Source: a virus
Length of the DNA stretch: 64,000 nt
IMG/VR virus record: IMGVR_UViG_3300045988_144682
Strand: one strand, 5' to 3'
The notes below the pieces were generated by a model. It was not told where the DNA came from. It did no database searches and was given only the letters and a program-made list of their open reading frames with translations. A program made the position numbers and the translations under genes. Below, piece by piece: positions 1 to 64,000 of the stretch (within the stretch, counting starts at the first letter, position 1; every line of letters starts with the position of its first letter).

Positions 1-15
1 AAATTAGAATTTTAT
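1..15. repeat. Left arm (window-truncated) of inverted repeat flanking the radical SAM 5' segment
   Basis: AAATTAGAATTTTAT is the exact reverse complement of 190-204. True length unknown because the window starts here. Confidence 0.6.
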
Positions 16-163
16 CATAATTGTGCAAATTGTTGTAATTTTGTTCAAGAACAACGTCATTTCCTAACATTTTGTGGTATGAAGATAGCTTCATACATGC
101 TAAGTTGGGGAATCTATGGTTCTTTCGCCCTATTAAATCGGCATCAACTATCGCAATTTTCAT
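1..163 (-). CDS. Detached, inverted 5' fragment of the radical SAM gene (start + first 54 codons; runs off window edge)
   Basis: ATG at 163 (GGAGG at 180-184 rc, long 16-nt spacing). Translates MKIAIVDADLIGRKNHRFPNLACMKLSSYHKMLGNDVVLEQNYNNLHNYDKILI. The last codons (DKILI) lie in the repeat whose partner is 190-204. Confidence 0.6.
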   Translation of the reverse strand, partial: MKIAIVDADLIGRKNHRFPNLACMKLSSYHKMLGNDVVLEQNYNNLHNYDKILI

Positions 164-189
164 TGTTTTTAGGTAAAATCCTCCACTTC

Positions 190-204
190 ATAAAATTCTA
201 ATTT
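190..204. repeat. Right arm of inverted repeat flanking the radical SAM 5' segment
   Basis: ATAAAATTCTAATTT; encodes (H)KILI in the frame of the downstream ORF. Confidence 0.6.
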
Positions 205-227
205 CTAAGGTTTTTACTGATACAGTA

Positions 228-1142
228 GTGCCAGAAGAAGTTTTGAATATGAAAAATGTGGAATACGGTGGAACAGGATTCTATTATGATAAAGCTCCAA
301 AGCTGCCTGATGACATTGAGCATATTTTCCCTGATTATCATTTATATGATGATTTTGTGAAAGAGCAGATTAAGAAAGGTGTAAAGCCGAAGGATTTAAA
401 GGAATACACCGATGTAAGCGTAGGTTTTACTACAAGAGGTTGTATACGACAATGTAAGTTTTGTGTGAATCAGAATTATAAGAAAGCAAGTGTTCATAGC
501 AGGATTGAAGAATTTTATGATCCGACACGAAAGTATATTTGTTTGCTTGATGACAATATATTCGCTTGCAAAGACTGGAAGCAAGTATTTGATGAACTGA
601 TTGCTACAGGTCACAAATTTTATTTCAAGCAAGGTATGGACGAAAGACTGTTGACAGATGAGAAGTGTGAGTATCTTTTCAATAAGGCAAATTGGTATGG
701 AGATTACACATTCGCATTTGACAATATTAAGGATAGAGAAATCATAGAAAAGAAACTGCAAATGATAAGGGAGCATACGGATAAGCAGTGTAGGTTTTAT
801 GTATTTTGTGGATTTAATCATAATGATCCAGGTATTTATTCAGATGAATTTTGGAAAAATGATATTGCAGATTTGTTTGAGAGAATAAGCATTTTGATGA
901 AATATAAGTGTTTACCATATATTATGCGATACATGGATTACGAGAAATCACCATTCAGAGGAATGTACATAGACATAGCCAGATGGTGTAATCAACCAAG
1001 TTTCTTTAAAAAGAAGACATTCAGAGAATTTTGCATAACGAATGGTAAAGAGTCATCATGTATGAAATACGCAAAATATTTTGAACAGCAATGCCCCGAT
1101 ATTGCAGAGAAATATTATGATTTAAGGTTTACAAATAAATGA
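228..1142 (+). CDS. Radical SAM domain protein, 3' body (no convincing own start; frame open from 177)
   Basis: CX3CX2C cluster motif in GFTTRGCIRQCKFCV. The in-frame upstream stretch KILISKVFTDTVVPEE has no ATG or RBS. The ORF-track start at 228 is GTG. Confidence 0.8.
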   Translation: MPEEVLNMKNVEYGGTGFYYDKAPKLPDDIEHIFPDYHLYDDFVKEQIKKGVKPKDLKEYTDVSVGFTTRGCIRQCKFCVNQNYKKASVHSRIEEFYDPTRKYICLLDDNIFACKDWKQVFDELIATGHKFYFKQGMDERLLTDEKCEYLFNKANWYGDYTFAFDNIKDREIIEKKLQMIREHTDKQCRFYVFCGFNHNDPGIYSDEFWKNDIADLFERISILMKYKCLPYIMRYMDYEKSPFRGMYIDIARWCNQPSFFKKKTFREFCITNGKESSCMKYAKYFEQQCPDIAEKYYDLRFTNK

Positions 1143-1198
1143 AAAATAAATTGTTTTTGTTTTTTAATAAACAAGCGGTAATAATGGAGGAAACGCAA

Positions 1199-1378
1199 AT
1201 GGTTCAAATGACAGGTGATAGAGTCAAGCGTGTGGCTCTTGAAACTATTGAATCCGAAATACCAGATGTTGACTATGGCTGCGACTACGAAAAAGATGTT
1301 GCTTTGGCTTTTATGCATAGAGTTGGAGGTATTGTTACTTTAGCCAATAGGTTAGCGGAAGAATGTGCTGATGGATAA
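1199..1378 (+). CDS. Hypothetical small protein
   Basis: GGAGG 8 nt upstream of ATG 1199; ORF track 1139..1378 in the same frame. Confidence 0.5.
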   Translation: MVQMTGDRVKRVALETIESEIPDVDYGCDYEKDVALAFMHRVGGIVTLANRLAEECADG

Positions 1379-1380
1379 AT

Positions 1381-1869
1381 ATGAAGACAGATAAAAGAAA
1401 GGAAATTACAAAAATTCTGTCTCTATCAATTCAAAAGCACATAAATCCACGCAATGACTCTAGGATATATTGGTCAAGAGAAGTCACGTTTGACTACAGA
1501 ACCAAGAATGCCAAAAGAGTTGATTATATGAGATTTAAGCCAGTAAATAACACGGTTGGAGGAATCGAAAAGGGAGATTTTTACTGTTATGAGGTCAAGT
1601 CTTCCGTAGCAGATTTCCATTCTAAAAATGGACATAACTTCATCGGAGATTGGAATTACTACGTGATGCCAAAAGAAGTATTCGATGAGGTCAAAAAAGA
1701 GATTCCGTATGGTGTTGGTGTATTAGTTCCCAGTGGTCGTTGCCACTCCGGGAGCTGGTACGACTTGAAATCCATAAAGAAAGCTAAAAGAATGAACAGA
1801 GAAAAGCCTATTTCAGAAATGCTGCTGATGATGTTTAGGTCGGCAGCAAGGGATAGGAATGTAGAGTAG
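1381..1869 (+). CDS. PD-(D/E)xK nuclease-like protein (MmcB-like)
   Basis: VDYM...YEVKSSVADF...YYVMPKEVF resembles the D...E-x-K core of MmcB-type nucleases. Confidence 0.55.
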   Translation: MKTDKRKEITKILSLSIQKHINPRNDSRIYWSREVTFDYRTKNAKRVDYMRFKPVNNTVGGIEKGDFYCYEVKSSVADFHSKNGHNFIGDWNYYVMPKEVFDEVKKEIPYGVGVLVPSGRCHSGSWYDLKSIKKAKRMNREKPISEMLLMMFRSAARDRNVE

Positions 1870-1878
1870 GAGAAGAAA

Positions 1879-2763
1879 ATGAAGAAAAAGATGATGGTGG
1901 GAATTTTTGCCATACTTTTATGTTTTTCTTTGGTTGGTTGTAAGGCAGGAGAAAGTAAATCTAAATATCCATATGTTACAGTAAAAAGAACAATGTGGAG
2001 AAATGATAATACAGATATAGATATTGGTGGTGAATATGAGCTTAATGATTTTAATAAAGAAACCACTGAAAATGGCTGTACCGTAACACTCAATTTTGAT
2101 TTAAAGAGTAAGAAAAAGAATAAATCTACATCTGAGACAACCAAAAAAGAAAATGATACTGTGCAAAAATCCAATTCACAATTCAAATTGGATGTTGAGC
2201 CAGTTCTACAATTACCAGAACTTCCTACAGGTTGCGAAATTACTTCACTTGCGACTGTACTCAATTACTATGGATATGATATTAGTAAAACTCAGTTAGC
2301 AGATGAATACCTGGAATGTGGCGAAGTTGGAGATACAGATCCGAATGAGAAATTTATAGGATCACCATATGATATTCATTCGTGTGGTTGTTTCTCTAAT
2401 GTGATTGCAGATGCAGCGAAGAGTTTCAGTGAGAAGAACGGCTGTAATTTCAAAGTATACAATTTATACGGATTGTCATTAGATGATTTATACAAATATG
2501 TAGAAGATGGCAAGCCGGTAGTAATTTGGTCAACTATTGACCTGAAAGAAACATACAGAAATATCACATGGAACGTTGATGGTAAAGAAATAGCATGGCG
2601 TGCAAATGAACATTGTATGGTGCTAATTGGATATGACAAGGACAATAATACTTGTATTGTTTCTGATCCGTTACAAGGTATTAAGGAATATCCGAGAGAT
2701 TTATTTAATCAGAGATATGAGGAACTTGGTAAACAAGCTGTAGTAGTAGAAAAAGGTATTTAA
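1879..2763 (+). CDS. Lipoprotein with C39-like cysteine peptidase domain
   Basis: Lipobox signal MKKKMMVGIFAILLCFSLVGC; LPTGCEITSLATVLNYYGY plus downstream EHCMVLIGYD is consistent with a Cys/His papain-like C39-type fold. Confidence 0.65.
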   Translation: MKKKMMVGIFAILLCFSLVGCKAGESKSKYPYVTVKRTMWRNDNTDIDIGGEYELNDFNKETTENGCTVTLNFDLKSKKKNKSTSETTKKENDTVQKSNSQFKLDVEPVLQLPELPTGCEITSLATVLNYYGYDISKTQLADEYLECGEVGDTDPNEKFIGSPYDIHSCGCFSNVIADAAKSFSEKNGCNFKVYNLYGLSLDDLYKYVEDGKPVVIWSTIDLKETYRNITWNVDGKEIAWRANEHCMVLIGYDKDNNTCIVSDPLQGIKEYPRDLFNQRYEELGKQAVVVEKGI

Positions 2764-2764
2764 T

Positions 2765-2920
2765 ATGTGGGATTTTGAAAAAGATTCAGACAAAACATGT
2801 TTCGACCATCTGGGTGATTATATCCCAGAAAGTATTGCAAACGAAGCGAAAAGAGAACTCAGAAGACGAGGATATTCTGAAGAGAAAATCCGTGAAGAAG
2901 AGTGGAAACGGACAAAATAA
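2765..2920 (+). CDS. Hypothetical 51-aa protein
   Basis: ATG overlaps the upstream stop (TAATATG); open for 51 codons, followed by a small hairpin at 2921-2938. Confidence 0.4.
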   Translation: MWDFEKDSDKTCFDHLGDYIPESIANEAKRELRRRGYSEEKIREEEWKRTK

Positions 2921-3053
2921 CTATTTTATTTGAAATAGCTTATTTAGCCGTTTTCAGACAAAATTATGAGTAAATAATAGAAGTCTTAGTTTCTGGAATT
3001 ACCTATATTACGGTGTTCCAGTATCATAGATAAAATAGTTATTAGGAGTAGTA

Positions 3054-3806
3054 ATGGAAGTCAACGAAATATATAAAGGTGACTGCCTGGAATTGATGAA
3101 AGATATTCCAACGAATAGTGTTGATATGATTTTATGTGATCTTCCGTTTGGGCAGACTGCCCGGAATAAATGGGATTCTGTTATACCGTTTGAACCATTA
3201 TGGCAGCAGTATAACAGAATTATTAAAGATAACGGTGCAATCGTACTATTCGCAAACGGAATGTTCACGGCTGACTTAATGCAAAGTAATAGAAAAATGT
3301 GGCGGTACAATCTTGTGTGGGAGAAAACACAACCGACAGGATTTTTGAATGCTAAGAAAATGCCACTTAGGGCGCATGAGGATATTTGCGTATTTTATAA
3401 GAAATTACCTACATACAATCCTCAGAAAACGACTGGACATATAAGAAAAGTAAGCAAAGCGGAACATAAGCAGAATTGTAAAGAGACTACGGATTATGAG
3501 AAATATGGACTGACTACATATGACAGTACAGAAAGATATCCTAGATCCGTGATTAAGTTCTCAAAAGACATTCAGAAATCAGCCATTCATCCGACACAAA
3601 AACCCGTTGGATTATTGGAGTATCTTATCAAGACTTATACAAATGAAGGTGAACTGGTACTTGATAATTGTGTTGGAAGTGGTAGTACATGTGTAGCTGC
3701 ACTTAATACAAACAGGCAGTATATTGGAATTGAAATGGACGATAAATATTTTGACATTGCTCAGAATAGGATTCGTGATTTCAAAGAATGCTTAAAACAA
3801 GCATAA
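3054..3806 (+). CDS. DNA N4/N6 methyltransferase (beta-class order)
   Basis: Catalytic DLPFG (DPPY-like) lies N-terminal to HPTQKP and the SAM motif DNCVGSGST. RBS AGGAG upstream. Confidence 0.85.
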   Translation: MEVNEIYKGDCLELMKDIPTNSVDMILCDLPFGQTARNKWDSVIPFEPLWQQYNRIIKDNGAIVLFANGMFTADLMQSNRKMWRYNLVWEKTQPTGFLNAKKMPLRAHEDICVFYKKLPTYNPQKTTGHIRKVSKAEHKQNCKETTDYEKYGLTTYDSTERYPRSVIKFSKDIQKSAIHPTQKPVGLLEYLIKTYTNEGELVLDNCVGSGSTCVAALNTNRQYIGIEMDDKYFDIAQNRIRDFKECLKQA

Positions 3807-3822
3807 ATAAAGGAGAAACAAT

Positions 3823-4134
3823 ATGTATGATGATATTGTGAAGTATATTCCATATGGTAGAGAGAACGCCATTAGTAGAGATGATTTGGCAATCAAGGTT
3901 GGATGTTCTGACAGAATTATGCGAGATTTAATAAGTAAGGCAAGAAAGAAAACTGTCATCATCAATATTCAGAATGGTAGTGGATATTACAGACCAACAG
4001 AAGATGATATGGAAGATGTATTGAAATACAAGCATCAGGAAGAAAATCGTGCTACAGAGGTGTTTGGCAATCTGCAGCCGGTAAGAGAATTCATCAGGAA
4101 ATATGGTAAGGGTAAGAAAAATGCGAAAGTGTGA
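3823..4134 (+). CDS. Hypothetical protein
   Basis: AAGGAG RBS; 103-aa ORF in the operon. Confidence 0.6.
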   Translation: MYDDIVKYIPYGRENAISRDDLAIKVGCSDRIMRDLISKARKKTVIINIQNGSGYYRPTEDDMEDVLKYKHQEENRATEVFGNLQPVREFIRKYGKGKKNAKV

Positions 4135-4378
4135 TAGCTGTCTTTATGGTGAAAAACTCTACGATGGTACATTGATTTGCCAACACATCGTATCTATGCA
4201 AGGAAAAGAAACCACACAAGACTATGTGATTTGTAATAGGGTTGCTAAGTGTGATTTCTTTTTAGAAACAAATGTTAAATGTAGTGACTGCCAGGGTAGT
4301 TGCTATGCAATTCAAAGAAGACTTAATTGTAAGAAAATGGAGGTTTTGAAGAATGAAAAGAGTATTGATTGTCATTGA
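4103..4378 (+). CDS. Cys-rich hypothetical protein
   Basis: Several CxxC-like pairs; start uncertain (4103 or 4121). Confidence 0.45.
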   Translation: MVRVRKMRKCDSCLYGEKLYDGTLICQHIVSMQGKETTQDYVICNRVAKCDFFLETNVKCSDCQGSCYAIQRRLNCKKMEVLKNEKSIDCH

Positions 4379-4898
4379 TATGCAGGAGGACTTTGTGCGT
4401 GGTTCTCTGGGATCAAAAGATGCAGAAGCCATTGTAAGTAAAGTTAAAGCTAAAATTACCGAATACATGGAGCGTGGCGATAAGATCATCTTCACTAGAG
4501 ATACACACAGAGAAAATTATTTGGAAACACTGGAAGGTAAGAATCTGCCAGTTGAACATTGTATCTATGGCACAGAGGGATGGCGAATTATTCCAGAGCT
4601 AGTTGATGACTGCAAAGAATATCCAGACTGCTCATTTATTGACAAAGTAACATTTGGGTATGAGAACTGGAAAGATATTTTCGGCACTGTAGATGAATAC
4701 GGTATTGAGTTGGTGGGACTTTGCACTGATATTTGTGTAGTGTCAAATGCACTTGCATTACGAATGTTCTACCCGTCCTGGAACATTTCAGTTGATGAAA
4801 GTTGTTGTGCTGGTGTAACTACTAAGAAGCATAAAGCAGCACTTGAAGTCATGAAATCATGCCAGATTGAGGTTACAAACAGCCAGAAAACTAAATAA
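4353..4898 (+). CDS. pncA: Isochorismatase-family hydrolase, nicotinamidase-like
   Basis: VLIVIDMQEDF (Asp), TRDTHRENY (metal D/H), IDKVTF (Lys) and GLCTDICV (Cys) match the PncA-type triad and metal site. Confidence 0.7.
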   Translation: MKRVLIVIDMQEDFVRGSLGSKDAEAIVSKVKAKITEYMERGDKIIFTRDTHRENYLETLEGKNLPVEHCIYGTEGWRIIPELVDDCKEYPDCSFIDKVTFGYENWKDIFGTVDEYGIELVGLCTDICVVSNALALRMFYPSWNISVDESCCAGVTTKKHKAALEVMKSCQIEVTNSQKTK

Positions 4899-4900
4899 AA

Positions 4901-4909
4901 CTATGTTTT
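4901..4909. repeat. Left arm of short inverted repeat (C5-MTase switch)
   Basis: CTATGTTTT is the reverse complement of AAAACATAG at 5068-5076. Confidence 0.5.
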
Positions 4910-5009
4910 TATGTTGTCGGTCAAGTTCTATCGTGAAAGTCTCAAAACCCTTGATTTCAAAGGCTTTTGCGATACTACGTGTACCGCTAAATAAATCTAA
5001 ACACTTCAT
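4902..5009 (-). CDS. Detached, inverted 5' fragment of the C5 cytosine methyltransferase gene (RBS + first 36 codons)
   Basis: GAAAGGAAG RBS about 10 nt before ATG 5009. Encodes MKCLDLFSGTRSIAKAFEIKGFETFTIELDRQHKNI, i.e. SAM-binding motif I (FxGxG-like LFSGTRS). Confidence 0.7.
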
Positions 5010-5033
5010 TATAGTTTTACTTCCTTTCTCAAA

Positions 5034-5603
5034 TTGCGTATATTACGTGATTACAAACGACCAAATCAAAACATAGATTGGTATGCAGATATCATGGAAG
5101 TAACGGCAAAAGACATTATTGAGAGATTCGGTAGACCGGATGTAATCTGGGCAAGTCCACCATGTACAAGTTATTCTATCGCTGCAATATCACATCACAG
5201 AAAGAAGAATGTTGAAACCGGCAGTCTTGATCCTGTAAGTGATTTTGCAAAGCTATCTGATGAGCTTGTAAAACATACATTAGAGCTTATCAAAGAATTA
5301 AAGCCTAAGTATTGGTTCATCGAAAATCCTAGAGGTGGCATGAGAAAAATGGATTTCATGCAAGGATTGCCACGATACACAGTTACATACTGCCAGTATG
5401 GTGATACACGAATGAAACCTACGGACATATGGACTAACCACCCGAATCCTCAATTTAAGCCAATGTGCCATAATGGTGATCCATGTCATGAGAAAGCACC
5501 TAGAGGGAGTAAAACAGGCACACAAGGTTTAAAGGGTGCTGTACAGAGAAGTGTTATACCAGAGGAATTATGCTTGCATATTGCAGATATATGTAGACTG
5601 TAG
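5034..5603 (+). CDS. C5 cytosine DNA methyltransferase, 3' body lacking motif I
   Basis: WASPPCTSYS (motif IV PC), IENPRGG (motif VI ENV-like), YCQYGDTRMKPT. No FxGxG motif and no RBS; the ORF-track start is TTG. Confidence 0.75.
   Translation: MRILRDYKRPNQNIDWYADIMEVTAKDIIERFGRPDVIWASPPCTSYSIAAISHHRKKNVETGSLDPVSDFAKLSDELVKHTLELIKELKPKYWFIENPRGGMRKMDFMQGLPRYTVTYCQYGDTRMKPTDIWTNHPNPQFKPMCHNGDPCHEKAPRGSKTGTQGLKGAVQRSVIPEELCLHIADICRL
5068..5076. repeat. Right arm of short inverted repeat (C5-MTase switch)
   Basis: AAAACATAG; codons N-I-D of the plus-strand ORF. Confidence 0.5.
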
Positions 5604-5606
5604 ATT

Positions 5607-6116
5607 GTGATTGTAAATGGAAACGAGGTAATTGAGATGGACATGTTAGATATTTGTATTAAACAAGGCTATGTACCGCCAGATTGTAAATTAGATGGTG
5701 CAATAGCTTTTATGATTGTCAGAGATGGAAAAAATCCGTGTGATGGATGCCATGCTGACTGCATACATAAAAAATCGTCATATTGTAGAGAAGTTTTTTA
5801 TGATGATAAATCAAAAAGAGTACAGCGTAGAAAGAAATTGGGAACAAATTCAGAACCAACTATTTATGTAGACACGGCACGTAGTGGTACAACAATTACG
5901 GCTATTTTACCAAATTCTGAGATAGGATATATAAGGCATGTAACAGATGGGATTGAATGTACAGCAGATTATATTGAGAATATGTGCATAAAATATGGCG
6001 CAAAACAAGTTATTATTGATACAAGTGGATTTGGAATAGCTGTATGTGATTCGTTGTTTAACAAAAAATTGCCCTGGTTAGATATAGTTCCTGTTCATTG
6101 TATTTCAGATAGATAA
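5607..6116 (+). CDS. Hypothetical protein
   Basis: 169-aa ORF; start ambiguous (5607 GTG or 5637 ATG). Confidence 0.55.
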   Translation: MIVNGNEVIEMDMLDICIKQGYVPPDCKLDGAIAFMIVRDGKNPCDGCHADCIHKKSSYCREVFYDDKSKRVQRRKKLGTNSEPTIYVDTARSGTTITAILPNSEIGYIRHVTDGIECTADYIENMCIKYGAKQVIIDTSGFGIAVCDSLFNKKLPWLDIVPVHCISDR

Positions 6117-6137
6117 ATGTTTACAAAGGAGATTAAA

Positions 6138-6548
6138 ATGAAAGTATTTTTAGGTGGTACATGTGCCGGTTGGAAATGGCGAGATGAGTTGCAGCCATTG
6201 CTTAAATGCGACTATTACAATCCAATTGTGAAGAATTGGAACGAAGAAGACAGACTGAGAGAAGTCCATGAGAGAGAAACTTCTGATTATGTTTTATATG
6301 GTATTACTAACGGAATTAAAGGCGTATATTCAATTGCAGAAGTTGTTGATGATTCAAACAAACGACCAGAGAAAACAATATTCCTTAATTTATATAAAAC
6401 ATATGAGAGAAGTGGAGAATCTAAGCAGATGGCGCATAGCTTAAAAGCCGTTGAAAATATGTTGAAAGCGAATGGAGTTATAGTATTCAGTGGCGAAAAA
6501 GCACTTCTGGAAGTTGCAGATTATTTGAATAAAGCAGTTTCAATATAA
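6138..6548 (+). CDS. Nucleoside 2-deoxyribosyltransferase-like protein
   Basis: AAGGAG RBS; N-terminal KVFLGGTCAGWKWRDE and the later SIAEVV Glu resemble this Rossmann-like family. Weak assignment. Confidence 0.45.
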   Translation: MKVFLGGTCAGWKWRDELQPLLKCDYYNPIVKNWNEEDRLREVHERETSDYVLYGITNGIKGVYSIAEVVDDSNKRPEKTIFLNLYKTYERSGESKQMAHSLKAVENMLKANGVIVFSGEKALLEVADYLNKAVSI

Positions 6549-6563
6549 GGAGAATGATTACAA

Positions 6564-7322
6564 ATGGGAGAATTTGTAAAACCAAAGAGAGTCATCGTTT
6601 CCGATAAAGAATATATTCAAAAACTTGTTAATGCTAATTTGGTAAAAGACTTACATGACAATGAGGAAATCTGCCCTTATTGTCATGGCACTGGTATGGT
6701 GATAAGAGATAACCAGTATGGATTGTCTGATGATCCAGACAGAAAAGTATGGTTTCCATATAAACATCAAGCGATTACTTTTTGTCAACATTGTTTTAAT
6801 GGTGTGATTCTCAGATGTAAATTGTGTGGAGAAGTAATTCAGCGTGGATATACAAAGCATGATTGTAAACAGCAAAGAGCTATAGACGAGAAATTACGAG
6901 AACAGAAAAAGCGAGAAGAATTTGAGAAAGCACCACTTTTACCAAAGAAAAAACAGAAAGATTATGAATATTTCTTTTCAGAAGAATACACACATGATAA
7001 TGGTTATTTTAATGACTGGGAAGAGTTTTTCGATGACTGGGAAAATGAACACGAAGAGTATGGAGATGTTCGCCCGAAATATGTGTGGGTAACTGAGCCA
7101 GTAGAAATGAGTATAAATGCAGAGAGTATTGCAGAACAGGCAACCGAAGATTTATACGAAGATGCATATGATGATATCTCTGATGGAGAAATAAAAAGAT
7201 TACAGGAAATTCTTGACCACTGGGCGAAAACATGTGGTGTAAGCACAACATACTATGAGAGTCATAAATACAAAGTAAGAATACCGTGGGAAGACTACAA
7301 TAAGAGAAAGGGAAAAGAATAA
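6564..7322 (+). CDS. Zinc-finger protein with acidic C-terminal half
   Basis: CPYCHGTG (DnaJ-type CxxCxGxG), CQHC, CKLCG; D/E-rich tail. Confidence 0.6.
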   Translation: MGEFVKPKRVIVSDKEYIQKLVNANLVKDLHDNEEICPYCHGTGMVIRDNQYGLSDDPDRKVWFPYKHQAITFCQHCFNGVILRCKLCGEVIQRGYTKHDCKQQRAIDEKLREQKKREEFEKAPLLPKKKQKDYEYFFSEEYTHDNGYFNDWEEFFDDWENEHEEYGDVRPKYVWVTEPVEMSINAESIAEQATEDLYEDAYDDISDGEIKRLQEILDHWAKTCGVSTTYYESHKYKVRIPWEDYNKRKGKE

Positions 7323-7324
7323 AA

Positions 7325-7528
7325 ATGGGATTTTGTCAGAGATGTGGTGGATATTGCGCCGATAACTATACATATTGTAAGCCGTGTTACATTGCACTTG
7401 GCACACCATATGGCACATCAATTTCAAAGGGGCATCAATGCAGAAAGTGTGGAAGAATAATTTATGGTAGATACAATTATTGCCTAGATTGCGCACGAAA
7501 GAAAGGATTTTTTAAGGAGGACTATTAA
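7325..7528 (+). CDS. Small zinc-ribbon protein
   Basis: CQRCGG...CKPC...CRKCG...CLDC in 67 aa. Confidence 0.55.
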   Translation: MGFCQRCGGYCADNYTYCKPCYIALGTPYGTSISKGHQCRKCGRIIYGRYNYCLDCARKKGFFKEDY

Positions 7529-7536
7529 GCTAGATT

Positions 7537-8103
7537 ATGAGTAATTTTTACATTGCAGATTTGCATTTAGGACATGAAAATGCAATGAGAAGGTTTGACC
7601 ACAGACCTTTTGAATCATTAGAAGAACAGGACAGAGCGATTATCGCAAATATCAATAACAGAGTATCGCCACAGGATAATCTTTATTTGTTGGGTGATGT
7701 GTCATGGTATAAGCCAGATAAGACTGCAGAACTGATTAAACAGATTAAATGTAAGAACCGATATCTGATTGTTGGAAACCATGATAGTTGGATTAAAGAT
7801 GGAAAATGTAAGAAATTGTTTCAGGGAATCTATGATTTAAAAAGAATCAATGATGAAGGAAGAATTGTTGTACTTTGCCACTATCCATTAGCAGTGTGGG
7901 ATCAGTCACATAGAGGCAGCTATCATTTATACGGTCATGTACATAATAATTTGAGTGAAGACGGAAAAACGCCGACACACAATATCTTGCATAATGAAGA
8001 GATGAAGAATGCATATAATGTAGGATGTATGTTGCCATATATGATGTATACACCAAGAACACTTGATTATATTCTGAAGAAAACCGGGAGGACTTCTAAG
8101 TGA
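7537..8103 (+). CDS. Calcineurin-like metallophosphoesterase
   Basis: Motifs ADLHLGH, LGDV, GNHD, HYP, GHVH. Confidence 0.85.
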   Translation: MSNFYIADLHLGHENAMRRFDHRPFESLEEQDRAIIANINNRVSPQDNLYLLGDVSWYKPDKTAELIKQIKCKNRYLIVGNHDSWIKDGKCKKLFQGIYDLKRINDEGRIVVLCHYPLAVWDQSHRGSYHLYGHVHNNLSEDGKTPTHNILHNEEMKNAYNVGCMLPYMMYTPRTLDYILKKTGRTSK

Positions 8104-8324
8104 ATCTAGTTGAGCATTATATACGAAGAATTATCAGTGCAACGGATATCTCTGACCGATATGAAGAAGAAATGAAAAAGTATAATCCGAACTATGAGTT
8201 AAAAGAACCGATGTATGAAGTAAAACTTGAATATGATTGTTATGGTCATATAGGCGAGTGTACTGAATGGTGGAAGAAATCATACTATATTGAAGTATTG
8301 GAAAAAGGGTATTTTTTAGCATAA
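8100..8324 (+). CDS. Hypothetical protein
   Basis: 74-aa ORF overlapping the upstream stop by 4 nt. Confidence 0.5.
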   Translation: MNLVEHYIRRIISATDISDRYEEEMKKYNPNYELKEPMYEVKLEYDCYGHIGECTEWWKKSYYIEVLEKGYFLA

Positions 8325-8341
8325 ACAAACCAAAATAAATG

Positions 8342-8369
8342 TTGACATTATATAAAAATATGATATACT
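8342..8369 (+). promoter_or_regulatory. Sigma-A-type promoter (TTGACA, 16-nt spacer, TGaTATACT)
   Basis: Perfect -35 at 8342-8347 and extended -10 TGaTATACT at 8361-8369, in the gap before the RNA ligase gene. Confidence 0.65.
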
Positions 8370-8385
8370 AAGAAAGGAGTTAGCA

Positions 8386-9690
8386 ATGTTTGAATGGAAT
8401 CCAGTTTTTAATTTTGCAATGAACATCAAACATAATTATTTGAAAAAGTTCGGCAAAGTTGAATACAGAAAATATGAGATTGAAGAGAATGATACTACCA
8501 AAACGGTATCATGCTTAGAATACTGGATTAAAACACTTAACGATGAAACAGCCAAAGAAAAAATCAAATATCTTGAAATAAATCAGGAGGGGGATCTTAT
8601 CCTTATCCGATATGGTAAATTCAGTTCAGCCGGTGATGGTCAATACGAAATTACTGTTGAAGACCTCTGGAATGCAGATAATGGATTTTTCTTGGAATGC
8701 CGAAGTGTGGTAATCAATCTCAAAACAGAGGAAATTGTCATTGCACCATTTAAGAAGTTCCGAAATTTGAATGAATGTCCCGAAAATGATATAAAAGTCG
8801 TGACAGAAGAAATCAAGAATGCAAAAACTGTTGAAATCACAAATAAACTTGATGGAAGTATGCAGTGTGTACGTTGGTATAACGGCGAAATCTTCATGTC
8901 TGGCAGTCAGGCGATTAACCCTGATATGTCGTGGAGATTAGCCGATGGAATTTTACGACTAACAGACAATAATAAATGCATGGCAAAAGAAAATCCAAGT
9001 CTTACATTTATCTACGAATATATTTCATTGCCAGATGCCCACGTTGTCAAATACACGAAAGAGCAAGAAGGATTGTATCTGATTGGTATTAGAGATGTGA
9101 ATACCGGCAGACAGTATTCTTATAAAGAAGTTGCGGAGTATGCTGCTAAATATCATGTGCCGATGACAGAGATTTTTGACAAAACTTTTGATGAAGTATT
9201 GGAAGAAGTCAAGACAATCAAGTCGGATGAAATGGAAGGATTTGTAATTAACATTGATGGTCACATGATTAAAGTGAAAGGCGATGATTATACACAGATT
9301 CATAGAGTATTATCAAAAATTTCTTCAATCAATCTGATTATTCAGAGTGTGGCAGAAGATAAGGTCGATGATTTATACAGCAAAGTTCCGGCAGCATACA
9401 AACCAAGAGTACGGATAGTTGAGAAAATTGTTCGAGGATATATTTCAGACATGGAATCAGAAACTTCTAAATGGTACTCAAAAGCTCCAAAATCTGACAG
9501 AAAGACCTTTATGATTTGGGTACATGAAAATGTCCCACCGAAATTTAAGTCATATGTCAGAAACAAGTATTTTGGTATAGAAAACAATTATATCAAATAT
9601 GGAAGTGATAAATGCCCAGGTTATAGAAAACTTAACGAAATGGGTGTAACAGACTATAAGAAAATTTTTGAAGAGAGTGAGGAAGAGTAA
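8386..9690 (+). CDS. RNA ligase (T4 Rnl1-like nucleotidyltransferase)
   Basis: Motif I NKLDGS (KxDG), motif IV MEGFVIN, motif V IKVKG. Confidence 0.75.
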   Translation: MFEWNPVFNFAMNIKHNYLKKFGKVEYRKYEIEENDTTKTVSCLEYWIKTLNDETAKEKIKYLEINQEGDLILIRYGKFSSAGDGQYEITVEDLWNADNGFFLECRSVVINLKTEEIVIAPFKKFRNLNECPENDIKVVTEEIKNAKTVEITNKLDGSMQCVRWYNGEIFMSGSQAINPDMSWRLADGILRLTDNNKCMAKENPSLTFIYEYISLPDAHVVKYTKEQEGLYLIGIRDVNTGRQYSYKEVAEYAAKYHVPMTEIFDKTFDEVLEEVKTIKSDEMEGFVINIDGHMIKVKGDDYTQIHRVLSKISSINLIIQSVAEDKVDDLYSKVPAAYKPRVRIVEKIVRGYISDMESETSKWYSKAPKSDRKTFMIWVHENVPPKFKSYVRNKYFGIENNYIKYGSDKCPGYRKLNEMGVTDYKKIFEESEEE

Positions 9691-10640
9691 TGGAAAAACC
9701 AACTTTCGTGATGATGGTCGGTTTGCCTGGAAGTGGAAAATCTACTTTGGCGAAAGATATAAAGGACACGTATCATGGTACAATTTTTTCGTCAGATAGT
9801 ATCAGAGAAGAACTTACTGGTTCAGAAGAGTGTATGGATCAGGATAAAGAAGTATTTCAAACGCTTCATAGAAGAATTAAGGAATATCTGATAGAGCATC
9901 AGGGGACAGACGGTTGTGCAATTTATGATGCATGTAATATCAGTTATAAAAAGAGAATGGCATTCTTGCGTGAACTTAAAAAGATTGATTGCAGAAAAGT
10001 TTGCTATTTTGTATGGACTCCATATAAAATGTGTCTTGAACAGAACAAAAAGAGAGACAGAGTTGTACCGGAATATGCGATTGCACGAATGTACAAAAAC
10101 ATTTACATACCACAGTATTATGAAGGTTGGGATTCTATTATTTTTAATTTAAAACACGCAATAATAAATGGAAACAGCTTAACAAAATTGTTCTATGAGA
10201 TGCCAAATGGACTTTGTAGTATTGACCATGACAATCCACATCATCAGTTATCCATCGGAAATCATTGCATCGCATGTTATCTGAACGCTCTCACGATGAC
10301 AATGGATTCGCCGGATTTCAATTTATGTACGGCAGCATTGCTTCATGATATTGGAAAGTCTTTTACAAAAGGGTATAAAGACAGTAAAGGCAATTCTTGT
10401 GAATACGCACATTACTACCAGCATCACCTTGTATCTGCATATGATGCGGTTAGATATCTCAGATTTGTAGAAGAAAATGATAGGCTTGAAATTCTTGCAT
10501 TGATCCAGTGGCATATGTTCCCGTACTTCTGGGAGAAAGATAATAACACAAAGATGCAGAGCAAATACAAGAAATTATGGGGAGATGAGCTGTACGACAA
10601 AATCATGCTTCTCCATAAAGCAGATATGGAGGCACACTGA
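9690..10640 (+). CDS. P-loop polynucleotide-kinase-like domain fused to an HD phosphohydrolase domain
   Basis: Walker A GLPGSGKST; C-terminal LLHDIGK HD motif and downstream His residues. Confidence 0.8.
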   Translation: MEKPTFVMMVGLPGSGKSTLAKDIKDTYHGTIFSSDSIREELTGSEECMDQDKEVFQTLHRRIKEYLIEHQGTDGCAIYDACNISYKKRMAFLRELKKIDCRKVCYFVWTPYKMCLEQNKKRDRVVPEYAIARMYKNIYIPQYYEGWDSIIFNLKHAIINGNSLTKLFYEMPNGLCSIDHDNPHHQLSIGNHCIACYLNALTMTMDSPDFNLCTAALLHDIGKSFTKGYKDSKGNSCEYAHYYQHHLVSAYDAVRYLRFVEENDRLEILALIQWHMFPYFWEKDNNTKMQSKYKKLWGDELYDKIMLLHKADMEAH

Positions 10641-10855
10641 TGAAAAGTAAGAAACAGTTTGCCCGTGAAACAAATGGAGAAGTATACACAAGAAATGAAT
10701 TTGCGAAACTTGTAGACGCAGGAGCGTTTATTCCATATGACGGGATTGGATATTTCCATGATGGTACAAATAGAACAGATATAAGTGTATGGAATAATAG
10801 TCTTACAGCAAAAGATGTTGAAAAATACCCCTATGTATGTTGGTACAACAGATAA
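10640..10855 (+). CDS. Hypothetical protein
   Basis: 71-aa ORF; ATGA overlap with the upstream gene. Confidence 0.55.
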   Translation: MKSKKQFARETNGEVYTRNEFAKLVDAGAFIPYDGIGYFHDGTNRTDISVWNNSLTAKDVEKYPYVCWYNR

Positions 10856-11298
10856 ATAAAATTCATGTTTTGTCTATTATGAAATCCTATCCGTTGGTCG
10901 AAACTGAGTATTTGTATTCCATTTTTGAAATATTTATATCTAGTTTTTCCCTGTAAAGTATTCAGTGGTAGCAAAACTGCAAATGGTTTATTGAGATTAT
11001 ATAATCTTTCGAGAATTTGGTCTTTGATATTGAATGGTGGGTTTGAGATTATCACATCATAGTCATCAGGTTCATATAAGAAGAAATCTTTCCCTTCATC
11101 TATATGGGATCTGATGACATCAAATCCATTTTCCCTAAATGTTTGATAGAACGAAGACCATTCAGCATCAAACGGACACCATATTCTATAACTTTTCGGT
11201 ATATATTTTACGATTGGTTCAACCGCATAATATGGTGTATATAATTCCTGGTGTTCAGGCGTTTTACTACTGGTTAAATAACCAATGTTGTTTGCCAA
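10831..11298 (-). CDS. N6-adenine-type methyltransferase, flipped orientation with aberrant C-terminus
   Basis: IISNPPF catalytic motif; AAGGAG RBS plus TTG start at 11298. It is the only full-length minus-strand gene in the plus-strand arm. It ends 9 codons after crossing the repeat. Confidence 0.8.
   Translation of the reverse strand: MANNIGYLTSSKTPEHQELYTPYYAVEPIVKYIPKSYRIWCPFDAEWSSFYQTFRENGFDVIRSHIDEGKDFFLYEPDDYDVIISNPPFNIKDQILERLYNLNKPFAVLLPLNTLQGKTRYKYFKNGIQILSFDQRIGFHNRQNMNFIYLLYQHT
10860..10871. repeat. Left arm of 12-bp perfect inverted repeat (N6-MTase switch)
   Basis: AATTCATGTTTT; reverse complement of 11318-11329. Confidence 0.7.
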
Positions 11299-11317
11299 TT
11301 TATCACACTCCTTCGTT

Positions 11318-11329
11318 AAAACATGAATT
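11318..11329. repeat. Right arm of 12-bp perfect inverted repeat (N6-MTase switch)
   Basis: AAAACATGAATT. Confidence 0.7.
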
Positions 11330-11439
11330 CTACAATAGAGGGAAGTCCATTTGCAACTGCATATTTTTGTAAAGATTTTCTACCAAACGACTTAATTGTT
11401 GAGAAACTAGAAAAATATGAAAAAGGATTATTGAATTGA
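11330..11439 (+). CDS. Orphan 3' end of the N6-MTase gene (36 codons, no start of its own)
   Basis: The frame entering from the right repeat arm stays open: STIEGSPFATAYFCKDFLPNDLIVEKLEKYEKGLLN*. It stops 13 nt before the next ATG. Confidence 0.55.
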
Positions 11440-11452
11440 TTGGAGAAATTAT

Positions 11453-12094
11453 ATGAAAGTGATTTTTCTTGATGTTGACGGTGTGTTGAACTCAGAAAAA
11501 GATTTGTTAGAAGCAAAAGGAAAAAGTGAGCTGTTTGACAGACCGTTGGCATTATTAAAAGAGTTAGTCGAATCAACCAAAGCAAAAATAGTTGTATCAT
11601 CAACATGGCGAATTGGTTGTTCAAAAAGTGGTCGTAATTCGTGGTATGGAGAGGGAATCTTCAAAACACTTACAGATAGATTGGCAGAATATCAGATGGA
11701 AGTATATGATATTACACCAGTCATAAATAAGCCGGGAGTACAGCGTGGAGATGAGATAAGAGCGTGGCTTGAAAATGCAAAAGAAGAAATTGATGCATTT
11801 GTTATTTTAGATGACGATGCAGATATGTGTGAATTTACAGGAACGAATCTTGTACAGACTTCCATGAAAACTGGGCTACTGGAATATCATGTAGAAATTG
11901 CTAAAAGTATACTGAATGGCGAAAATATCACACATGATGTTGTCCTTGATGCAGTCCGTAAAGTGTGGGACAAATTACCTGAATTACGGTTTGGTCAGCT
12001 TATTGTAAATGTTTTGGGTTCAGATCCATTTTATGAATTAGACAAAAACGTAGTAACAAAAATGAGAAAATACGAAAGGAAAATAGGTGAATGA
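11453..12094 (+). CDS. HAD-superfamily phosphatase-like protein (type seen in RNA-repair loci)
   Basis: N-terminal FLDVDGVLN (DxD nucleophile motif); later ILDDD. Confidence 0.7.
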   Translation: MKVIFLDVDGVLNSEKDLLEAKGKSELFDRPLALLKELVESTKAKIVVSSTWRIGCSKSGRNSWYGEGIFKTLTDRLAEYQMEVYDITPVINKPGVQRGDEIRAWLENAKEEIDAFVILDDDADMCEFTGTNLVQTSMKTGLLEYHVEIAKSILNGENITHDVVLDAVRKVWDKLPELRFGQLIVNVLGSDPFYELDKNVVTKMRKYERKIGE

Positions 12095-12360
12095 TACAGC
12101 CAGTAATCGCACGAAAGCCTAAATTCGTGATAAATCCGCAAAGATCTCCAACATTAGGTTTTGGATTAGATACACCAGTTCATTATGCAACAAGGGTGTT
12201 TCTTCCAGGAAGTCAAAAAATAATTAACCTACCTATTTGTGGAGCAAATTGCGTATGTCCGTTATTACTTACGGACGATATTAAAAAGTGTACCTGTCAT
12301 GATTGTATTATTAAAGTAATGCAGCGAATGATAGGGATAAAACAAAAAAGGAGAAAATGA
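12091..12360 (+). CDS. Hypothetical protein
   Basis: 89-aa ORF; 4-nt overlaps on both sides. Confidence 0.5.
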   Translation: MIQPVIARKPKFVINPQRSPTLGFGLDTPVHYATRVFLPGSQKIINLPICGANCVCPLLLTDDIKKCTCHDCIIKVMQRMIGIKQKRRK

Positions 12361-13022
12361 AGATGAAGAAAAATCTGACACAGATGGTATTCGTTCTTGA
12401 TATGAGCGGATCAATGAAATGGCTTGCGCCGGAAACAATTGGTGGTTACAATACAATGCTTGCCGACCAGAAGAAAGAAGATGGCGATGCACTTGTAACT
12501 ACAGTTCTTTTCGACAATAGATATATCATGGTTCACGATGGCGTTGATATCAAAAAGGTTCAGAATTTAACTGACAAAGAATACAGACCAGAAGGTATGA
12601 CAGCCATGCTTGATGCCGTTGGAAGAACAATCAACCATGTCGGAAACAGACTTGCAGATATGCCGGAAGAAGAACGACCTGAAAAAGTTGTATTTACAAT
12701 TATCACTGATGGTTATGAGAATGCAAGCCATGAATTTGACTGGAATACAGTAAAAGAAATGATTAAGCATCAGCGTGAAAAATACAGTTGGGTATTTACA
12801 TTCTTAGGTGCGAATATTGATACCATGCAGGTTAGCAATGATCTGGGAATCAGTAGTATGTTGTCAAAAACATACAAAGCAAGTAAGAGTGGCACAGAAA
12901 AAGTATTTTCTGCAGCATCAAAATCTGTATCAGTCGCAAGAGGTGTAAGTGCCGATGCATTAAATAGTGCCCAGACTATGTGCTTCATGTCATCCGCACT
13001 GGATGAAGCGGAGGAAAAATAA
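12357..13022 (+). CDS. von Willebrand factor A (vWA) domain protein
   Basis: MIDAS motif VLDMSGSM with downstream T and D positions. Confidence 0.8.
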   Translation: MKMKKNLTQMVFVLDMSGSMKWLAPETIGGYNTMLADQKKEDGDALVTTVLFDNRYIMVHDGVDIKKVQNLTDKEYRPEGMTAMLDAVGRTINHVGNRLADMPEEERPEKVVFTIITDGYENASHEFDWNTVKEMIKHQREKYSWVFTFLGANIDTMQVSNDLGISSMLSKTYKASKSGTEKVFSAASKSVSVARGVSADALNSAQTMCFMSSALDEAEEK

Positions 13023-13888
13023 TGAAATGTTTCTATCATAACGATATGGACGGTAAGTGTGCTGGTTCAATCGTTGCAAGAGTAACAGGAAATTACAACG
13101 CAAAAGATTACATCATGTACAACTATGATGGTGAAATTCCAACAGAGCTTATTGAAGACGGTGAAACAGTCTATTTTGTAGATTTGTCATTCTCGGTAAA
13201 TACAGTAGATAAGCTGAAAGAAATCGTTGAAACAAAGCATTGTGATTTAATTTGGTGCGATCACCATTCATCAAGTATGGATATTCTTGCTAAATATCCA
13301 GAATTCAGCAGTATTAAAGGAATCCGAAAGGAAGGAATTAGCGGAGCTGGATTAACATGGATGTACCTTATGGGATGTGATTTTGATGATATCCCCCTCT
13401 TCGTAAAATATGTTAGTGATTTTGATTGCTGGCAGTTTAAATATGGAGAATCACTGTTTTTCAAGTATGCACTCGAATCTACGGATTATGATGCACTAGA
13501 TATTATCTGGAATAAACTTGTAAAAGATTCAAACAGTAAGGATAATCCTTTACTTGCTGAAATGGTACATAACGGTACTGTCATTTCTAAATATGTAGAG
13601 AAAGAGTATGAAGCATACAGAAATGCCTATGCATATGAATCAAGAATTGACGGTATTAAATGCCTGGTTGTAAATAGAAGCTGCAACAGCTTAGTATTCG
13701 GGGAAGTAATCAAAGATTATCCGATTGTTGCAATTTGGGCATTCAATGGAGAAAAATACAAATACTCCATTTATTCAGAAAAGTCGGATGTTGATTGCTC
13801 AAAAATTGCCGAAAGATATGGCGGTGGAGGTCATAAAGGTGCATCTGGTTTCGTATCAAACAAAATGATTTTAAACAAAGCGAATTAA
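13022..13888 (+). CDS. DHH/DHHA1-family phosphoesterase
   Basis: HNDMDG, CDHHSS (DHH) and GGGHKGASGF (DHHA1 GGGH). Confidence 0.85.
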   Translation: MKCFYHNDMDGKCAGSIVARVTGNYNAKDYIMYNYDGEIPTELIEDGETVYFVDLSFSVNTVDKLKEIVETKHCDLIWCDHHSSSMDILAKYPEFSSIKGIRKEGISGAGLTWMYLMGCDFDDIPLFVKYVSDFDCWQFKYGESLFFKYALESTDYDALDIIWNKLVKDSNSKDNPLLAEMVHNGTVISKYVEKEYEAYRNAYAYESRIDGIKCLVVNRSCNSLVFGEVIKDYPIVAIWAFNGEKYKYSIYSEKSDVDCSKIAERYGGGGHKGASGFVSNKMILNKAN

Positions 13889-13902
13889 GAAGGAGAAAGA
13901 TT

Positions 13903-14253
13903 ATGTGTAAATGTGAATGTAAAAAAGATGAAAATGTAGAAGTAACTGATGAAATGATGGCAGCAATGCTTGGTTGCGTATTCGGAGAAATTATTTCCGA
14001 TATTATTGATGACATTGCAGAGGAAGAAGCAGATGTTAGCATCTCTCAGAGTATCGACCTGGAAAAAGAGATTGAAAATGTCGTATTTAATGATCCAGCA
14101 ACTATCGTGTTCTGGAAAGATGGTACTAAGACAGTGACTAAATGCCATGCTGGTGATACGTTCAATAAAGAAACTGGGCTTGCAATGTGCATTATCCGTA
14201 AGCTGTGCAACAACAAGCATTTTAACAATGTGTTTGAAAAATACTGTAACTAA
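13903..14253 (+). CDS. Hypothetical protein
   Basis: AAGGAG RBS; 116 aa. Confidence 0.55.
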   Translation: MCKCECKKDENVEVTDEMMAAMLGCVFGEIISDIIDDIAEEEADVSISQSIDLEKEIENVVFNDPATIVFWKDGTKTVTKCHAGDTFNKETGLAMCIIRKLCNNKHFNNVFEKYCN

Positions 14254-14282
14254 TAACAGATAAACAAACTATAATAAATGCG

Positions 14283-14310
14283 TTGACAAATTTGGAAAAC
14301 GTGATACAAT
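14283..14310 (+). promoter_or_regulatory. Sigma-A-type promoter (TTGACA, 16-nt spacer, TGaTACAAT)
   Basis: Same architecture as the 8342 promoter; lies in an 85-bp gap. Confidence 0.6.
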
Positions 14311-14338
14311 AAACAAGAACTAAGAAAGTGAGAGAATT

Positions 14339-14830
14339 ATGTTGAGGATAATTATTGCAGGATCAAGATTTTTTGAGGATTACAATTTATTTGAATCCAC
14401 AATGTTTAAAGTGTTGTTTCATCTCAATAAAGAATATCCTCAATATAATATTCTCGTTATCAATAAAGAAGAGAGATTATTCAAAATAAACCCATGTAGT
14501 CTGGAAATTATTAGTGGAATGGCAAAAGGAGCAGATACATTGGCAGTGAGATTCACCAATAAATATAATCTTGCACTTAAAGAATTTCCGGCTGACTGGA
14601 ATAATTTGAATGTATCACCATGTAGAGTTATTACAAATTCGTATGGAAGCTATAATGCATTAGCAGGGCACAAAAGGAACAGAGACATGGCAGTATATGC
14701 TTCTTCAGACGATGCTTTTGGAGTTCTTGTTTTATTTTGGGACGGAAAAAGTAAAGGTAGTAAAAATATGAAAAGTCAAGCCGTAGCTTTTGGTCTTGAA
14801 ATTTATGAAAACATCATAAACAGACAATAA
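14339..14830 (+). CDS. SLOG/DUF2493-like Rossmann protein
   Basis: IIIAGSR...ISGMAKGADTLA...AGHKRNRDM...WDGKSKGSKNM pattern. Confidence 0.5.
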   Translation: MLRIIIAGSRFFEDYNLFESTMFKVLFHLNKEYPQYNILVINKEERLFKINPCSLEIISGMAKGADTLAVRFTNKYNLALKEFPADWNNLNVSPCRVITNSYGSYNALAGHKRNRDMAVYASSDDAFGVLVLFWDGKSKGSKNMKSQAVAFGLEIYENIINRQ

Positions 14831-14839
14831 TAAAGGAGA

Positions 14840-15073
14840 ATGATAAACATGTGTTCAATATGTTTACAGAACCCTTGCCACCCAAGATGTCCTAATGCTG
14901 TTAGGAGAGTTCGTGGAACTTGTGATGAATGCGGAGAAGAATTATACGAAGATGAGTATTATGTTACAGATGATATGAACGGAACATATTGCTCAGAAGA
15001 ATGTGCGAAAAAAGCAAACGGCATACATGAGACAGAATGGGAAGAAGAATACACTGATTGGAGAGAAGAATGA
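14840..15073 (+). CDS. Small zinc-ribbon protein
   Basis: CSICLQNPCHPRC...CDECG...CSEEC. Confidence 0.5.
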   Translation: MINMCSICLQNPCHPRCPNAVRRVRGTCDECGEELYEDEYYVTDDMNGTYCSEECAKKANGIHETEWEEEYTDWREE

Positions 15074-15315
15074 TTAACGAATTTAAAATTAGTCTTTGTA
15101 CTATAGATAGAGTTAAAGATTTCTGCCGGATTACATCTGCTATTAAGCCGGATATGGATATTATTGTTGGCAGATATATCATTGATGCAAAATCAATCAT
15201 GGGAATTTTTAGTGTTGATCTTTCAAGGGAATTAGTGCTGAAAATTTCATCAGATGATGTTGAAGAATGCAAAGAAATCAGAGAAAAACTGAAAGCGTTC
15301 ATTGTGGAGGATTAG
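15058..15315 (+). CDS. HPr-fold-like small protein (no canonical His15 motif seen)
   Basis: IIDAKSIMGIFSVDLSRELVLKISSDD resembles the HPr C-terminal half. Tentative. Confidence 0.4.
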   Translation: MERRMINEFKISLCTIDRVKDFCRITSAIKPDMDIIVGRYIIDAKSIMGIFSVDLSRELVLKISSDDVEECKEIREKLKAFIVED

Positions 15316-15316
15316 C

Positions 15317-16162
15317 ATGAACAAAGCAGATCAGTATATGGAAAGAGACATCAAGAATATCCTTGAAAATGGATATATTGATGAGAACCCACGACCTAAG
15401 TATGCAGACGGAGTACCGGCACATACATATTCAGTGAACCATGTTTGCCGAACCTACGATTTATCAAAAGGCGAATTTCCTATTTGCTCTTTAAGAAGAA
15501 TCGCATGGAAAACTGGTATCAAAGAAATTTTCACTATCTATCAAAGACCGACAAATAGCATCTCAGAAATGGAAAAAATGGGAGTTACCTGGTGGAAAGA
15601 CTGGGATATCGGAGATGGAACTATTGGGCAGAGATACGGCGCAACCGTGAAAAGATATGATTTAATCAATAAGCTCATTGATGATATCAAGAAAGATCCA
15701 TACGGCAGGAGAAAAGTCGTTTCCTTATGGCAAGAAAATGATTTAAGAGAAACAGCCGGTCTTGCACCATGCGCTTACAACACAATATGGAATGTGCGTG
15801 GCAAATATCTTGACATGGTATTGATTCAGAGAAGTGGAGATATGCTTACGGCTTCTGGTGCTGGTGGGGTTAATGAAGTTCAATATGCAGCATTACTTAT
15901 GATGATTGCACGCTATACTGGTTATAAACCAGGTGTATTCACACATTTTGTAGCAAATGAGCAGATTTATGACAGGCACATCAATCAAGCAAAAGAGATG
16001 CTTAAACGTGTAGAAAATCTGAAAAATTCTGATACTCAGAGTAAGCCAATGCTCAAACTCAATCCAGAGAAAACTAATTTCTATGATATGACAATCGAAG
16101 ATTTTTCTATGGAAAATTATGATCCGATTGTTCCTCAGTTGAAGTTAGAACTCGGAATTTAG
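15317..16162 (+). CDS. thyA: Thymidylate synthase (ThyA family, divergent active-site context)
   Basis: GRRKVVSLWQ, catalytic Cys in LAPCAY, IQRSGDM, GGVNEVQYAAL (Asn implies dUMP specificity). GGAGG RBS. Confidence 0.8.
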   Translation: MNKADQYMERDIKNILENGYIDENPRPKYADGVPAHTYSVNHVCRTYDLSKGEFPICSLRRIAWKTGIKEIFTIYQRPTNSISEMEKMGVTWWKDWDIGDGTIGQRYGATVKRYDLINKLIDDIKKDPYGRRKVVSLWQENDLRETAGLAPCAYNTIWNVRGKYLDMVLIQRSGDMLTASGAGGVNEVQYAALLMMIARYTGYKPGVFTHFVANEQIYDRHINQAKEMLKRVENLKNSDTQSKPMLKLNPEKTNFYDMTIEDFSMENYDPIVPQLKLELGI

Positions 16163-16170
16163 GTGATGAT

Positions 16171-16491
16171 ATGGCAAGAGTAAAATATGTTAAATGTGAT
16201 ATATGTGGAAGACACATAACAGAAAATTCATTTGATAGTGCTATCAGATTCTTTGCCGGAATAATTCATAAAGGCAAAATAGATATTTGCACATCATGTT
16301 TGAACAAGATAGATAAGGTTTATGAAGACATACGAACGGAAGAAGAACTTGTTGAATATGCAATGAACAGCAAAAATGCAGAAGATTTCAAAGAAAATCC
16401 AGATTTATATTCAGCTTATTTGACTGGTGTTCAAGATGCAGCAGAGTATTTAAGCCAACATCAAGTAACAAGGGTGAGATTTGAATGTTAG
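16171..16491 (+). CDS. Hypothetical protein
   Basis: 106-aa ORF with CxxC pairs. Confidence 0.55.
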   Translation: MARVKYVKCDICGRHITENSFDSAIRFFAGIIHKGKIDICTSCLNKIDKVYEDIRTEEELVEYAMNSKNAEDFKENPDLYSAYLTGVQDAAEYLSQHQVTRVRFEC

Positions 16492-16982
16492 CAGCAATAG
16501 TAGCAGTAGATGAAAACTGGGGTATTGGTAGAAACGGAGATTTGCTTATCAATATCCCAGAAGACAAAAAATTTTTCAAAGCAAAAACAAATGGTTCAAT
16601 CGTAATTATGGGAAGAAAAACATGGGATTCTCTTCCAAAAAAGCCACTACCAAATAGAAAAAACTATGTAATCAGCAAAAGCCAGAAACATGTTAATGGC
16701 GTAGATTTTATATCAATGGATTCAGCGTTAGAGCTTATCCAAAATGAAGACAGTGATATTTTCATCATTGGTGGCGGTCAAATCTATGAGAAATTGCTTC
16801 CGTATTGTGAAAAAGTATTCGTGACAAAGATTTATAAGTCTTTTGAATCTGATACGTTCTTTCCTAATATAGAGGAAGATAACACATGGAAATGTGTGGA
16901 AAGTGGTGATATTCAGTATTATCAATCTATCCCATACGAATTTCTTACATATAAGAACCGTAAAAAGCAGGAGGACTTTTAA
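16485..16982 (+). CDS. folA: Dihydrofolate reductase
   Basis: AAIVAVDENWGIGRNGDLLINIPEDKKFFK...IVIMGRKTWDSLP...IIGGGQIY. Confidence 0.85.
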   Translation: MLAAIVAVDENWGIGRNGDLLINIPEDKKFFKAKTNGSIVIMGRKTWDSLPKKPLPNRKNYVISKSQKHVNGVDFISMDSALELIQNEDSDIFIIGGGQIYEKLLPYCEKVFVTKIYKSFESDTFFPNIEEDNTWKCVESGDIQYYQSIPYEFLTYKNRKKQEDF

Positions 16983-18091
16983 TGCTTATACTTGTTGGAG
17001 GAAGTGCAAGCGGTAAGTCAACTATTGAAAAGATTTTATGCGAAAAATATGGGTACAACAAAATAGTATCTTATACCACTAGAAGCCCAAGAGAAGGAGA
17101 AATTGATGGCGTAGATTACCATTATATTTCAAAAGAAGAATTTTTGAAGAAAGCTCAAAGTGGATTTTTCGCAGAAATCGGAGTCTATAATGGTTGGTAC
17201 TATGGAAGTGCAGTAGAAGACTGTACAAACGACAAAGTAGCTGTTCTTACACCACACGGAATGAGACAGCTCAAAACGAAATCTGATATAGATGTTACAA
17301 GCATTTATATAAAAGTTCCCAGAAGAGATCGTCTGATAAAGATTCTTCAAAGAAAAGATGACATTGAAGAAGCCAAAAGAAGAGATGCTTCAGATGTCGG
17401 TCAGTTTGACGGAATCGAAGATGAGGTAACATATGTTATTGAAAACCCTGAGTATAAATTTACACCACAGGACATGGCAGAATTTGTACATCAGAAATAT
17501 ACTTCAACACGAAAAACAAGCATAAATAAATGCAAAACGATATTATGTGATGTGGACGAAGTGATAAATAACTTAGTTGAAAAGATCCTTGTCGAATATA
17601 ACAAGCAATACAATGACAGTCTCACTCTGAATGACATAACAGACTGGGAAGTTAAAAAATTCATCAAACCAGAATGTGAAAATATATTCACGGAATTTGG
17701 TACTGATGAATTCCTATCTTCTTTAGAGCTACAGCCAAAAGCAAAAGAAGTAATCGGAAAATTGATGGCAAAATACAATTTCTATTTTGTTACATCAACT
17801 TATCCTGACCATGTAAGAGTCAAAGATGAATGGCTCAAACGGAACATTCCGCAATACGATAGTGGAATGCTTGTTGTGTGCCGGGACAAACACTTGGTAC
17901 ATGGAGATATCCTTATTGATGACTGTATAGGGAATTTTACGCTGGATCATACGAAAGATTCACCAGTTAAATATAATTTCATATTTGATAAACCCTGGAA
18001 CAGATCAGTACAGGAGGACAACACAAAGAACTTTAGGGTTCATGGTTGGGATGAGATTTATGAACTTATTGATAAATTGGAGGATTTTTAA
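16982..18091 (+). CDS. Fusion: guanylate-kinase-like (d)NMP kinase + 5'(3')-deoxyribonucleotidase (HAD)
   Basis: GGSASGKST P-loop, YTTRSPREGEIDGVDYHYISKEEF; C-terminal half has CDVDEV (DxDxV). Confidence 0.7.
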   Translation: MLILVGGSASGKSTIEKILCEKYGYNKIVSYTTRSPREGEIDGVDYHYISKEEFLKKAQSGFFAEIGVYNGWYYGSAVEDCTNDKVAVLTPHGMRQLKTKSDIDVTSIYIKVPRRDRLIKILQRKDDIEEAKRRDASDVGQFDGIEDEVTYVIENPEYKFTPQDMAEFVHQKYTSTRKTSINKCKTILCDVDEVINNLVEKILVEYNKQYNDSLTLNDITDWEVKKFIKPECENIFTEFGTDEFLSSLELQPKAKEVIGKLMAKYNFYFVTSTYPDHVRVKDEWLKRNIPQYDSGMLVVCRDKHLVHGDILIDDCIGNFTLDHTKDSPVKYNFIFDKPWNRSVQEDNTKNFRVHGWDEIYELIDKLEDF

Positions 18092-20445
18092 TGGTCTACA
18101 AACGTGATGGACAGATTCAGGAATTCAGACCTGAAAAAATCGAGAATGCTGTTTTAAAGGCATTCTATGATGTTGAAAAAGAAGAAACAGAATATGCAAA
18201 ATCAAGAGCCAAAGAGATTGCAGAAAATATCAGTGCGCTTGATAAAGATATGGAAGTTGAGGAAATACAGGATATTGTAGAATCTCAGCTTGCTAAAAAA
18301 GATATGAAAGTCGCAAGAAAGTACATCATCTATAGAAATGATAGAACCAGAGACAGAAGACGCAAAAGTGAACTCATGAAACAGTTTTCAGAGAAATTGA
18401 AAGCTAAAGATGTTGAGAATCAGAATGCAAATGTTGATGAAAAATCATTTGGTGGAATGATTGGTGCTGCAAGTGATGTTATGCTGAAACAGTATGCTCT
18501 TGATGAGTGTATGTCCGAATTGGCAAGAAACAACCATATTCTTAACAGAATCTATACGCACGACTTAAATAGTTATGCGGTTGGTATGCACAATTGTCTC
18601 AGCATTCCATTTGATAAACTACTTGCAAATGGGTTTAATGTACGACAGACGGATGTTCGCCCGGCACAATCTGTCAATACAGCCGGACAATTGATTGCTG
18701 TAATATTCCAGTTACAGTCGTTGCAGCAGTTCGGTGGTGTTTCTGCAACACACATTGATTGGACACTTATGCCATATGTGCGAAAGTCATTCAGAAAACA
18801 TTATATTGTGGCATATTTAAAAAATACAGCAGCGTTCTTATACTTAGACCTTATGGGAATGCTGTTTGATAACTACGAAGACGAAATTGGCATTGTCAGA
18901 AACCGATTCGATGACTGGATTGATGAGAATAAAGAAAACTTTTACAAAGAGACAGGACTGAAAGAAGAGGACTTTTTCTTTGCAAATAAAGAAAAACTTG
19001 ATCCTATTTTCTATCAATCTGCTTTATACGATACAATCATTGAAACAAAACAGGCAATTGAAGCATTATATCACAATCTGAATACGCTTCAGTCAAGATC
19101 TGGAAATCAGTTACCATTTACCTCTATCAACTATGGTACATGTACCGAACCAGAAGGAAGAATGGTAATTAAAGCATTACTTGATGTTTCTATCGCTGGA
19201 ATCGGAAAATTACATAAGACAAGTATTTTCCCATGTGGTATTTTTCAGTTGAAGAAAGGTATCAACAGAAAGCCAGGAGAACCGAACTATGATTTATATA
19301 GATTGGCACTCCGTTCAACTGCACAGAGGCTTTACCCGAATTACGCTAACTGTGATTGGTCAGGAAATGAAGGGTATGATCCAGATGATCCGAAAACATA
19401 CTTCTCAACAATGGGCTGTAGAACAGCTAACGGTTGGGATATCAACGGATTTGGTCAGACAAAAGACGGTAGGGGTAATATTTGCCCGGTAACTATCATC
19501 ATGCCAACACTTGCTATGGAAACAAAAGTTTCACTTGAAGAGAACAATTGTTTTACTGGCGGAAAAGAATACGATGAGAAATTATTGGTTGACAGCTTCA
19601 TGGAATATCTTGATAAGAAGATTGATGAAGCTAAAGACATGCTTATCGAAAGATATTTATGGATTTGCAAACAGTCACCAGACTCAGCGAAATTCATGTA
19701 CGAAAATTTTGTAATGGAAGGTTTCGATGGAAAAAATATCGAATCTGCCATGAAACACGGAACATTAGCAGTTGGTCAGATTGGTCTTGCAGAAACTTTA
19801 CAGATTTTAGTTGGCTGTAATCATACAACTAAAAAAGGTATGGAAATCGCAAAGAGAATTGAGCAGCTTTTCAAAGATAGATGTGCCGAATACAAAAAAG
19901 AGTATAGTTTAAACTTTGGAGTATATTATACCCCAGCAGAGAACTTATGCTTTACAGCAATGTCAAAATTCAGAAATAAGTACGGAGAAATCCCGAATGT
20001 TTCTGATAAGAAATTCTTCACAAATTCAATGCACGTTCCAGTTTGGGAAGAAATGAGTCCTTTTGAAAAAATTGACATAGAGGCAGAACTTACAGGATAT
20101 AGTTCAGCCGGTTGCATTACATATGTCGAATTGCCATCAAGCGTAAAACAAAATATTGATGCGCTTGAAGAAATTGTAAACTATGCAATGGATAAGGATA
20201 TTCCTTATTTTGCAGTCAATGTACCGAATGACATGTGTACCGAATGTGGTTATACAGATGAAATCGGAGATGAATGCCCGATTTGCGGTTGTCGAAAAAT
20301 CAGAAGATTAAGACGAGTAACGGGATATCTCACTGGTGATTACATTGAAGCATTCAATGAAGGAAAACGCCAGGAAGTTGACTACCGTGTGAAACATTTT
20401 AACAATGCCTTAAAAGCCAAAACGGAGAAAAATGAATCTCATTAA
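18091..20445 (+). CDS. nrdD: Anaerobic ribonucleoside-triphosphate reductase
   Basis: N-terminal ATP-cone; C-terminal CTECG...CPICG Zn site and glycyl-radical RRVTGYL. Confidence 0.93.
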   Translation: MVYKRDGQIQEFRPEKIENAVLKAFYDVEKEETEYAKSRAKEIAENISALDKDMEVEEIQDIVESQLAKKDMKVARKYIIYRNDRTRDRRRKSELMKQFSEKLKAKDVENQNANVDEKSFGGMIGAASDVMLKQYALDECMSELARNNHILNRIYTHDLNSYAVGMHNCLSIPFDKLLANGFNVRQTDVRPAQSVNTAGQLIAVIFQLQSLQQFGGVSATHIDWTLMPYVRKSFRKHYIVAYLKNTAAFLYLDLMGMLFDNYEDEIGIVRNRFDDWIDENKENFYKETGLKEEDFFFANKEKLDPIFYQSALYDTIIETKQAIEALYHNLNTLQSRSGNQLPFTSINYGTCTEPEGRMVIKALLDVSIAGIGKLHKTSIFPCGIFQLKKGINRKPGEPNYDLYRLALRSTAQRLYPNYANCDWSGNEGYDPDDPKTYFSTMGCRTANGWDINGFGQTKDGRGNICPVTIIMPTLAMETKVSLEENNCFTGGKEYDEKLLVDSFMEYLDKKIDEAKDMLIERYLWICKQSPDSAKFMYENFVMEGFDGKNIESAMKHGTLAVGQIGLAETLQILVGCNHTTKKGMEIAKRIEQLFKDRCAEYKKEYSLNFGVYYTPAENLCFTAMSKFRNKYGEIPNVSDKKFFTNSMHVPVWEEMSPFEKIDIEAELTGYSSAGCITYVELPSSVKQNIDALEEIVNYAMDKDIPYFAVNVPNDMCTECGYTDEIGDECPICGCRKIRRLRRVTGYLTGDYIEAFNEGKRQEVDYRVKHFNNALKAKTEKNESH

Positions 20446-20971
20446 CGGCATTGAAACTGATTTCAGATTTGCCGGAATTGATAAATTCGATGTAAATAAT
20501 GGTAATGGAGTTGGAGCAACTTTGTTTGTGCAAGGTTGTTCCCACCATTGCAAAGGTTGCCACAACCAATCTACATGGGATAAGTCAAAAGGAATTCCAT
20601 TCACACAAAGCATTTATGATGAACTATTTAATGAGTTATCAAAAAAGCATATTTCTAGGCTTACTCTTTCTGGTGGTGATCCATTAGATAATATGGAACT
20701 TTCATATTTTGTAAGTAAGAATTTCAAAAACCTCCATCCAGAAAAAGAACTATGGATTTATACAGGATATAAATATGAAGAAATAATTCATCAAGAGAAG
20801 TATAGAAAACTATTGAAGTTATGTGATGTTTTAGTGGATGGAGAATTCAGAATAGAAGAAAAAGATCTTCGATTACAATTTCGTGGCAGTAGAAATCAGA
20901 GAATCATTGATGTGCAAAAAAGCATAGTGGCGAATAAAATAATACTTTGGAAAAGAAAGGAAATGTTATAA
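20432..20971 (+). CDS. nrdG: Anaerobic RNR activating radical SAM protein
   Basis: GCSHHCKGCHN cluster; adjacent to and overlapping nrdD. Confidence 0.9.
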   Translation: MNLINGIETDFRFAGIDKFDVNNGNGVGATLFVQGCSHHCKGCHNQSTWDKSKGIPFTQSIYDELFNELSKKHISRLTLSGGDPLDNMELSYFVSKNFKNLHPEKELWIYTGYKYEEIIHQEKYRKLLKLCDVLVDGEFRIEEKDLRLQFRGSRNQRIIDVQKSIVANKIILWKRKEML

Positions 20972-21486
20972 TGGCAAAAGTAGTAGCAAAATTTGAAAAG
21001 GTAAGTTATGAGCAGTTCAAGAAGGACTGGGGAGATACATTTAACGCAAGTGATGAGGAAATTATTAGAAAGATTTATGACGGAATCAAATTACCGAAAC
21101 GTGCAACGGTTGGTTCTGCCGGATATGATTTCTTCACACCAATCGGGCTGAAAATTAAACCTGGTAAAACAGTAAAAGTACCTACCGGAATCAGATGCAG
21201 AATTGACAATGACTGGGTATTGAAATGTTATCCTAGAAGTGGTCTGGGATTCAAATTCAGATTACAGCTCAATAATACAGTCGGAATCATTGACAGTGAT
21301 TACTATAATTCTGACAATGAGGGACACATTTTTGCAAAAATTACAAACGACACTAACGAAGAAAAAGTTATAGGTCTTAAATCTGGCGAAGGATTTATGC
21401 AGGGAATTTTTGTTGAATATGGCATCACAGAAGATGATGATGCAACTGGAATTAGAAATGGTGGTTTTGGAAGTACAACAGAATAA
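20971..21486 (+). CDS. dut: dUTP diphosphatase
   Basis: GSAGYDFF, GIIDSDY, C-terminal GGFGSTT. Confidence 0.85.
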   Translation: MAKVVAKFEKVSYEQFKKDWGDTFNASDEEIIRKIYDGIKLPKRATVGSAGYDFFTPIGLKIKPGKTVKVPTGIRCRIDNDWVLKCYPRSGLGFKFRLQLNNTVGIIDSDYYNSDNEGHIFAKITNDTNEEKVIGLKSGEGFMQGIFVEYGITEDDDATGIRNGGFGSTTE

Positions 21487-21501
21487 TATTAAAAAATAAA
21501 G

Positions 21502-21530
21502 TTGAAATATAATCACAAAGCAGATATAAT
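21502..21530 (+). promoter_or_regulatory. Sigma-A-type promoter (TTGAAA, 17-nt spacer, TATAAT)
   Basis: -35 at 21502-21507 and -10 at 21525-21530, directly after dut. Confidence 0.5.
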
Positions 21531-21623
21531 ATAATTGCCTTGTAATACTATATACAGAAGTAACTAGCATTTTTCTATAATTTGTAAAAACAATTATTCT
21601 GTAGCAAACCAACCAACAAAACG

Positions 21624-21660
21624 AAGCGTATTACTGGCAAAACCGGTGATACGCTTTTTT
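21624..21660 (+). terminator. Rho-independent terminator
   Basis: 11-bp stem AAGCGTATTAC/GTGATACGCTT (one G-U pair) followed by TTTTTT. Confidence 0.7.
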
Positions 21661-21672
21661 AATGGAGGCAAA

Positions 21673-21819
21673 ATGAAAAAATTTAAAGCTAAAATCTACC
21701 TAAAAAACAAAAAAGAATTAAATGAATACCTAAAAAATCTCGTAAAAATAAAGAAAAACCCTACTTTAGAAGATGTGAAATTTTCATTCAAGTGGGGAAC
21801 AATCCCTTGTGACCAATAA
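21673..21819 (+). CDS. Hypothetical 48-aa Lys-rich protein
   Basis: GGAGG 5 nt upstream of the ATG. Below the ORF-track length cutoff. Confidence 0.35.
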   Translation: MKKFKAKIYLKNKKELNEYLKNLVKIKKNPTLEDVKFSFKWGTIPCDQ

Positions 21820-21923
21820 CTACCATTTGGAAATATCAGGGAAAAAGAAGATGTGGAGGAAATATAATTATAAATAACGAAATACCTAAAACAATTCCGG
21901 TCGCAGACTATGCCGGATATATT

Positions 21924-22601
21924 ATGAAAAATTTTAAACCGGATGTCATAAAATTCAAAAAGCCTGAATCGGAATGGACAGAAGAAGAACATACAGAATA
22001 TACAAAATGGAGTCTTAAACTGTCTATGGCACATAGATTCAAGCAACAAATACAGGAGAATAAACCCTTAACAAATAGGGACAAAAGGATTATAGAGCGT
22101 TTTAGAAGTGGCGCAGATTTCTTTGGCGAAAAAATATGTGGCAAAGAAACATCAAGACTATTCGAACAACCATATACTTTTGATCTATTTAATGAGTGGC
22201 AGGAAAAGCACTTTAAAGAACACCCGGAAGACAAAGATAAAACAATCGAAGAGTTATTTGACATACGGCTTTCTGAACAGAAGCTATATCATTACAAAGA
22301 AGTAAACGGCAAATATTATGGTGCAGAAATCCCAAAAGAAATACATTACACAGAATATTTCCGATATCTATATTTCAATGTAAAGTATGAATTTAGTGAG
22401 AAAACATATTACAGATCTATCCCATATACAGACAAGGATAAGCAAGAAAGTATATGGGATAGGGAACGCTGCTTCGTTGCACAAGAGATTAGTGAATGGA
22501 GAGTGGACGAACTAGAAGATTGGCAGCGAGATCTTATCGAAAAAATAAGAGTCGGTGTTGAGCTAAAAGACGATGATATTGTTAAAGCAATGGGTTATTA
22601 A
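21924..22601 (+). CDS. Hypothetical protein
   Basis: 225-aa ORF. No recognisable RBS; the frame is open upstream to 21813. Confidence 0.55.
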   Translation: MKNFKPDVIKFKKPESEWTEEEHTEYTKWSLKLSMAHRFKQQIQENKPLTNRDKRIIERFRSGADFFGEKICGKETSRLFEQPYTFDLFNEWQEKHFKEHPEDKDKTIEELFDIRLSEQKLYHYKEVNGKYYGAEIPKEIHYTEYFRYLYFNVKYEFSEKTYYRSIPYTDKDKQESIWDRERCFVAQEISEWRVDELEDWQRDLIEKIRVGVELKDDDIVKAMGY

Positions 22602-22806
22602 AATCTAAATCATGAGCCTCTTTAATCGAGGAATTCAACGATTTATGATAGCAACAACAAGTTCCAAACTAAATAAAATTCTGATTTTATTTAGACTACT
22701 AATCGTCTGAAGCAAGCAAATATTGCTTAAAACAGAGGATAACGATTTTTACGAAAAACAGAAAAATCATGTTTGCGAAAGGATATATAGTATTTTTGTT
22801 TTACGT

Positions 22807-22937
22807 TTCTGGGAATATATCTTTTTGGGGAAAATGGCTTAAATCTCACATAATCGGCACTTTCGCCCCAATTTTCCCAAAAACAAAACACGTTTTTGGC
22901 AATTACTTCTGATTTTGGGAAATATTTTTGGGAAGGA
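22807..22937. repeat. Cluster of five TTTTGGGAA(A/T)AT-like motifs (4 direct, 1 inverted) upstream of tnsA-like gene
   Basis: Copies at 22807-22818, 22822-22835, 22871-22883 (inverted), 22911-22925 and 22925-22936. Confidence 0.6.
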
Positions 22938-22944
22938 GATTCAT

Positions 22945-23283
22945 ATGCGAAAAAAGAATTTCAAAGGGCGATGTGAAAAAATCACAGTCACAAAATCAAA
23001 ATCAATCTGTAAAACCTACGATGATCTACAAAGAAGCTATCTCGAAAAATTAGAAGCAAATTCCGACATTCAAGAAATCCGTATGAATATCGTTTTAGAC
23101 AGCTTGCCAGATTATATGTCAGACTTTGTTTGTGTTAAGAATGATGGTGGTTTAATGGTGCGAGAATGCGTATATCGGAAATTTCTCACTAAACCAATGA
23201 CAGTAAAGTTATTGGACGATTCAAGGAACTATTGGCGAAATCATGGTGTAGAAGATTGGGGGTTAGTTATAGATGCAGAATAA
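22945..23283 (+). CDS. TnsA-endonuclease-like small protein
   Basis: GGAAGGAG RBS. YMSDFVCV...VRECVYRK...SRNYWRNHGVEDWGLVIDAE resembles the TnsA N-terminal restriction-like fold. Catalytic Lys position unclear. Confidence 0.5.
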   Translation: MRKKNFKGRCEKITVTKSKSICKTYDDLQRSYLEKLEANSDIQEIRMNIVLDSLPDYMSDFVCVKNDGGLMVRECVYRKFLTKPMTVKLLDDSRNYWRNHGVEDWGLVIDAE

Positions 23284-25099
23284 TCTTATCAAAATTCAAG
23301 ATGGCACGATTTACCGTATATTACAAGAACGTGACTCAGAATGGCTTGTAATTGATTGTATTAAGCGTACTATGCCGAAATGGATAGAAAGTTTGGCTGA
23401 ATTTGAAAGCGTGCCTGAAAGCGTTTTATGGGTGACTACTGGCATTTATCCGACTGACACAAACACTTTATCAACCAAAGAGAAGAAGTATATGAATGAG
23501 CATTACAGCTTGTTTGCTAGTGTTCTGGGCGTTATTGATGATGAGAAAACGAGAAGCTATATTATCCGTGAGATTGCTGAATTATATAAAGTTACTAAGC
23601 AGACAATACGCAACAATTTATGTTTATATTTAGTTTATCAAGATATTACAGTCCTGCTGCCACACAAAAAAGAAAAACGAAACTTGACCAATGATGAAAA
23701 AAATATGAGGTGGGCATTAAACAAATATTACTACACCACAAAGAAACACAGTATTTCCGATGTTTATACAATGATGCTGAAAGAGAAATACTGTGATGAA
23801 ACTGGTCATCTCAAAGAAGATCATCCTTCTATTCATCAATTCCGCTATTACTTTCAGAAGACCAAGAAGCTGCAAAATTTATATATCAGTCGTGGCGGTT
23901 TAAAGGATTATCAGAAAAATCATAGACCGTTGCTTGGTGATGGTGTACAGGAATTTGCCCCAAATGTAGGTTTTGGCATGTTGGATTCTACAATTTGCGA
24001 TATCTACCTTGTGAATGATGCAAGGGAAGTTGTAGGAAGACCGATATTGACGGCTTGTGTAGATGGGTATAGTGGTATGTGTTTAGGTTATTCGCTTGGT
24101 TGGAAAGGTGGAATATATAGTGTTAAGGGACTAATGCTTAATATCGTTGCAGATAAAAAGGAACACTGTAAAAAATTTGGTATTGATATTGCTGATAATG
24201 TGTGGGATTGCCACCAAATGCCAGGGGTAATGATAACAGATAAAGGATCAGAATATATATCTGAAAACTTTGAACAAATCACAGAACTGGGAATAAGGTT
24301 GATTGATTTACCATCGTACCGACCAGAACTAAAAGGATCAGTCGAAAAATTCTTTGACCTTATACAGAATTCTTTCAAAACCGTGTTAAAAGGAAAAGGT
24401 GTAATAGAGCCGGATTTTCAAGAAAGGGGCGCACACGACTATCGAAAAGATGCTTGTATCACATTGGAAATATTCGAAAAAGTCTTGTTACATTGCATCA
24501 TTTATTATAATAGTGGACGCATACTGGAAAATTACCCATTCACTGAAGAGATGCTTTCCGCTAACATAAAACCATTTGCTTGTGAAGTTTGGAATTATGG
24601 CAGAAACCGTAATAATGCAAACTTGATAGATGTATCTGCAGAGCAAGTTATTATGACACTGCTGCCTAGATGCATCGGCAAATTTGCCCGAAACGGCTTA
24701 AAGGTGAACGGATTACGATATAAGCACCCTAACTATACAGAAATGTATCTGAAAGGTGGGGAGGTTACTGTTGCTTATAATCCGGATTCTGTTTCTGATG
24801 TTTGGCTTATTGATAATGGTGAATATGTAAAATTTGAACTGATTGAAAGTCGATATGAACACATGAATGTGGCGAATGTTGCCTCAATAAACGATGTGAA
24901 AAAAGAAGTTATCAAACAAGCGGAAAATGAAAACAAGCAAGCAAAAATAAATTTGCTAAAAACGATTGAAGTCATAACGGCTGGATCAGTGCCAAAATCT
25001 GTCCCTATAAAGAAAATACGTGAAAACCGTACAAAGGAAGAAACTCGTACACATATTGATTTTACGAAGGGAGTAAAGAAATATGCTACAAGAAAATAA
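23273..25099 (+). CDS. tnsB: DDE transposase, TnsB/MuA family
   Basis: rve-like core with MLDSTICDIYL (D), MITDKGSEY (D), RPELKGSVEKFF (E); long C-terminal domain. Confidence 0.8.
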   Translation: MQNNLIKIQDGTIYRILQERDSEWLVIDCIKRTMPKWIESLAEFESVPESVLWVTTGIYPTDTNTLSTKEKKYMNEHYSLFASVLGVIDDEKTRSYIIREIAELYKVTKQTIRNNLCLYLVYQDITVLLPHKKEKRNLTNDEKNMRWALNKYYYTTKKHSISDVYTMMLKEKYCDETGHLKEDHPSIHQFRYYFQKTKKLQNLYISRGGLKDYQKNHRPLLGDGVQEFAPNVGFGMLDSTICDIYLVNDAREVVGRPILTACVDGYSGMCLGYSLGWKGGIYSVKGLMLNIVADKKEHCKKFGIDIADNVWDCHQMPGVMITDKGSEYISENFEQITELGIRLIDLPSYRPELKGSVEKFFDLIQNSFKTVLKGKGVIEPDFQERGAHDYRKDACITLEIFEKVLLHCIIYYNSGRILENYPFTEEMLSANIKPFACEVWNYGRNRNNANLIDVSAEQVIMTLLPRCIGKFARNGLKVNGLRYKHPNYTEMYLKGGEVTVAYNPDSVSDVWLIDNGEYVKFELIESRYEHMNVANVASINDVKKEVIKQAENENKQAKINLLKTIEVITAGSVPKSVPIKKIRENRTKEETRTHIDFTKGVKKYATRK

Positions 25100-26333
25100 G
25101 ATTATCGAATTATTACCACAAGTGTTATCGGGAGATCGTTTAATTGAAGAACTTGGGTATCTTCCAGCGTATAATGAAACAATAATAGAACAAAGTCAGG
25201 CAAGCAGATTACTGGCATTGTCGGATATATATAGGGTGTATGTGCCATCTGAAATGAGTATTGAAATATATAATAAATTATATTTGGCACTATTACTATC
25301 TATAAAAAAGAAATTCACGGCAGCAGCAGTAAAACAAAGATATGAGAATGCAAAAATGATAAAACGAATGGATTCTGTGGGAATAATCGGTGGTTCGGAT
25401 TCATTCACTATTATTGGTTCATCTGGTATTGGAAAGAGTAGTGCTATAGAAAAATCCATTGGACTCTTAACGGAAAACGCCATTATACAGGATGATGAAC
25501 TGATAGGGAATGTTATTCCTTGCCTGGTTGTACAGTGTCCTTTTGACAGCTCAGTAAAAAGTTTGCTTCTGGAAATTCTCAGAAAAACAGATGAGGTGCT
25601 TGAAACGAATTATTATGAGTCAGCTAAAAAATCAAGATATACGACAACAGATGTTTTAATTGGTTCGGTCAGTACGATTGCATTAAATCACATAGGACTT
25701 TTGATCGTGGACGAAATACAAAATGTGGTTAATTCTAAGAATGGGAAAAGCCTCATTGGATCACTAACACAGTTAATCAATAATAGCGGTATATCTATCT
25801 GCATGGTGGGAACACCAGAAAGTGTGCCATTCTTTGAACAGGCTATGCAGTTGGCACGTAGAAGTGTAGGGTTAAGATATGAAGCAATGGAATATGGCGA
25901 TTACTTCAAATTTTTATGTCAAGTATTATGGCAGTATCAATATGTAAAAGAGTGCGTAGAACTTACAGAAGAAGTCACGTACTGGCTGTATGAGCATTGT
26001 GGGGGTGTTGTTTCTATTCTTATAACATTGCTGCATGATAGTCAGGAAATGGCAATTATGAGTGGCTATGACACCTTAGATTTGACGATATTGGAAGAAA
26101 CATATAAAAGCCGGTTATCTATGTTACACGGATATATTAAGCCAAATATGGGAGCAAAAGCCAGCCAGAAAAGAAAGAAAAGGATGCCAGAAATCAGCAG
26201 TGAAATTCTTTGCATCGAAAACGAGTCCCTAATTTCAGACCTAAGTACAATCGTAAAACAGGGGGCAATGGATATTGATGAAATGATAAATAGAATGAAT
26301 GTGGCATTTATGGTAGAGGTGATTGCATGTTAG
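25083..26333 (+). CDS. tnsC: AAA+ ATPase, TnsC/TniB family
   Basis: Walker A GSSGIGKSS and Walker B LLIVDEIQN; positioned between transposase and TniQ. Confidence 0.8.
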   Translation: MLQENKIIELLPQVLSGDRLIEELGYLPAYNETIIEQSQASRLLALSDIYRVYVPSEMSIEIYNKLYLALLLSIKKKFTAAAVKQRYENAKMIKRMDSVGIIGGSDSFTIIGSSGIGKSSAIEKSIGLLTENAIIQDDELIGNVIPCLVVQCPFDSSVKSLLLEILRKTDEVLETNYYESAKKSRYTTTDVLIGSVSTIALNHIGLLIVDEIQNVVNSKNGKSLIGSLTQLINNSGISICMVGTPESVPFFEQAMQLARRSVGLRYEAMEYGDYFKFLCQVLWQYQYVKECVELTEEVTYWLYEHCGGVVSILITLLHDSQEMAIMSGYDTLDLTILEETYKSRLSMLHGYIKPNMGAKASQKRKKRMPEISSEILCIENESLISDLSTIVKQGAMDIDEMINRMNVAFMVEVIAC

Positions 26334-27700
26334 GGATTGTACCAAAGTTATACGAAGATGAGCTTTTTTATTCATGGCTGTGCCGGTATTATGTGGCAAA
26401 AGGTTTTACGTCCAATTCTCATTTTATAGAGGAAGTAACCGGGAACAACAGATTGTATTTGAATAAAGAGTTTGTGCCACCATTCAAAGCAGAGTTTCGC
26501 CATGACATTGAAAAAATATTTGGTTTTGAGAATGTTATAAGAAATCATACTCTATACGGACAAGAAGCACGTTTCTATACTGAGGAAGAAATAAATAATG
26601 TGTGGGAGCTTTTTCAGACAGATTCCTTTGATATTAGAACATTATTTAGAATGCAGAAATCAAAAGAGGGGCATTCTCTTAGTTATTGCCCTTTGTGTGT
26701 TAAAGAAGAACGGGAATCTATCGGTGAATGCTACTGGCATAAATCCCACCAAATACAAGGTATAGATATCTGTTTGAAACACAGGTGTAAGCTAAAAGAA
26801 TCCGAAATAAGAGTTGGTTCAAAACATAATGATATGATATCTCCGGCAGAATGGTGGTGTAATGATTCGGAAATAGAAATGGTAGAAAACACGCATTGCT
26901 TGAAATATTATAATTATGTGTGGGAAATTGCCAATGCCCCTTGTAACGGGATGGATGCAAAAAAGATTATAGCTCTGTTATACAAGAAGCTGAAAGAAAA
27001 AGGCTACCGGACACTAGGACAACGGCTTTTAGGGATTATGTCAGAAGATATGGAGCAGTATTATGAGGAAATGGGCGTATCTTATGAAATGTGTTATTCA
27101 ACATTACAGACAATATTTGCAAAGTATAATTATCCGTTTATTGCCATTATCCAAACAGCGTACTTTTTAGGTGTGACAGCAGAAGAGTTACTGAATCCAG
27201 TTGTTAGTGATTTTGATATTGCAGATGAGGAATGTAGCCACTATGTCAGTGACCGTAATAATACAAATATCAATCGTGATCTGATGGATCGAAATTATCT
27301 GAAATCTGTTAAAAGAGAATGTGAGTTGATATATAGTGGTCATTATCATGCAAAAGGAAGACCGATGAAAGTGTCTGCACTTAAAGTATGCAAGAGAGTT
27401 GGAATTACACATACTTTGATTAAGTTTATGCCACTTTGCAAGGCTTGTATTGATGAATATGCAGAAACGGATGACGAATATCATGCGAGGATTATTGTGT
27501 GGGCTTATAGAAAATTGAAAGCGGAAAAAACGGACGGTGAAATAATTCGTGTGTCAGAAATTCATAAACTTACAAGTGAATGGAAGGAAAATATCATAAG
27601 AGCATTGCCATATATGGCGAAATTTGCGGATCAAGAAATGATAAATGAGATAGATGCATTAGCGAGAGAGAAGCATTGGCATAGAAATTTAGTGGACTAA
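26327..27700 (+). CDS. tniQ: TniQ/TnsD-family target selector
   Basis: N-terminal LYEDELFYSWLCRY; zinc module CPLC...HKSH...CLKHRC. Confidence 0.75.
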   Translation: MLGIVPKLYEDELFYSWLCRYYVAKGFTSNSHFIEEVTGNNRLYLNKEFVPPFKAEFRHDIEKIFGFENVIRNHTLYGQEARFYTEEEINNVWELFQTDSFDIRTLFRMQKSKEGHSLSYCPLCVKEERESIGECYWHKSHQIQGIDICLKHRCKLKESEIRVGSKHNDMISPAEWWCNDSEIEMVENTHCLKYYNYVWEIANAPCNGMDAKKIIALLYKKLKEKGYRTLGQRLLGIMSEDMEQYYEEMGVSYEMCYSTLQTIFAKYNYPFIAIIQTAYFLGVTAEELLNPVVSDFDIADEECSHYVSDRNNTNINRDLMDRNYLKSVKRECELIYSGHYHAKGRPMKVSALKVCKRVGITHTLIKFMPLCKACIDEYAETDDEYHARIIVWAYRKLKAEKTDGEIIRVSEIHKLTSEWKENIIRALPYMAKFADQEMINEIDALAREKHWHRNLVD

Positions 27701-27713
27701 AGCGTAAAAAAAT

Positions 27714-27737
27714 AGGCTGTAGAATAATCTACAGCCT
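27714..27737. terminator. Bidirectional terminator at the convergence of the two arms
   Basis: 9-bp stem AGGCTGTAG/CTACAGCCT. An A-run precedes it (T-run for the minus strand) and a weak T-rich stretch follows. Confidence 0.65.
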
Positions 27738-27765
27738 TAAAATTTATTCACAACTTTCTCTTTTA

Positions 27766-27858
27766 TTATTCCGACCAAATAGAAAAAAGTGATGGCAAAA
27801 TAATCACCAATGCAATAACCGCAACAGCTATCACATATTTCTTCTTGAACTTTTTCAT
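27766..27858 (-). CDS. 30-aa membrane peptide
   Basis: GGAG RBS; MKKFKKKYVIAVAVIALVIILPSLFSIWSE, a single TM segment. Confidence 0.4.
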   Translation of the reverse strand: MKKFKKKYVIAVAVIALVIILPSLFSIWSE

Positions 27859-27868
27859 TTACTTTCTC

Positions 27869-28324
27869 CTACTTTTCTTTGAATTGTATGATTGTACGTC
27901 CGAACAGTTTATAGTATGGTGCTGGTTCTTCATCAAAGACATAGTAGTTTATTGAATCAGCAACGATTATTGCCAAAAAAGAAAGAACTATCCATAGCAG
28001 CATAAACGGCACACAGATAATTCCTTTATAATTGAGTGGCAAATTTGAATAGTCCCACATTACAGGCAACAAATCAGTATTCAAGAAAATGTTCCCTATA
28101 ATCAATTCAAGTGCCGTAATCATTGACATGCCTATCATGCACTGTAATAGAATATCAATATCCCATGATATATGATCGTTGATTTTATCCAACACAACAA
28201 CTACTAAACCGGCACAAACACCCATGAGAGGATATGAATATCCTCTAAACAATACTTCTATAGTGATATACAGGCAGAAGCCAACAATAAATAAAATTAC
28301 ATTTTTATATACTTTTTTACTCAT
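27869..28324 (-). CDS. Multi-pass membrane protein (lysis-cassette associated)
   Basis: About 4 predicted hydrophobic helices; AAGGAG RBS. Confidence 0.65.
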   Translation of the reverse strand: MSKKVYKNVILFIVGFCLYITIEVLFRGYSYPLMGVCAGLVVVVLDKINDHISWDIDILLQCMIGMSMITALELIIGNIFLNTDLLPVMWDYSNLPLNYKGIICVPFMLLWIVLSFLAIIVADSINYYVFDEEPAPYYKLFGRTIIQFKEK

Positions 28325-28343
28325 TTATACTTCTCCTTATTAA

Positions 28344-28381
28344 GATAAAAAAATAGAGCGGATGTCAAATTTCCGCTCTAT
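28344..28381 (-). terminator. Rho-independent terminator
   Basis: 10-bp stem ATAGAGCGGA/TCCGCTCTAT followed by a T-run on the minus strand. Confidence 0.7.
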
Positions 28382-28396
28382 TAAACAGATATGCAA

Positions 28397-29020
28397 TTAA
28401 ATATTATATCCACGCACATCTTCAACAAATGAGTGATTTTTCATATGGGTTTCATAAGCATCCATAATGATATGATATGCAATATCAATCTCACCATTTG
28501 TAAGATTATTGTCTTTGATAATATCCTCATACTCTTTGTACAGCTTGAATACACGGGTAAATTCCTCTCTCGTAACAGAACTGTTTTCGTCAACAACTTT
28601 CGATGCAAAAGCAATAACAGTATTTCGCTTATTCTCTATGAGTAGAGACAGAGTATCGGCATTATTTTTATCTAGTTTCTTATCAAATTCCTTAATCCAT
28701 TTATCATTTTCTTTCAGACTCTCATTTACACTTTTAATCCAATTATCTCTCATACGAATATTATCCGTATCGTAATGAGATTTGAATTCATTGAGTGACT
28801 GCTGAACTTCCCTTAATGTTTCAGGAACTTGACGTAGGATTTCCCTTTCTTGCTTTTTGCGAGAAAAGTATTTACGAATTTTCACAAACTCAGGAACAAC
28901 CTTTCCTTGCACTTCCATCAATTCACCGACAACTTGCGTTATCAAGAACAATGCAACAATGGAGAGTGCAACCTTTGTTGGAACATTCAAATATTCTATA
29001 TATTCAATCAATTTCTTCAC
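28397..29020 (-). CDS. Membrane-anchored coiled-coil protein
   Basis: N-terminal TM segment VALSIVALFLITQVVG, then a charged helical region. Start codon uncertain. Confidence 0.6.
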   Translation of the reverse strand: MKKLIEYIEYLNVPTKVALSIVALFLITQVVGELMEVQGKVVPEFVKIRKYFSRKKQEREILRQVPETLREVQQSLNEFKSHYDTDNIRMRDNWIKSVNESLKENDKWIKEFDKKLDKNNADTLSLLIENKRNTVIAFASKVVDENSSVTREEFTRVFKLYKEYEDIIKDNNLTNGEIDIAYHIIMDAYETHMKNHSFVEDVRGYNI

Positions 29021-29065
29021 TCCATACTAGATGGTGGCAGAAAACCCACCACCATCATAGCTTTC

Positions 29066-30712
29066 TTATTGTTTTTTCAAATACTGGCTTGAAACATATC
29101 CAGTGTATGTCTTGTAGGCAACATAGTACCATTTCACACCACCAGATACATTGTAATAGCCATAGCACTTCACTGTACCACCACTAGGAATAGCAAGGAT
29201 TTTACCTTTTGAAGTTCCTGCACCAAGTCTCAGATTCAGACCATCACTTGAAGTTACTTTGTAAGTTCCGGCGATTGCTTTATTGAAGTTCTGTGCCCCC
29301 TCAACCTTTGAGCTTGATGTAGCTGGTGAACTAGCGGAAGCAGAAGTGCTTCTTACATATGAACTATGTACGAAACCATATTTTCCGTTATACTTAATAT
29401 AATACCAAGTAGATCCGTCTTTCGCTTTTACAGAATCACACACATCAACAGAAACATTCGCTTTAAGCGGACTAAATGAACATGTAGCATTTTCTGTACC
29501 AGCCCATTTTCTTACATTCAGTTCTGTGATAGTAGTACCTTTCCATTTAACTGTACTATTCAATTTTGTTGAAGTAGAAGTTGTAGGTTTGGAAGGGGTG
29601 GAAGGTGTAGACGGAGTAGAAGATGTTGCTTTTGAAGAATATTTCGGTGCGATAAAGCCACGAATATATCTCTGATTAACAACAAGGTTTCTTTTCTTTA
29701 CTGTGTTAGAATAATTTCCTTCAATTACTACAAATGAATTGCCGGAAACACTGTACACAATACCAACATGATCGGCAGAACCCATATTGTCACCAACACC
29801 ATTATCATGCCAGTCGTAGAGAATAACATCTCCGACCTTTGGAATATAGGCATCATTCTCAATCCAGATTCCGGCGTTTTTCGCTTTTGTAATCATGTTG
29901 TTACATGAGCATTCAACACATGGGAAAATACTTGTCAAACCACATGCGATAAATGCAGCAGAAACAGCAGTAGCACACCAAGCATCGTTTACTGTCATGG
30001 TATATCGTGTGCAAAGTCTACTGTTATTGAAGATAGAAAGAATTTCTCTATGTTTAGCAGAGCCTTCAGCACAACCAAGATAGCTGTCAAGCCAAGTAGC
30101 AACTTTACGTCTTAATTCGCTTTCAGTCATAGTGTTACCTCCTAATGATGATACGCCATTTATTTTGGCGTATTTATTGTAATAATTTTGTCCGTAACTA
30201 GCACGTTTCTCCTGAACAGAAGTACCCATGTTTGCTGGTACTTCAAATTTCTTCAATACAATGTCAGATGCTTCACGGACAGATTTTGCATTTTTCAAAA
30301 CGGACATTACAGATTTATAAGAACCATTCAACTCTGTTAATAAAAATTCCAAACAGTTTTCTTCGTCTGCAATGGAAACGCCTTTAGCTTTTGCGGAATC
30401 ATATAATCCGGCTTTTCTATTGGTACTTGTCCATTGAGCAATTGAATAGCCGTATACTTTGCCTGGAAGTGGATTTAAGAATTCAGCTCTGCTAATCTTT
30501 CCACTGTCAACATCAGCAGTATAAGTGGCATCCGTATAGGTTTTTCCGTTCTCTTTTAATCGCTTCAAACAAAGCATTTCTACACGATTAAAAATGAGTC
30601 CAGATTCAGCGTAGAGATTACCCATTAAACCAGCCACGCCAAATTTGTTCCCGATTTTTTCATAAAGATAATTCCATATTCTTTCCTCTACAGAATTTCC
30701 ATGTAAACTCAT
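29066..30712 (-). CDS. Multidomain endolysin (lysozyme-like N-terminus, CHAP/NlpC-P60, two SH3b-like repeats)
   Basis: GLMGNLYAESG; NDAWCATAV...ADHVGIV (Cys/His); S/T/P linker; LNVRKWAG and LNLRLGAG SH3b-type repeats. Confidence 0.85.
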   Translation of the reverse strand: MSLHGNSVEERIWNYLYEKIGNKFGVAGLMGNLYAESGLIFNRVEMLCLKRLKENGKTYTDATYTADVDSGKISRAEFLNPLPGKVYGYSIAQWTSTNRKAGLYDSAKAKGVSIADEENCLEFLLTELNGSYKSVMSVLKNAKSVREASDIVLKKFEVPANMGTSVQEKRASYGQNYYNKYAKINGVSSLGGNTMTESELRRKVATWLDSYLGCAEGSAKHREILSIFNNSRLCTRYTMTVNDAWCATAVSAAFIACGLTSIFPCVECSCNNMITKAKNAGIWIENDAYIPKVGDVILYDWHDNGVGDNMGSADHVGIVYSVSGNSFVVIEGNYSNTVKKRNLVVNQRYIRGFIAPKYSSKATSSTPSTPSTPSKPTTSTSTKLNSTVKWKGTTITELNVRKWAGTENATCSFSPLKANVSVDVCDSVKAKDGSTWYYIKYNGKYGFVHSSYVRSTSASASSPATSSSKVEGAQNFNKAIAGTYKVTSSDGLNLRLGAGTSKGKILAIPSGGTVKCYGYYNVSGGVKWYYVAYKTYTGYVSSQYLKKQ

Positions 30713-30726
30713 AATTTACTCCTTAT

Positions 30727-30755
30727 AAAAAAGAGAGTGGTTATCAGCCACCCTC
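30727..30755 (-). terminator. Rho-independent terminator upstream of endolysin
   Basis: GAGGGTGG/CCACTCTC stem (one G-U pair) plus T6 on the minus strand. Confidence 0.6.
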
Positions 30756-30767
30756 AATCAACAGTTC

Positions 30768-31157
30768 TTATTCAGTTTTAGAATCTTCTGTGTTTGTCGC
30801 AACGATTTCTCTCAATGTTTTAAGAGATTCTTTGATTTGATTATCAATCCATTCTGTCAAAGCAGTTTGATCCTTAACCTTTGAAAGAATAGGATATTTT
30901 CTATAAATCTCTTCGATAACCTGTGAACGTTTAATAGAACCAGCAGCATTCCAATCTTCCCATTCACATTCTGCATCAGAAATCATTTTCAAGATTGTTT
31001 CCTGAATCTGAGATTTTGCGATTTTTATTTTTTCGTCATCTGACTTAGAGAAAAAATCAACAGTTTTTCTCACAATTCCGGCAACACAACCAAGACAAAC
31101 AAGAATTGTAATCCAGTTGTCATTTAACAACTGCAAAAAGTTCTGTACTCCCTGCAT
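30768..31157 (-). CDS. Membrane-anchored hypothetical protein
   Basis: N-terminal TM segment WITILVCLGCVAGIV; AGGAGG RBS. Confidence 0.6.
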   Translation of the reverse strand: MQGVQNFLQLLNDNWITILVCLGCVAGIVRKTVDFFSKSDDEKIKIAKSQIQETILKMISDAECEWEDWNAAGSIKRSQVIEEIYRKYPILSKVKDQTALTEWIDNQIKESLKTLREIVATNTEDSKTE

Positions 31158-31168
31158 AACACTTCCTC

Positions 31169-31573
31169 CTAACCTTGTGCAGAACTATCAGATGCACCAG
31201 CGCCATTATTTACGTCTGATAATCCATGCTCCAACATCGCCATGTCGTATGTAATGCCACCTTTGGTATTCTGAGCTGTGGCTTTTTTTGCATATATATA
31301 ATAGGTAATTACTTGACCAGCAATATCAGTAATTAAAACACCCAGGCAAGATAAATCTGCAAAATTCCACATGCTTATCATAGAATACACAAGGATTACA
31401 TTTAATATAATGAACAGATAAATTGCGATTAACTTATCTGTTGTTGGTTTTTTTATATTGATAGACACTTTTTTCTTTTCATCTTTTAATTTGTTATATC
31501 TATCAATTGATTCATTCCTACGTTGAATCACTCTCATTTTTGAGTTAAATTCTCGTTCACTTATATATTTCAT
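31169..31573 (-). CDS. Putative holin
   Basis: Two TM segments, charged termini, and position next to the endolysin cassette. Confidence 0.5.
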   Translation of the reverse strand: MKYISEREFNSKMRVIQRRNESIDRYNKLKDEKKKVSINIKKPTTDKLIAIYLFIILNVILVYSMISMWNFADLSCLGVLITDIAGQVITYYIYAKKATAQNTKGGITYDMAMLEHGLSDVNNGAGASDSSAQG

Positions 31574-31599
31574 AACGAACACCTTGTTACTCGTTTATT

Positions 31600-32145
31600 T
31601 TAGCTTGTTTGTGCATATAATGCTTTTAATACTTCAGATTGATATTCCTCTGGTATGACCATGCCATATTCAACATTACATACGCTATTTAGATCAGTCA
31701 TACTTTGAATATAATCCCTTAAAGAATTAAAATAAGTTACTTGAAATTCTATGCAATTCTCCATTTTAGTATTGATTGTCACAATATCGTCCTTTGAATA
31801 AAATTTACAAGGTTCACCATCTGCATGATAAGGAAGAACAGTAACACCAGCATTTGCCCTATCATTAAGTTTAGAAATCTTTAATTGATCGGAAACTTCT
31901 AAACTAAAATGGTGCTTTTGATTATCAGATAGTGTTATGTCAAATCCTTGCACAATTATTTCATTACAAACAATACTCATTTCAGCAATTTTTGCTTCTT
32001 TTACAGCATCAATGTTTTCATCTGTTATTATTCCAAGTTTAATAAGTTCATTGACAACAGAACTTTTTATTTTATCAGGAACATCATCTAAATTTTTTTC
32101 TCCATTTTTAACAAGGTTAGTCCAAAAATTTGTTAATTGAATCAT
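31600..32145 (-). CDS. Tail-fibre-associated protein (DUF4376-like)
   Basis: IVQGFDITLSDNQKHHFSLEVSDQLKI pattern; position after the fibre/DGR genes. Confidence 0.5.
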   Translation of the reverse strand: MIQLTNFWTNLVKNGEKNLDDVPDKIKSSVVNELIKLGIITDENIDAVKEAKIAEMSIVCNEIIVQGFDITLSDNQKHHFSLEVSDQLKISKLNDRANAGVTVLPYHADGEPCKFYSKDDIVTINTKMENCIEFQVTYFNSLRDYIQSMTDLNSVCNVEYGMVIPEEYQSEVLKALYAQTS

Positions 32146-32155
32146 ATAATCCCTC

Positions 32156-32428
32156 CTATAATAAAGAACTCATTTCGATAATGCAGCGTTTCATTTTTTC
32201 CATTTCTGTCATTTCCCGAATGATAAATCTTGTATGACCGTCTTCTTGCCAAATATTTGTACATATCATATCGGCATAGTCAACGCCACCTATATTAACT
32301 GTTGTTAAATTGTTATCAGACAAAAGTTCCATATTAACCACATCGTCTGTTATATAATTGTTTCCATTCATTGTGGCGTGAATCTCTGTTTTGTCTGCGA
32401 GGATAATATTGTAAATAGTATTTTCCAT
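32156..32428 (-). CDS. Hypothetical protein
   Basis: GGAGG RBS; the start lies inside the last 95 nt of the RT ORF. Confidence 0.5.
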   Translation of the reverse strand: MENTIYNIILADKTEIHATMNGNNYITDDVVNMELLSDNNLTTVNIGGVDYADMICTNIWQEDGHTRFIIREMTEMEKMKRCIIEMSSLL

Positions 32429-33602
32429 CTATAAAACCTCCAAATAAATCAAAATAAAGAAGATTCAAATTATCTCGTTGTATTTTACTCATTAAATGAG
32501 CATGACCGCCCATCCATGCACGAAACATATTCTCAACTTCTTCTTGTGTACGTTCTCCACGTATAACTTTTAGACTAAGTTTCTTTAATTTTCGCCTCAT
32601 ATCAACAATTCTTCTTGGATTTATTTTTCTAATAACCCTACCAGTATCGGTAAGAGAATAGGTGATTTGCAGAAATTTATAGTAATCTGATAATTTTACG
32701 ATTCTTGTCTTTTTGCGATTGAGAGTCATACCTAATTCTTTTGCTTTTTCTGCAATTTCTATTTCAAGCTGTACTAAAAATTCTCTGTCACGGTGGATAA
32801 CATAACTGTCATCCATATACCTTCCATAAAATTTCTGACTTTTTACAATTTTTACAAAATTATCTACAGGTGTTGGATAAAAGATACCTATAATTTGAGA
32901 ACATTGATCCCCAATATTTACAGATTTGCGCATATACTTTTCGCCAGTATGAGCAGATTTAGGAATTTTCAATCTATATTCAGTTGAATTAAATGGAACA
33001 TTCATACAATTTGAAAATTCTTCATCATTCATATACGAAACATCAATTTTAAAATTATCAAAAATCTGTTGTAACAACCAAAGAGAAAATTCATCATTCA
33101 CATGCTTGGCAATTTCTCGATAAGCTATATCATGTGGAATATTATCGTAAAACTTACTATAATCCATCAATAAAATATATCCGTCATTACCATACATTCG
33201 ATAATATTTATGTAAATGTTCTTCAAAGCGTTTTCGACTAAAATCAATGCCTTTGCCCTTAAGAGAAGCACCATTATCATAGATAAGATAATCTATGAGA
33301 GATGGAGATAAAACGTTATCACAAAGAGAATGACGAATTACTCTGTCAGACATTTGTAGTCCTGTAATTGGTCGAACTTTACCACGTTCATTGATAATAA
33401 ATTCAGAAGATGGTTTTGAATGATATTCTCTATTCTTTAACAAATCCTTGGTTGATACAATATTAGGCAAAAAGTCAATTCCATACTTTTGTACTTGTGG
33501 TTTCCAATCAGAATCTTTCTTGGCTGCGAGAAATGCAGAATATAATGAGTTCAAATCATATACAATATTATCTACATTGTCTTGAGCATTTTCTTTATTC
33601 AT
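32334..33602 (-). CDS. DGR reverse transcriptase
   Basis: LLMDYSKFYDNI, DGR-type IGDQCSQ motif and catalytic YMDD; lies immediately 3' of the template repeat. Confidence 0.9.
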   Translation of the reverse strand: MNKENAQDNVDNIVYDLNSLYSAFLAAKKDSDWKPQVQKYGIDFLPNIVSTKDLLKNREYHSKPSSEFIINERGKVRPITGLQMSDRVIRHSLCDNVLSPSLIDYLIYDNGASLKGKGIDFSRKRFEEHLHKYYRMYGNDGYILLMDYSKFYDNIPHDIAYREIAKHVNDEFSLWLLQQIFDNFKIDVSYMNDEEFSNCMNVPFNSTEYRLKIPKSAHTGEKYMRKSVNIGDQCSQIIGIFYPTPVDNFVKIVKSQKFYGRYMDDSYVIHRDREFLVQLEIEIAEKAKELGMTLNRKKTRIVKLSDYYKFLQITYSLTDTGRVIRKINPRRIVDMRRKLKKLSLKVIRGERTQEEVENMFRAWMGGHAHLMSKIQRDNLNLLYFDLFGGFIDGKYYLQYYPRRQNRDSRHNEWKQLYNRRCG

Positions 33603-33778
33603 TTCATAATCTTTTCTTTCATAATCATATTTATTTATATTTGACGTATATAGCAATCAGTCGTAACGAATTGCATCGTCTTTATCTTTTTGCGTATTAT
33701 ATAACACACGCAAGGACAACTTCTCCTTTCTTCGTTTCCTGTATCTGCATATAGCATAGTTAAACAGGCAGAAGAAAT

Positions 33779-33891
33779 CGGGCGAACACCATTAGAATTA
33801 GAGGCGTTGTTGTTGTTCGCATTACCGTTGTTGTTCACATTAGCGAAGTTAGTCGCACTCCTCACACCACGAAGCCAATAGTTGAAGCGAC
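33779..33891 (-). repeat. DGR template repeat (TR)
   Basis: 113 nt, 99/113 identical to 34671-34783. Asn(AAC)-rich when translated. The ORF-track entry 33635..33865 is just its translation. Confidence 0.9.
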
Positions 33892-33935
33892 AAAACAGTA
33901 CATAAACATGTAGAAGTAGCCCTAATAAAACAGAA

Positions 33936-34565
33936 TTATGAGGTTGATAAATCAGGTGTTATGATAGTCACCCATAATTCTTTTAACAAATTATAAGATT
34001 TACGCAACTTACTTTCAGTAAGCTGCCCAGTTAATTCTTTCTCAAGAATCTTCTTACGAACCTTATTATCAGATTTACGCCATCCTTTAATAAGTTGTTG
34101 TTCATGAACAATCATTTTTGTGATTGTCTCATATTTTTCTATATTTACATGAAGAGTAGTAATAACATACTGCAATTCCTGGATCAAATTTTCACAATAT
34201 CCAATTGCTAAATCTTGGTGAAGTCTACGTTCATCGCATTCACAAAGATGTTGCGGATATATTTCATTTGCAAGAAATATTTCATGAATCATATTTCTGC
34301 ACAAATTTAATATTGATTTTTGTTCATCTGGTATGAACCATTCAATGAACGCTTCATAGCGTTCCTTATTCTTTGCTACAGATTTATCATAACCATCCTT
34401 TTGTTGTTGACTCCATTTACTGTATGTTTCTGGTTTAGGCTTTTCAACGTATTCTTTTAATCCAAATTTACGAAGTGCTAAATCAGTTATTACAGTTCTA
34501 ATTTTATATGCATAATGTTCAACTTCAAAAGGAGAGGGCTTTTGATTAGCTTTTAGTACAGACAT
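33936..34565 (-). CDS. avd: Accessory variability determinant (Avd)-like helical protein
   Basis: Position between target gene and TR; basic, helical, 209 aa (longer than BPP-1 Avd). Confidence 0.55.
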   Translation of the reverse strand: MSVLKANQKPSPFEVEHYAYKIRTVITDLALRKFGLKEYVEKPKPETYSKWSQQQKDGYDKSVAKNKERYEAFIEWFIPDEQKSILNLCRNMIHEIFLANEIYPQHLCECDERRLHQDLAIGYCENLIQELQYVITTLHVNIEKYETITKMIVHEQQLIKGWRKSDNKVRKKILEKELTGQLTESKLRKSYNLLKELWVTIITPDLSTS

Positions 34566-34595
34566 TTTAATCTCCTTCGATTTGTAGCTGTAACA

Positions 34596-34617
34596 CCACC
34601 CACCTAAAGGTGGATGG
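34596..34617 (-). promoter_or_regulatory. Hairpin downstream of VR (DGR target-recognition-type stem-loop)
   Basis: 9-bp GC-rich stem (one G-T pair) with a 4-nt loop, 36 nt after the target-gene stop. Confidence 0.45.
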
Positions 34618-34652
34618 GATTACAGATATTGTTTTATATTTCCGTCAACATC

Positions 34653-35585
34653 TTAATTAACGAAGAAGAGCGGGCGAACACCAAAAGAATGAGAGGCGTA
34701 GCTGTCGTCCGCATCACCGTCGCTGTTCACATCAGCGAAGGCAGTCGCACTCCCCACACCACGAAGCCAATAGTTGAAGCGACGGTGAATGTATTCTGGT
34801 GCTAATGCAAACAATGGAAGCTGAGAGTTGATACATCCAACTTCATAGCCACTATCAGCCCATACTTTAGTTCCATATACCATTACTTCTGACATCAGTT
34901 CAACTTTGCAGTCATACCACGCCCAACCCGAAGATTGTCCGTCAGCAGTAGCATTCGGTAAAATATCTCTGTATGATATAACATGAGAAGATCCAAAATC
35001 ATTTACAATTTTCTGAGTAGCTTGTGCAAGGTTAGATGTTCTCATATCTGAGTTTGCATATGCACCAGTTGTATTATTTGCTGTGCTTCCAGATTCATAC
35101 TGTCCGCTATCTGTATTATGCATTTGTGCGTTATATAAAGCAGAATCAGGAACAAGGCACATATTATTACCAATTGACACATTATCACCACAGTTTTTAA
35201 TAATGTTAAAACCAGCAATTCGGTAAACAGTACCATTGATCGTCAGATAATCTCCAACATATAAATCATCAAAAGTTCCATCTTGAATAGCTTTTGACAT
35301 AGCTGAAGTATAAGAAGTCCCAAGATTCTTGCCTCTAAAAATAGAGTTGTGACCAGCAGCACTGTTTCTTACAGAACTTTTATAAAGTTCATTGACAGCC
35401 GTTGGTAACGTTTTTGTACCTTGATCGAGTCCATAAGTTTTTGAAGATAATTTGTTTAAAATTGTTGTTGCGAGATTCGCCAAAGTGATACCTTTAGTTC
35501 CGTTTGCGCCATCGACAGCAATGACATCAGAATCGGAAGGAGTGGTAACACTAGAAAGATCTTTTATTCGAGTCGTATTTGCCAT
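34653..35585 (-). CDS. DGR target: tail-fibre/receptor-binding protein with C-terminal variable region
   Basis: C-terminus YWLRGVGSATAFADVNSDGDADDSYASHSFGVRP carries the VR; the N-terminus is fibre-like. Confidence 0.85.
   Translation of the reverse strand: MANTTRIKDLSSVTTPSDSDVIAVDGANGTKGITLANLATTILNKLSSKTYGLDQGTKTLPTAVNELYKSSVRNSAAGHNSIFRGKNLGTSYTSAMSKAIQDGTFDDLYVGDYLTINGTVYRIAGFNIIKNCGDNVSIGNNMCLVPDSALYNAQMHNTDSGQYESGSTANNTTGAYANSDMRTSNLAQATQKIVNDFGSSHVISYRDILPNATADGQSSGWAWYDCKVELMSEVMVYGTKVWADSGYEVGCINSQLPLFALAPEYIHRRFNYWLRGVGSATAFADVNSDGDADDSYASHSFGVRPLFFVN
34671..34783 (-). repeat. DGR variable repeat (VR)
   Basis: The 3' end of the target ORF. All 14 differences from the TR fall at TR adenines (T on the + strand). 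Confidence 0.9.
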
Positions 35586-35603
35586 AGTATATTTCCTCCA
35601 TTT

Positions 35604-37520
35604 TTATATACCAAGTATCTTTTCGATATTTTTTAAGCGTTCATCATACGCTTGCAATTTCATCTCATCGTAAAGCAATCTGACAATTAAAAAATGAGTA
35701 TACTCAATACAGTAATACTCATCTTCATCATCAGGATTAAGTTTTCTTGTATCTAACATAAGTAACTTATCGGCTACTCCATGTTTTTGAAATGATCGTT
35801 GTAGATCTTGTGCCAAAATACCGACATAAAGTACCTCATGGTCATAATCTGGTGCAGACATTCTAAATTGTTTGAACGGCACTTCTCCTACTGCGTCTAT
35901 GATATTTTGTACAATTGGTTCAATATCACGTTTCATTCTTCTATCTGAAAGTGAACCACTCCATGTTCCATCAAGAAATCCCTTTCCATTTTCTGCTTTG
36001 ATATGTATACCATCAGAATTTGCGTAGATACGCCCACGTTTTCCTTGAGTTCCATTATTATTATAGTACCAATCAGACCATCCATATCCACCGGGTGTAT
36101 TTTCATTCATTAGATTTACACCTTTAAAAATACGCATCAGCATAGCACAATCAAAACCAGAGCGATTAGCGGTTTTTCCAAACGCAATACCATCACCACC
36201 AGCTTTATAATCCATAGTTGCGAAGCCGTTTGATAATGTCATTGTGGCTGTGGCTTCACGACCTGCTTTATCTCGAATGACAATTCTGATATCGTATGCT
36301 TCAGTGTCCGAAACAGCGATAACACGAATATCATTAAGAGATAAGGAACTTGTACTGATATCTAGGTTTGTCCAAGCGGATTGCCCTGCAATTCTGTATT
36401 GTAGGACAGGAGTGAGCGTGTTGCCGGATATACTGCTTACAGAACCTTTGGCAACGATTTTAGCATGATCTCCAGTATCGTCTGATACGAAATTACTGGT
36501 AGTTGTTCCAGTACCACGAGATGCTGTGATAGAAGCGGATGGGAGACTATAATCAACTACCGTAACATCTAATGCAACAAATGCAGAACGACCTCTACTA
36601 TCGGTAGCAGATACTTTGACAACTTTTGTTCCTGTCTTTGTAAACGCATCGAATGTATATTCCGTTCCGCTTGATGCTGTTTTATCTGACATATCAGTAA
36701 CGGATATCTTCAGTGTTTTTATGGATGACCCGTACACACCAGAAGCAGTAGGTTTTACCTTAACTCCAGAAAGCAACTTCGCATAACATCCAAACGTATT
36801 ATTCGTATTGGAAAGCGATGCAATATTGCATGTAGGAACTACGGATGCCGGGAGATAAGCAGTAACTGACACAGTTTTCGTACCAATCTTTGTGCTTCCA
36901 TTCATCGTATCAACAGTGAATGTTAATGTTCCGCTTGTCGCATTCGGTATCTGACCAGCATATTTTGCTATCGTAAATCCATTCCATACGACATTATCCA
37001 CACAAGAGTTCGTTACTACTTCTGACTTATTTCCGAATGTAGCTGTTACCTTATGTGTAAAGTTCGCTTTCTTGTTCATATGTATGGTTATTTGATCGCC
37101 AATGTTTACCGAAGATACGCTTGAAGGCCAGTTGTTTACAGAGGGCTGCGATGCTCTTGGTATGGTGTCAAGAGACCAGCTACCACTTCCGTTTCCAGTA
37201 CCATCTGCGTAATAGTAAATAGCACTAGAAATACTTGCTGAAAAAGATTGCGTACCATTACTGTTATGACTAACAGTAACAGATCCACTACACAGCTTTC
37301 CTTTATATTGTTTCCATCGACCAGTGTTGTTATAAACTATGTTCCCGGCAACAACTACCTTACATGGTCCAGTCATATACCATCCAGCACTACCTCCTAT
37401 AGCTTCGACAGTATAAGAGATTGTAGATGTATTTGCGCCAACATTTTGTGAAGCAGTCCAGCTGAATTTCCAGCATCTTCCTTCGTATCCACTGGTCGTA
37501 AAACTTCCGCTTAAAGCCAT
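35604..37520 (-). CDS. Tail fibre protein with C-terminal S74-type intramolecular chaperone domain
   Basis: LSDRRMKRDIEPI...GILAQDLQ pattern at the C-terminus; N-terminal siphovirus fibre-like region. Confidence 0.75.
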   Translation of the reverse strand: MALSGSFTTSGYEGRCWKFSWTASQNVGANTSTISYTVEAIGGSAGWYMTGPCKVVVAGNIVYNNTGRWKQYKGKLCSGSVTVSHNSNGTQSFSASISSAIYYYADGTGNGSGSWSLDTIPRASQPSVNNWPSSVSSVNIGDQITIHMNKKANFTHKVTATFGNKSEVVTNSCVDNVVWNGFTIAKYAGQIPNATSGTLTFTVDTMNGSTKIGTKTVSVTAYLPASVVPTCNIASLSNTNNTFGCYAKLLSGVKVKPTASGVYGSSIKTLKISVTDMSDKTASSGTEYTFDAFTKTGTKVVKVSATDSRGRSAFVALDVTVVDYSLPSASITASRGTGTTTSNFVSDDTGDHAKIVAKGSVSSISGNTLTPVLQYRIAGQSAWTNLDISTSSLSLNDIRVIAVSDTEAYDIRIVIRDKAGREATATMTLSNGFATMDYKAGGDGIAFGKTANRSGFDCAMLMRIFKGVNLMNENTPGGYGWSDWYYNNNGTQGKRGRIYANSDGIHIKAENGKGFLDGTWSGSLSDRRMKRDIEPIVQNIIDAVGEVPFKQFRMSAPDYDHEVLYVGILAQDLQRSFQKHGVADKLLMLDTRKLNPDDEDEYYCIEYTHFLIVRLLYDEMKLQAYDERLKNIEKILGI

Positions 37521-37541
37521 ACAATACCACCTCCTTTATGG

Positions 37542-40500
37542 CTAAGAATTTATTGCCCCCCCCAAGTACCTAAATGACAGGTTGCCATTTGAACGTGGGA
37601 TAAAAGCAAATTTTCCAAGTTGCAATCTATCTAAGATTTCAGCATCCGTTACATACAGCTTATTGTTACTGAAATAAGCAACTTCATCTGTTCCTTGGTA
37701 GAAACTTAACTTTTGCTCGCTCAACAGCATTGATAACTGCATAGACGGATCTTGGCTAGAAATCTTTCTTGTAATACGCAGTCCGGCATCTTCCATAGAG
37801 AAACATTCAGTCGTTTGCTCTATACTTTCAACTCTTCCGTTTATGGCATCAACACGAACAATGTATGTATTGACATCAGTTTGTACCTTATCAACTTGTT
37901 GTTGTGTCGTGACATTACTTTTCCGGATTTCTTCTATACGCCCATCTTCGCCGACCAAATCATCAAAGTCTTTTCTATTTGAAACAACATCATTGATTAC
38001 ATCAGAGATAATCTTCTTCAATTCGTCAGACATATCACCAGTAATCTTATCTGCGTAATCTGTTAAATCCTCTGGAGCAGGGTAGTAGTCTGTAGGACGG
38101 TTTCCTTTTTCCAACTGGATATAATCAATTGCATAATAGTCATTACTGTTCATGTTATCTGTAATTCTAAGCACATTTGATGTCACCCCAACATTGCCAG
38201 TAGAAATCAACTGACCTGAAGATGTAACAAACATGTCACGATTGTCAGATACAATATCAAACTCTGTATCTTCTAAAGTCAGGACGGTGTAAACCTTGTT
38301 CCATCCAGATGTAAGCTGTATCTGTTGCATATCAGTTGTCTGCATTACACCATTCGTATTTGCAAGGCAAACATTGAGTGTCATATTTTGACGAGAATAT
38401 ACATTCATTGATACCGTCAGTTTCGTTCCAAGTTCCGTAGCAACCAAATTGTCCGTATATACTTCGTAGTACACAGCCTTGGCAGCATTTGAGCCAGTTC
38501 CAGGCTGTACCTTGATTACACGCTTTGCATCAATTTCAGCTTCAGAAATAGAATATACTTTGTCAGTTCCATAATAATGACAACCTTCAAGCTGGTTCGA
38601 TTTCTTCAACAGGTTTCTTGCTCCGATAAGCATGTTTGAACTATCAACTAAGATAGGAACTGTCTGAATATCAAGTAGATTATCTTCAGTTGGAATTTGA
38701 TTAGCTTTGTGCATTTCTATAGTGTAAAAAGCTGGCATGTTAGCCTCACCATAAATAGTAAATATTTGTTCGGAAATATTATTTGATGAACTTATAATTT
38801 CTTCTGTACGATTATCACTATAAGTTTTTGATATAATAAAACGGCATGGGTAAACAACTCGATCACCATCCCCATCTCTATAATATCCTTTTGCTTTTAT
38901 CGTATCTGGTGTGATAATATTATTTCCGTCAATTTTTACAGCACTTGTATCAAGTTCTAAGAAATAAGTTCTTCCGGCATCACCAACATCACCTTGTTTT
39001 GCATTAGTATATGAGACAGTAGAGTTGCCATCTGAATATTGAACGGTTGTTCTTGTCCAAAGGTACATGCCATCTACTAAATCAGGGATTTCATCTGACC
39101 ATTTATTCGTTACGAATAAATTAGAAGAATTATCAATCAATGATTTTCCATCATTTGTAACAAGCTCAACTGATTCTGGAGGAACAGAAGAATTTTCTGT
39201 TGTGGTGATATATTCTACTTTAGTAGAAGTGATAGTAACATCATCACCCTTGATTTTTGACCAAGTGTAATCTGTGGGATTTTTACTATCTGTCTCAATA
39301 TTGTCAGTATATTGTCCGATATATTTTTTATTTGTTCCATTAACTGTATCAAAACCAGTTTTACCGTCAGAGGAATCGGCATAAGCTATATGAATATATC
39401 CGTTTTCACCAGGAACGCCATTTTCACCTACATATTTAGACCACTTATATTCGCTTGATTTTGTTGGTGCGATTGAAGTGGTAGTTGATGCTATACCAAC
39501 ATATTTTGTCGTTGATGATGGAGTTGCAGTCATTCCAGTACCATTTGCATCAGTAGCATAACGTACCCAAAGGTAAGAAGATGTACCATCGAAATAATCT
39601 ACACCCTTAATAGGTGTCTTTCCGTCCGTTCCTTTAATTAAAGTCCACGTATATTTTGTCGAATCATCACTATCGGCTTCAATATTATCGGTATATTGAC
39701 CAATGTATTTTTTACCCATTCCAACTGTTTTACTAAATCCAGTTTTGCCATCGGCAGAGTCAGCATAAGCAATATGAACATATCCATTCTTTCCAGGAGT
39801 TCCGTTTTCGCCTACATATTTCGACCATTTATAATTGCTTATTGTAGTTGGCGCAGTGTTTGTTGTGGTAGTCGCAGTACCTATATATTTTGTATCTGCA
39901 CTTGGAGTCGTAGTCATACCACTTCCATCAGAATTAGCGGAGTAACGAATCCATAAATATGAAGATGTACCGTCAAAATAGTCAACACCTTTTACTGGTG
40001 TTTTACCATCATCACCCTTGATTTTTGACCAAGTGTAATCCTTATAATTTCCACTGTCTGCTTGTGTATTGTCGGAATATACTCCAATATAAATTGCACC
40101 AGTAAATTCGGATTTAGAGAATCCTTCCTTACCATCAGCACTCATGGCGTAAGCAAAATGGACATAACCATTTTTACCTGGAATACCATCTTCACCATCT
40201 TTACCAGCGAACTTAGACCATACATAAGAATTTGCAGAGTCAGGATCTTTTATTACATCGTTGACACAAATACCTATATAATCAGAAGGAATTTCTGAAA
40301 TTTGGTCATCTGTAGGATTTGGATAAGCAGAATATTTTATATGGACATAATTACTTGAACCATCTCTACCATCACGTCCATTGATACCGTCTTTACCGTC
40401 AGTTCCATCAATACCTTGTCTCGATACACTGTATGTGACGGTCGAATTTCCGTCTGAATAATTTACAGTAGTTCTCGTCCAAAGATAAGAACCTTCAATT

Positions 40501-43500
40501 ACATATGGAATAGAAGATAACCATTTATTCGTTGCAATTTCATTTCCATTACTATCAACAATATTTTTGCCATCACTGGTAGCAAGAGAATTTGCTTGCG
40601 GTGGTGTAATTCCGTTATCGCTAGGAATATATACAACTTCCGTAGAAGTAATATATATACTATCTCCGTCTTTACCATCATCGCCCTTAAATTTTGACCA
40701 TGCATATTTTTTATAATCTGTACTGTCTGCTTTGATATTGTCAGTATATACGCCTATATAGGTTGCACCTTCATACTCACAAACGTTAAAGTTTACACTT
40801 CCATCGGCAGATTGAGCATATGCGAAATGCACAAAAGAATCTTCACCATCTTTTCCATCTAAACCAGGTGTTCCATCAGCACCGTCCTTACCTGAAAAAC
40901 GACTCCAAGTATAAGAACTTGCAGTAATAGGATCGTTTAAATTTGTATCAACACAAATACCAATGTACGCAGCCGGAACTTCTGTCAACATATCATCAGT
41001 AGGATTTGCTACAGAACTATATTTAATATGAATATAAGTGCTAATACCATCCTTACCATCTTTTCCTGGAATACCTTGTATTCCTTGTCCACCAGTTGCA
41101 CCAGCTTTAAGTTTTGCAATACGCAGCTTTTTACTTATGGCAATTTTACCCATATAAATGAGATCAAATACTACTTCTCCACGGTCGGTAGACAGTCCCT
41201 TTAAGGTGTAGCGATATTTAGTTTTATCCCATTCACCAGTAACACCACTTGTTGCAGTGATTGTCCAAGATAAGTCTGATGACTTTGTGATATCAGTGCT
41301 TCCAGAAAATACAGTTACATTTGTATAGCAATCCGTAAAATTACCACCATTACCATTGGAATCAGTCGTAATGCCTATATATTCATTGTCAAGTTGAACC
41401 ACAAGAGCAGATGCTTCTTGCTTGATTGTTTTATCAATATAAGAGCCAAGATCATCACTGGTTGTCATCTGAATATGTTTGCCGTTAATTTTGATATTTC
41501 CATCATCATCGACATATACATATTTAGTGTAAGATCCATCTTCGTTCTTTCGTTGCAAAGTAAACAAATCTTTATTTGTATCGTTTGCGTCCGAAGTAAC
41601 AGTAAAACCATTTTCGTCAATTTTTACTGAACCAGAAGTGTTATAGATTCCAACTTTATTTCCGAGAATAATGTTACCGACAATTTTATGAGCGATAATT
41701 CCATAGTCCTCTTTGTATGTACCAGATTCAGGATCAAAGTAAATATACTTACCAAGTCCAGTTTGAACAGTCTTCCAACCATCGTTTGTATAGTAAAAGC
41801 CATGATTGATTATTTTTGTTTGCTCAGAACTGTAATCATCACCAAACTCATTTTTTTCACGCATGAGCAAACCAGTCTCATCCACAACCATATTTTGATT
41901 GTCTGCAGCATTTACAATTTTCTTGTTAGTAAGGTTTAATCCATTTTCAACCATATCCATGATTTGTTTGTTGGCATTATTACCCTTATTCGCTTGATGC
42001 TGCACCATTGAATATGATGTTGACATAGACTGAGCTTGTGATAAGATACTCTGGATATCAGAAGCAGAATTTAATCCATAGGTTACATCAGAAAATTCTA
42101 CATTCAAAGAATCAAGATTATCATAATCAATCTTATATGAAGTCAAACGCAATTTATAAATTGTTTCATCAATCTCTATACGAACCCAATTACCAACATC
42201 AAAATTTACTAAGAGTGGAGAAAATGTTGCATCACCTTTCACGAAATATAATTGATCGTGTGACACAATATTTACACCAGCCAAAGTAACAATTGGAACA
42301 GGAGATGATTCAACATCTTGTTCTTTTACGAGTAAAAAGTTACTCAAATTACAACTAATGGTGTGTTGCAAAGTAGCAGATTTTACAATTTCACGTTCCG
42401 CATTTTTGATAAATTCTTTGGCTTGCATAATAAGTTCTTTGTCTGACAATCCATCAGAAATGAAATTATCATTCTTATATGTGTCATCACGTCTAAATGA
42501 ACAAAACTCAGTCCAAAGTGAATTCCCAAGATAAGTATGCAAATCCAAATTATTCGCAATAACCTGACGCTGCTTTTCGATATAATCAAGAACACCTTCT
42601 GGATTACTTTTAGAACCACGCAATTTCAGAATTTCAGATTCACGTTCCCTCAACTCATCTTCAATCCATATGCTTTTACTGTAATATGGATAATACATTG
42701 ATTCATACATATCATTTTCTGGATCAGCAATACCTTGTTGAATTAGAATGTCTAAACAACCTCTTACAATACTTGCAAGAATATTCAAATTATCGACACT
42801 ATAAAAGGACAAAGCCTTTTTGAATTCAGCCTCGTCCTTTTTAAATAAAGCAACTGTTCCAGTAGCATCAACATCATTTTTTTTCATTGCTTTTTCAAGC
42901 TGACATTTAATAAAATCCGATGTAGCATCTGATACATATATTGTTATAATTGATGTGGTTGCCTTATCATTCTCATCTGCATAACTTGATAGAGTGATAG
43001 TTCCTTTCCAAACATTCCCACTGTATGAATCATTTGTTGCTGTAATTCTATACAATGATGTGTCTACAAAAACTTTCGCATAATTTTGTAGAGCCAAAGT
43101 AACCGTAGATACAGACGCTTTATTGGCATTTTGAATACCAAGAGGTGAAAGCGTATTGGTAGTCAATTTCTTGATTTCTTGTGCAGCCGTTGTTTTCGTC
43201 CCACGTTCTGAGACTGGTGCAAGAGTAGTTTTTAATAAACTGTAAAAATTTAAAGCAGAATAATATAAATCTGTTAAAGAAGAATACCCTACAATTGGAT
43301 ATTTCACATTCATTAAAGAACTATCGTACAACTTATATTTATTGATTAGTGTATTGTAATCACTAATAACAGTAGATGGAATATCAATTTTTTTATCTGA
43401 TGAATATGAAGCATATTCTTTTTCGTAAGTAGATAATTTGTCACGTAATGTTTTTGACATATCGGCACGAACAGAATCACTAAAATACCAAATATATTGA

Positions 43501-44420
43501 CTTCCGCTTGGATTTATATTTCTAATTGTGGCTGTCATTAAATCATCACCAGCGACCAAACGAAAACAGTTTTTTACTTCATCCTTATTTGAAGAATACG
43601 AAATATTTCCGGCGAAATTTTCATGGCTTAAAAAGATACCACTATCTGAACCATATCCAAATTTAATATTAGCAGAGTTACATTTGGTACACATTTTGTT
43701 TGTGAATGTTCCACGTTCTCCACATTCCATACAAACATCGTTTAAATCATAAACAGAAATTGTCCTGTGGATTTTTCCATCATTATTGACAGATTCGCCA
43801 TAAACAAACAAACATTCTACTTCATTTGCGATATCATCAAATGCGCCTTTTATAGTAGAACCATCCCATGAAAATGTTCTTTGCAAATTAGCGATAGAGG
43901 AATCTACATGAACAATTGTATAATGGGATGCTTTATCTTTTAAAATTCTATCTAATGCAGATCCTTCTGGATTAGTTGGATCATATATAATAGTAGGGGT
44001 GTAATCGTCCCTTGCAATATCATCCTCTGTGTTGATTTCAATATCATTTAAACTAAGCTGTCCAAGTTCAGCTTCTTGTAAATGAACACCTTGACAGTGT
44101 TTTATAGTAGCATCATCCTCATCTGTTTCAACGGAAAGTTCATACCACGGATTAAAAGATGCTGTGTCAAGATGTGGGATATAGATCAATCTAAAGTCTC
44201 TAATGTCGTTCCATAATTCACATGTAACATTATCAACCTTTTTATAAACATCAAAAGTAATTTCAGCAGCTTGTGCAAGATCATTTTTATTGGTAAGTGA
44301 TTGAACATTATGAATAATTCCTTGTTTTGTCCCACCACGATAAGCCAATACGAGATCAGGTGCAATAGGCTGTCCATCTGGACTTATTTCTATAAGACCA
44401 CCATATAAAGAAGTATTCAT
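37542..44420 (-). CDS. Giant tail-tip/minor structural protein (2292 aa) with collagen-like triplets and repeated modules
   Basis: Follows the Dit-like gene; GIQGIPGKDGKDG triplets; about 6 YVHFAYA..ADG...YIG.Y.DN..ADS...Y.WSK.KG modules. Confidence 0.8.
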   Translation of the reverse strand: MNTSLYGGLIEISPDGQPIAPDLVLAYRGGTKQGIIHNVQSLTNKNDLAQAAEITFDVYKKVDNVTCELWNDIRDFRLIYIPHLDTASFNPWYELSVETDEDDATIKHCQGVHLQEAELGQLSLNDIEINTEDDIARDDYTPTIIYDPTNPEGSALDRILKDKASHYTIVHVDSSIANLQRTFSWDGSTIKGAFDDIANEVECLFVYGESVNNDGKIHRTISVYDLNDVCMECGERGTFTNKMCTKCNSANIKFGYGSDSGIFLSHENFAGNISYSSNKDEVKNCFRLVAGDDLMTATIRNINPSGSQYIWYFSDSVRADMSKTLRDKLSTYEKEYASYSSDKKIDIPSTVISDYNTLINKYKLYDSSLMNVKYPIVGYSSLTDLYYSALNFYSLLKTTLAPVSERGTKTTAAQEIKKLTTNTLSPLGIQNANKASVSTVTLALQNYAKVFVDTSLYRITATNDSYSGNVWKGTITLSSYADENDKATTSIITIYVSDATSDFIKCQLEKAMKKNDVDATGTVALFKKDEAEFKKALSFYSVDNLNILASIVRGCLDILIQQGIADPENDMYESMYYPYYSKSIWIEDELRERESEILKLRGSKSNPEGVLDYIEKQRQVIANNLDLHTYLGNSLWTEFCSFRRDDTYKNDNFISDGLSDKELIMQAKEFIKNAEREIVKSATLQHTISCNLSNFLLVKEQDVESSPVPIVTLAGVNIVSHDQLYFVKGDATFSPLLVNFDVGNWVRIEIDETIYKLRLTSYKIDYDNLDSLNVEFSDVTYGLNSASDIQSILSQAQSMSTSYSMVQHQANKGNNANKQIMDMVENGLNLTNKKIVNAADNQNMVVDETGLLMREKNEFGDDYSSEQTKIINHGFYYTNDGWKTVQTGLGKYIYFDPESGTYKEDYGIIAHKIVGNIILGNKVGIYNTSGSVKIDENGFTVTSDANDTNKDLFTLQRKNEDGSYTKYVYVDDDGNIKINGKHIQMTTSDDLGSYIDKTIKQEASALVVQLDNEYIGITTDSNGNGGNFTDCYTNVTVFSGSTDITKSSDLSWTITATSGVTGEWDKTKYRYTLKGLSTDRGEVVFDLIYMGKIAISKKLRIAKLKAGATGGQGIQGIPGKDGKDGISTYIHIKYSSVANPTDDMLTEVPAAYIGICVDTNLNDPITASSYTWSRFSGKDGADGTPGLDGKDGEDSFVHFAYAQSADGSVNFNVCEYEGATYIGVYTDNIKADSTDYKKYAWSKFKGDDGKDGDSIYITSTEVVYIPSDNGITPPQANSLATSDGKNIVDSNGNEIATNKWLSSIPYVIEGSYLWTRTTVNYSDGNSTVTYSVSRQGIDGTDGKDGINGRDGRDGSSNYVHIKYSAYPNPTDDQISEIPSDYIGICVNDVIKDPDSANSYVWSKFAGKDGEDGIPGKNGYVHFAYAMSADGKEGFSKSEFTGAIYIGVYSDNTQADSGNYKDYTWSKIKGDDGKTPVKGVDYFDGTSSYLWIRYSANSDGSGMTTTPSADTKYIGTATTTTNTAPTTISNYKWSKYVGENGTPGKNGYVHIAYADSADGKTGFSKTVGMGKKYIGQYTDNIEADSDDSTKYTWTLIKGTDGKTPIKGVDYFDGTSSYLWVRYATDANGTGMTATPSSTTKYVGIASTTTSIAPTKSSEYKWSKYVGENGVPGENGYIHIAYADSSDGKTGFDTVNGTNKKYIGQYTDNIETDSKNPTDYTWSKIKGDDVTITSTKVEYITTTENSSVPPESVELVTNDGKSLIDNSSNLFVTNKWSDEIPDLVDGMYLWTRTTVQYSDGNSTVSYTNAKQGDVGDAGRTYFLELDTSAVKIDGNNIITPDTIKAKGYYRDGDGDRVVYPCRFIISKTYSDNRTEEIISSSNNISEQIFTIYGEANMPAFYTIEMHKANQIPTEDNLLDIQTVPILVDSSNMLIGARNLLKKSNQLEGCHYYGTDKVYSISEAEIDAKRVIKVQPGTGSNAAKAVYYEVYTDNLVATELGTKLTVSMNVYSRQNMTLNVCLANTNGVMQTTDMQQIQLTSGWNKVYTVLTLEDTEFDIVSDNRDMFVTSSGQLISTGNVGVTSNVLRITDNMNSNDYYAIDYIQLEKGNRPTDYYPAPEDLTDYADKITGDMSDELKKIISDVINDVVSNRKDFDDLVGEDGRIEEIRKSNVTTQQQVDKVQTDVNTYIVRVDAINGRVESIEQTTECFSMEDAGLRITRKISSQDPSMQLSMLLSEQKLSFYQGTDEVAYFSNNKLYVTDAEILDRLQLGKFAFIPRSNGNLSFRYLGGAINS

Positions 44421-45220
44421 TATGCAATCACCACCTTCGCTATTGGGTTATATGAAATTGAGTATGTACAAGGTAAGTTAAATGTCAGTTTATTAACTGT
44501 TTTGCCATACTCATTGTTAATTCGTATAAACTTATAATTAAAATCATCACCCAACTCATGAGAATTATTACTTGACATAATTTGCAAAAGATGAGTGAAA
44601 GTCAAAGTTTCACCAGATGAGCAACCACGCACAACAGTTGTCCGTTTATCGTACTCATTAGTGATTTTTAAATCACCAGCAGATTTAAGCGTTATTGTAA
44701 TATCAGGATACAGATAACCTTCTTCATCGCTTGTGTCATTGATACTAATTGATCCGTCCTTGTCAACAGATCCACTAAAATTCAATTTATCCTTATAGCC
44801 GAACGGGGCAGTGGCAGTAAATGTTAGATGAAAGCCTATACAGCCAAAAGCATAATGAATTTCTTCTATATTAAATGTACCATTCCAAAAGTAACCATCA
44901 TATTCATCACTACATAACCGCAGCTCAGATGCATTTGGAGATCCAAGCCATCTTTTTATAACTGCACATTCAGTTGGAGAAATTAAATTTTTATTGTTTT
45001 TATCGCCTATTTTACATATTGAGAATTCCATAACTAATTGGCTGTTATATGTATAATATAAAATAGGAAAATATTTACTTCCAAACATTGAAATAGAAGT
45101 AAAATCTCTTTGAGAGTCAGTAGTCGCAGTATTTGCAGACGAAGCATCATCAAAATCGCATACCATATATCCATGACTACTTAATTTTTCATCACGAAAA
45201 ATAAAATCATAACCATACAT
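44420..45220 (-). CDS. Distal tail protein (Dit)-like
   Basis: Position between the tape-measure region and the tail-tip protein; size 266 aa. Confidence 0.55.
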   Translation of the reverse strand: MYGYDFIFRDEKLSSHGYMVCDFDDASSANTATTDSQRDFTSISMFGSKYFPILYYTYNSQLVMEFSICKIGDKNNKNLISPTECAVIKRWLGSPNASELRLCSDEYDGYFWNGTFNIEEIHYAFGCIGFHLTFTATAPFGYKDKLNFSGSVDKDGSISINDTSDEEGYLYPDITITLKSAGDLKITNEYDKRTTVVRGCSSGETLTFTHLLQIMSSNNSHELGDDFNYKFIRINNEYGKTVNKLTFNLPCTYSISYNPIAKVVIA

Positions 45221-45258
45221 AATAATTCCTCCATTAGTTTATTGTGAAAAATAACTGT

Positions 45259-45561
45259 TTACTTTTGACGTTTCATATTTTTTACTAAGTCATCCATTTC
45301 TTTTTTATATTTTTTCTTCATAGAATTAACAGACATAATTGCCTGAGAATATTTTTCTTTTAGTTCCTTTATATCCGCTATACCGTCACGATAGATTTGC
45401 TCGGATTCTTGTATGTCAGATATAACTTTTTCAAGAGAGGATATCTTCTGTTTCAATATAGTATTTTCTTCGATAAGTTCTTTATTTTTGAGTATTAAAG
45501 AATCATTCGATTTCAGAAGTCGTTGAATTTTTCTTTTTTGCATTTCTTTTTCTAAAATCAT
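45259..45561 (-). CDS. Coiled-coil hypothetical protein
   Basis: Heptad-rich 100-aa ORF with an RBS. Confidence 0.55.
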   Translation of the reverse strand: MILEKEMQKRKIQRLLKSNDSLILKNKELIEENTILKQKISSLEKVISDIQESEQIYRDGIADIKELKEKYSQAIMSVNSMKKKYKKEMDDLVKNMKRQK

Positions 45562-45605
45562 GTTTTACTCCTAATAAAAATGAAGGGCGTATTACAGCCC
45601 CTCAT

Positions 45606-48600
45606 TTACCACTTATATTTATTTTTGGCTAATGTGCTTTTACCAGCAACAACACCAATCGTCATAGCTTGAATCATATCTTCAAACTTTTCATCCTTTT
45701 TTGCACGATTCATAAATTCCTCATAGTTTGTTACATTTGGCAGATTAAATGTAACTTCACCTATGCTGTTATTATTTACACGCATATAAGGTTCAAGACC
45801 AGAAAGAATACCATTATTAAACAAGTTCCCACTAATAAATCCAGACGGATCGCTTGCCATATCCCATATGTTTCGTGTGGCATCGGCGGTAAGCACACTG
45901 TCACCTTTTGCGATATGAGTTACAATAGCGTTCTCAGATGGCTTGACAATAGATTCACTACCAAGCTCATTTACCCACGCATTTTCAGCTTTCGGAGCAT
46001 TTTTCAGACCGACAGCATATTTATTGTAATGATATGGTGAAAGATCACGGATTCCCTGGTATCTACCAACCCACGCACCAGAACGTACATAACCTTCTCT
46101 GCCCATCTGATTTACGATACTTTGAACTCTATTGGCATCAAAACCTTTAGCTTGCAAACGGCTAACTCTGGTATTTCCAGTTCCCCAACCATAGTTACCG
46201 TTCCAAATAGCAAGAGCAACACCATAGTAATCCTTATCGGTTCGTGCCGGTTTTAATGGTGTAGAAGGAGTATTGTTTGACGGTTTTGAAGGTTGACTTG
46301 CTGGTTTACTTGCTTCCGTCTGTTTCTTTGTGGCTTCCGCTTTAGCTTTCGCCTCTGCATCTGCCTTTGCAATCAAAGCATCAGTATAAGCCTTAATACC
46401 AAGAATCGCATTCAATGTAGAAGTATTCTGTGTTAAGAACTGATCGCCATATTTAGAAATAACAGTGAAAGCACCACCATCATTCGTCCAGATAGAATTC
46501 ATGGTTTCTGACAATGTATAGCCAACATTTGCACATTCTTGTTGAATTGTATCGCTAATAGAAGATGAATTTGCATTGATTGAATCAATCATGTCAGATA
46601 AAAAAGCATCAACGTTATCCAATCTTGCATTAAGAGATAACTCATATTCATTATACAAATCATCTAATAATTTTTTCTGGTCTGTGATGTATCTGTCATA
46701 CTCTGTTTCTTGCAATTCTTCCATAGCTTTTGATAAATCAACCTGAATTTTCTGAATTGTAGCTTTAGTTTCCTCTGAATTATCTCCGGCATAAGCTGAT
46801 AACTGTTTCTGCAAAGAAGCAATTTCATCAGATTGTTCTTTTACCTTTTTCTGATAATCATAGAGGTCTTTTGCACTATCCAATGAATCTGTATAAGCAT
46901 CTATCAAATCTTTGAGAGAATCAAGCTGCGCTTCAATTCCGTCTTTTACCAAATCAATCATAGCCTGTTTTTCATCTTCGGCAGCAAGAATAGATTTTCT
47001 CTGTAATTCGAGAAGTTCCTGTCTACGTTCAATGAGGTCAGTGTTATATGGATCTTTAGCAATTTCCGCATTTAACTCTTTGATAGCTTTGGCATATTGG
47101 TCAGCTTGTGCCATATCGACATTGTAATTCTGTCCATGTAATCCCATAGTTGCCATGCCGGTATCTGTCATTTGACCTTTATCATCAAATAACTTTCCAT
47201 TTGCCATTAAGTCAATGAGAAAATCTGCTTCATCGGTAATATTTGATATACGGTCTTCCATATAATCAAAATATTCCCAATCAAGCTCACGCATTGTTTT
47301 CTGATATTCAAGCAGCGAGAGATTAGATTCATCAATTGCCTCTTTGACATCATTGATGCTTTTCTGCATCTCATACCATTGCTCAGAACCCTTTTCGATT
47401 TCACCAGAAGCCATTGCCTGATTGAAAGATTCCGTTAAATCAACTAATTCTTTTTGGAGAATTGCCTGATTTTCTTTTTCAGCTTTTTGGAGAGCTTGAT
47501 AATAAACCTTGCTTCCTTTTAAGCCTTTTGCTTCCAGTGTATCAAGCCCAGTGTTATATGTATCAGTCAAATGTTGTACAAGAGCTAACTGGTTATCAAA
47601 ATCAGTGGAAATGTTACTGAATCTGTCAGCATATAACTGGGCGATTTCTTCATGCAAATCGGCTACAGCGTCTTTTGCTTCAATCGCTTTTTCATAAAAG
47701 TCTTGAAAATCCTTAATCTTATCAGACAAGTCTTCATCAGTAATCGTGGATATATCAATCGTGCCATTCTTTACCTTGTCCATCCAGTCAGATGATAAAC
47801 CGACAGAATTAGCCTGTTGCATATATCTGGTGTATGCTTGATTCTGAGTATTGATTTGCTGAGTGATTAAAGAGATTTCATCGGCAGCAGTACTATTACG
47901 TTTTACCAACGTTTTGAATGCACTTTCTGCTTTTACTTTTACTCTGTCAATCGCTTCACTGATTCGATTTATGGCAATTTCAATCCAGTCAAATGTTTCT
48001 TCAAAATCTTTTTCTGTTGAAGAACTGCTTGAACTAGAACTTGATTTACTAGAAGAAGATGATCTTCCACTAGAACCGCTTGATTTTCCAGAAGACTTAC
48101 TACTTGATTTTCCAGAAGACTTACTACTTGATTTTGATGAAGAACCGCCACTTGTAGAAGGAAACCTCCAACCACTAGCATAAGCAGTACCACCAAGATA
48201 AGAACGTCCCCTAGAGTTAATCTTGCCACTTGATAAAAGTTGGCGTGATTGCTCTGCATCGAATACAATAGAACCTTCTGGAATATGGGCAAATTCAGCA
48301 CCACGATCTCCGACAGTCCACCATTGATTACCATTGACAACAATTTCTTGTCCTTTTTCACCGGTTAAAGCATCTTCAGATACTTTTGTCTTCCAACTGT
48401 CTTTAAGCCAACTTGTATCAAACAATGTTCCAGAAGCTCTTGCCGTACCACCATAACGAGCAGTACCAAGTAATTTACCCTTTCCAGTAGAAGAATATGT
48501 ATCTATATGATGCGTATAGATATACATATTTGAGGTTTTGCCATTTACACCATTCAAAGCAGAAGCAGCACTACTAGCAACAGAAGTTGCATTTTCTGTA

Positions 48601-51341
48601 GCTGTAATATTTGCCTTTGGTGATAATTTCGGTTGCAAAGAATTTAAAGCATTGTCTACAGTCTGGATTTCGCCAGTTGCAGTATCAGTAATGGAAATTT
48701 CACCATTCAAATATGCTTCTTTTTGTTCTGGTGTAAGAGAATTCCAAGTATTGATAACCCATGTTGCTTGATCTTCGGCAGACAATGATGCAAATTTTGG
48801 ATTTGCACTTGCATCATTCCATAACTGAATCAACTGAGTTGCATAATCTTCTGAGTATAAAGCACAAGTTTTAGAAATTAACTCACGTTTATTAACATCC
48901 TCGATTACAGGTGTTGCTTGATCTTCCGCAAGAATATTAAATGTGAGTGTATTATCTTCACCTTGTAAAACCTCTATTTTTTTCTGAACACCATCAATTT
49001 CGGCGGTATAAGTAATCGTACCGTCTTGATTTTTAAGAGCCTTTACTTCATCCTCAATGCCATCGCCATCAACGTCAGCATTAAATGTAATAGAACTTCC
49101 AGAAGCAAGTTGCTCAAGTTGTGATTGAATTTCATCAGTTGAAAGTTCCGCATTAACATGAAGCTCTTGAGGTTTGCTAAAGAAATCTTCCCATGCACTT
49201 TGTACTTCTTCTATAGAACTGTCAGTATTGATTTCTGGGTGAGTTTCAGAAAAAGCATTGAGTATGGATTTTTGTAATTCTTGAGTATTCTGGATTTTCG
49301 CTTGAATCTCAATAAATTTATTACTACCATATTCCTCTTTTGAAAGCTGGTCGTATAAGTCATTGATTGTATTTTCATTGACTTTTATCTTAGCTTGTAC
49401 TTCTGCAGAAACATTATCAACTTGTAAACCTTGTTTGGCAGTAGTGAGATATTTTTGATTGGCAGCCAATACCTCTGCATTCGTATCTGCATTTTTACCA
49501 CCTTGTCCAGATTGTTTTGCTGTCAGTTCATCAATCTGAGCCTGAATAGTAGAAAGGTCATATACAAATTCGATATGTACAATCTGGTCTTCCGTGAGTT
49601 CTGTCATATCATCTTGATATTTTTGATACTCGTCATCCCAGTTTTCAATAAGACTTCCAAGATGTTTTTTAAGCTGTCCGTCTTCCATATCTTTGTAAAC
49701 AGAATGAATTCCATCAAGTGCAGTCTTATATCTGTTTAATCCTTCAGCACTGAATACAACATCGTCAAATTCAGCACCATAAGATTCAAGACTATGCATA
49801 AGAGACTCAGTAGCCTCAACACTAATTCCAAGTTCTTTAGCAGCAGCAGCACTATTCTTGAATTTCTTTGTCCAAGAAAATTCGCCATTATCTTTTGTGG
49901 CAAATCCGCTCTTAACCAAATCATCGGCAAAATTAGTTACACTCTGAAGTGGGTTATCACTATCAAAGTATCGTTTTATTTTCTGCTGTGCTTTCTCCCA
50001 ATATTCAACATAAGCATCAGCATCATATTTATAATCATCTGGATTTATTTTTCCATATGTCATAAATTGGGCAGCAGTTTGGAAATCATCTGTGCCAACT
50101 TTGCCTTTCTTGTAAAGCTCTTGTGCTTTACTCAAAGCATCTGCCATATCAGTCCAATCTTGATCCTTATTTTTAGAATCCATTGCAGCTTTTACGCCAG
50201 CGATAGAACCATCTACACCAATAATTGCTTCTGAAGCTTCATCGGCACTTGCAGCTAAATCATTGAAATACTTCGCAATATCGGAAGCGTCCACACCATC
50301 AATGGCAATTCCCATACGCTTAATATCATCCGCTGTAAGTTCTGCCTGTTTTGCAGCTTCAAGGAGATTATCTTTAATGAAGTTTTTGCCGGTACTTCCA
50401 TCAAAGAAAGAATTGATTTTATTTAATTTCTTCTCTGCTTCTGATAAATCAACATTATTGTAAGCATCAAATAAATCATTTATACGATTTACAGTGTCTT
50501 CATATCCTGGAAGTACACTACCGTCTGTAGAGAAAAGAGAAGAGTAGTTTGAGTTAATTGTCTCAACATCTTCACTAACTTCTTTTTCCAAGTCACTAAC
50601 ATCTGATTTGAGATTTTTAAGCTGCTTTGTCTTCTGCTCATACTCAGTATCAGCTTGCCAGAAATGCTTATGATATTCCGGCTCCATGTTAGCAATTTCT
50701 TCTTCAAGTTTTACTTGCTCTGCTTTCTTCTCATTAAGTTTTTCTTGTTTAGATGTAGCACGATCAATGATATCACCAGACATATATTCCATGATTGGCA
50801 TACCATTGGTATCAGTCATCATATATCCATTTTTATCTTTAAGGAAATCGCCAGTTTGCCATGTTAAATCTTTCGTCAAAACATGGTTCGCATCTTCGGC
50901 AGCTACACCTTGTTGATAATTAGCAAGTTTCTGTTTGATTGCTAACTGTCTTTCAAGCTGGTCGTTTTCAGCCTGTAACTTTTGTAATTCAGCCTCTTCG
51001 GTTATGGTAAGAGAATCCATAGAGTTTAACTCATTGATTCTGTCCTTTACCTCTGAAAGCCGAGACTCTAAAGATTCTACTTCACTTGCTGTCTGTTCAT
51101 AAGCACTACGAGACTTATCGGCTTTTTCTACGGCTTCATCAAATGATTCTGTGACAAGATCGACTATGGCAACAACAGCAACGATGCCAGCAGCAATAGC
51201 AAGAAAGCCACCTAAAGCAGCAGTAGATATACCTATCGCACTAGCAAGACCTTCAAAACCTAATGATGCTGCAGCAGCAACATCACCTAAAGAAGTTAAG
51301 CCACCAGCAGCGGACATAGCACCAATAAGATCTTTTATCGC
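45606..51341 (-). CDS. Tape measure protein, downstream part (proposed exon 2)
   Basis: Gly/Ala hydrophobic segment, long coiled coils, Ser/Lys tract, Cpl-7-like repeat. No RBS or start. The ORF-track extension 51342-51488 is antisense to another gene. Confidence 0.7.
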   Translation of the reverse strand, partial: AIKDLIGAMSAAGGLTSLGDVAAAASLGFEGLASAIGISTAALGGFLAIAAGIVAVVAIVDLVTESFDEAVEKADKSRSAYEQTASEVESLESRLSEVKDRINELNSMDSLTITEEAELQKLQAENDQLERQLAIKQKLANYQQGVAAEDANHVLTKDLTWQTGDFLKDKNGYMMTDTNGMPIMEYMSGDIIDRATSKQEKLNEKKAEQVKLEEEIANMEPEYHKHFWQADTEYEQKTKQLKNLKSDVSDLEKEVSEDVETINSNYSSLFSTDGSVLPGYEDTVNRINDLFDAYNNVDLSEAEKKLNKINSFFDGSTGKNFIKDNLLEAAKQAELTADDIKRMGIAIDGVDASDIAKYFNDLAASADEASEAIIGVDGSIAGVKAAMDSKNKDQDWTDMADALSKAQELYKKGKVGTDDFQTAAQFMTYGKINPDDYKYDADAYVEYWEKAQQKIKRYFDSDNPLQSVTNFADDLVKSGFATKDNGEFSWTKKFKNSAAAAKELGISVEATESLMHSLESYGAEFDDVVFSAEGLNRYKTALDGIHSVYKDMEDGQLKKHLGSLIENWDDEYQKYQDDMTELTEDQIVHIEFVYDLSTIQAQIDELTAKQSGQGGKNADTNAEVLAANQKYLTTAKQGLQVDNVSAEVQAKIKVNENTINDLYDQLSKEEYGSNKFIEIQAKIQNTQELQKSILNAFSETHPEINTDSSIEEVQSAWEDFFSKPQELHVNAELSTDEIQSQLEQLASGSSITFNADVDGDGIEDEVKALKNQDGTITYTAEIDGVQKKIEVLQGEDNTLTFNILAEDQATPVIEDVNKRELISKTCALYSEDYATQLIQLWNDASANPKFASLSAEDQATWVINTWNSLTPEQKEAYLNGEISITDTATGEIQTVDNALNSLQPKLSPKANITATENATSVASSAASALNGVNGKTSNMYIYTHHIDTYSSTGKGKLLGTARYGGTARASGTLFDTSWLKDSWKTKVSEDALTGEKGQEIVVNGNQWWTVGDRGAEFAHIPEGSIVFDAEQSRQLLSSGKINSRGRSYLGGTAYASGWRFPSTSGGSSSKSSSKSSGKSSSKSSGKSSGSSGRSSSSSKSSSSSSSSSTEKDFEETFDWIEIAINRISEAIDRVKVKAESAFKTLVKRNSTAADEISLITQQINTQNQAYTRYMQQANSVGLSSDWMDKVKNGTIDISTITDEDLSDKIKDFQDFYEKAIEAKDAVADLHEEIAQLYADRFSNISTDFDNQLALVQHLTDTYNTGLDTLEAKGLKGSKVYYQALQKAEKENQAILQKELVDLTESFNQAMASGEIEKGSEQWYEMQKSINDVKEAIDESNLSLLEYQKTMRELDWEYFDYMEDRISNITDEADFLIDLMANGKLFDDKGQMTDTGMATMGLHGQNYNVDMAQADQYAKAIKELNAEIAKDPYNTDLIERRQELLELQRKSILAAEDEKQAMIDLVKDGIEAQLDSLKDLIDAYTDSLDSAKDLYDYQKKVKEQSDEIASLQKQLSAYAGDNSEETKATIQKIQVDLSKAMEELQETEYDRYITDQKKLLDDLYNEYELSLNARLDNVDAFLSDMIDSINANSSSISDTIQQECANVGYTLSETMNSIWTNDGGAFTVISKYGDQFLTQNTSTLNAILGIKAYTDALIAKADAEAKAKAEATKKQTEASKPASQPSKPSNNTPSTPLKPARTDKDYYGVALAIWNGNYGWGTGNTRVSRLQAKGFDANRVQSIVNQMGREGYVRSGAWVGRYQGIRDLSPYHYNKYAVGLKNAPKAENAWVNELGSESIVKPSENAIVTHIAKGDSVLTADATRNIWDMASDPSGFISGNLFNNGILSGLEPYMRVNNNSIGEVTFNLPNVTNYEEFMNRAKKDEKFEDMIQAMTIGVVAGKSTLAKNKYKW

Positions 51342-51347
51342 CAATAA

Positions 51348-51375
51348 TAATCTTGCAAATAATAATAGTAATAAA
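51348..51375. repeat. 28-bp inverted repeat, left arm
   Basis: TAATCTTGCAAATAATAATAGTAATAAA; 26/28 complementary to 51961-51988. Confidence 0.85.
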
Positions 51376-51385
51376 CAGATTTTTG

Positions 51386-51394
51386 TGATATAAT
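51386..51394 (+). promoter_or_regulatory. Extended -10 promoter element (TGaTATAAT) for the antisense ORF
   Basis: Same TGa-TAnAAT form as the promoters at 8361 and 14302; about 30 nt before the RBS AAGGAG (51415-51420). Confidence 0.4.
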
Positions 51395-51426
51395 TATAAA
51401 TAATATCAAACAATAAGGAGAAAAAT

Positions 51427-51960
51427 ATGGCACTTATTAAATGTCCTGAGTGCGGAAAAGAAATTTCCGACAAATCAAAACATTGCATTCATTGTGGATA
51501 TCCACTTGATGAATTAAAAATAAATAATACCAACCAACTCTACAAAATTGTATTAACAGATCATGGCAAAAACAAAGTTCAAACAATTGCCAAAATCCGT
51601 GAATTTACCGGCATGGGATTAGCCGAAGCAAAGAAATTTTCTGAATCTTTACCACAAGTAATTCAATCTGGTATCAACATGGATGAATGTAATTTGATAC
51701 AGTCACACTTTTTATCAGTCGGTGCAACCGTAGAAATTCAGCCAGATAATGAATCTGTTTCAAAAAACACAGTTTTAGAGAATAAACCAATAGCAAAAGC
51801 TATAGTTAAAGACAAAAATGTAATTACTTGTCCGAAATGTGGATCTACTGCTATCGTAACCACAAATAGAGGATTCTCTATAATGACTGGATTTATTGGC
51901 TCTGGCAGTCCACGTAATGTATGTCAAAATTGTGGATTCAAATGGAAACCAAGAGCATAA
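51427..51960 (+). CDS. Zinc-ribbon / ribosomal L7/L12 C-terminal-domain-like / zinc-ribbon protein
   Basis: CPECG...CIHCG; AKIREFTGMGLAEAKKFSESLP resembles the L7/L12 CTD; CPKCG...CQNCG. It is the only convincing plus-strand gene in the late arm. Confidence 0.75.
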   Translation: MALIKCPECGKEISDKSKHCIHCGYPLDELKINNTNQLYKIVLTDHGKNKVQTIAKIREFTGMGLAEAKKFSESLPQVIQSGINMDECNLIQSHFLSVGATVEIQPDNESVSKNTVLENKPIAKAIVKDKNVITCPKCGSTAIVTTNRGFSIMTGFIGSGSPRNVCQNCGFKWKPRA

Positions 51961-51988
51961 ATTATTACCATTATTATTTGCAAGATTA
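51961..51988. repeat. 28-bp inverted repeat, right arm
   Basis: ATTATTACCATTATTATTTGCAAGATTA, starting right after the stop of the 51427 ORF. Confidence 0.85.
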
Positions 51989-52363
51989 GATATGCTACTT
52001 CGTGTATTGGACTACAATGACAGTTTGGTTACTGACGAGCATATCAACATGACTATGATATAATCATGTTTTATCCGACTGTCTATCACACTTGCCTATG
52101 GCAAGCGAACTCCCTTACAGTCTGTGAACCTTCCCGTTTATCACAAATTCCAACGTGATACAAACCTATAAAATAGGAGAGGGGATTGGATGCTGACTAT
52201 CCATTGTCCTATACAGTATACTTAGCATTATTTTTTAGCATATATACATTTTGACGTATAGTGTAAATTCAAACTTTTTTCTGCATTTCTGCGACTATCA
52301 CGCCTATCCGTTAGGATTACGTTGTAGCGTTGAATTGTTAGGATTTCCCAGCAGTTTGAAAGT

Positions 52364-54541
52364 TTATGCATCTATGGACTCGCACCCATAGAGGGCAAAT
52401 TCTTTACCAAAATTTTTAATTAGTGCTACGATTCCAACACCAGCACCTATTGTTCCCAAAGTACCAATGTGGTCGATTACTGTAGTAATTGCTTCCGCAA
52501 TTTCTGTCAGACCAGAAACTACGCCTTTTACGAAACCAGAATCTAAGAAAGAATTTGAAAGTCCTTCCCATGCAGCTTTGAGCTGATTTACTCTTGCTTC
52601 GATAGAATCCATGTATTTTTCGTGTTCTTGCATTGCAGAACCTTCAGAATTCATGGATACATCAAGGGCTTGTCTTGCAATATCAAAGTTCTCCATAAGA
52701 GATGCCATTACATTACCTTGATGTTTTCCGGCAAGCAATTCAGTAATACTTGCCTGTTGAATATCCGTTAAGTCTTTCCATTTCTGAGATAACTCGTCCA
52801 TGATTTGATATGTAGACTTAAAGGTATTTTTATCAAGCATAATATCTACACCTGATAATGCTTTTATTTCTGCTTGAAGTTTAGCGGTAGATTCTGCCAT
52901 ACCATCTGTTTCTAAACCAGCTTCTTCAAGCTCAGTTGTTGCGCCACGTATACGCATTGAGATCGTCTTAAACGCATTACCGACTCTTGGAGCATCCTGA
53001 ACTACTGTATTAGCAGCAGTAATTAACGCTATGGTTTCATCAAGAGTATTATTTGCAGCAGCCATTGAAGATGCGGATCTTGTTAAGGCATCACCAATAC
53101 CGCCGGAACTGATAGCAAATCTGTTACCTACTTCATTGAATTTATCAACAATAGAAATAGCATCATTGGCTTGTATACCGAATGCTTGCATTGTTGAAAT
53201 TACACTGGAACTTGCTTCATCAATGCCAGAAATTTCGTCACCAACAACACTATAGATATTGGCAACTTCTGAAAGCTGTGTAGCGTCAGCCATTGAGTAA
53301 CCAAGTCGTGCAAAGTTAGCTGTTGAATTTACATAGTCGGTAATAGTCGTGCCAAGTTCTACAGAACGCTTTGAAGCATTTGTAAGAAAGCTAGAATAAG
53401 CGGAGTCCGTTTCATCTGTAACTTTCTTCAATTCTGTCATGGCACTATCAATATTTACTACATTTGAATACATATCTTTCAATCCACGAATGGCGGTGTT
53501 AATCATAGCCCCCATACCAAACAAAGGACTAAGACTTGTCATATTGTCTTTTAATGTAGCAAATACGCCCTTGCCGAGACTTCCAGACGCAGCAGCAGTA
53601 GTTTTTAATTCTGTAAATTGTCTATTTACATCTTTAAGTGCGCTACCAGTAGTGGCATTAGCCAAAGCTGTTTGTATATCTTTCAGTTCATTCTTGTACT
53701 TTCTAGCAGCTATCGTATTTTTGTTCATCCAGGTTTCAATTTGATTACCCAAAACTGTTCTCTGAGATAACAATTGCTGTGATGCTGCAAGAGAATCATT
53801 TTCTGCCTTTGCTTCTTTATAAGCAAGTTTAAGTTTTCCAACTTCTTGTGTTATTCTGTCAAATTCAGCTTGTTGTTTATCTAGTCCAGATATATTACCA
53901 ATACCAGCTAATTCAGATTTTAATTTTGACAGTTCTGCAGAATAACTATTTGTATCACCTTTCAGCTTTACAAACCCAGCATTAAGTGATGCAATATCGG
54001 AGTTTAATTTTGACACATCCGCACCAGTAAACATCTGCCTAAAAGATTCACGTACTCTGGAAGACGTATTTATCAAATCACCAGTTTGTGCGCTGAATGA
54101 TTGCATAGCTGTTACTGCACGACCTAAATCATCCACACCAGTTACAGTAACATTTAAGCGATCACCGTTTAATTCGTGACTTATGCCAGTTACAGTAACT
54201 TTTAAATTATCCAATTCCTTTGTAATATTGGATATGGAACTTTTATTAAAACCAAAATTCTGCAATGAATTTTGTAGATTTTTTATTTCTGTTTTCGTTC
54301 TACTTAAATCAATACTGTTTAAAGACGCATTAGCATTTCTGGCGAAATTATTGCCAGCAACATTACCAGCCTGACCAAATTGTGATTTTATCTGATTCAA
54401 ATAGCCGTTTATATTTCCATTTTTGGACACCAAATTTACATCAACATCAATTTTGTGCTTTGCATTTGTGAAAGCATTCATTTGTTGCTGTGCCTTGGCG
54501 GTATCAAGCTCCGCTATAACGTGAGCAATAAAATCTGACAT
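52364..54541 (-). CDS. Tape measure protein, upstream part (proposed exon 1; stop lies in the intron)
   Basis: TP901-type TMP core (ELKKVTDETDSAYSSFL...ANFARLGYS...); strong RBS GGGGAGG. Confidence 0.85.
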   Translation of the reverse strand: MSDFIAHVIAELDTAKAQQQMNAFTNAKHKIDVDVNLVSKNGNINGYLNQIKSQFGQAGNVAGNNFARNANASLNSIDLSRTKTEIKNLQNSLQNFGFNKSSISNITKELDNLKVTVTGISHELNGDRLNVTVTGVDDLGRAVTAMQSFSAQTGDLINTSSRVRESFRQMFTGADVSKLNSDIASLNAGFVKLKGDTNSYSAELSKLKSELAGIGNISGLDKQQAEFDRITQEVGKLKLAYKEAKAENDSLAASQQLLSQRTVLGNQIETWMNKNTIAARKYKNELKDIQTALANATTGSALKDVNRQFTELKTTAAASGSLGKGVFATLKDNMTSLSPLFGMGAMINTAIRGLKDMYSNVVNIDSAMTELKKVTDETDSAYSSFLTNASKRSVELGTTITDYVNSTANFARLGYSMADATQLSEVANIYSVVGDEISGIDEASSSVISTMQAFGIQANDAISIVDKFNEVGNRFAISSGGIGDALTRSASSMAAANNTLDETIALITAANTVVQDAPRVGNAFKTISMRIRGATTELEEAGLETDGMAESTAKLQAEIKALSGVDIMLDKNTFKSTYQIMDELSQKWKDLTDIQQASITELLAGKHQGNVMASLMENFDIARQALDVSMNSEGSAMQEHEKYMDSIEARVNQLKAAWEGLSNSFLDSGFVKGVVSGLTEIAEAITTVIDHIGTLGTIGAGVGIVALIKNFGKEFALYGCESIDA

Positions 54542-54555
54542 AACTTCACCTCCCC

Positions 54556-54984
54556 TTATCTAAAGAAACTACTAAATGTACTGTCTAAGTCAGATTGAAT
54601 TTTCTGTTCTGATCTTGCCCAGAAACCAGAACGACCTTTGATATTTGCTGTACCAGCTTCGGCAGCATCAAATACCATAGGGGTTGAAAAATAACTTGAA
54701 AATCCTTTTTCTATAAAGTCTGGATTTGGAACTACATAACTGTAAGTTCTATCCAACCAAATATAGAAATGAACATTTTTTCCGTATTTAGAAACACCAT
54801 AGTTCCTAACACTTTTTCCAAGTTTTCCAGTTCTTTTATAAATACTAGGAGAACCCTGCGAATAGAAAGACTGGACTTCGTTCTCTGTATCTTTGAGAGA
54901 TTTTGAATGTACAACCGTCATGGCTTTTTGCATCTCATTCAAGATCAACTGTTCAAGTTCTGCCATGCTATTTGCTTTTTTCAT
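54556..54984 (-). CDS. Tail-associated hypothetical protein
   Basis: AAAGGAGG RBS; immediately upstream of the TMP. Confidence 0.55.
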   Translation of the reverse strand: MKKANSMAELEQLILNEMQKAMTVVHSKSLKDTENEVQSFYSQGSPSIYKRTGKLGKSVRNYGVSKYGKNVHFYIWLDRTYSYVVPNPDFIEKGFSSYFSTPMVFDAAEAGTANIKGRSGFWARSEQKIQSDLDSTFSSFFR

Positions 54985-55010
54985 GGTAGTCCTCCTTTAT
55001 TATTGCTTAT

Positions 55011-56045
55011 TTATAGATCACTTAAAGACGAACTCTTACCTTCCACAATTCCATCTTTTGTGAAATACTTACTGAATTCTTCGGAAACCTCACTATCGTT
55101 GTAGAGATTAACCATGTCCGAACTACTCCATCCGAAAAATTCCTGAACAACATTTGCCGGGATATTCAGCTTCAATAATTTTGTGTTGAGATAATGTCTC
55201 ATGCAGTGCCAGTAAAAATCCACACCTAATTCATTTGAGAAGATGTTCGCCCAACTATCAAGAGTACTGACTTTCATTTGTGCATAAGAACCATCACCAC
55301 ATCTATGTACAAAAAGCCATTCGCTCTCAATGCCTTGTTTCTTACGTTGTTCCATCCATAAATCAAGGTATTTCTTAAACTCATAAAGCACATATTTATT
55401 GAGCTGTTTACCTGTTTTACCAGCTCCCTTAGTTTTGATCTTAGGAGTCTTATATAAACCACCATAAACAATATTGTTCTCATCGAAGTATTCAACTTTG
55501 AATCTCAACAATTCTGATTTTCTAGCACCACTCATTGCAGCCAAAGCAAAAGCACATGCCTGTTGGTATCGTTCTTCACTAACCAATTTATCTAAGAATT
55601 TATCTACGTCATCATCTGGGATAATGGTTTTCTCACGAACAGCTTCGTTCTTCGGGGATTCAATCTTTCCAATAATGGATCGGAAATTCTCAAAATCTTC
55701 GTCTTCGTCCTGTAAAATATTTTCAATATAATTTGACATGCTACTGATAGCAGATTTTACCCTACGAATTCTTTTCGGACTCCAACCCCATTCATTGATT
55801 GCATATCCCTGGAATCGTGCAAGCTCACGTTTCTTGATATCAACAAAAAATTTATTGTTGTTGTACTCTAAGTTCCAGCAGAAGAAAATTTCTAGGTCGT
55901 TTCTGTACCCGTTAATTGTAGAAGGGGCACGATCAATAGACGCAAGATATTCAAGAAAATCTTCACAAAGTTGTTTATTGTTTGGATTGATTTTCTTGAT
56001 AGATTCTTCGTTTGTAATTTTGTTATAAATTGTTGTTCTACCCAT
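55011..56045 (-). CDS. Tyrosine recombinase (phage integrase family)
   Basis: N-terminal SAM-like core-binding domain; SGARKSEL (Arg), HCMRHY (HxxR), NLYND (Tyr). Confidence 0.85.
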   Translation of the reverse strand: MGRTTIYNKITNEESIKKINPNNKQLCEDFLEYLASIDRAPSTINGYRNDLEIFFCWNLEYNNNKFFVDIKKRELARFQGYAINEWGWSPKRIRRVKSAISSMSNYIENILQDEDEDFENFRSIIGKIESPKNEAVREKTIIPDDDVDKFLDKLVSEERYQQACAFALAAMSGARKSELLRFKVEYFDENNIVYGGLYKTPKIKTKGAGKTGKQLNKYVLYEFKKYLDLWMEQRKKQGIESEWLFVHRCGDGSYAQMKVSTLDSWANIFSNELGVDFYWHCMRHYLNTKLLKLNIPANVVQEFFGWSSSDMVNLYNDSEVSEEFSKYFTKDGIVEGKSSSLSDL

Positions 56046-56072
56046 GTTACTAACCCTCTTTCTTAAAAGCGT

Positions 56073-56103
56073 AAAAAATAGAAGAGGGGAGTAACCCTCT
56101 TCT
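56073..56103 (-). terminator. Rho-independent terminator preceding the recombinase gene
   Basis: 9-bp stem AGAAGAGGG/CCCTCTTCT plus a T-run on the minus strand. Confidence 0.65.
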
Positions 56104-56657
56104 TATTCGACTTTAGTATTGTCTTGTTCTTTTTGAGAATTCTCATACGCTAAAATTCCACGAACTACATCATCTTGTGGCATTTTTGCAAGCTCTGCTA
56201 CATTCTGTAGTTTATTCATGAAATCATCAGTGTTTAAATTCTCTAATGTGGAAGAATATTTATTGGCGATAGAAATTAACACCTCAAATAATTCGTCCAG
56301 TTTTGATGTATTGACAAGTTTGCTCCGCTCAAAATCAATTTTTCTTTCAGCAGCATCAATAACATCTTTTATATTAACTGTTTCTTTGATAACCTGTCCA
56401 ATGCGTGTTTTCTCGATGAAATCCGCACTTTCAGTAAAAGACTCTGGCAATGCAATATCAGTCAGATTATTTACAAGAGAAACAGCTACAAAATAATCAA
56501 ACAGAATAGGCTCATACCCTACGGTATCATTGATAACACCGTGAACGATATCATCAACAATGTCCATTTTCTGTGAAAGAGTAGGAGAGGACACATATCT
56601 AAAAACTATGTGTTTTCCGTTTAATTCAAATGTTGATTCATCAGTATATTTTCTCAT
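56103..56657 (-). CDS. Hypothetical protein (tail-assembly-chaperone position)
   Basis: 184 aa, acidic; between the major tail region and the TMP. Confidence 0.5.
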   Translation of the reverse strand: MRKYTDESTFELNGKHIVFRYVSSPTLSQKMDIVDDIVHGVINDTVGYEPILFDYFVAVSLVNNLTDIALPESFTESADFIEKTRIGQVIKETVNIKDVIDAAERKIDFERSKLVNTSKLDELFEVLISIANKYSSTLENLNTDDFMNKLQNVAELAKMPQDDVVRGILAYENSQKEQDNTKVE

Positions 56658-56660
56658 AAA

Positions 56661-56957
56661 TTACACCTCTGTACTTTCTTTAGCAAACTGTGAATAGTTG
56701 TTTTCCAGGAATCTACGGCTCTTATCGGAAAGAGTTTTAGAAACACTATAAATTTCTTTGTTTTCTTTCTTGCCAATAGTATATGTACATGTAGGACACG
56801 CACAAATATTCGTACCCTCTACCCAGTTCATCGGCTGTTTACATTTCGGGCACATCAGGATTTTTTCCATGATTTCTTTAGCCTTACGTTTATTCTTCAT
56901 TGCTCTACTTTTCTCTGTATTCACATTGAACATTTTTGCTACTTCTTTAATAGTCAT
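56661..56957 (-). CDS. Zinc-ribbon hypothetical protein
   Basis: CPKCKQ...CPTC; AAGGAG RBS. Confidence 0.55.
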   Translation of the reverse strand: MTIKEVAKMFNVNTEKSRAMKNKRKAKEIMEKILMCPKCKQPMNWVEGTNICACPTCTYTIGKKENKEIYSVSKTLSDKSRRFLENNYSQFAKESTEV

Positions 56958-57122
56958 AATTTAGATCTCCTTTTGTAAACGAACTTTTTAATAATTATGG
57001 TGGATAAACATTTGTATAATTTGCGATAAAAAATGATACCCATTAAAAAAGCCAAAACAGTTTTTAACCTCTTTAATAGGTATCATACACAAGTGCAGTG
57101 CTTAATAAAAACACCACACTTG

Positions 57123-57305
57123 CTAACAATCCTCGTAATATTTACAATGCATTTTATCTTGATTATGTGGGATATAACAAGATTTGTCTTTACAATATCT
57201 TTGGCAGATACATAAACCTTCTGAGTTTATCTTCACACCACCAGAACAATAAATCATATTCTGCTTAGTTTTTTCATTAAGCTGAATGTATGCATATTTA
57301 CACAT
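57123..57305 (-). CDS. Cys-rich 60-aa protein
   Basis: TAATG coupling to the upstream gene; 8 Cys. Confidence 0.4.
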   Translation of the reverse strand: MCKYAYIQLNEKTKQNMIYCSGGVKINSEGLCICQRYCKDKSCYIPHNQDKMHCKYYEDC

Positions 57306-57574
57306 TATTTCTTCTCAACTTTAAAATTCGGAGAATGAATATCTCCCGAATATTTGACAGAAATTTTATTACCAGGATTTTTTGATATACCAGTTAATTC
57401 ATACCCGAAACCATCAAAAGAAATGATAGCGGTATTAGTACGCTCATTGTATACTAATACGTCACACTCTTTGGTAAGAGATGCTTTTCGTTTCGGTGTA
57501 CTTGATTTTGTTTCAACTTTATTTTTTCCTTTATCTTGAACAATCTCAGTTGTATTTTCTTTTACATCTGTCAT
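57305..57574 (-). CDS. Hypothetical protein
   Basis: AAGGAG RBS; 89 aa. Confidence 0.5.
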   Translation of the reverse strand: MTDVKENTTEIVQDKGKNKVETKSSTPKRKASLTKECDVLVYNERTNTAIISFDGFGYELTGISKNPGNKISVKYSGDIHSPNFKVEKK

Positions 57575-57594
57575 AATCTCAGCTCCTTCTTCCT

Positions 57595-57629
57595 AATAAA
57601 AATGTAGGCAGGTATAAACCCACCTACAT
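57595..57629 (-). terminator. Terminator after the major tail gene
   Basis: Imperfect stem TGTAGG..CCTACA followed by a T-run on the minus strand. Confidence 0.5.
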
Positions 57630-57642
57630 ATAGTTACTGAAA

Positions 57643-58668
57643 TTATTTTGTTACAGTGATCTCAATTGTATCTTCGAGTCCATTGTAAACGGCTTTGACT
57701 GTTGCTGTACCAGATGCAGTTGCACCACTCACAACACCCGTTTTTACACCTACAGTCAATGCAGTGTTTCCGGCATCTACGATTGAGAATGTACAATCCT
57801 TTGGATCAAGCTCTGTAGGTTTATACATAACTCCGATAATACCAAGAACTGAAAGTGTCATGTTTGCACCAGTCTTAATTGTTGTAGCCGGTGCAGAGAT
57901 AGCGATTTCAGAAACAGCCATATCTGTATTATCATCATCAATTTCAGAGATGTATGCATATACGGCACTACCATCTTCACAAGCGTCACCTTCGACAGCA
58001 AGGGCACTACCAGATAACTTTGTACTTACTACACCATCAGGTGTGAATGAGATATCAAAGTTACCGTCAAGTGAGTAAGACGGAATTACGATTTCAACGA
58101 CACCAACTTTACCTTTCTTACTGTTATGCTTGTCTGCCTGAAGAACAAGTTTTCCAATGTAAGGTGTTGATTCCGCATCAATAGTAATACGTTTTGAAAT
58201 AGCATTGTACTGATATGTACATTTTACTTTTTCAGTTGTAAGACCATATGATGTCAAGTCAATTGAAGTACCATCGGCAGTAACTTCTACGAATGTACCG
58301 TTTGGAAGTTCTACACCAACTTTTGCACCAGTCAGAGGTGTATGGTCAATTGTACCTTTTCCAGCTACAAGTGTTACGCACTCATTAAGACTATATGAAT
58401 CTTTGAGTCCTTTAGAAATTTGAGAACCAGCCTGTAAAGCAATGTACTCAAGTTTCCAGTCAGCAGCTTCAAGTTCTGCTGTAAGTTCTCTACCATATTT
58501 GTATGAGAATACTTTCTTATTACCTTTACCAGCATTTACAGCCTGTTCCTGCATAGATACAGAAATAGAAGAACTAAGGTTAGTCACTCCTGTACAAGCT
58601 AATACACCATTGATGTAAAATGCAAAGTCGGCAACTGAAACAACGAATTCTTTTCCCTTTGTATTCAT
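57643..58668 (-). CDS. Major tail protein with C-terminal Ig-like (Big_2-type) domain
   Basis: AGGAGG RBS; C-terminal ISAPATTIKTGANMTLSV...TVKAVYNGLEDTIEITV; terminator after the gene. Confidence 0.65.
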   Translation of the reverse strand: MNTKGKEFVVSVADFAFYINGVLACTGVTNLSSSISVSMQEQAVNAGKGNKKVFSYKYGRELTAELEAADWKLEYIALQAGSQISKGLKDSYSLNECVTLVAGKGTIDHTPLTGAKVGVELPNGTFVEVTADGTSIDLTSYGLTTEKVKCTYQYNAISKRITIDAESTPYIGKLVLQADKHNSKKGKVGVVEIVIPSYSLDGNFDISFTPDGVVSTKLSGSALAVEGDACEDGSAVYAYISEIDDDNTDMAVSEIAISAPATTIKTGANMTLSVLGIIGVMYKPTELDPKDCTFSIVDAGNTALTVGVKTGVVSGATASGTATVKAVYNGLEDTIEITVTK

Positions 58669-58695
58669 TGCAAATTCCTCCTGATTTATAAATCA

Positions 58696-59463
58696 TCAGC
58701 CACTAATCATTTTCTTTAATGACATGGCATCTGTTTTCACATCTTTGAACTTATCGCTCTCATCAAGTTCAGTCATCCAATACTGGACGGGTTCTTTGAA
58801 TTTTACAAATCCCGTACTTTCAGCAGATTTCATAACATTGAAAATATCACGCTTATTTATTCGTTTAACATATCGCCAGAACTTACGAATAGTTAGCCCC
58901 TTAACTTTTTCTTCAGTTAAGTCCATTCCAACACAAACAGAATCAATATAATCTTCAAGAGAGGCTTTATCTTTGCCAGATATAGCATCCTGGGCTTTCT
59001 TTAATTCCTGTTCAGTGTCGTAGTGAATGAATTCATCAATGTCAAAATCAATACCATTTTGTAGGATAATAATTCTCCGAATATCATCGAACTGATCGGC
59101 GGTTATAACATTGCCATTTATTCTGAATCCCCCTTGTGTAGAACTAGCCAATACCTCTTGATCCTTAAATACAAGCTGTAAAAGACGAAGTGCAAAAGAA
59201 TAGTAGTAAGGGAGAAATGGCATGTTAAATTCTTTTGCTAATTCTACGTTGTTATGACAGTAAAATAAAAAATCAAGATATGGCATCTTGATGATTTTCT
59301 TTACTGGAAATATACTGTTTTTGCGAACAATAATACTTGACTTATATAAATTGAAATCAAGCACATTACCCATTTTTACAGGGTATAAAACTAAATCTTC
59401 GGTATAATAAATTGGTGAGCTATATATAAGGTACTGATATAAAGATTCGTTACTGATGTCCAT
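58696..59463 (-). CDS. Hypothetical structural protein
   Basis: Start chosen at MDISNES (GAAGGA RBS). The ORF track extends to 59541, overlapping the upstream gene. Confidence 0.5.
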   Translation of the reverse strand: MDISNESLYQYLIYSSPIYYTEDLVLYPVKMGNVLDFNLYKSSIIVRKNSIFPVKKIIKMPYLDFLFYCHNNVELAKEFNMPFLPYYYSFALRLLQLVFKDQEVLASSTQGGFRINGNVITADQFDDIRRIIILQNGIDFDIDEFIHYDTEQELKKAQDAISGKDKASLEDYIDSVCVGMDLTEEKVKGLTIRKFWRYVKRINKRDIFNVMKSAESTGFVKFKEPVQYWMTELDESDKFKDVKTDAMSLKKMISG

Positions 59464-59935
59464 ATGATTCCTTCTTTGCAGTAAACGTAAGTATTCTGCA
59501 TGGGTATTCATAGTACAATACTTCCTCAGTATTGCTTGCACATGTCAATTCACCAATCCAATTTGTTTCCATTCCAGATAAAGTTTTTTTCAATTCTTCA
59601 CCCAAAATATCAATAACTGTACCCGATAGATATTCCTTTGTTTTATAGCTCTGCACTCTTTGTGCCATTGCCTTTTCATGGCAGACAATATATATGACCA
59701 CTTTTATCTCTTCCAAAAAATATTGTTGGTTTCTCACATGATCGACCTTGAAACAGATGAATGGAGAGGTTTTCTCAATGGTCTTTGGATTCTGCAAATA
59801 AGGGAAAATTTTCTTATAAAGCAGACCACCACCGGCATCTATATATTCCTTATCGAGATTAAAAATAATCTCGTTATTTTCGACAATTGTATTTATTACC
59901 GCAGATTTAAAAGAGTTAATGTCAAAATCTTCCAT
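59450..59935 (-). CDS. Hypothetical structural protein (neck/tail completion position)
   Basis: GAGG RBS before MEDFDIN. Confidence 0.5.
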   Translation of the reverse strand: MEDFDINSFKSAVINTIVENNEIIFNLDKEYIDAGGGLLYKKIFPYLQNPKTIEKTSPFICFKVDHVRNQQYFLEEIKVVIYIVCHEKAMAQRVQSYKTKEYLSGTVIDILGEELKKTLSGMETNWIGELTCASNTEEVLYYEYPCRILTFTAKKESYGHQ

Positions 59936-59947
59936 AATAAACCTCAT

Positions 59948-60979
59948 TTACCATAAAGCGGTAATCGTAATAACAACAGATGCCAATATTGTATCTACCG
60001 ATGAAAGAACATTTAAGTGGAATTGCTTTCCAACCAAATCACGATTGTTTTTTACAGTAACTTTTACAAAATTGTCACCAGTAGTTAATACCAAATCTTT
60101 CTCATCGAAATCATTATCAGAAATTCCCCAATGATATTCGATATCATCTACCACATTATGTTCATTGTCATAAAATGTAGCAGAGTATTTTTCAAACGAT
60201 GATAAACTGATAGTGTCAGCTTTATATGTAAGTTCGCAAGTATAACCGTACTTTTCAGTAGGCTCAACATTATTTTGTTTATAATCTGCAAGCATCATAT
60301 CAACACTGTCTGTATTTTCATCGTATACAGTTTGAGTCAATGACAAATTTAACAACTTTACATTTTTATTGTTGTTTGTTAAACCATTGAATTTTGTGAG
60401 TTTATATACCAACGGTACATCGTTGGACATTTCCAACATAAATCGCATACCGTCATGAAGCCTTCTTGTATTTTTATCCATTGGCAGTAAAAGGCTATAC
60501 TGCTTATCATAAGTGATAACAATATTTCCTTTGAAGACACCAGAACTATACCGTGTCACATCTTCACACCAATACCAATATTCAAATATTTTCTTGGTTT
60601 CTGGATCTTGCCATCGTAACTGATTGTGACAAACTTTAAGAACTGCCTTTTCATAAAATTTATTATTACTTGGTTCAGAAGCAATAATCCAAATTTCATC
60701 TTCAAAACGAATGTAAGAGTATGTTTGTAAAGTTCCAATCGGCACTAAAATTTGTCTGTCTTCAGCTTTCAATTGTGTGTCTGGCGTAACACTCTGTATA
60801 ATTGCCTTGCCGGGAGTAATAACAGAAAAATCACTGTTTATAAACTCAACATTATCGCACAACATAGTGGTATCAAGCATTTCCTTAAAACCATCTTGTG
60901 CATAAGCGAAAAATTCTTCGCCCTCAAAACCACCATTATAAATAGGTGGTTGATCCATTAAATACCAATCCACAGCCAT
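59948..60979 (-). CDS. Hypothetical structural protein
   Basis: 343 aa; start ATG 60979 (GTG 60988 also possible). Confidence 0.55.
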   Translation of the reverse strand: MAVDWYLMDQPPIYNGGFEGEEFFAYAQDGFKEMLDTTMLCDNVEFINSDFSVITPGKAIIQSVTPDTQLKAEDRQILVPIGTLQTYSYIRFEDEIWIIASEPSNNKFYEKAVLKVCHNQLRWQDPETKKIFEYWYWCEDVTRYSSGVFKGNIVITYDKQYSLLLPMDKNTRRLHDGMRFMLEMSNDVPLVYKLTKFNGLTNNNKNVKLLNLSLTQTVYDENTDSVDMMLADYKQNNVEPTEKYGYTCELTYKADTISLSSFEKYSATFYDNEHNVVDDIEYHWGISDNDFDEKDLVLTTGDNFVKVTVKNNRDLVGKQFHLNVLSSVDTILASVVITITALW

Positions 60980-60991
60980 AAATATCACCGC

Positions 60992-61414
60992 CTATGTATA
61001 AGCTGGACATTTTTGCTTTGTGTAAAGGTCTGCAATTTTTGAATCTATTGCATCAGCTTCCGCTCTTGTGTATTTCTTTGTATCACCAGTTCCGTTAAGA
61101 CTGATATCTTTACCGATGATATTATTTAACTGATTTACACGCCTTACCTCTTGTTGCATATAGTAAGACTTCATAATCTCAGCTAGACTCAAAATGACAT
61201 AGTTTTTCAAATCACCATTATCATCGAAAGAATCTGAATCAGAAGAGGGTGGGGTAAATACTAAATCTTGTTTATCGAATCCTAAAGAATCAATATTTAG
61301 TTCATATTCACCTAATGCATTCAAGAACCATTGACGAACTAATCCGTCTGCAAGTACATACTTACATTTAATGATTGATTCAAATGCAGATACAACGTCT
61401 GTATATGATGTCAT
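60992..61414 (-). CDS. Hypothetical head-tail joining protein
   Basis: GGAGGTG RBS before MTSYTD. Confidence 0.5.
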   Translation of the reverse strand: MTSYTDVVSAFESIIKCKYVLADGLVRQWFLNALGEYELNIDSLGFDKQDLVFTPPSSDSDSFDDNGDLKNYVILSLAEIMKSYYMQQEVRRVNQLNNIIGKDISLNGTGDTKKYTRAEADAIDSKIADLYTKQKCPAYT

Positions 61415-61435
61415 TGAATGCACCTCCAATTATTT

Positions 61436-62011
61436 TTAATCGAGATTTAATCCACTGACTGCCTCAATTTCAGCAAGCATATAAGACGGAACTTCATCAG
61501 TGTTGACAGAAGGGTATAAGTCCTTATCTGAACACATAATTGCAATCATTTTCTTTTCTGATTCTGTTACAACCAAAGAAGAAAGTTTATCATGGAATTC
61601 TTTCTTACTCTTAGATGCGAACAAATCATTCACTGCATCCACTGTTAATTGAACCGGCGAAATATCTTCTCCGAAAACATATTCTCTTACGAGTGGATCA
61701 TTGATTTTAAAAGCAGCATGAGAGCCAAGTCCATCAACTCCGCAAAATGCAACATTTCCGACTTTAACTTGTGAATCAATCTCAGCAAGTGTTAATCTTT
61801 TATAATCTTTGATGTTCGGATCAATCTGAATTGATTTTCCATTTTCCTCAGAAACAAATCCGATAGTCCATCCACAAAGATTGTCAATAGAAACTCTATC
61901 GCTTAAAGAGAGATTGTCTACTGTACGTGTCTTTGCTTTTGTACGTGGTGTTTTTGCTTTCGTTGTCTTAGTTACAACATTTTCGCTTTTTTCAATAACT
62001 TTTTCGTCCAT
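61436..62011 (-). CDS. Hypothetical protein
   Basis: AAGGAG RBS before MDEKVIEK; the ORF-track upstream extension lacks an RBS. Confidence 0.55.
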   Translation of the reverse strand: MDEKVIEKSENVVTKTTKAKTPRTKAKTRTVDNLSLSDRVSIDNLCGWTIGFVSEENGKSIQIDPNIKDYKRLTLAEIDSQVKVGNVAFCGVDGLGSHAAFKINDPLVREYVFGEDISPVQLTVDAVNDLFASKSKKEFHDKLSSLVVTESEKKMIAIMCSDKDLYPSVNTDEVPSYMLAEIEAVSGLNLD

Positions 62012-62088
62012 TGATGTATAACTCCTTTTATAATAAAAGCATGGAGAAAAACAGATTTCCCCATGCTTATACATTTATTTTCGTTTAA

Positions 62089-63201
62089 TTAAGACTGTTT
62101 AGCAAGTAAACCAATCTCAAATTCACGACCTTTTACAACGTCAGCACCAAGTTCAACATCAAAACGAGTTTTGATTGTACCTGTTTCAACGTCTGTACCG
62201 CTCATTGTTGTGATACCACCACGTCTGAAGATATTCAGCGGAGATTTATTACCAGCAGCAGTAAAGTACAGCTCATCATCTGCGTAATAAGTCTCGAATC
62301 CAGACTTGTCAGCAAGCGGTTTTGTATAGTTGAACGGATTTTCAAGTTCTACAAGTGTGCTTCCTTTATAGAATCCGTTTACACCAGCTTTGGCGATTTC
62401 ATCTACCTGTGATGGGCTATAGAATGGAATCTTAGTATCACCAACAGTTTTATATCCGTTCCATCCACTGATTTCCTGGATTAAGCTGTAGTCACCTAAG
62501 ATAGCAACTTTACCCATTTTACGAGTAAATGCAACTCTCTTAGCAACGTCTGCCTCTGTAGGGAGATCACCTGTATATGTGCTATAGTTCTTCACATATT
62601 TAGTGTTGTTTGCAAGAGATTTCTTCAGAACACCAAGAACGTATGCTACACCTTTGTTGTTCATATCAACCTGAACCTGAGCCATTTCCTCTGCAATTGT
62701 TCCATCGAAGTTACCAGAAGCAAGTTCACGGTAATCAATAGCCATACCAGCAGAAATGGTTCTTGTAGCAACAGGATATTCCATCCAGTTTCTTCCAGCA
62801 AAACTTACATCAGAATTTGCAGCTTGCATACGAGCGTCAATTCCTTCGTAGTTGTAAGTTTTAACCTTCGGCTGTTCATGATAAGCAAGTTCATGATAGT
62901 TTCCTAAGAAATCATAAATCTTCATAGCCTCAAGCAGTTTCGGCTCAATAATGAACTTAACGATTGTATTGATTTCAGCTCTAGCTTTGAAATCGCCCAT
63001 AGCTGCAGCTTCTCCAAGTGCAGAAAGTTTCTTTGCTACAGCATCTTTCTGTGTTCCATATTTACCGGCATCTGTACCAGTGAACAGGGCAGAACAGATT
63101 TCAACCATCTGTTTGAATTTAGCCTGATCCTTGATAGTTACATCATCTTTTACTGGATTTGCTAATTCAAAAGAAGTATTTAATTCAACGATATTTCTCA
63201 T
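62089..63201 (-). CDS. Major capsid protein (by position and size)
   Basis: 370 aa, GGAGG RBS. Order scaffold-like / 154-aa protein / this gene mirrors lambda Nu3-D-E. Confidence 0.65.
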   Translation of the reverse strand: MRNIVELNTSFELANPVKDDVTIKDQAKFKQMVEICSALFTGTDAGKYGTQKDAVAKKLSALGEAAAMGDFKARAEINTIVKFIIEPKLLEAMKIYDFLGNYHELAYHEQPKVKTYNYEGIDARMQAANSDVSFAGRNWMEYPVATRTISAGMAIDYRELASGNFDGTIAEEMAQVQVDMNNKGVAYVLGVLKKSLANNTKYVKNYSTYTGDLPTEADVAKRVAFTRKMGKVAILGDYSLIQEISGWNGYKTVGDTKIPFYSPSQVDEIAKAGVNGFYKGSTLVELENPFNYTKPLADKSGFETYYADDELYFTAAGNKSPLNIFRRGGITTMSGTDVETGTIKTRFDVELGADVVKGREFEIGLLAKQS

Positions 63202-63236
63202 TGTTTCGTTCCTCCAATTAGTGTATTAAGTTACAA

Positions 63237-63701
63237 TTAGGCAATAACAACCTCAACAGCAAGTCCTTCACCGTTGAAACTTGTTTTCTCGCTTACTACA
63301 AAATATTCTTTGTAGTCAGCTACTCCTGTGGCTTTCTTTACAGCTTTCAGTTTTCCACTGGCTTCTGCAACAAGGAAATCGCCAACAGCAATATCTGCGT
63401 ATGTGCCATCTACCTGATCCATATCCATGTCAATAATTCTTCCTTTCAGTGAAGTAAGAACAAATAAACGTGGATTCTCACCAACTTCGATTACATAATC
63501 GTTTGGTGTAAGAGTCTCAGGTTTGTCGATAGTGTTCATAACAATTGCAAGCCCTGTTTCTTTTCCATCAGTAGGAACAGCAGCTTTCTTTGTAGCTTTA
63601 TCGAAAGTTACAACATTACCGTTATGCAGCTCAACGTCTGCTGTGCAGTAACCAACATTAACGGCATTTTTGTATGTACCAATTTCTCTAAATTTTAACA
63701 T
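63237..63701 (-). CDS. Head decoration-like protein (by position)
   Basis: GGAGG 9 nt before ATG 63701; between the scaffold-like and capsid genes. Confidence 0.45.
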   Translation of the reverse strand: MLKFREIGTYKNAVNVGYCTADVELHNGNVVTFDKATKKAAVPTDGKETGLAIVMNTIDKPETLTPNDYVIEVGENPRLFVLTSLKGRIIDMDMDQVDGTYADIAVGDFLVAEASGKLKAVKKATGVADYKEYFVVSEKTSFNGEGLAVEVVIA

Positions 63702-63730
63702 GGTCACGTTCCTCCATTATTTTTGTTTGA

Positions 63731-64000
63731 TTAAGCAAAACAATCAAAATCGTCAACGGAATTATCATCTTTGACGATAGGATCAATTGCTGACATAATG
63801 CCATCAAATTCGTCTTTCATTGAGTTCATTTCAAGAGATTTCTTTGCATTTTCCTCACGAATTTTCTTATATGCAGTTGCATCAATCTTTGTTACGATTG
63901 AATTGATCTCTACAGAGAACGGATCAGCATTGAATGCTTCGATTTCTTCTTTGGCAAAATCTTTCTGCTCATCTGTATAGTCTGCAAGGGCACTATTTAA
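63731..64000 (-). CDS. Partial CDS, scaffold-like acidic helical protein (5' end outside the window)
   Basis: The minus strand is open for all 89 codons to stop 63731-63733 (...KDEFDGIMSAIDPIVKDDNSVDDFDCFA*). Not in the ORF track because no start lies in the window. Confidence 0.5.
   Translation of the reverse strand, partial: LNSALADYTDEQKDFAKEEIEAFNADPFSVEINSIVTKIDATAYKKIREENAKKSLEMNSMKDEFDGIMSAIDPIVKDDNSVDDFDCFA

Follow-up and report, generated by a model that had tools for sequence, protein, structure and literature searches.

The radical SAM locus at the left end of the window (the whole 64,000-nt stretch of DNA analysed, from the IMG/VR virus record IMGVR_UViG_3300045988_144682) is likely to be a reversible site-specific inversion switch, that is, a 'partial intergenic' inverton, situated on a phage gene. 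The anatomy of the element, the homology of the protein rebuilt from its two parts, the recurrent inversion among relatives, the conservation and co-variation of the repeat and the purifying selection on the inverted coding sequence are shown by the data given below. The orientation present in the window is referred to as OFF, and the opposite one, in which the gene is continuous, as ON.

The element is bounded by two 15-bp arms, IR-L and IR-R (Table 1), AAATTAGAATTTTAT (1-15) being the exact reverse complement of ATAAAATTCTAATTT (190-204) at a spacing of 174 nt. The segment between the arms carries on its minus strand a GGAGG (the complement of 181-185) and an ATG at 163-161, the former lying 14-16 nt upstream of the latter, which is long for a ribosome-binding site, and the product of the minus-strand fragment is MKIAIVDADL...NLHNYDKILI. 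The first start codon of the plus-strand radical SAM frame is GTG 228, from which a 304-aa ORF is obtained, and the in-silico inversion of 16-189 results in a single continuous ORF of 366 aa (...NLHNYDKILISKVFTDT...). In the first-pass annotation, made from sequence alone, the locus had been interpreted as one radical SAM gene with its first ~50 codons inverted, and it had been claimed that the 15-nt repeat was exact, that the radical SAM frame was open from 177 with GTG 228 as its first start, that 54 codons ran on the minus strand from ATG 163 to the window edge, and that inversion of 16-189 would give an in-frame protein of about 366 aa. All of these claims held, and natural relatives were found to carry the other orientation.

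Table 1. Features of the radical SAM switch, of the further invertons and of the candidate recombinase in the window
Feature	Position	Strand	Remarks
IR-L, AAATTAGAATTTTAT	1..15	n/a	15 bp, complete
Invertible 174-bp segment	16..189	-	OFF orientation in the window; conserved GGAGG, ATG, codons 1-49
IR-R, ATAAAATTCTAATTT	190..204	+	inside the radical SAM coding sequence; encodes (D)KILI(S)
Detached N-terminal fragment, 54 codons, MKIAIVDADLIGRKNHRFPNLACMKLSSYHKMLGNDVVLEQNYNNLHNYDKILI	2..163	-	from ATG 163 to the window edge
Radical SAM gene body, residues 50-366	190..1142	+	frame open from 177
C-x3-C-x2-C iron-sulfur cluster motif	441..464	+	C134, C138 and C141 of the rebuilt protein, invariant in 30 homologues
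Second inverton	2916..3043	n/a	14-bp repeats AATAACTATTTTAT / ATAAAATAGTTATT around a 100-bp intergenic segment
Third inverton, C5 DNA methyltransferase	4857..5603	N-terminal fragment minus (4857-5009), body 5034-5603	geometry like that of the radical SAM switch
Fourth inverton, NPPF-motif methyltransferase	10857..11332	segment gene on the minus strand	446-bp segment
Xer-like tyrosine recombinase, 344 aa	55011..56045	-	PF00589 at 64 bits plus an N-terminal SAM-like domain

The claim that the repeat was truncated by the window edge, by contrast with the others, failed. Contigs 98-99% identical to the window and reaching further left (L001/L012, L002/L013 and L011) were obtained by exact-match and protein-guided scans of IMG/VR, and in L002 and L011 the repeat is complete and exactly 15 bp long, with the bases flanking either arm unpaired on both sides. 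No independent paralogue was found by this extension, the minus-strand fragment stopping right after the repeat: the TAA that ends its 54 codons is composed of window base 1 and the two bases before the window, and base 1 is shared between this stop codon and the one that terminates the upstream gene. The latter, the left neighbour of IR-L, is a plus-strand lipoprotein-like gene of 211 aa unrelated to the radical SAM gene. All genes around the switch, from 1 to about 27.7 kb, are located on the plus strand, and the 54-codon fragment is antisense to this whole block. Neither a paralogous body nor a paralogous N-terminus that could serve as an alternative cassette was found on either side, the extended left flank included, and the element is not a shufflon for that reason.

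The repeat taken alone is weak evidence, because a perfect 15-mer inverted repeat with a spacing of 40-1000 nt was present in 24% of the dinucleotide shuffles of the window, i.e., in about a quarter of them; 15-mer inverted-repeat seeds numbered 0.31 on average in the shuffles and 6 in the window itself. The case for the radical SAM inverton rests instead on the in-frame join and on the comparative data.

The protein rebuilt by inversion matches PHROG 9298 ('radical SAM domain protein') with its residues 1-335 aligned to positions 1-296 of the 305 in the profile (E = 2e-52), and 5615 homologues were found in a large protein database, the best 120 of which are nearly all full-length and co-linear, being 362-396 aa long (most of them 362-370), at a query coverage of 99-100%. 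In an alignment of 30 homologues the invariant positions of the flipped part are R17, F18, P19, N20, L21, M24, K25, S27, K31 and L39. The rebuilt N-terminus thus matches the full-length relatives from residue 1, and the finding that would have refuted the one-gene interpretation, namely homologues without an equivalent N-terminal domain, was not borne out, in view of the PHROG 9298 match from residue 1 and the invariant N-terminal residues. In the AlphaFold model (mean pLDDT 87, pTM 0.81), an N-terminal alpha/beta domain is predicted, to which residues 2-55 contribute three strands and one helix, and KILIS, encoded by the repeat, is predicted as strand 51-55 of the same domain.

The nearest solved folds according to Foldseek are MiaB (7mjw, E = 3e-6) and the B12-dependent CysS (9n1d), with a probability of 1.0 and a TM-score of only 0.43-0.47, and among viral models the closest matches are to radical SAM proteins of methylthiotransferase-like and B12-binding-like type; a Rossmann-like N-terminal domain followed by a radical SAM barrel is common to all of these, but with TM-scores of only about 0.45-0.64. 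The rebuilt protein meets the criterion of a radical SAM fold, on which Foldseek, the viral models and the PHROG 9298 label agree, in spite of the low TM-scores. In the Pfam search PF04055 was not reported and Fer4_12 reached 12 bits against a cut-off of 22, none of the NCBIfam models matched, and the sequence and profile searches of the PDB returned nothing usable. The protein is accordingly described as a divergent radical SAM enzyme whose substrate has not been identified; its likeness to MiaB/MtaB or to the B12-dependent class B enzymes concerns the overall layout only, and no membership is claimed. Among GenBank phages, the nearest homologue belongs to Oscillospiraceae phage NatCom_21982 (56% identity); the megablast of window positions 1-6000 against these phages gave no match, and the protein search of them yielded only co-linear homologues at no more than 56% identity, none split across strands.

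Both orientations of the segment occur in natural relatives, which were gathered by a repeat-gap-repeat scan of metagenome contigs and by protein-guided scans. The census of orientations, based on consensus assemblies, comprised 8 distinct ON loci (L003, L005, L006, L009, L015, L045, L046 and L047) against 11 distinct OFF loci (the window, L001, L002, L004, L007, L008, L010, L011, L014, L016 and L048). Both states are present inside each of three clades, always with the same breakpoints: the window-like clade (at least 96% identity) contains L006 and L009 as ON and seven OFF loci, the 87% clade contains L003 as ON and L004 as OFF, and the 75% clade contains L015 and L045-L047 as ON and L014 and L016 as OFF. 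L006 and L009 are 96-98% identical to the window, which is itself OFF. L003 (ENA) and L004 (Logan) are 99.3% identical in their left flanks and 98.3% in their right flanks, and only when one of their 173-nt segments is reverse-complemented do the two match, at 97.7% identity; L015 and L014, likewise in opposite states, have a common left flank. In each of the pairs L003/L004, L015/L014 and L006/window, the flip is the sole difference at the locus. The OFF arrangement with continuous flanks was met in at least 10 independent assemblies and the ON arrangement in at least 8, the sources being IMG/VR, ENA, Logan and an isolate genome.

The same duality is seen in the protein catalogues, where some of the closest database proteins are 366 aa long and start with MEIAIIDADL..., and others, of 304-325 aa, start from the internal GTG or just before KILISK. 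Each of four protein clusters built at 90% identity mixes 366-aa calls with calls of 297-325 aa, the short OFF-type calls prevailing over the 366-aa calls by about 4:1 among the listed cluster members. A recurrent natural inversion at exact breakpoints is shown by these data. Reversibility within one population is inferred, only consensus assemblies having been compared, without read-level data. All 7 loci that carry the upstream gene of the window (the window, L001, L002, L007, L008, L010 and L011) are OFF, and it is possible that this lineage is strongly biased towards, or locked in, the OFF state.

The repeat is identical in every clade down to 82% protein identity, whereas the pS of the cassette reaches about 0.5. 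In the clade of ~75% identity (clade D), both arms carry a single matched change of the central base (AAATTAGTATTTTAT / ATAAAATACTAATTT), the left one having A>T and the right one T>A, the effect on the coding arm being synonymous (ATT>ATA); such a matched change would be expected if strands were exchanged at this position and the arms thereby homogenised. The non-coding left arm stays with the radical SAM gene even though at least 6 different sequences are found upstream of it. For the cassette, pN/pS lies at 0.13-0.29 when OFF copies of different clades are compared and at 0.19-0.35 for pairs of ON copies, and the ORF is still intact in every OFF copy, the coding sequence of the cassette being under purifying selection even where it was sampled OFF. 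Homologues at 63-67% identity are ordinary co-linear genes without the repeat, and the switch is for this reason regarded as a derived feature of one clade.

A frameshifting G8 tract is carried by a sister clade of the radical SAM gene; its length variants were sought in IMG/VR and none was found.

Besides the radical SAM switch, no fewer than three invertons are present in the window, each associated with a different DNA methyltransferase gene, and each of the three is found in the opposite orientation in some relatives. The second inverton is located directly upstream of an N6/N4 DNA methyltransferase gene (3054-3806, PF01555), and its arms, aligned with those of the radical SAM switch at the inner edge, match them at 11 of 14 positions. 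Its segment is flipped relative to the window in L001, L003, L005, L006 and L009, with perfectly conserved repeats, and in the flipped state a promoter-like element, TTGGCT-17 nt-TAAAAT, would span the segment and the repeat and face the methyltransferase, as inferred from the sequence alone. In the third, the first ~36 codons of the C5 methyltransferase (MKCLDLFSG..., motif I) are flipped away from the body between imperfect repeats at 4898-4919 and 5058-5079 with a perfect core at 4901-4909 and 5068-5076, and rebuilding of the gene stretches the Pfam match to profile position 1. The claim of the first-pass annotation that the geometry of the radical SAM locus resembles that of methyltransferase cases held for this gene, which is inverted between L045 and L046 (the isolate genome), whose flanks are 99.6% identical. 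The segment of the fourth inverton holds a ribosome-binding site and most of the NPPF-motif methyltransferase, the last 38 codons of which follow on the plus strand after 11332; in L016 the segment is found in the other orientation, and the two arms of its repeat have changed there in a matched fashion.

In the state captured by the window, all four switches disrupt or disconnect their gene, and the state of the radical SAM switch agrees with that of the second inverton in 9 of 10 genomes, the sample being small and non-independent. The motif AATWANNATTTTAT is matched without mismatch only by the four arms of these two invertons; with one mismatch allowed, 13 matches were observed versus 7.5 expected, which is near chance, and a common recombinase motif across the invertons is no more than suggested. 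One more repeat, at 51348-51988, was considered as a switch of a gene 5' end and was not counted, the inversion extending no ORF.

As 15 bp is too short for efficient general (RecA-dependent) recombination, a site-specific recombinase is to be expected. The Xer-like tyrosine recombinase (Table 1) is the only recombinase among the ~40 larger ORFs of the window that were scanned, the window representing 64 kb of a genome of perhaps ~160 kb. It falls well short of the curated cut-off of each named Xer or invertase family in NCBIfam and lies 55 kb from the radical SAM inverton, no adjacency or functional link having been found. Counterparts of the enzyme at 100%, 78% and 57% identity are present in related contigs of IMG/VR, among them one bearing the radical SAM inverton and some from samples in which the 75% clade was found. 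A Mu-type transposase C-terminal domain is also encoded in the window, along with TniB- and TniQ-like genes, and, given this transposase module, integration may not need the tyrosine recombinase. That the phage Xer-like enzyme is the invertase is inferred, not shown, and is regarded as about as likely as not.

In the explanation proposed here, of the two 15-bp repeats one immediately precedes the gene and the other coincides with codons 50-54, and the cassette between them comprises the translation start region and codons 1-49. With the cassette reading rightwards (ON), the 366-aa enzyme would be produced, with its N-terminal Rossmann-like domain followed by the radical SAM barrel. In the OFF state, as in the window, the start and the invariant N-terminal residues would point away, antisense to the gene block, and the body, left without a ribosome-binding site or a proper start, would not be expected to give a functional enzyme; the loss of expression in OFF is an inference. 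The switch probably acts on translation and protein integrity, not on transcription, only 25 nt being available ahead of the ATG in the cassette, with no room for a promoter. The promoter and terminator scans around the switch performed no better than on shuffled sequence and were uninformative, and no promoter is claimed for the radical SAM cassette. A recombinase would exchange strands inside the repeat, the phage Xer-like enzyme being the most likely candidate, and this enzyme would act in trans on the radical SAM inverton and on at least 3 methyltransferase invertons. The likely purpose would be the bet-hedging of phage nucleic-acid modification or anti-defence across hosts with different defences, which is likewise inferred.

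A bolder reading may also be considered, although it is less likely than not: the element would be part of a phage-borne 'phasevarion' in a temperate phage of gut Clostridia, in which one recombinase toggles at least 4 dispersed invertons and virions in up to 16 modification or anti-defence states would be released by a lysogen or in a burst, as bet-hedging against hosts restricting unmodified DNA or, conversely, modified DNA, and the radical SAM protein would be a new nucleic-acid modifier, costly or double-edged in its action. The hints for this reading are the 9/10 agreement in state between the radical SAM switch and the methyltransferase promoter and the G8 tract of the sister clade, which suggests independent selection for switching.

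Among the rival explanations, the best surviving one, which remains possible, is that the switch is real and a global invertase encoded by the host, which would control chromosomal invertons as well and be borrowed by the phage, flips the radical SAM segment, the phage recombinase doing something else. It is supported by the scan of species-representative genomes, in which an Anaerobutyricum MAG (contig CAKREJ010000040.1) was found to contain an identical repeat pair (the clade-D version) flanking an unrelated 160-bp intergenic segment beside mutS2, with a second, similar pair adjoining it, a finding with which an invertase of the host agrees just as well, and by the phage recombinase being distant from the invertons and unclassifiable as a known invertase. 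However, this recombinase is conserved across related phages, the Mu-type transposase could serve integration and free the recombinase for another role, and the Anaerobutyricum locus could itself be phage-derived or mis-binned.

An isoform choice in place of an on/off switch, with the 304-aa truncated enzyme started at GTG 228 or the free 54-aa peptide being functional, is considered unlikely. Both pieces are open in every OFF copy, and OFF is the commoner state in the assemblies as well as among the listed cluster members (the ~4:1 excess given above). Against this, GTG 228 has no recognisable ribosome-binding site, the invariant residues R17-K31 are missing from the truncated form, as are three of the strands in the N-terminal domain, the 54-aa fragment runs antisense to the plus-strand gene block, and a frequent switching back to ON would explain the intact ORFs equally well.

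Rare unprogrammed inversions by chance recombination at a short repeat, with the OFF copies as decaying pseudogenes, might be suspected from the statistically unremarkable 15-bp repeat in an AT-rich window and from the uniformly OFF state of the lineage of the window. This explanation is very unlikely: both states occur in three clades and between 97-99%-identical genomes with constant breakpoints, the repeat is conserved and co-varying, purifying selection acts on the cassette in OFF copies, and at least 3 further invertons in the same genome behave alike; in addition, 15 bp is below the length usual for RecA-dependent recombination.

An assembly artefact or a mis-join at the repeat, as might be suggested by the window starting exactly at the outer edge of the repeat in the manner of a contig break at an ambiguous repeat, is practically ruled out by the numbers of independent assemblies in both states, with the isolate genome among them. 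The existence of two divergent genes, with the minus-strand fragment as the start of a paralogue to the left, which the first-pass annotation had itself named as a refuting case, is refuted, no evidence in support of it having been found and L002, L011 and L007 showing TAA directly after the repeat and then the unrelated plus-strand lipoprotein-like gene.

Gene-altering programmed inversions, or 'partial intergenic' invertons, are known in bacterial chromosomes (Milman et al. 2023, PMC9881135; Chanin et al., bioRxiv 10.1101/2023.03.11.532203), and the radical SAM element fits the structural definition of an inverton and of this class. As in the cases described in these two surveys, one repeat is in the coding sequence and the other outside it, the inversion alters the encoded product, and the orientation is polymorphic. 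However, the surveys concern bacterial chromosomes, and the cases emphasised in them exchange alternative domains (in a shufflon-like manner, in specificity subunits or in tail fibres) or bring about recoding inside a single gene, whereas the present one is found in a phage, has no alternative cassette and merely detaches the start and 49 codons; a text search of both papers revealed neither the term 'radical SAM' nor an equivalent case. Programmed inversions in phages classically affect tail fibres and host range. The G segment of phage Mu with Gin and the C segment of P1 with Cin are cited in PMC9881135. Gin and Cin are serine invertases, which use 26-34-bp sites and an enhancer and swap tail-fibre C-termini to change the host range, and inversion of the Mu and P1 segments generates phage subpopulations. 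The radical SAM inverton resembles them in being a phage-borne segment with short inverted repeats, one of which is inside a coding sequence, but its inversion affects the 5' end of an enzyme gene, it is one of several loci, and no recombinase other than one of the tyrosine type was seen.

The multi-locus tyrosine-recombinase switches of Clostridia are exemplified by RecV of Clostridioides difficile, which acts on cwpV, flgB and cmrRST, its targets being for the most part switches in the 5'-UTR or promoter of genes for host surface structures and motility; the flg switch of this species appears in PMC13464465. The likeness consists in the Firmicute setting, the short inverted repeats and the use of one recombinase for several dispersed ON/OFF invertons, as proposed for the phage, and the difference in that the phage invertons act on the 5' ends of coding sequences and on one promoter, all belonging to DNA-modification genes of the phage. 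In the epigenetic invertons of the Type I restriction-modification hsdS genes (PMC7672463), inversion varies DNA modification in a clonal population; it shuffles target-recognition domains and changes the specificity, whereas the phage invertons would switch whole enzymes on and off and their carrier is a phage, not the host. In the MBA / UU172 inversions of Ureaplasma (PMC3047005), promoter and N-terminus, which make up the 5' end of the gene, are moved relative to the downstream coding sequence; there this end is re-joined to alternative partners, with surface antigenic variation as the outcome, and the radical SAM cassette has no alternative partner. No precedent for invertons on phage methyltransferase or radical SAM genes was found in the literature searched in full text, which is not a proof of absence. 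What appears to be new is a phage inverton on the 5' end of an enzyme gene in a DNA-modification/anti-defence region, with several such loci per genome.

The neighbourhood of the radical SAM gene in relatives includes Macro, Tad8, PTH2, MazG-like and further methyltransferase genes, and the window also carries an RNA-repair set and nucleotide-metabolism genes. Such a neighbourhood would fit an anti-defence or modification region, and the bet-hedging interpretation is built on that inference. One of the ON copies (P0135, RHO20284.1) lies on a 333-kb contig of the cultured isolate Ruminococcus sp. AM18-44 (GCA_003473745.1, contig QUCP01000001.1, at about 150-163 kb), from which it follows that the phage is a prophage of gut Clostridia and is open to experiment; with a cultured lysogen in existence, the switch hypothesis is directly testable. 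Gene callers list the flipped radical SAM gene as truncated (297-325 instead of 366 aa) and miss the detached N-termini, with the consequence that the catalogues under-count intact enzymes. Should the switching be confirmed, phase variation would serve phages, and not only their hosts, in diversifying epigenetic or counter-defence states, which would bear on the persistence of gut phages among hosts with varied restriction systems.

The state of the rSAM switch, the 174-bp invertible segment at the 5' end of the radical SAM gene, was found to match that of the intergenic inverton at 2916-3043 in nine of the ten genomes compared (window 1-3043 against the related loci L001-L013), with the flipped intergenic segment present in all four genomes having the rSAM gene rebuilt (ON) and the window-type segment in five of the six having it disrupted (OFF), although these counts come from a small and non-independent sample. 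The loci carrying this segment in the orientation opposite to that of the window are L001, L003, L005, L006 and L009. In the window itself, all four switches, that of the rSAM gene and those of the three DNA methyltransferase genes, stand in the disrupting state. The agreement between the two switches, together with the wholly disrupted window, may reflect co-ordinated switching, as far as so small and non-independent a sample allows. Apart from this, a promoter-like element, TTGGCT-17 nt-TAAAAT, inferred from sequence alone, would point at the N6/N4 methyltransferase when the segment is flipped.

Features of the window other than the rSAM switch, with their positions
Feature	Window position	Details
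Intergenic inverton	2916-3043	100 bp, 14-bp repeats; upstream of N6/N4 DNA methyltransferase gene (3054-3806)
C5 DNA methyltransferase	4857-5603	first ~36 codons inverted; imperfect 22-nt repeats with perfect 9-nt core
NPPF-motif methyltransferase inverton	10857-11332	446 bp; most of the gene, with the last 38 codons severed
Mu-transposase C-terminal domain protein (608 aa), then TniB-like and TniQ-like genes	23273-27700	
Diversity-generating retroelement, reverse transcriptase (PF00078)	32334-33656	minus strand
Retroelement template repeat	33779-33891	113 nt; adjoins reverse transcriptase
Retroelement variable repeat	34671-34783	88% identical to template; 3' end of ORF 34653-35585
Inverted repeat in tail operon	51348-51374 / 51962-51988	27 nt (96%); flanks 177-aa gene, plus strand

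The segment of the C5 methyltransferase is inverted between a metagenome contig (L045 10693-10870) and the isolate genome of Ruminococcus sp. AM18-44 (L046 10690-10867), the flanks of which are 99.6% identical. The NPPF-motif methyltransferase is intact in the related locus L016 (1159-1631), where both repeat arms carry a matched base change. The latter invertible gene sits among the members of an RNA-repair set (8386-12094), namely a HAD_SAK_2 protein, a kinase-phosphatase of AAA_33/HD type and a T4-type RNA ligase. Position 1 of the window is exactly the outer base of the left rSAM repeat, and, should the window start be also the contig end, this would be consistent with an assembly that broke there owing to both orientations being present in the sample sequenced.

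The rSAM genes of the P0015 clade (70% identical relatives; L020 and L021, about 2480-2500) contain a G8 homopolymer in codon ~34, which frameshifts the N-terminus, G7 being in frame. It is conceivable that the same rSAM gene undergoes here slipped-strand phase variation, a mechanism other than inversion; the alternative is a homopolymer sequencing error. Two independent assemblies show the identical tract.

Within the variable repeat of the retroelement, the mismatches to the template fall exclusively at template adenines. The genes at 23273-27700 might constitute a transposition module, suggestive of Mu-like replication or integration, or else an embedded transposon. The plus-strand gene between the arms of the 27-nt repeat, encoding a zinc ribbon and a ribosomal L7/L12 C-terminal domain, is set within the minus-strand tail operon, and one arm falls in the first codons of a 1960-aa tape-measure-like ORF; inversion of 51348-51988 lengthened no ORF.

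The intergenic near-palindrome ATAAAATTCTGATTTTAT (22673-22690) consists of two facing copies of ATAAAAT, the inner-edge motif of the invertons, and could, judging by sequence only, serve for the binding of a recombinase or a regulator, or have arisen by chance. Outside the phage, a chromosomal 15-bp repeat pair identical to that of the rSAM switch was found beside mutS2 in the Anaerobutyricum MAG CAKREJ010000040.1 (L049 3663-3999); it extends to 19 nt at 95%, encloses an unrelated segment of 152-160 bp, and is adjoined by a second pair of 33 nt with a similar core. Both pairs may represent host invertons sharing their recombinase class with the phage switch.

Follow-up and report, generated by a model that had tools for sequence, protein, structure and literature searches.

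An array of at least nine inversion switches, likely programmed and site-specific, among the early DNA-modification genes of an SPbeta-like gut prophage

The window examined here (the whole stretch of 64,000 nucleotides analysed, from IMG/VR record IMGVR_UViG_3300045988_144682) belongs to a temperate SPbeta-like prophage that is very common in human-gut Lachnospiraceae. The element encodes SPbeta-type structural proteins (the Pfam families YonB, YonD_N, YomX_N, YomW and YomU_Tube were matched on its structural genes), has a large genome, estimated at ~165-175 kb from contig geometry, and occurs as integrated copies adjoining host lexA in contigs of up to 557 kb. Cultured hosts of the prophage exist. 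The element has no DNA identity to known phages, so that its relationship to the known SPbeta phages is distant. In the first part of the window, genes for three DNA methyltransferases (one C5, one N6/N4 and one NPPF-type) and a radical SAM enzyme are each associated with a short segment bounded by inverted repeats, designated switches A to D (Table 1).

Table 1. Coordinates of the switches, their target genes and related features in the window
Feature	Position	Strand	Remarks
Switch A	1-204		OFF by ORF logic; 15-nt perfect inverted repeats at 1-15 and 190-204
Radical SAM gene body	205-1142	+	CIRQCKFC (CxxxCxxC); no start codon or RBS in window
Switch D	2916-3043		intergenic, 128 bp; 14-nt perfect repeats at 2916-2929 and 3030-3043
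N6/N4 DNA methyltransferase	3054-3806	+	ORF intact; PF01555, 2.7e-31; PHROG 67
Switch B	4895-5079		OFF by ORF logic; repeats at 4898-4919 and 5058-5079
C5 cytosine DNA methyltransferase body	5080-5603	+	motif IV (PPC) onwards; PF00145, PHROG 757
Switch C	10853-11332		OFF by ORF logic; repeats at 10857-10871 and 11318-11332
Switch C methyltransferase, 3' end	11333-11439	+	last 35 codons, stranded on plus strand when OFF
Lone palindromic site of the same family	22665-22690		CTAAATAAAATT-NN-GATTTTATTTAG
yomM-like Xer-type tyrosine recombinase (candidate invertase)	55011-56045	-	PF00589; in tail-gene operon, adjoining tape-measure gene

The two arms of the switch A repeat (AAATTAGAATTTTAT) match at 15 of 15 positions, and the enclosed segment carries on its minus strand a ribosome-binding site (RBS, ~179-184), an ATG (163-161) and ~60 codons for the N-terminus of the radical SAM protein. 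Inverting this segment in silico yields a continuous ORF of 366 aa with the CxxxCxxC motif, whose product matches PHROG 9298 (radical SAM, 2e-52) in one stretch over residues 1-335. The restored protein has more than 5,600 homologues; the full-length ones among the matches listed (~364 aa) cover 99-100%, and OFF copies appear as shortened gene calls of 304-325 aa. The window begins within the left site, which is complete in relatives (ATTAAA-TTAGAA-TTTTAT). Switch B has the exact core CTATGTTTT (4901-4909 and 5068-5076). Its left site, ATAAAA-CTATGT-TTTTAT (4895-4912), lies directly 3' of the TAA stop of an isochorismatase-like gene, and its right arm (AAAACATAG, 5068-5076) lies within coding sequence (codons HKNID). 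The minus strand of the interior contains a promoter-like element (5026-5045), an RBS, an ATG (5009-5007) and ~35 codons, among them those for C5-methyltransferase motif I (DLFSGTRS). In silico inversion gives a continuous ORF of 211 aa that matches PF00145 and PHROG 757 over residues 1 to 207; relatives align to residues 1-210 of the restored protein when ON and to residues 31-211 when OFF, and more distant homologues are intact, without the repeat. Switch C (exact core AATTCATGTTTT) has the left site (TAA)ATAAAA-TTCATG-TTTTGT (10856-10873), directly after the stop of the ORF at 10640-10855, and its right arm is AAAACATGAATT (11318-11329). Its interior of 446 nt carries on the minus strand an RBS, a TTG start (11298) and ~160 codons of the NPPF-motif methyltransferase, and inversion in silico produces a continuous ORF of 182 aa with the NPPF motif and a match to PHROG 799 (1e-36). 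An earlier, sequence-only reading had proposed three genes with an inverted repeat in which the RBS, start codon and N-terminus lie on the flipped segment, and the inversions restore the ORFs of all three. By this logic A, B and C all read as OFF in the window.

The same reading took the remaining methyltransferase (at 3054-3806) to be intact. Its ORF is indeed complete, but it is preceded by a further invertible segment, switch D, the left site of which (ACAAAA-TAACTA-TTTTAT, 2912-2929) overlaps the TAA stop of the ORF at 2765-2920, and the right arm of which adjoins the methyltransferase RBS. Switch D contains a conserved promoter-like element at 2991-3010, and its interior is homologous to that of B and of three switches found upstream in relatives (G, H and I, below); in the ON state of these four, the element is in sense orientation. 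Because the element is antisense in the window, switch D is predicted to be OFF, and homology to the other cassettes indicates that this is probably so. Promoter scans of the sequence performed no better than chance; from its conservation in the cassettes, we infer that the element is a putative promoter.

At least five more switches (E to I) are found just upstream in relatives, so that the three switches originally proposed are all real yet too few. The array of at least nine is packed into ~29 kb, with cassettes of 130-720 bp. Each cassette begins directly after the stop codon of the preceding gene, and at its downstream end an inverted partner with the same spacer and inner arm lies inside or just before the regulated gene. 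The cassettes of A, C and E comprise an RBS, start codon and N-terminal codons; those of B, G, H and I contain in addition the conserved promoter-like element, D contains this element only, and F contains a 3' catalytic domain. The genes regulated by the upstream switches of relatives encode two C5 methyltransferases, a C5-like protein, a PAPS-reductase-like protein and a PARP-like ADP-ribosyltransferase, and at least six orphan methyltransferases lie under switches. In one orientation of A, B, C, E, G, H and I the gene loses its start codon, RBS and N-terminus, which suggests that cassette orientation would set expression, giving either a complete gene or one deprived of its start or promoter. 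A tenth site pair lies just 5' of a second PAPS-reductase-like gene, where no flip was seen among the relatives.

All nine left sites fit the pattern A(T/C)(A/T)AAA-N6-TTTTAT, and all nine switches have exact repeat cores of 9-16 nt. The N6 spacer is asymmetric, identical in the two partner sites and different in each of the nine switches; a third site with the same spacer exists for switch F only. Among the left sites, those of B and H, and that of D in clade 2, are perfect dyads, and in right-hand sites the outer arm is degenerate. A common recombination site had been suspected from the two methyltransferase repeats, and a shared site does exist, although it is defined by this pattern and not by AAAACAT(A)G; the radical SAM repeat, which had been regarded as only loosely similar, conforms to it fully. 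The two arms of a switch vary in concert between clades, at spacer positions 2, 5 and 6. Both arms of A change from AAATTAGAATTTTAT to AAATTAGTATTTTAT in clade 2, both arms of B differ by clade (CTATGTTTT, CAATGTTTT and CAATATTTT), and the core of C in clade 2 is AAATTCATATTT in both arms.

Repeats of this kind carry little weight by themselves. The inverted-repeat scan that had been advised does recover the A, B and C pairs, but among 28 pairs of such short length in 12.5 kb; short inverted repeats are frequent by chance, so that repeats alone prove nothing and the comparative evidence is decisive. A pair detector built on the site architecture is more discriminating: in the window it returns the known switches only, with ~0.07 chance matches expected, and in ~400 kb of further loci, taken from this phage, its relatives and their host flanks, it finds none except switch C where a locus overlaps it. 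The motif is also enriched in the window, with 8 occurrences observed against 2.1 expected, as is an extended form (11 against 2.5); in each case none of 100 shuffles scored as high. A lone palindromic member of the site family lies ~100 nt inside the right end of the prophage, without an inverted partner. Its arms are invariant, and its two central bases are CT, AA, AC or CG among near-identical genomes.

Orientations were compared among relatives in IMG/VR, ENA and MAGs. Switches A, B, C and D each occur in both orientations in independent assemblies from these sources, with junctions exactly at the repeat, as do E, F, G, H and I. Switch A is flipped to ON in L017/L049; B is ON in L001/L034, L002-4/L035-37, L029, L185, L186 and L245; C is ON in L006/L039, L011/L043, L046, L047, L050-52, L055, L058, L188, L189, L194, L196 and L211; and D is flipped in L001/L034 and L012/L044, with both orientations present in clade 2 too. 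For A, B and C, both orientations are found in relatives that share 94-100% identity over the B gene body, and a second time in a clade of ~75% identity. The survey of related genomes that had been suggested therefore finds either orientation and no fixed locus, and the idea of a phage-borne, multi-locus inversion switch acting on methyltransferases is supported by the presence of both states at all three loci. The states are scattered on a tree of 27 genomes, for which Fitch parsimony gives a minimum of 6 flips for D, 5 for B and 9 for C, and switch state varies freely between genomes whose query genes share at least 99% identity. The switches assort independently, so that coordinated switching, one of the two modes suggested, is not supported. 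No inversions were seen in the 12-64 kb part of the window.

It is very unlikely that these inversions are unprogrammed accidents, in which illegitimate recombination or template switching at short repeats leads to loss of dispensable genes followed by drift or fixation. Inverted repeats of 12-15 nt often arise by chance in this AT-rich DNA, and the OFF state predominates for A and B. Against this, at least nine loci share one site architecture and the same placement relative to the upstream stop and the regulated start, the paired arms co-vary between clades, both states recur often on the tree, and no inversions accompany the many chance repeats elsewhere. Moreover, cassettes remain 97-100% identical between genomes, so the flipped genes do not decay. 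Assembly artefact is more improbable still, to the point where we would hardly entertain it. Two contigs end exactly at an outer repeat edge (the window at A and L039 at C), and for the window this indicates that the assembler had trouble there. However, the repeats are shorter than typical assembler k-mers, so that neither orientation assembles unless reads span the junction, and the same alternative junctions, precise to the base, appear in dozens of independent assemblies from various projects and assemblers (SPAdes NODE, MEGAHIT k141, IMG/VR and MAGs). A contig end at the repeat edge is what an assembly-graph branch arising from mixed orientations would give. The scattered states among near-identical genomes, together with these contig breaks, hint at reversible switching within one clonal population.

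Inverted binding arms around an asymmetric spacer of 6-8 bp that is identical in the partner sites are the hallmark of tyrosine-recombinase core sites, and the architecture fits an enzyme of the Xer/dif or Cre/lox type. Sites in which an A-tract and a T-tract flank N6 are also similar to hix and gix, at which serine invertases act. A Hin/Gin-type serine invertase system is disfavoured: B and D have palindromic central dinucleotides (AT and TA, respectively), and no resolvase/invertase domain was found in the scanned window ORFs or ~20 kb upstream. A shufflon was rejected: nine switches have nine spacers, and relatives are colinear between switches.

The recombinase search covered the window ORFs and ~20 kb upstream in relatives, and agrees with the earlier observation that no invertase adjoins the switches. 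The only recombinases in the window are, as had been stated, the tyrosine recombinase at 55011-56045 and a TnsB-like transposase; the latter, which has no connection with the inversions, is part of a Tn7-like module located at the end of the prophage. The tyrosine recombinase, the sole catalytically intact candidate in the region searched, shows weak matches to XerA, XerC and XerD and a match to PDB 4a8e (XerA), and has a complete catalytic set (GARKSE (R..E), a lysine hairpin, HCMRH, GW and NLY). It is named "SPBc2 prophage-derived recombinase-like protein yomM" in one source, and a syntenic gene is present in Bacillus phage Goe14. The gene is kept in every relative long enough to include it, with identities of 100% (clade 1), 78% (clade 2) and 54-57% (further out). 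These 54-57% homologues in more distant phages make the recombinase lineage older than the switches; judging from similar sample IDs alone, such phages may be the ones that carry the repeat-free B gene. By exclusion and from site geometry, the recombinase at 55011-56045 is most likely the enzyme that flips the switches.

A competing explanation accepts the switches as real and assigns them to another enzyme, either a host global invertase of the Xer, RecV or Tsr type or another phage recombinase, for example a serine invertase elsewhere in the phage genome, leaving the yomM-like protein to concatemer resolution, regulation or integration. We regard this as quite possible, at somewhat less than even chances. 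No recombinase adjoins any switch between ~-20 kb and +64 kb, and the ~90 kb of the ~165-175 kb genome that lies beyond the region seen could hold another one. The yomM-like gene belongs to the SPbeta-type tail module as an old and conserved component, with homologues in SPbeta-like phages of Bacillus, for which switches of this type are not known, and MrpR of SPbeta, which has a tyrosine-recombinase fold, is a repressor rather than an enzyme (PMC10516654), so that recombinase folds in this group can be non-enzymatic. Global invertases acting on distant sites, such as RecV and Mpi, are known (PMC5903667 and PMC9881135). On the other side, the sites, which have an extended arm specific to the phage (TAAATAAAA), form a family restricted to this phage lineage and absent from the host flanks examined, and spacers that are the same in both arms and co-vary outside the central dinucleotide argue against a different enzyme, as does the retention of all catalytic residues in the yomM-like protein, unlike MrpR.

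The possession of a different spacer by each switch would allow a single tyrosine recombinase that requires spacer identity to flip each one alone, without recombination between different switches. Independent flips would then generate a combinatorial ON/OFF pattern of modification genes. The most likely benefit would be bet-hedging of the modification pattern on phage and lysogen DNA: modification that is ON may protect from host restriction-modification systems, and modification that is OFF may permit escape from modification-dependent (type IV) defences. As the element is temperate, switching may be of consequence for lysogens and not for virions alone. We consider it likely that the region harbours at least nine inversion switches arranged as an array and operated by programmed, site-specific recombination, with the yomM-like enzyme and bet-hedging as the most likely agent and role.

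Inversion switches are already a known kind of system. In the literature searched, however, we found no description of a phage-borne array acting on orphan modification genes, in line with the sequence-only reading. The closest parallels are the RecV switches of C. difficile (cwpV, flgB and cmrRST) and the Mpi/Tsr invertible promoters of Bacteroides, in which many small cassettes (~130-300 bp) with short inverted repeats are scattered over the replicon and flipped independently by a non-adjacent recombinase for ON/OFF bet-hedging. In contrast to these, the present array is phage-borne and confined to ~29 kb, targets orphan methyltransferases and modification enzymes rather than surface structures, has its own spacer for each switch within a common arm motif, and in most cassettes inverts a start codon and N-terminal codons rather than a promoter alone. 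Partial-intergenic and intragenic invertons (Chanin et al. 2024, 10.1101/2023.03.11.532203; Milman et al. 2023, PMC9881135) and inverton-type epigenetic phase variation of methyltransferase genes (Ni et al. 2025, PMC11741434) share with it a boundary within coding sequence and an altered product, and methyltransferases are known targets in gut bacteria. As described in the relevant passages of these papers, those invertons lie on bacterial chromosomes and mostly shuffle restriction-modification specificity or concern single loci, and the same passages make no mention of a phage-borne ON/OFF switch array; the present phage lineage may be hidden in the data sets.

The G segment of Mu (Gin) and the C segment of P1 (Cin) are likewise inverted site-specifically by a phage-encoded enzyme (a candidate here) and make progeny heterogeneous as a form of bet-hedging. 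They are single segments of ~3 kb, inverted by a serine invertase from an adjacent gene with a required enhancer, and swap alternative tail-fibre genes to change host range, whereas here many small two-state switches with tyrosine-type sites and no adjacent invertase act on modification genes. The R64 shufflon also has many inverted sites with a spacer and one well-conserved arm, and undergoes inversions only. Its enzyme, Rci, is a tyrosine recombinase, where ours is a candidate. Because shufflon sites have a spacer in common, their segments recombine among themselves and provide a single gene with shuffled C-termini; the differing spacers here insulate the switches, which control separate genes. 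ON/OFF switching of DNA methyltransferase genes, predicted here from sequence, also characterises phasevarions (Mod, HsdS), which change methylation genome-wide. In classical phasevarions, bacterial restriction-modification systems are switched by slippage at simple sequence repeats or by shuffling of hsdS domains, in contrast to inversion of a translation-initiation or promoter cassette in front of at least six orphan prophage methyltransferases.

We tentatively propose, as a model that has rather less than an even chance of being correct, that one yomM-type recombinase, expressed with the late tail genes, runs at least nine spacer-insulated switches as a heritable, reversible "modification barcode". 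If so, each virion or lysogen would inherit one of up to ~500 combinations of active modification enzymes, spanning at least six methyltransferases together with radical SAM, PAPS-reductase-like and PARP-like enzymes. Such a barcode would spread the risk of meeting hosts that have restriction-modification systems or, alternatively, modification-dependent defences, and a very prevalent group of Lachnospiraceae in the human gut would become epigenetically heterogeneous as a result. The conserved and unexplained yomM gene of SPbeta would thereby gain a function.

Repeat searches bore out the positions that the sequence-only reading had given for three inverted-repeat pairs in the window, those of switch A (radical SAM enzyme), switch B (C5 methyltransferase) and switch C (NPPF-type methyltransferase). 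The genes around all three lie on the plus strand, and the GC skew is positive until about 28 kb of the window, while a ribosome-binding site (RBS), start codon and N-terminal codons are found on the minus strand inside each segment. Flipping any of these segments in silico joins the N-terminal codons in frame to the plus-strand gene body. Restored A is a 366-aa protein with a CxxxCxxC motif that matches PHROG 9298 (radical SAM) over residues 1-335 and has more than 5,600 homologues; among the matches listed, the full-length ones (~364 aa) cover 99-100%, and searches of Pfam, NCBIfam and PDB sequences add nothing on function to PHROG 9298. Restored B is a 211-aa C5 cytosine methyltransferase (PF00145; PHROG 757 over residues 1-207) with motif I inside the cassette and motif IV inside the body, and restored C, 182 aa long, is a methyltransferase that bears an NPPF motif and matches PHROG 799. 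Since short inverted repeats are frequent in this AT-rich DNA (28 pairs in 12.5 kb), the repeats by themselves are no proof of switching. Among publicly called radical SAM proteins there are big clusters of 5'-truncated products of 304-325 aa (n = 530 in one cluster), which appear to be OFF-state copies.

The switching phenomenon is strongly supported by comparative data. Relatives gathered with the restored B protein as query against IMG/VR, GTDB genomes and metagenome contigs comprise dozens of loci that fall into two clades, in which the B gene body is 94-100% (clade 1) or ~75% (clade 2) identical to that of the window. The sequence-only reading had suggested a survey of related phages for either orientation, and both are present at A, B and C; each segment is found either way round in both clades, with breakpoints exactly at the repeats. 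The state counts in the table are those of the loci in one orientation comparison, with L245 added from the analysis of upstream loci. A 2.2-kb marker was used to build a neighbour-joining tree of 27 genomes, on which parsimony demands a minimum of 5 flips for B, 9 for C and 6 for the further switch D described below; the flips are recurrent events rather than old fixed inversions. The states of D and of the upstream switches E, F, G, H and I vary freely between genomes at least 99% identical in the query gene. The same type of comparison revealed no inversions at 12-64 kb of the window or near the recombinase. B methyltransferase homologues that are further removed (≤74% amino-acid identity) have an intact gene, in which the best repeat, at 6-8 nt, is no longer than chance would give; the switch is therefore a derived trait of this phage lineage. 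Close relatives in GenBank were not encountered, a megablast search of window 1-12000 against INPHARED phages giving no match, and tblastn with the recombinase found distant matches only, of which the best (MT835481, 42%) has tail genes alone in common and lacks the switches. B and C were never observed ON together: loci with B ON had C ON in 0 and OFF in 5 cases, and those with B OFF had C ON in 13 and OFF in 7, an exclusion that may mean nothing (one-sided Fisher p ~0.015, calculated by hand and uncorrected for shared ancestry).

It could be supposed that the inverted segments are assembly artefacts; this is excluded, as repeats of 9-16 nt fall below the usual assembler k-mers, the identical two junctions recur across assemblies from different projects and programs, and the junctions are precise to a single base. 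A de Bruijn graph branches at the outer edges of a repeat when the reads hold both orientations. Position 1 of the window coincides exactly with the outer edge of the A repeat, and the end of an unrelated contig, L039 (IMGVR_UViG_2149837021_000104), coincides exactly with that of the C repeat. These contig ends are hints of a mixture of orientations inside a sample, although no two contigs of a single sample were recovered in opposite orientations.

The N6/N4 methyltransferase gene, which had been read as intact, is in fact preceded by an invertible segment (D) that is flipped in relatives, being inverted in L001/L034 and L012/L044 and variable in clade 2 too. At least five more switches (E, F, G, H and I) are found in relatives within the 20 kb upstream of the window start. 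A PAPS-reductase-like gene has its RBS, its ATG and 79 codons in the E cassette; L245 has this gene ON (392 aa), and the other loci have it OFF (313 aa). G controls a 247-aa C5-methyltransferase-like ORF, H a 308-aa C5 methyltransferase, and I a second C5 methyltransferase whose ATG GAT AAA AAA start lies within the cassette. In a WGR-PARP gene, F flips the 3' half, which encodes the PARP catalytic part. A third site of F shares its spacer and forms an extra pair (F2) ahead of a second PAPS-reductase gene; F2 was not observed to flip in the relatives compared, and this pair is known from the pair detector described below.

Invertible switches, with the genes they regulate, and other features of the phage (window positions unless a locus is named; ON, regulated gene complete; OFF, start or promoter lost)
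Feature	Position	Repeat	Left site	Regulated gene or content	Loci ON/OFF
Switch A	1-15 and 190-204	15/15 matching	ATTAAA-TTAGAA-TTTTAT	Radical SAM enzyme	1/8
Switch D	2916-3043	14-nt perfect repeats	ACAAAA-TAACTA-TTTTAT	N6/N4 methyltransferase (3054-3806); lies between stop of ORF 2765-2920 and RBS of this gene	
Conserved block in D	2991-3010			Antisense	
Switch B	4898-4919 and 5058-5079	exact core CTATGTTTT	ATAAAA-CTATGT-TTTTAT	C5 methyltransferase	8/~30
Switch C	10857-10871 and 11318-11332	exact core AATTCATGTTTT	ATAAAA-TTCATG-TTTTGT	NPPF-type methyltransferase	14/12
Switch E	L040:295-578, ~4.4-4.6 kb upstream of window position 1	16-nt repeat	ATTAAA-AACTGG-TTTTAT	PAPS-reductase-like enzyme	
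Switch F	L250:59-765		ACAAAG-AACATA-TTTCAA	PARP-like ADP-ribosyltransferase	
Site pair F2	L250:754-953				
Switch G	L250:5274-5422		ATAAAA-AATCTT-TTTCAT	C5-methyltransferase-like ORF	
Switch H	L250:6140-6288		ATAAAA-GTAAAT-TTTTAT	C5 methyltransferase	
Switch I	L250:7197-7366		ACAAAA-TTGTTT-TTTTAT	C5 methyltransferase	
Lone motif sites	7319, 22673, 28291, 43836, 49962				
Partnerless sites of motif family	22665-22690 and 28288-28308				
RNA-repair cluster	8386-12094			T4-type RNA ligase; polynucleotide kinase with HD phosphatase domain; 'Swiss army knife' HAD domain protein	
Coincident contig ends	~21605				
Suspected resolvase ORF	21924-22601				
Prophage end	~22787				
Tn7-like module	22915-27700			Possible TnsA-like ORF (22915-23283); TnsB-like DDE transposase (23273-25099); TniB/TnsC; TniQ	
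Reverse transcriptase	32334-33656 (-)			PHROG 1423	
Template repeat	33771-33891			122 nt	
Variable repeat	34662-34783			3' end of gene 34653-35585	
yomM-like recombinase	55011-56045 (-)			Xer-type tyrosine recombinase	

The common feature of the sites is not the shared core AAAACAT(A)G that had been proposed for the two methyltransferase repeats; every left site reads A(T/C)(A/T)AAA-N6-TTTTAT, where N6 is a 6-bp spacer, with the individual sequences as tabulated. All left sites are directly 3' of, or overlap, the TAA stop of the preceding gene, and the partner sites keep N6 and the inner TTT(T/G)AT arm and have a degenerate outer arm. The window holds more copies of the motif than expected (8 against 2.06, with 0 of 100 shuffles reaching 8), and likewise of the extended form TAAATAAAA-N6-TTTTAT (11 against 2.46; 0 of 100 shuffles reach 11). 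A detector for pairs, comprising a left site and an inverted partner bearing an identical N6 80-900 bp apart, returned exactly D, B and C in the window, where the null expectation is 0.07 per 64 kb; A escapes because the window start truncates its outer arm. Applied to relatives, the detector recovered all switches already known from comparison, and it found nothing else in ~400 kb of other loci from this phage, related phages and host flanks, and no matches in distant relatives. The lone motif sites yielded no partner. One of two partnerless sites of the same motif family, that at 22665-22690, is a perfect 12-2-12 palindrome whose central two bases vary (CT, AA, AC, CG) among genomes otherwise more than 99% identical, and a 77-bp indel is located ~50 nt upstream of it.

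The leader is almost absent from cassettes A, C and E, which must depend on read-through transcription. A conserved block, CTGnAAnnnCG-TAATAT-AGGTAATTTCAGAA, is common to cassettes B, G, H, I and D, 18 nt past the inner arm (TTGATT, TTCATT or TTTATC); arm and block together look like a -35/-10 pair. The block is on the sense strand in the ON state of B, G, H and I, as set by ORF logic, whereas in D of the window it is antisense, and D is for this reason predicted to be OFF, as would then be all four switches of the window. Scans around D for sigma-70 promoters, in both orientations, and for terminators were at chance level, with no terminator found, and the direction of D was therefore taken from cassette homology.

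All nine N6 spacers are asymmetric, no two are the same, and both arms of a switch share one spacer. Between clades, both arms have changed together: TTAGAA to TTAGTA in A, CTATGT to CAATGT to CAATAT in B, TTCATG to TTCATA in C and TAACTA to TGATAG in D. Tyrosine recombinases (Xer/dif, Cre/lox) are typified by identity over a 6-bp overlap region between inverted arms, and the site design points to an enzyme of this type. We propose that, because spacer identity is required, many switches could be run by one enzyme without cross-recombination, and that relatives are colinear between switches because differing spacers insulate them. In contrast, a Hin/Gin-type serine invertase requires just a matching, non-palindromic central dinucleotide, and here the central dinucleotides would be AT (B) and TA (D), both of which are palindromic; none of the ORFs scanned between about -20 kb and +64 kb yielded a serine recombinase. 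The DDE transposase was rejected as the invertase, as it belongs to the Tn7-like module at the prophage end and is missing in clade 2, which still switches. A further ORF near the transposon, suspected of encoding a resolvase, has no Pfam match. Of the two recombinases that the sequence-only reading had listed, the tyrosine recombinase thus remains as the candidate.

This Xer-like protein has a full catalytic set (R..E, K, HxxR, W, Y), is conserved at 100% in clade 1 and 78% in clade 2, and is encoded in the tail operon, adjoining the tape-measure gene. It is named 'SPBc2 prophage-derived recombinase-like protein yomM' in one source, and Bacillus phage Goe14 has a syntenic XerC-like gene. SPbeta MrpR is a recombinase-fold repressor that lacks four of seven catalytic residues (PMC10516654). 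The yomM lineage predates the switches, and no function is assigned to yomM in the literature searched, in a search that was incomplete and where absence is no proof. Whether this protein flips the switches is, on our reading of the sequences, close to evenly balanced and if anything tilts slightly towards no, the recombinase scan having covered about -20 kb to +64 kb of the larger genome.

The structural genes belong to SPbeta-type Pfam families (YonB, YonD_N, YomX_N, YomW, YomU_Tube), and the genome size estimated from contig geometry is ~165-175 kb. Integrated copies adjoin host lexA in contigs of up to 557 kb. The recombinase protein is recorded as 'MULTISPECIES [Lachnospiraceae]' and places the prophage in the cultured isolates Ruminococcus sp. 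OM08-13AT and Coprococcus sp. AM11-30B; its exact sequence is indexed in 6,420 blocks of a metagenome collection. From the integrated copies, the Lachnospiraceae records and these indexed blocks, we conclude that this is a very prevalent temperate phage of gut Lachnospiraceae. The integrated copies terminate at ...TGCGAAAGGATA beside lexA, and a Tn7-like module is situated at this prophage end (L259, L261, L263), its place being taken in clade 2 by a different 3-kb module; it is possible that the phage integrates by Tn7-like targeted transposition rather than by an integrase. Four related IMG/VR contigs (3300045988_147397, _138132, _139784 and 3300023290_000024), all of one dataset, end within one base of each other 120 nt past the dUTPase gene, and a fifth, L101, ends 24 nt later; other contigs run straight through. 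Such ends could reflect packaging or opening of the genome at this point, as in SPbeta, or else a convention of processing or a break in the assembly. The tail region contains a diversity-generating retroelement, in which a template repeat adjoins the reverse transcriptase gene and is matched by the variable repeat. In the early region, switch C is surrounded by an RNA-repair cluster, which suggests defence against host anticodon nucleases, and the same region encodes isochorismatase-like, C39-like peptidase and nucleoside deoxyribosyltransferase-like proteins, ThyA, DHFR, NrdD/NrdG and dUTPase.

Nearly all of the regulated genes encode nucleic-acid modifiers or likely ones. Inversion switches, global invertases, and intragenic and partial-intergenic invertons are already known, as are inverton-type variation of methyltransferase genes in bacteria and the G and C segments of phages; no account of a phage genome carrying an array of ON/OFF inversion switches for orphan modification genes was found in the literature searched, an incomplete search in which absence is no proof. 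DNA modification shields from restriction-modification systems and exposes to modification-dependent nucleases. Phage methyltransferases are a main counter-defence against restriction, and little is understood of how phages answer modification-dependent nucleases. With each switch flipping stochastically and independently, progeny and lysogens would be spread across many modification patterns, and the most economical reading is one of hedging between restriction and modification-dependent nucleases. Speculatively, late expression of the recombinase with the tail genes would fix the states just ahead of packaging.

Switches of this kind systematically distort automated annotation, many such genes being called truncated, and pipelines should allow for that. 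The spacer-coded sites are a natural case of many orthogonal switches apparently served by one recombinase, with possible use in engineering. For the phage itself, which is widespread, an array of independent flip switches over every modification gene would constitute an inbuilt answer to modification-dependent nucleases, an idea that is directly testable in cultured hosts.

Follow-up and report, generated by a model that had tools for sequence, protein, structure and literature searches.

The stretch of DNA analysed here, which we call the window, is a single strand of 64,000 nucleotides from IMG/VR virus record IMGVR_UViG_3300045988_144682. Near its left end lies a gene for a C5 cytosine methyltransferase whose first codons and body are found on opposite strands (Table 1). 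The initial annotation drew attention to a plus-strand ORF (5034-5603) that contains the methyltransferase motifs ASPPCTSYS and ENPRGG and has neither an ATG nor a ribosome-binding site, and to a ribosome-binding site, an ATG at 5009 and motif I immediately upstream on the minus strand. All of these features are present. The plus-strand ORF is listed as 189 amino acids beginning at a TTG codon with no purine-rich ribosome-binding site, and its first residues, MRILRDYKRPNQ-, are read from non-coding-like sequence.

The displaced start lies on a segment bounded by a 9-mer, CTATGTTTT, and its reverse complement, AAAACATAG. We refer to this arrangement as switch 1, and to its two orientations as ON (methylase gene intact) and OFF. 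The left repeat starts 2 nt past the stop codon (4896-4898) of an upstream isochorismatase-like gene, and an ATAAAA sequence on its outer flank is kept in six different upstream contexts. Repeat pairing extends inward imperfectly, with 16 of 19 positions matching between 4901-4919 and 5058-5076. When 4910-5067 is inverted, the two parts of the gene join in frame to give an uninterrupted ORF of 211 amino acids, as the initial annotation had predicted.

Table 1. Features of the three switches, the genes associated with them and the candidate recombinase (positions in the window).
Feature	Position	Strand or orientation	Remarks
Switch 3	1..204	OFF in window	Perfect 15-bp inverted repeat AAATTAGAATTTTAT (1-15) / ATAAAATTCTAATTT (190-204)
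Radical-SAM gene body (CIRQCKFC motif)	192..1142	+	OFF call: 304-aa GTG ORF 228-1142
Switch 2	2917..3042		Perfect 13-bp inverted repeat ATAACTATTTTAT (2917-2929) / ATAAAATAGTTAT (3030-3042)
N6/N4 DNA methyltransferase gene (PF01555)	3054..3806	+	Directly downstream of switch 2
Switch 1 left inverted repeat CTATGTTTT	4901..4909	+	Single occurrence in window
C5 methylase codons 1-36 (MKCLDLFSGTRS..., motif I)	4902..5009	-	50-aa ORF 5009-4857 when OFF
Switch 1 invertible segment, 158 bp	4910..5067	OFF orientation in window	5' UTR, ribosome-binding site, ATG and methylase codons 1-34
Methylase ribosome-binding site GAAAGGAAG	5020..5028	-	Flips along with start codon; read directly from sequence
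Switch 1 right inverted repeat AAAACATAG	5068..5076	+	Single occurrence in window; inside CDS, codons K34-N35-I36-D37
C5 methylase body, codons 35-211 and stop	5070..5603	+	Motif IV (PPC), motif VI (ENP), motif VIII-like QYGDTR, motif X-like RSVIPEEL
Xer-like tyrosine recombinase (PF00589)	55011..56045	-	Candidate invertase; link to switches inferred

It had also been cautioned that so short a repeat could not by itself exclude chance, and this caution is justified. The window contains 113 perfect 9-bp inverted-repeat pairs at spacings of 50-300 bp, compared with 137 +/- 13 in dinucleotide-preserving shuffles, and the repeat of switch 1 alone is not above chance in this AT-rich DNA. The case for switch 1 rests instead on the in-frame reconstruction, on full-length homologues and on natural contigs that carry the other orientation. 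Scans of both orientations for promoters and terminators revealed nothing above shuffled controls, no repeat tract of the phasevarion type is present in 4850-5603, and a second N-terminal cassette of the kind that a shufflon would offer as an alternative homologue is absent.

The reconstructed protein matches Pfam family PF00145 with 39.6 bits (gathering cut-off 22 bits), residues 1-123 aligning to profile positions 1-113, whereas the 189-aa OFF ORF scores 27.5 bits and enters the profile at position 48. A match to phrog_757 covers residues 1-207, thousands of homologues of 210-212 aa align to the protein without gaps, and the junction is gap-free in an alignment with 22 homologues. Contiguous alignment over the junction had been set beforehand as a test of the reconstruction, which thus passed. 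Motif I on the inverted fragment reads LDLFSGTRS, a variant in which G-T-R replaces G-x-G-G; L6, F7 and G9 are invariant in the 22 homologues, as are P64 and C66 of motif IV (SPPCTSYS) and E119-N120-P121 of motif VI, which has ENP instead of ENV.

An AlphaFold model of the methylase has a pLDDT of 85, and residues 1-40 average 93-96 per ten-residue block. The top Foldseek matches in the PDB are M.HaeIII (3ubt, E 3.6e-9), the catalytic domains of DNMT3A and DNMT3B, and M.HhaI, with TM-scores relative to the query of 0.5-0.59 over 178-197 columns. The predicted structure thus demonstrates the fold of a C5-methyltransferase catalytic domain. The canonical target-recognition domain is missing; about 40 residues, a Cys/His-rich loop with low pLDDT at 182-187, take its place. 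Against TIGR00675, whose cut-off is 100.65 bits, the protein scores only 31.6, and the match is confined to profile positions 2-111. The enzyme is a short-form relative (phrog_757) and not a canonical Dcm. In the absence of methylation data, the effect of orientation on its activity is an inference.

Both orientations of switch 1 occur in nature. The exact reconstructed 211-aa protein (P0121) is present in the sequence collection, and at least 12 public contigs from independent assemblies match the predicted inverted DNA at every base. In contigs L011-L017, 250 bp spanning the switch are identical to the predicted inversion, and L021 and L061 are likewise flipped. The OFF ORF occurs in 190 collection blocks from differing assemblers and studies, its 50-aa minus-strand product (P0135) lies on 243 contigs, and truncated calls of the methylase gene (168-189 aa) are found on hundreds of public contigs. 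OFF is the commoner state, by 32-33 to 7 in unbiased locus sets and by ~190 to 13 collection blocks when exact proteins are compared, from which it follows that flipping may be rare or that ON may be counter-selected.

Flank divergence from the window ranges from 0.1% to 6% among ON loci, and OFF loci are interspersed with them at matching values (about half of the figure for L011 is an alignment artefact at the repeat arms). ON is seen on at least three flank haplotypes, and in one pair the two states are a few SNPs apart over 10 kb. Both states are also found in a second lineage, which has 85-88% identity (about 87% at the protein level). Inversion has therefore recurred across haplotypes and in two lineages; that it is reversible along one line of descent is inferred. 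The repeats vary together: three alleles, CTATGTTTT, CAATGTTTT and CAATATTTT, have matched arms in all of ~70 loci, and the changes that fall within the gene are synonymous. All loci of at least 86% identity carry the repeat and a 157- or 158-bp segment, and all homologues below 80% identity are intact and have no repeat. In OFF loci whose gene body is down to 96% identity, the inverted N-terminal fragment is 100% conserved as protein.

The end of contig L141 coincides with position 4909, where the left repeat of switch 1 meets the invertible segment, as would be expected of a mixed population. Any mixture within a sample at this switch would rest on that one contig end, without reads. Contigs that begin at right repeats would be expected to encode edge-truncated proteins, but no exact match to any was found. 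A 316-aa protein (P0155) considered as such an edge fragment was rejected; it represents an ON form that has diverged and is frameshifted at its C terminus. The recurrence of both states, the covariation of the arms and the contig that ends at a repeat argue together for an inverton that flips recurrently rather than for a dead pseudogene or an artefact. The reading of an inverted methylase start offered by the initial annotation is thus supported, and the population is not fixed in OFF, the other outcome that the annotation had named as refuting it.

Two further loci in the same region behave alike. The repeats of switch 2 flank a 100-bp intergenic segment (2930-3029); the left one overlaps a stop codon (2918-2920), and the right one stops shortly before the ribosome-binding site (3044-3048) of the N6/N4 methylase gene. 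The segment is exactly inverted in L008, L011, L015 and L021, and is also flipped, as judged by identity or probe match, in L032, L107, L134, L136, L137 and L141. Three contigs start at 3030 and one stops at 2929, and the lineage-2 counterpart of this switch carries a different repeat. Switch 3, like switch 1, decapitates a gene. Its 174-bp segment (16-189) carries on the minus strand a GGAGG (184-180), an ATG (163-161) and codons 1-49 of a radical-SAM gene, in a 54-codon ORF that continues through the left repeat (163-2). The ON product, of 366 aa, matches phrog_9298; the exact protein (P0154) is in the collection, and the ON DNA in L132-L141 equals the predicted inversion. A search of viral contigs with the radical-SAM protein added no new repeat alleles, and the three loci that it returned are OFF. 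Both orientations are thus known for switch 2 and for switch 3, and seven of the eight possible combinations of the three switches have been observed. In the related contigs retrieved, whose coverage of the window is uneven, no locus other than these three was seen inverted. Outside the window, ~9 kb upstream, another C5 methylase gene has G6-G7 tracts at frame breaks.

We interpret 4901-5076 as an inverton, a switch operated by programmed DNA inversion, and its carrier as a large SPbeta-like phage of Firmicutes that live in the human gut; to this reading we assign a probability of about 0.8. The phage that carries the switch is widespread in the human gut. Site-specific recombination between the 9-bp repeats would flip the 158-bp cassette of the 211-aa orphan methyltransferase. 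In the ON state the intact gene would be translated off a read-through early-gene transcript, and in the OFF state the body, lacking its start and motif I, would yield no active enzyme. As the cassette holds both the start codon and motif I, the switch would work by decapitating a coding sequence and not by turning a promoter. With the neighbouring loci, at least three independently flipping switches, serving the radical-SAM, N6/N4 methylase and C5 methylase genes, lie inside 5 kb.

All switch sites fit the pattern ATAAAA-N6-TTTNAT, in which an A-rich outer arm is followed by a 6-bp spacer that is the same within a pair and different between switches, and by the inner arm TTTNAT; the substitutions that distinguish the lineages lie in N6. 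Such a layout would suit a tyrosine recombinase whose overlap region is 6 bp long, a site model that we infer. The pattern also matches palindromes at 22673-22690 and 28291-28308, and because it finds unrelated AT-rich palindromes the model is not specific. The first of these palindromes was considered as a phage attachment core and rejected, the L018 scaffold departing from the window at ~22785. A scan with an S1/S2-derived motif added a single match (51474-51489). This match is similar to the right site of switch 1 in lineage 2, lacks an inverted partner nearby and is probably due to chance. A 27-nt inverted repeat (51348-51374 / 51962-51988) that surrounds a lone plus-strand gene (51427-51960) is not supported as an inverton; 23 contigs with the exact protein of this gene were read, and all seven places shown have the window orientation.

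The candidate for the flipping enzyme within the window would be the PF00589 gene at 55011-56045, which is the sole site-specific recombinase gene in the ~77 kb surveyed; about half of the phage genome lies outside this survey. The called genes, taken from 10 kb before the start of the window up to ~66.8 kb, include no serine recombinase (PF00239). The gene shares IMG/VR contigs with switch 1 in both lineages, and its exact protein occurs in 6420 collection blocks, far above its neighbours. It lies within a tail-gene module, 50 kb from the switches, and its homologues in SPbeta-like phages of Bacillus (29% identity) are annotated XerC. This annotation and the distance leave room for a role elsewhere, for example in resolving genome multimers. 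GenBank phages include no DNA relative and only distant protein relatives of the recombinase.

The assignment of this gene is unproven. A genuine inverton could be flipped by another enzyme, either a phage gene that was not surveyed or a host recombinase of the RecV or Xer type, and we regard this as a serious contender, though short of even odds. An estimated 50-90 kb of the phage is unseen, another integrase-family gene adjoins the phage end in one scaffold, and the candidate is of a type conserved in SPbeta-like Bacillus phages and sits far from the switches among tail genes. On the other side stand its uniqueness in the surveyed DNA, the long contigs from both lineages that carry it together with the switch, and the exceptional abundance of its exact protein.

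It is also conceivable, though improbable, that the inversions recur without any dedicated recombinase, through replication template switching or short-homology recombination, for example. The repeats, of 9-15 bp, are short and lie only 100-174 bp apart, the switches have no recombinase gene beside them, and gene conversion could likewise hold the arms identical. Such a process would have to account for inversion at three loci only (in contigs fetched with uneven coverage) when ~113 equally good 9-bp pairs are available, for the precise junctions at every locus, and for the conservation of ATAAAA outside and TTTNAT inside the sites, beyond the identical core and across lineages and switches.

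We give slightly less credence still to the proposal that a single historical inversion killed the gene and that ON and OFF are old alleles shuffled by homologous recombination, with no ongoing switching. These phages are mosaic, OFF predominates strongly, and one variant (P0010) has apparently lost the right repeat through a deletion of ~26 nt, as inferred from its protein alone. Old alleles would not readily explain an ON/OFF pair a few SNPs apart, the return of both states on backgrounds up to 6% diverged, or a lineage 13% diverged in protein that has both states and a repeat changed in both arms together. Full conservation of the N-terminal fragment in OFF loci is not expected of a decaying pseudogene, and the contig break at a repeat edge and the like behaviour of two neighbouring loci also count against it. 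Finally, assemblers can be confused by short inverted repeats, but a mis-join is refuted by independent assemblies, with the same OFF junctions in hundreds of contigs from unrelated samples (MEGAHIT, SPAdes, Logan and IMG assemblies) and at least 12 further contigs that show the ON junctions.

A programmed inversion switch of this kind can be compared with several known systems. The fimS element of E. coli, inverted by the tyrosine recombinases FimB and FimE, is a promoter-bearing segment of 314 bp with 9-bp inverted repeats and adjacent recombinase genes, and serves bet-hedging. Switch 1 resembles it in being a short segment with 9-bp inverted repeats and a binary ON/OFF inversion, and in the population-level bet-hedging that we propose, but it carries a ribosome-binding site, a start codon and 34 codons in place of any above-chance promoter, and its nearest recombinase gene is 50 kb away. 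In Clostridioides difficile, the single, distant tyrosine recombinase RecV serves several unlinked switches (flgB, 154 bp; cwpV, 195 bp; and cmrRST), which place promoters or terminators in the 5' UTRs of chromosomal genes. Firmicutes hosts, segments of ~150-200 bp and short imperfect repeats are common to both, whereas switch 1 splits a coding sequence in a phage genome; we have no RecV homology data. Gin of Mu and Cin of P1 are serine invertases that flip the kilobase-sized G and C segments to swap tail fibres for host range. These are likewise programmed inversions in phages with mixed progeny, the invertase being phage-encoded in Gin and Cin, but the switches described here have segments of 100-174 bp, act on DNA-modification genes and have no serine recombinase gene in ~77 kb.

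Phasevarions, in turn, switch through simple-sequence repeats. Inverting Type I hsdS 'epigenetic invertons' shuffle the specificity domains of bacterial restriction-modification systems (PMC7672463). Both share with switch 1 a stochastic DNA methylation state inside a clonal population, and both differ from a solitary phage C5 methylase turned ON and OFF by inversion. In the cases described, gene-altering invertons and shufflons mostly swap alternative homologous cassettes and so change specificity, and restriction-modification and methylase genes are among their favoured targets (Milman et al. 2023, PMC9881135; Chanin et al., PMC10028968). Switch 1 has one repeat within the gene and the other outside, as do partial intergenic invertons. 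As it has no alternative cassette, its outcomes are an intact or a decapitated gene, unlike those of cassette-exchanging inversions. A phage orphan C5 methylase is not described in the portions of PMC9881135 and PMC10028968 that phage and methylase terms retrieve. More broadly, no description of an inverton that gates a phage C5 methylase was found in the limited library that we searched.

Bacteria are well known to use phase-variable methylation as a strategy, and phage invertons are known mainly for the switching of tail fibres and hence host range. The phage described here appears to phase-vary its own DNA-modification genes by removing the start of a coding sequence instead of flipping a promoter, and one phage population could carry several DNA-modification states. 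The advantage that we infer is bet-hedging, in which mixed progeny could meet hosts that restrict unmethylated DNA as well as hosts that restrict methylated DNA. In its fullest form, which we put forward only tentatively, a globally distributed gut phage would combine three switches into up to eight states of its own modification enzymes, using one phage tyrosine recombinase and 6-bp spacers that keep the switches orthogonal, much as heterospecific lox or FRT sites are kept apart. Were this correct, each burst would contain genomes with different methylation or modification patterns, a hedge against restriction-modification hosts and against hosts with methylation-dependent restriction. The three switches also offer a small, naturally occurring collection of recombination sites that appear orthogonal, and switching of this kind would explain the 'silent' or truncated-looking annotations of many methylase genes in mobile elements. 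If confirmed, it would add a layer of epigenetic bet-hedging on the phage side of the arms race with host restriction.

In the orientation carried by the window, which we term OFF, the body of a C5 cytosine methyltransferase gene is cut from its start, whereas inversion of the 158 bp between two 9-bp repeats (switch 1, S1) leaves the gene intact (ON). The elements from which the initial annotation had proposed such a switch, namely the CTATGTTTT/AAAACATAG pair, a minus-strand ribosome-binding site and ATG, and a plus-strand ORF with motifs IV and VI, are all present in the sequence. The minus-strand ORF runs for 14 further codons beyond the methylase fragment, antisense to the upstream gene, and no purine-rich ribosome-binding site accompanies the plus-strand ORF. 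Inversion of 4910-5067 in silico yielded a stop-free ORF of 211 aa, matching the ~211-aa in-frame enzyme that had been predicted. The accompanying caution that so short a repeat could be due to chance was justified: perfect 9-bp inverted pairs with a spacing of 50-300 bp number 113 in the window, compared with 137 +/- 13 in dinucleotide-preserving shuffles. The 9-bp repeat by itself means nothing; when extended inward it is imperfect, with 16 of 19 positions identical.

Positions of the switches, the genes they adjoin and the recombination genes
Feature	Position	Strand	Remarks
S1 left repeat CTATGTTTT	4901-4909	+	single occurrence in window
S1 right repeat AAAACATAG, reverse complement of CTATGTTTT	5068-5076	+	single occurrence in window
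Methylase ribosome-binding site GAAAGGAAG	5028-5020	minus	precedes ATG at 5009
Methylase N-terminal fragment MKCLDLFSGTRSIAKAFEIKGFETFTIELDRQHKNI	ATG at 5009	minus	opens minus-strand ORF
Methylase-body ORF	5034-5603	+	TTG start; ASPPCTSYS and ENPRGG motifs
S2 left repeat ATAACTATTTTAT	2917-2929		perfect 13 bp; overlaps upstream stop codon
S2 right repeat ATAAAATAGTTAT	3030-3042		perfect 13 bp
S2 invertible segment	2930-3029		100 bp, intergenic
N6/N4 methylase gene	3054-3806		S2 ends 1 nt before its ribosome-binding site
S3 repeat	1-15 and 190-204		perfect 15 bp; flanks 174 bp (16-189); OFF in window
Xer-like tyrosine recombinase	55011-56045	minus	PF00589, 64 bits; mid tail-gene module
Mu/TnsB-like DDE transposase (608 aa), TniB (416 aa), TniQ (457 aa)	23273-27700

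Both orientations of S1 exist in nature. The exact 211-aa ON protein is present in the protein collection (P0121), and contigs from independent samples, at least 12 of them, encode it among the same neighbouring genes; in the related loci L011-L017, 250 bp across S1 are identical base for base to the predicted inversion of 4910-5067. The window's own 189-aa OFF ORF occurs in 190 collection blocks; for the 50-aa minus-strand fragment of the OFF state the count is 243 contigs. The population is thus not fixed in the present orientation; fixation would have overturned the initial annotation. An assembly artefact is ruled out, because the OFF records come from independent MEGAHIT, SPAdes, Logan and IMG assemblies of unrelated cohorts. 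When flank haplotypes were compared (1.9 kb upstream, up to 10 kb in total), 11 mismatches over 10.5 kb separated the ON locus L011 from the OFF window, and about half of these are alignment artefacts at the repeat arms. Further ON loci, which diverge from the window by 1.4%, 2.2%, 5% and 6%, are interleaved with OFF loci of equal divergence. In locus sets assembled without bias (IMG/VR, JGI/ENA metagenomes and GTDB genomes), the tally was 7 ON versus 32-33 OFF, with both states found in lineages 1 and 2 (phage groups with 95-100% and 85-88% methylase protein identity, respectively) and the ON state only in a third (L049, 88%).

The joined protein aligns contiguously with C5 methyltransferases across the junction, as the proposed reconstruction demanded. 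Its match to Pfam PF00145 covers residues 1-123 from profile position 1 (39.6 bits, versus 27.5 bits for the 189-aa OFF ORF), and it matches phrog_757 ('DNA methyltransferase') over residues 1-207. A large protein collection holds thousands of proteins of 210-212 aa with 99-100% coverage and 73-90% identity; in an alignment of 22 of these homologues the junction is gap-free, and I36, D41, I42, the catalytic P64 and C66, and E119-N120-P121 are invariant. In an AlphaFold model of the joined protein (pLDDT 85, pTM 0.85), residues 1-28 form the first strand-helix-strand of a Rossmann fold, and the top Foldseek matches in the PDB are M.HaeIII, the catalytic domains of DNMT3A and DNMT3B, and M.HhaI (E ~4e-9, query TM-score 0.5-0.59). 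Only ~40 residues stand in place of the target-recognition domain in this short form, and the score against the NCBI Dcm model (31.6 bits) is well under the cut-off of 100.65. The product has the predicted fold and the catalytic motifs of a C5 methylase, with an unknown target.

Two sibling switches lie nearby. Switch 2 (S2), upstream of an N6/N4 methylase gene, is exactly inverted in L008, L011, L015 and L021, and is flipped by identity or probe match in L032, L107, L134, L136, L137 and L141. A corresponding segment precedes the N6/N4 methylase of lineage 2; its repeat is a different one, of 11 bp (AATGATAGTTT), and both orientations are seen. Switch 3 (S3) carries on its minus strand GGAGG, an ATG and the first 49 codons of a radical-SAM gene, in a 54-codon ORF (163-2) that continues through the left repeat and ends there. 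Inversion of 16-189 in silico places this N-terminus in frame with ORF 228-1142, giving a 366-aa radical-SAM protein with a CIRQCKFC motif that matches phrog_9298 over residues 1-335. The exact ON protein (P0154) is found in 32 collection blocks and the OFF form in 233, and in L132-L141 the ON DNA equals the predicted inversion. For perfect 13-bp inverted repeats at such spacing the expectation in the window is 0.4, and S2 and S3 are the sole ones present. An automated screen for repeat-bounded segments whose inversion yields an ATG-started ORF through the right repeat returned only S1 and S3 on the coding strand. Seven of the eight possible state combinations were found among loci that span the full set of switches, and the switches therefore flip independently; S1-ON with flipped S2 is in weak excess (Fisher p ~0.04, in a sample partly selected for ON).

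De Bruijn graphs branch at a repeat edge when the reads hold both orientations. The last base of contig L141 (ERZ925546) is window-equivalent 4909, which is also the final base of the S1 left repeat; at S2, 3030 is the first base of three contigs and 2929 the last base of one. This signature, as expected of mixed orientations, which is drawn from contig ends only and not from reads, is stronger at S2 than at S1. Exact look-up in the collection found none of the partial proteins predicted at such edges.

Every locus of at least 86% identity carries the repeat and a 157- or 158-bp segment, and every homologue below 80% has an intact gene and no such repeat; from this distribution S1 is inferred to be a derived feature of one clade. 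In homologues that do not switch (L044 and L051, for example) the right-arm 9-mer is already coding (E-N-I-D), which suggests an origin of the switch through the gain of a left copy in the spacer between the genes. The repeat has three alleles (CTATGTTTT/AAAACATAG, CAATGTTTT/AAAACATTG and CAATATTTT/AAAATATTG), with no arm mismatch in about 70 loci and only synonymous changes in the gene (ATA to ATT, AAC to AAT). Matched arms may be kept by selection or homogenised by recombination, and either would imply that the repeat is actively used. Variants of the locus were also observed: P0010, judged from its protein sequence only, is OFF-oriented with a ~26-nt deletion that takes out the right repeat, which may have locked it in that state; P0018, from a 1.1-kb contig, is a fusion of a DUF5052 lipoprotein gene with the methylase body; and in L016 (3397-4466) a Y1 transposase gene (PF01797) replaces the window sequence from ~6154 on.

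From 1 to 22.6 kb every gene lies on the plus strand with very short gaps, and a promoter scan of S1 in both orientations found nothing above chance. On the simplest reading, a read-through transcript would always cross the locus, and the flip would decide whether a complete translatable ORF is present, the OFF state taking away the ribosome-binding site, start codon and motif I. All switches can be written as an outer arm, a 6-bp spacer and an inner arm.

Sites written as outer arm - spacer - inner arm
Switch	Lineage	Site
S1	1	ATAAAA-CTATGT-TTT(T/G)AT
S1	2	ATAAAA-CAATGT-TTTTAT
S1	2b	ATAAAA-CAATAT-TTTTAT
S2	1	ACAAAA-TAACTA-TTTTAT
S2	2	ATAAAA-TGATAG-TTTTAT
S3		ATTAAA-TTAGAA-TTTTAT

In the right-hand sites, spacer and inner arm are shared and the outer arms are degenerate. 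The spacer is identical within a pair and differs between switches, and the lineage-distinguishing substitutions fall inside it. The overlap regions of tyrosine recombinases likewise match within a pair. That the spacer is such an overlap region is offered as a hypothesis, not a result; distinct spacers would prevent recombination among the three switches. This AT-rich pattern also fits simple palindromes at 22673-22690 and 28291-28308. CAATGTTTTGATTTGTCG at 51474-51489 (minus strand), inside a 177-aa gene, nearly matches the lineage-2 S1 right site, and is probably a chance occurrence because no inverted-orientation partner lies nearby. That gene, encoding zinc ribbons and an L7/L12 C-terminal-like domain, is the sole plus-strand gene of the tail module and is bracketed by a 27-nt inverted repeat (51348-51374 / 51962-51988, 96% complementary), at which no switching was seen in the 23 contigs read (7/7 places shown in the same orientation).

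Precomputed Pfam tables and our own scans, covering ~77 kb that begin 10 kb before the window and reach ~66.8 kb, revealed a single site-specific recombinase gene, the Xer-like one, and no serine recombinase. It shares long IMG/VR contigs with S1 in both lineages (lineage 1, 100% identity; lineage 2, 78%). We tentatively regard its product as the best candidate for the S1-S3 recombinase, at rather less than even odds. Its homologues (29% identity) in Bacillus SPbeta-like phages are annotated XerC, so it may instead have a different, housekeeping role; a phage recombinase that we have not seen, or one of the host, could also perform the flipping. The exact protein occurs in 6420 collection blocks, versus 200-1100 for neighbouring phage proteins.

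The window belongs to a phage whose genome is roughly 130-170 kb, found in gut metagenomes of many cohorts, with SPbeta-like structural genes (YonB, YonD, YomU, YomW and YomX); NCBI names one member protein from Ruminococcus sp. AM18-44. The switches lie within a block of DNA-modification and nucleotide-metabolism genes, with further C5 methylase genes and a PAPS-reductase-like gene upstream, and thymidylate synthase, DHFR, NrdD/NrdG and dUTPase downstream. Another C5 methylase gene (L107 1-1134, ~9-10 kb before the window start) is split across frames at G6-G7 tracts, unusual for DNA of 35% GC, which could reflect slipped-strand phase variation or homopolymer sequencing error. Elsewhere, a 557-kb scaffold (locus L018, 14690-22355) is identical to the window until ~22785 and then carries bacterial-looking genes. 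To the right of this breakpoint are all three window copies of TTTNGGGAA (22824-22934), followed by the transposase, TniB and TniQ genes, and the interval 22785-27700 could represent a Tn7-like end of the phage or its integration module. A reverse transcriptase gene (RVT_1, 32334-33656, minus strand) adjoins tail-fibre genes, making a diversity-generating retroelement likely there.

S1 resembles fimS and the Clostridioides difficile RecV switches in its short repeats, its segment of ~150 bp and, probably, its distant tyrosine recombinase, and by position it belongs to the 'partial intergenic' inverton class (PMC9881135, PMC10028968). Unlike these systems, it has neither a promoter nor an alternative cassette, resides in a phage, and controls an orphan C5 methylase, with other genes under the control of its two siblings. 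No earlier description of such a switch was found in the full-text literature searched. By inference from established restriction biology, mixed modification states may hedge against restriction-modification systems and methylation-dependent restriction, and switching may also spare lysogens the costs of the methylase.
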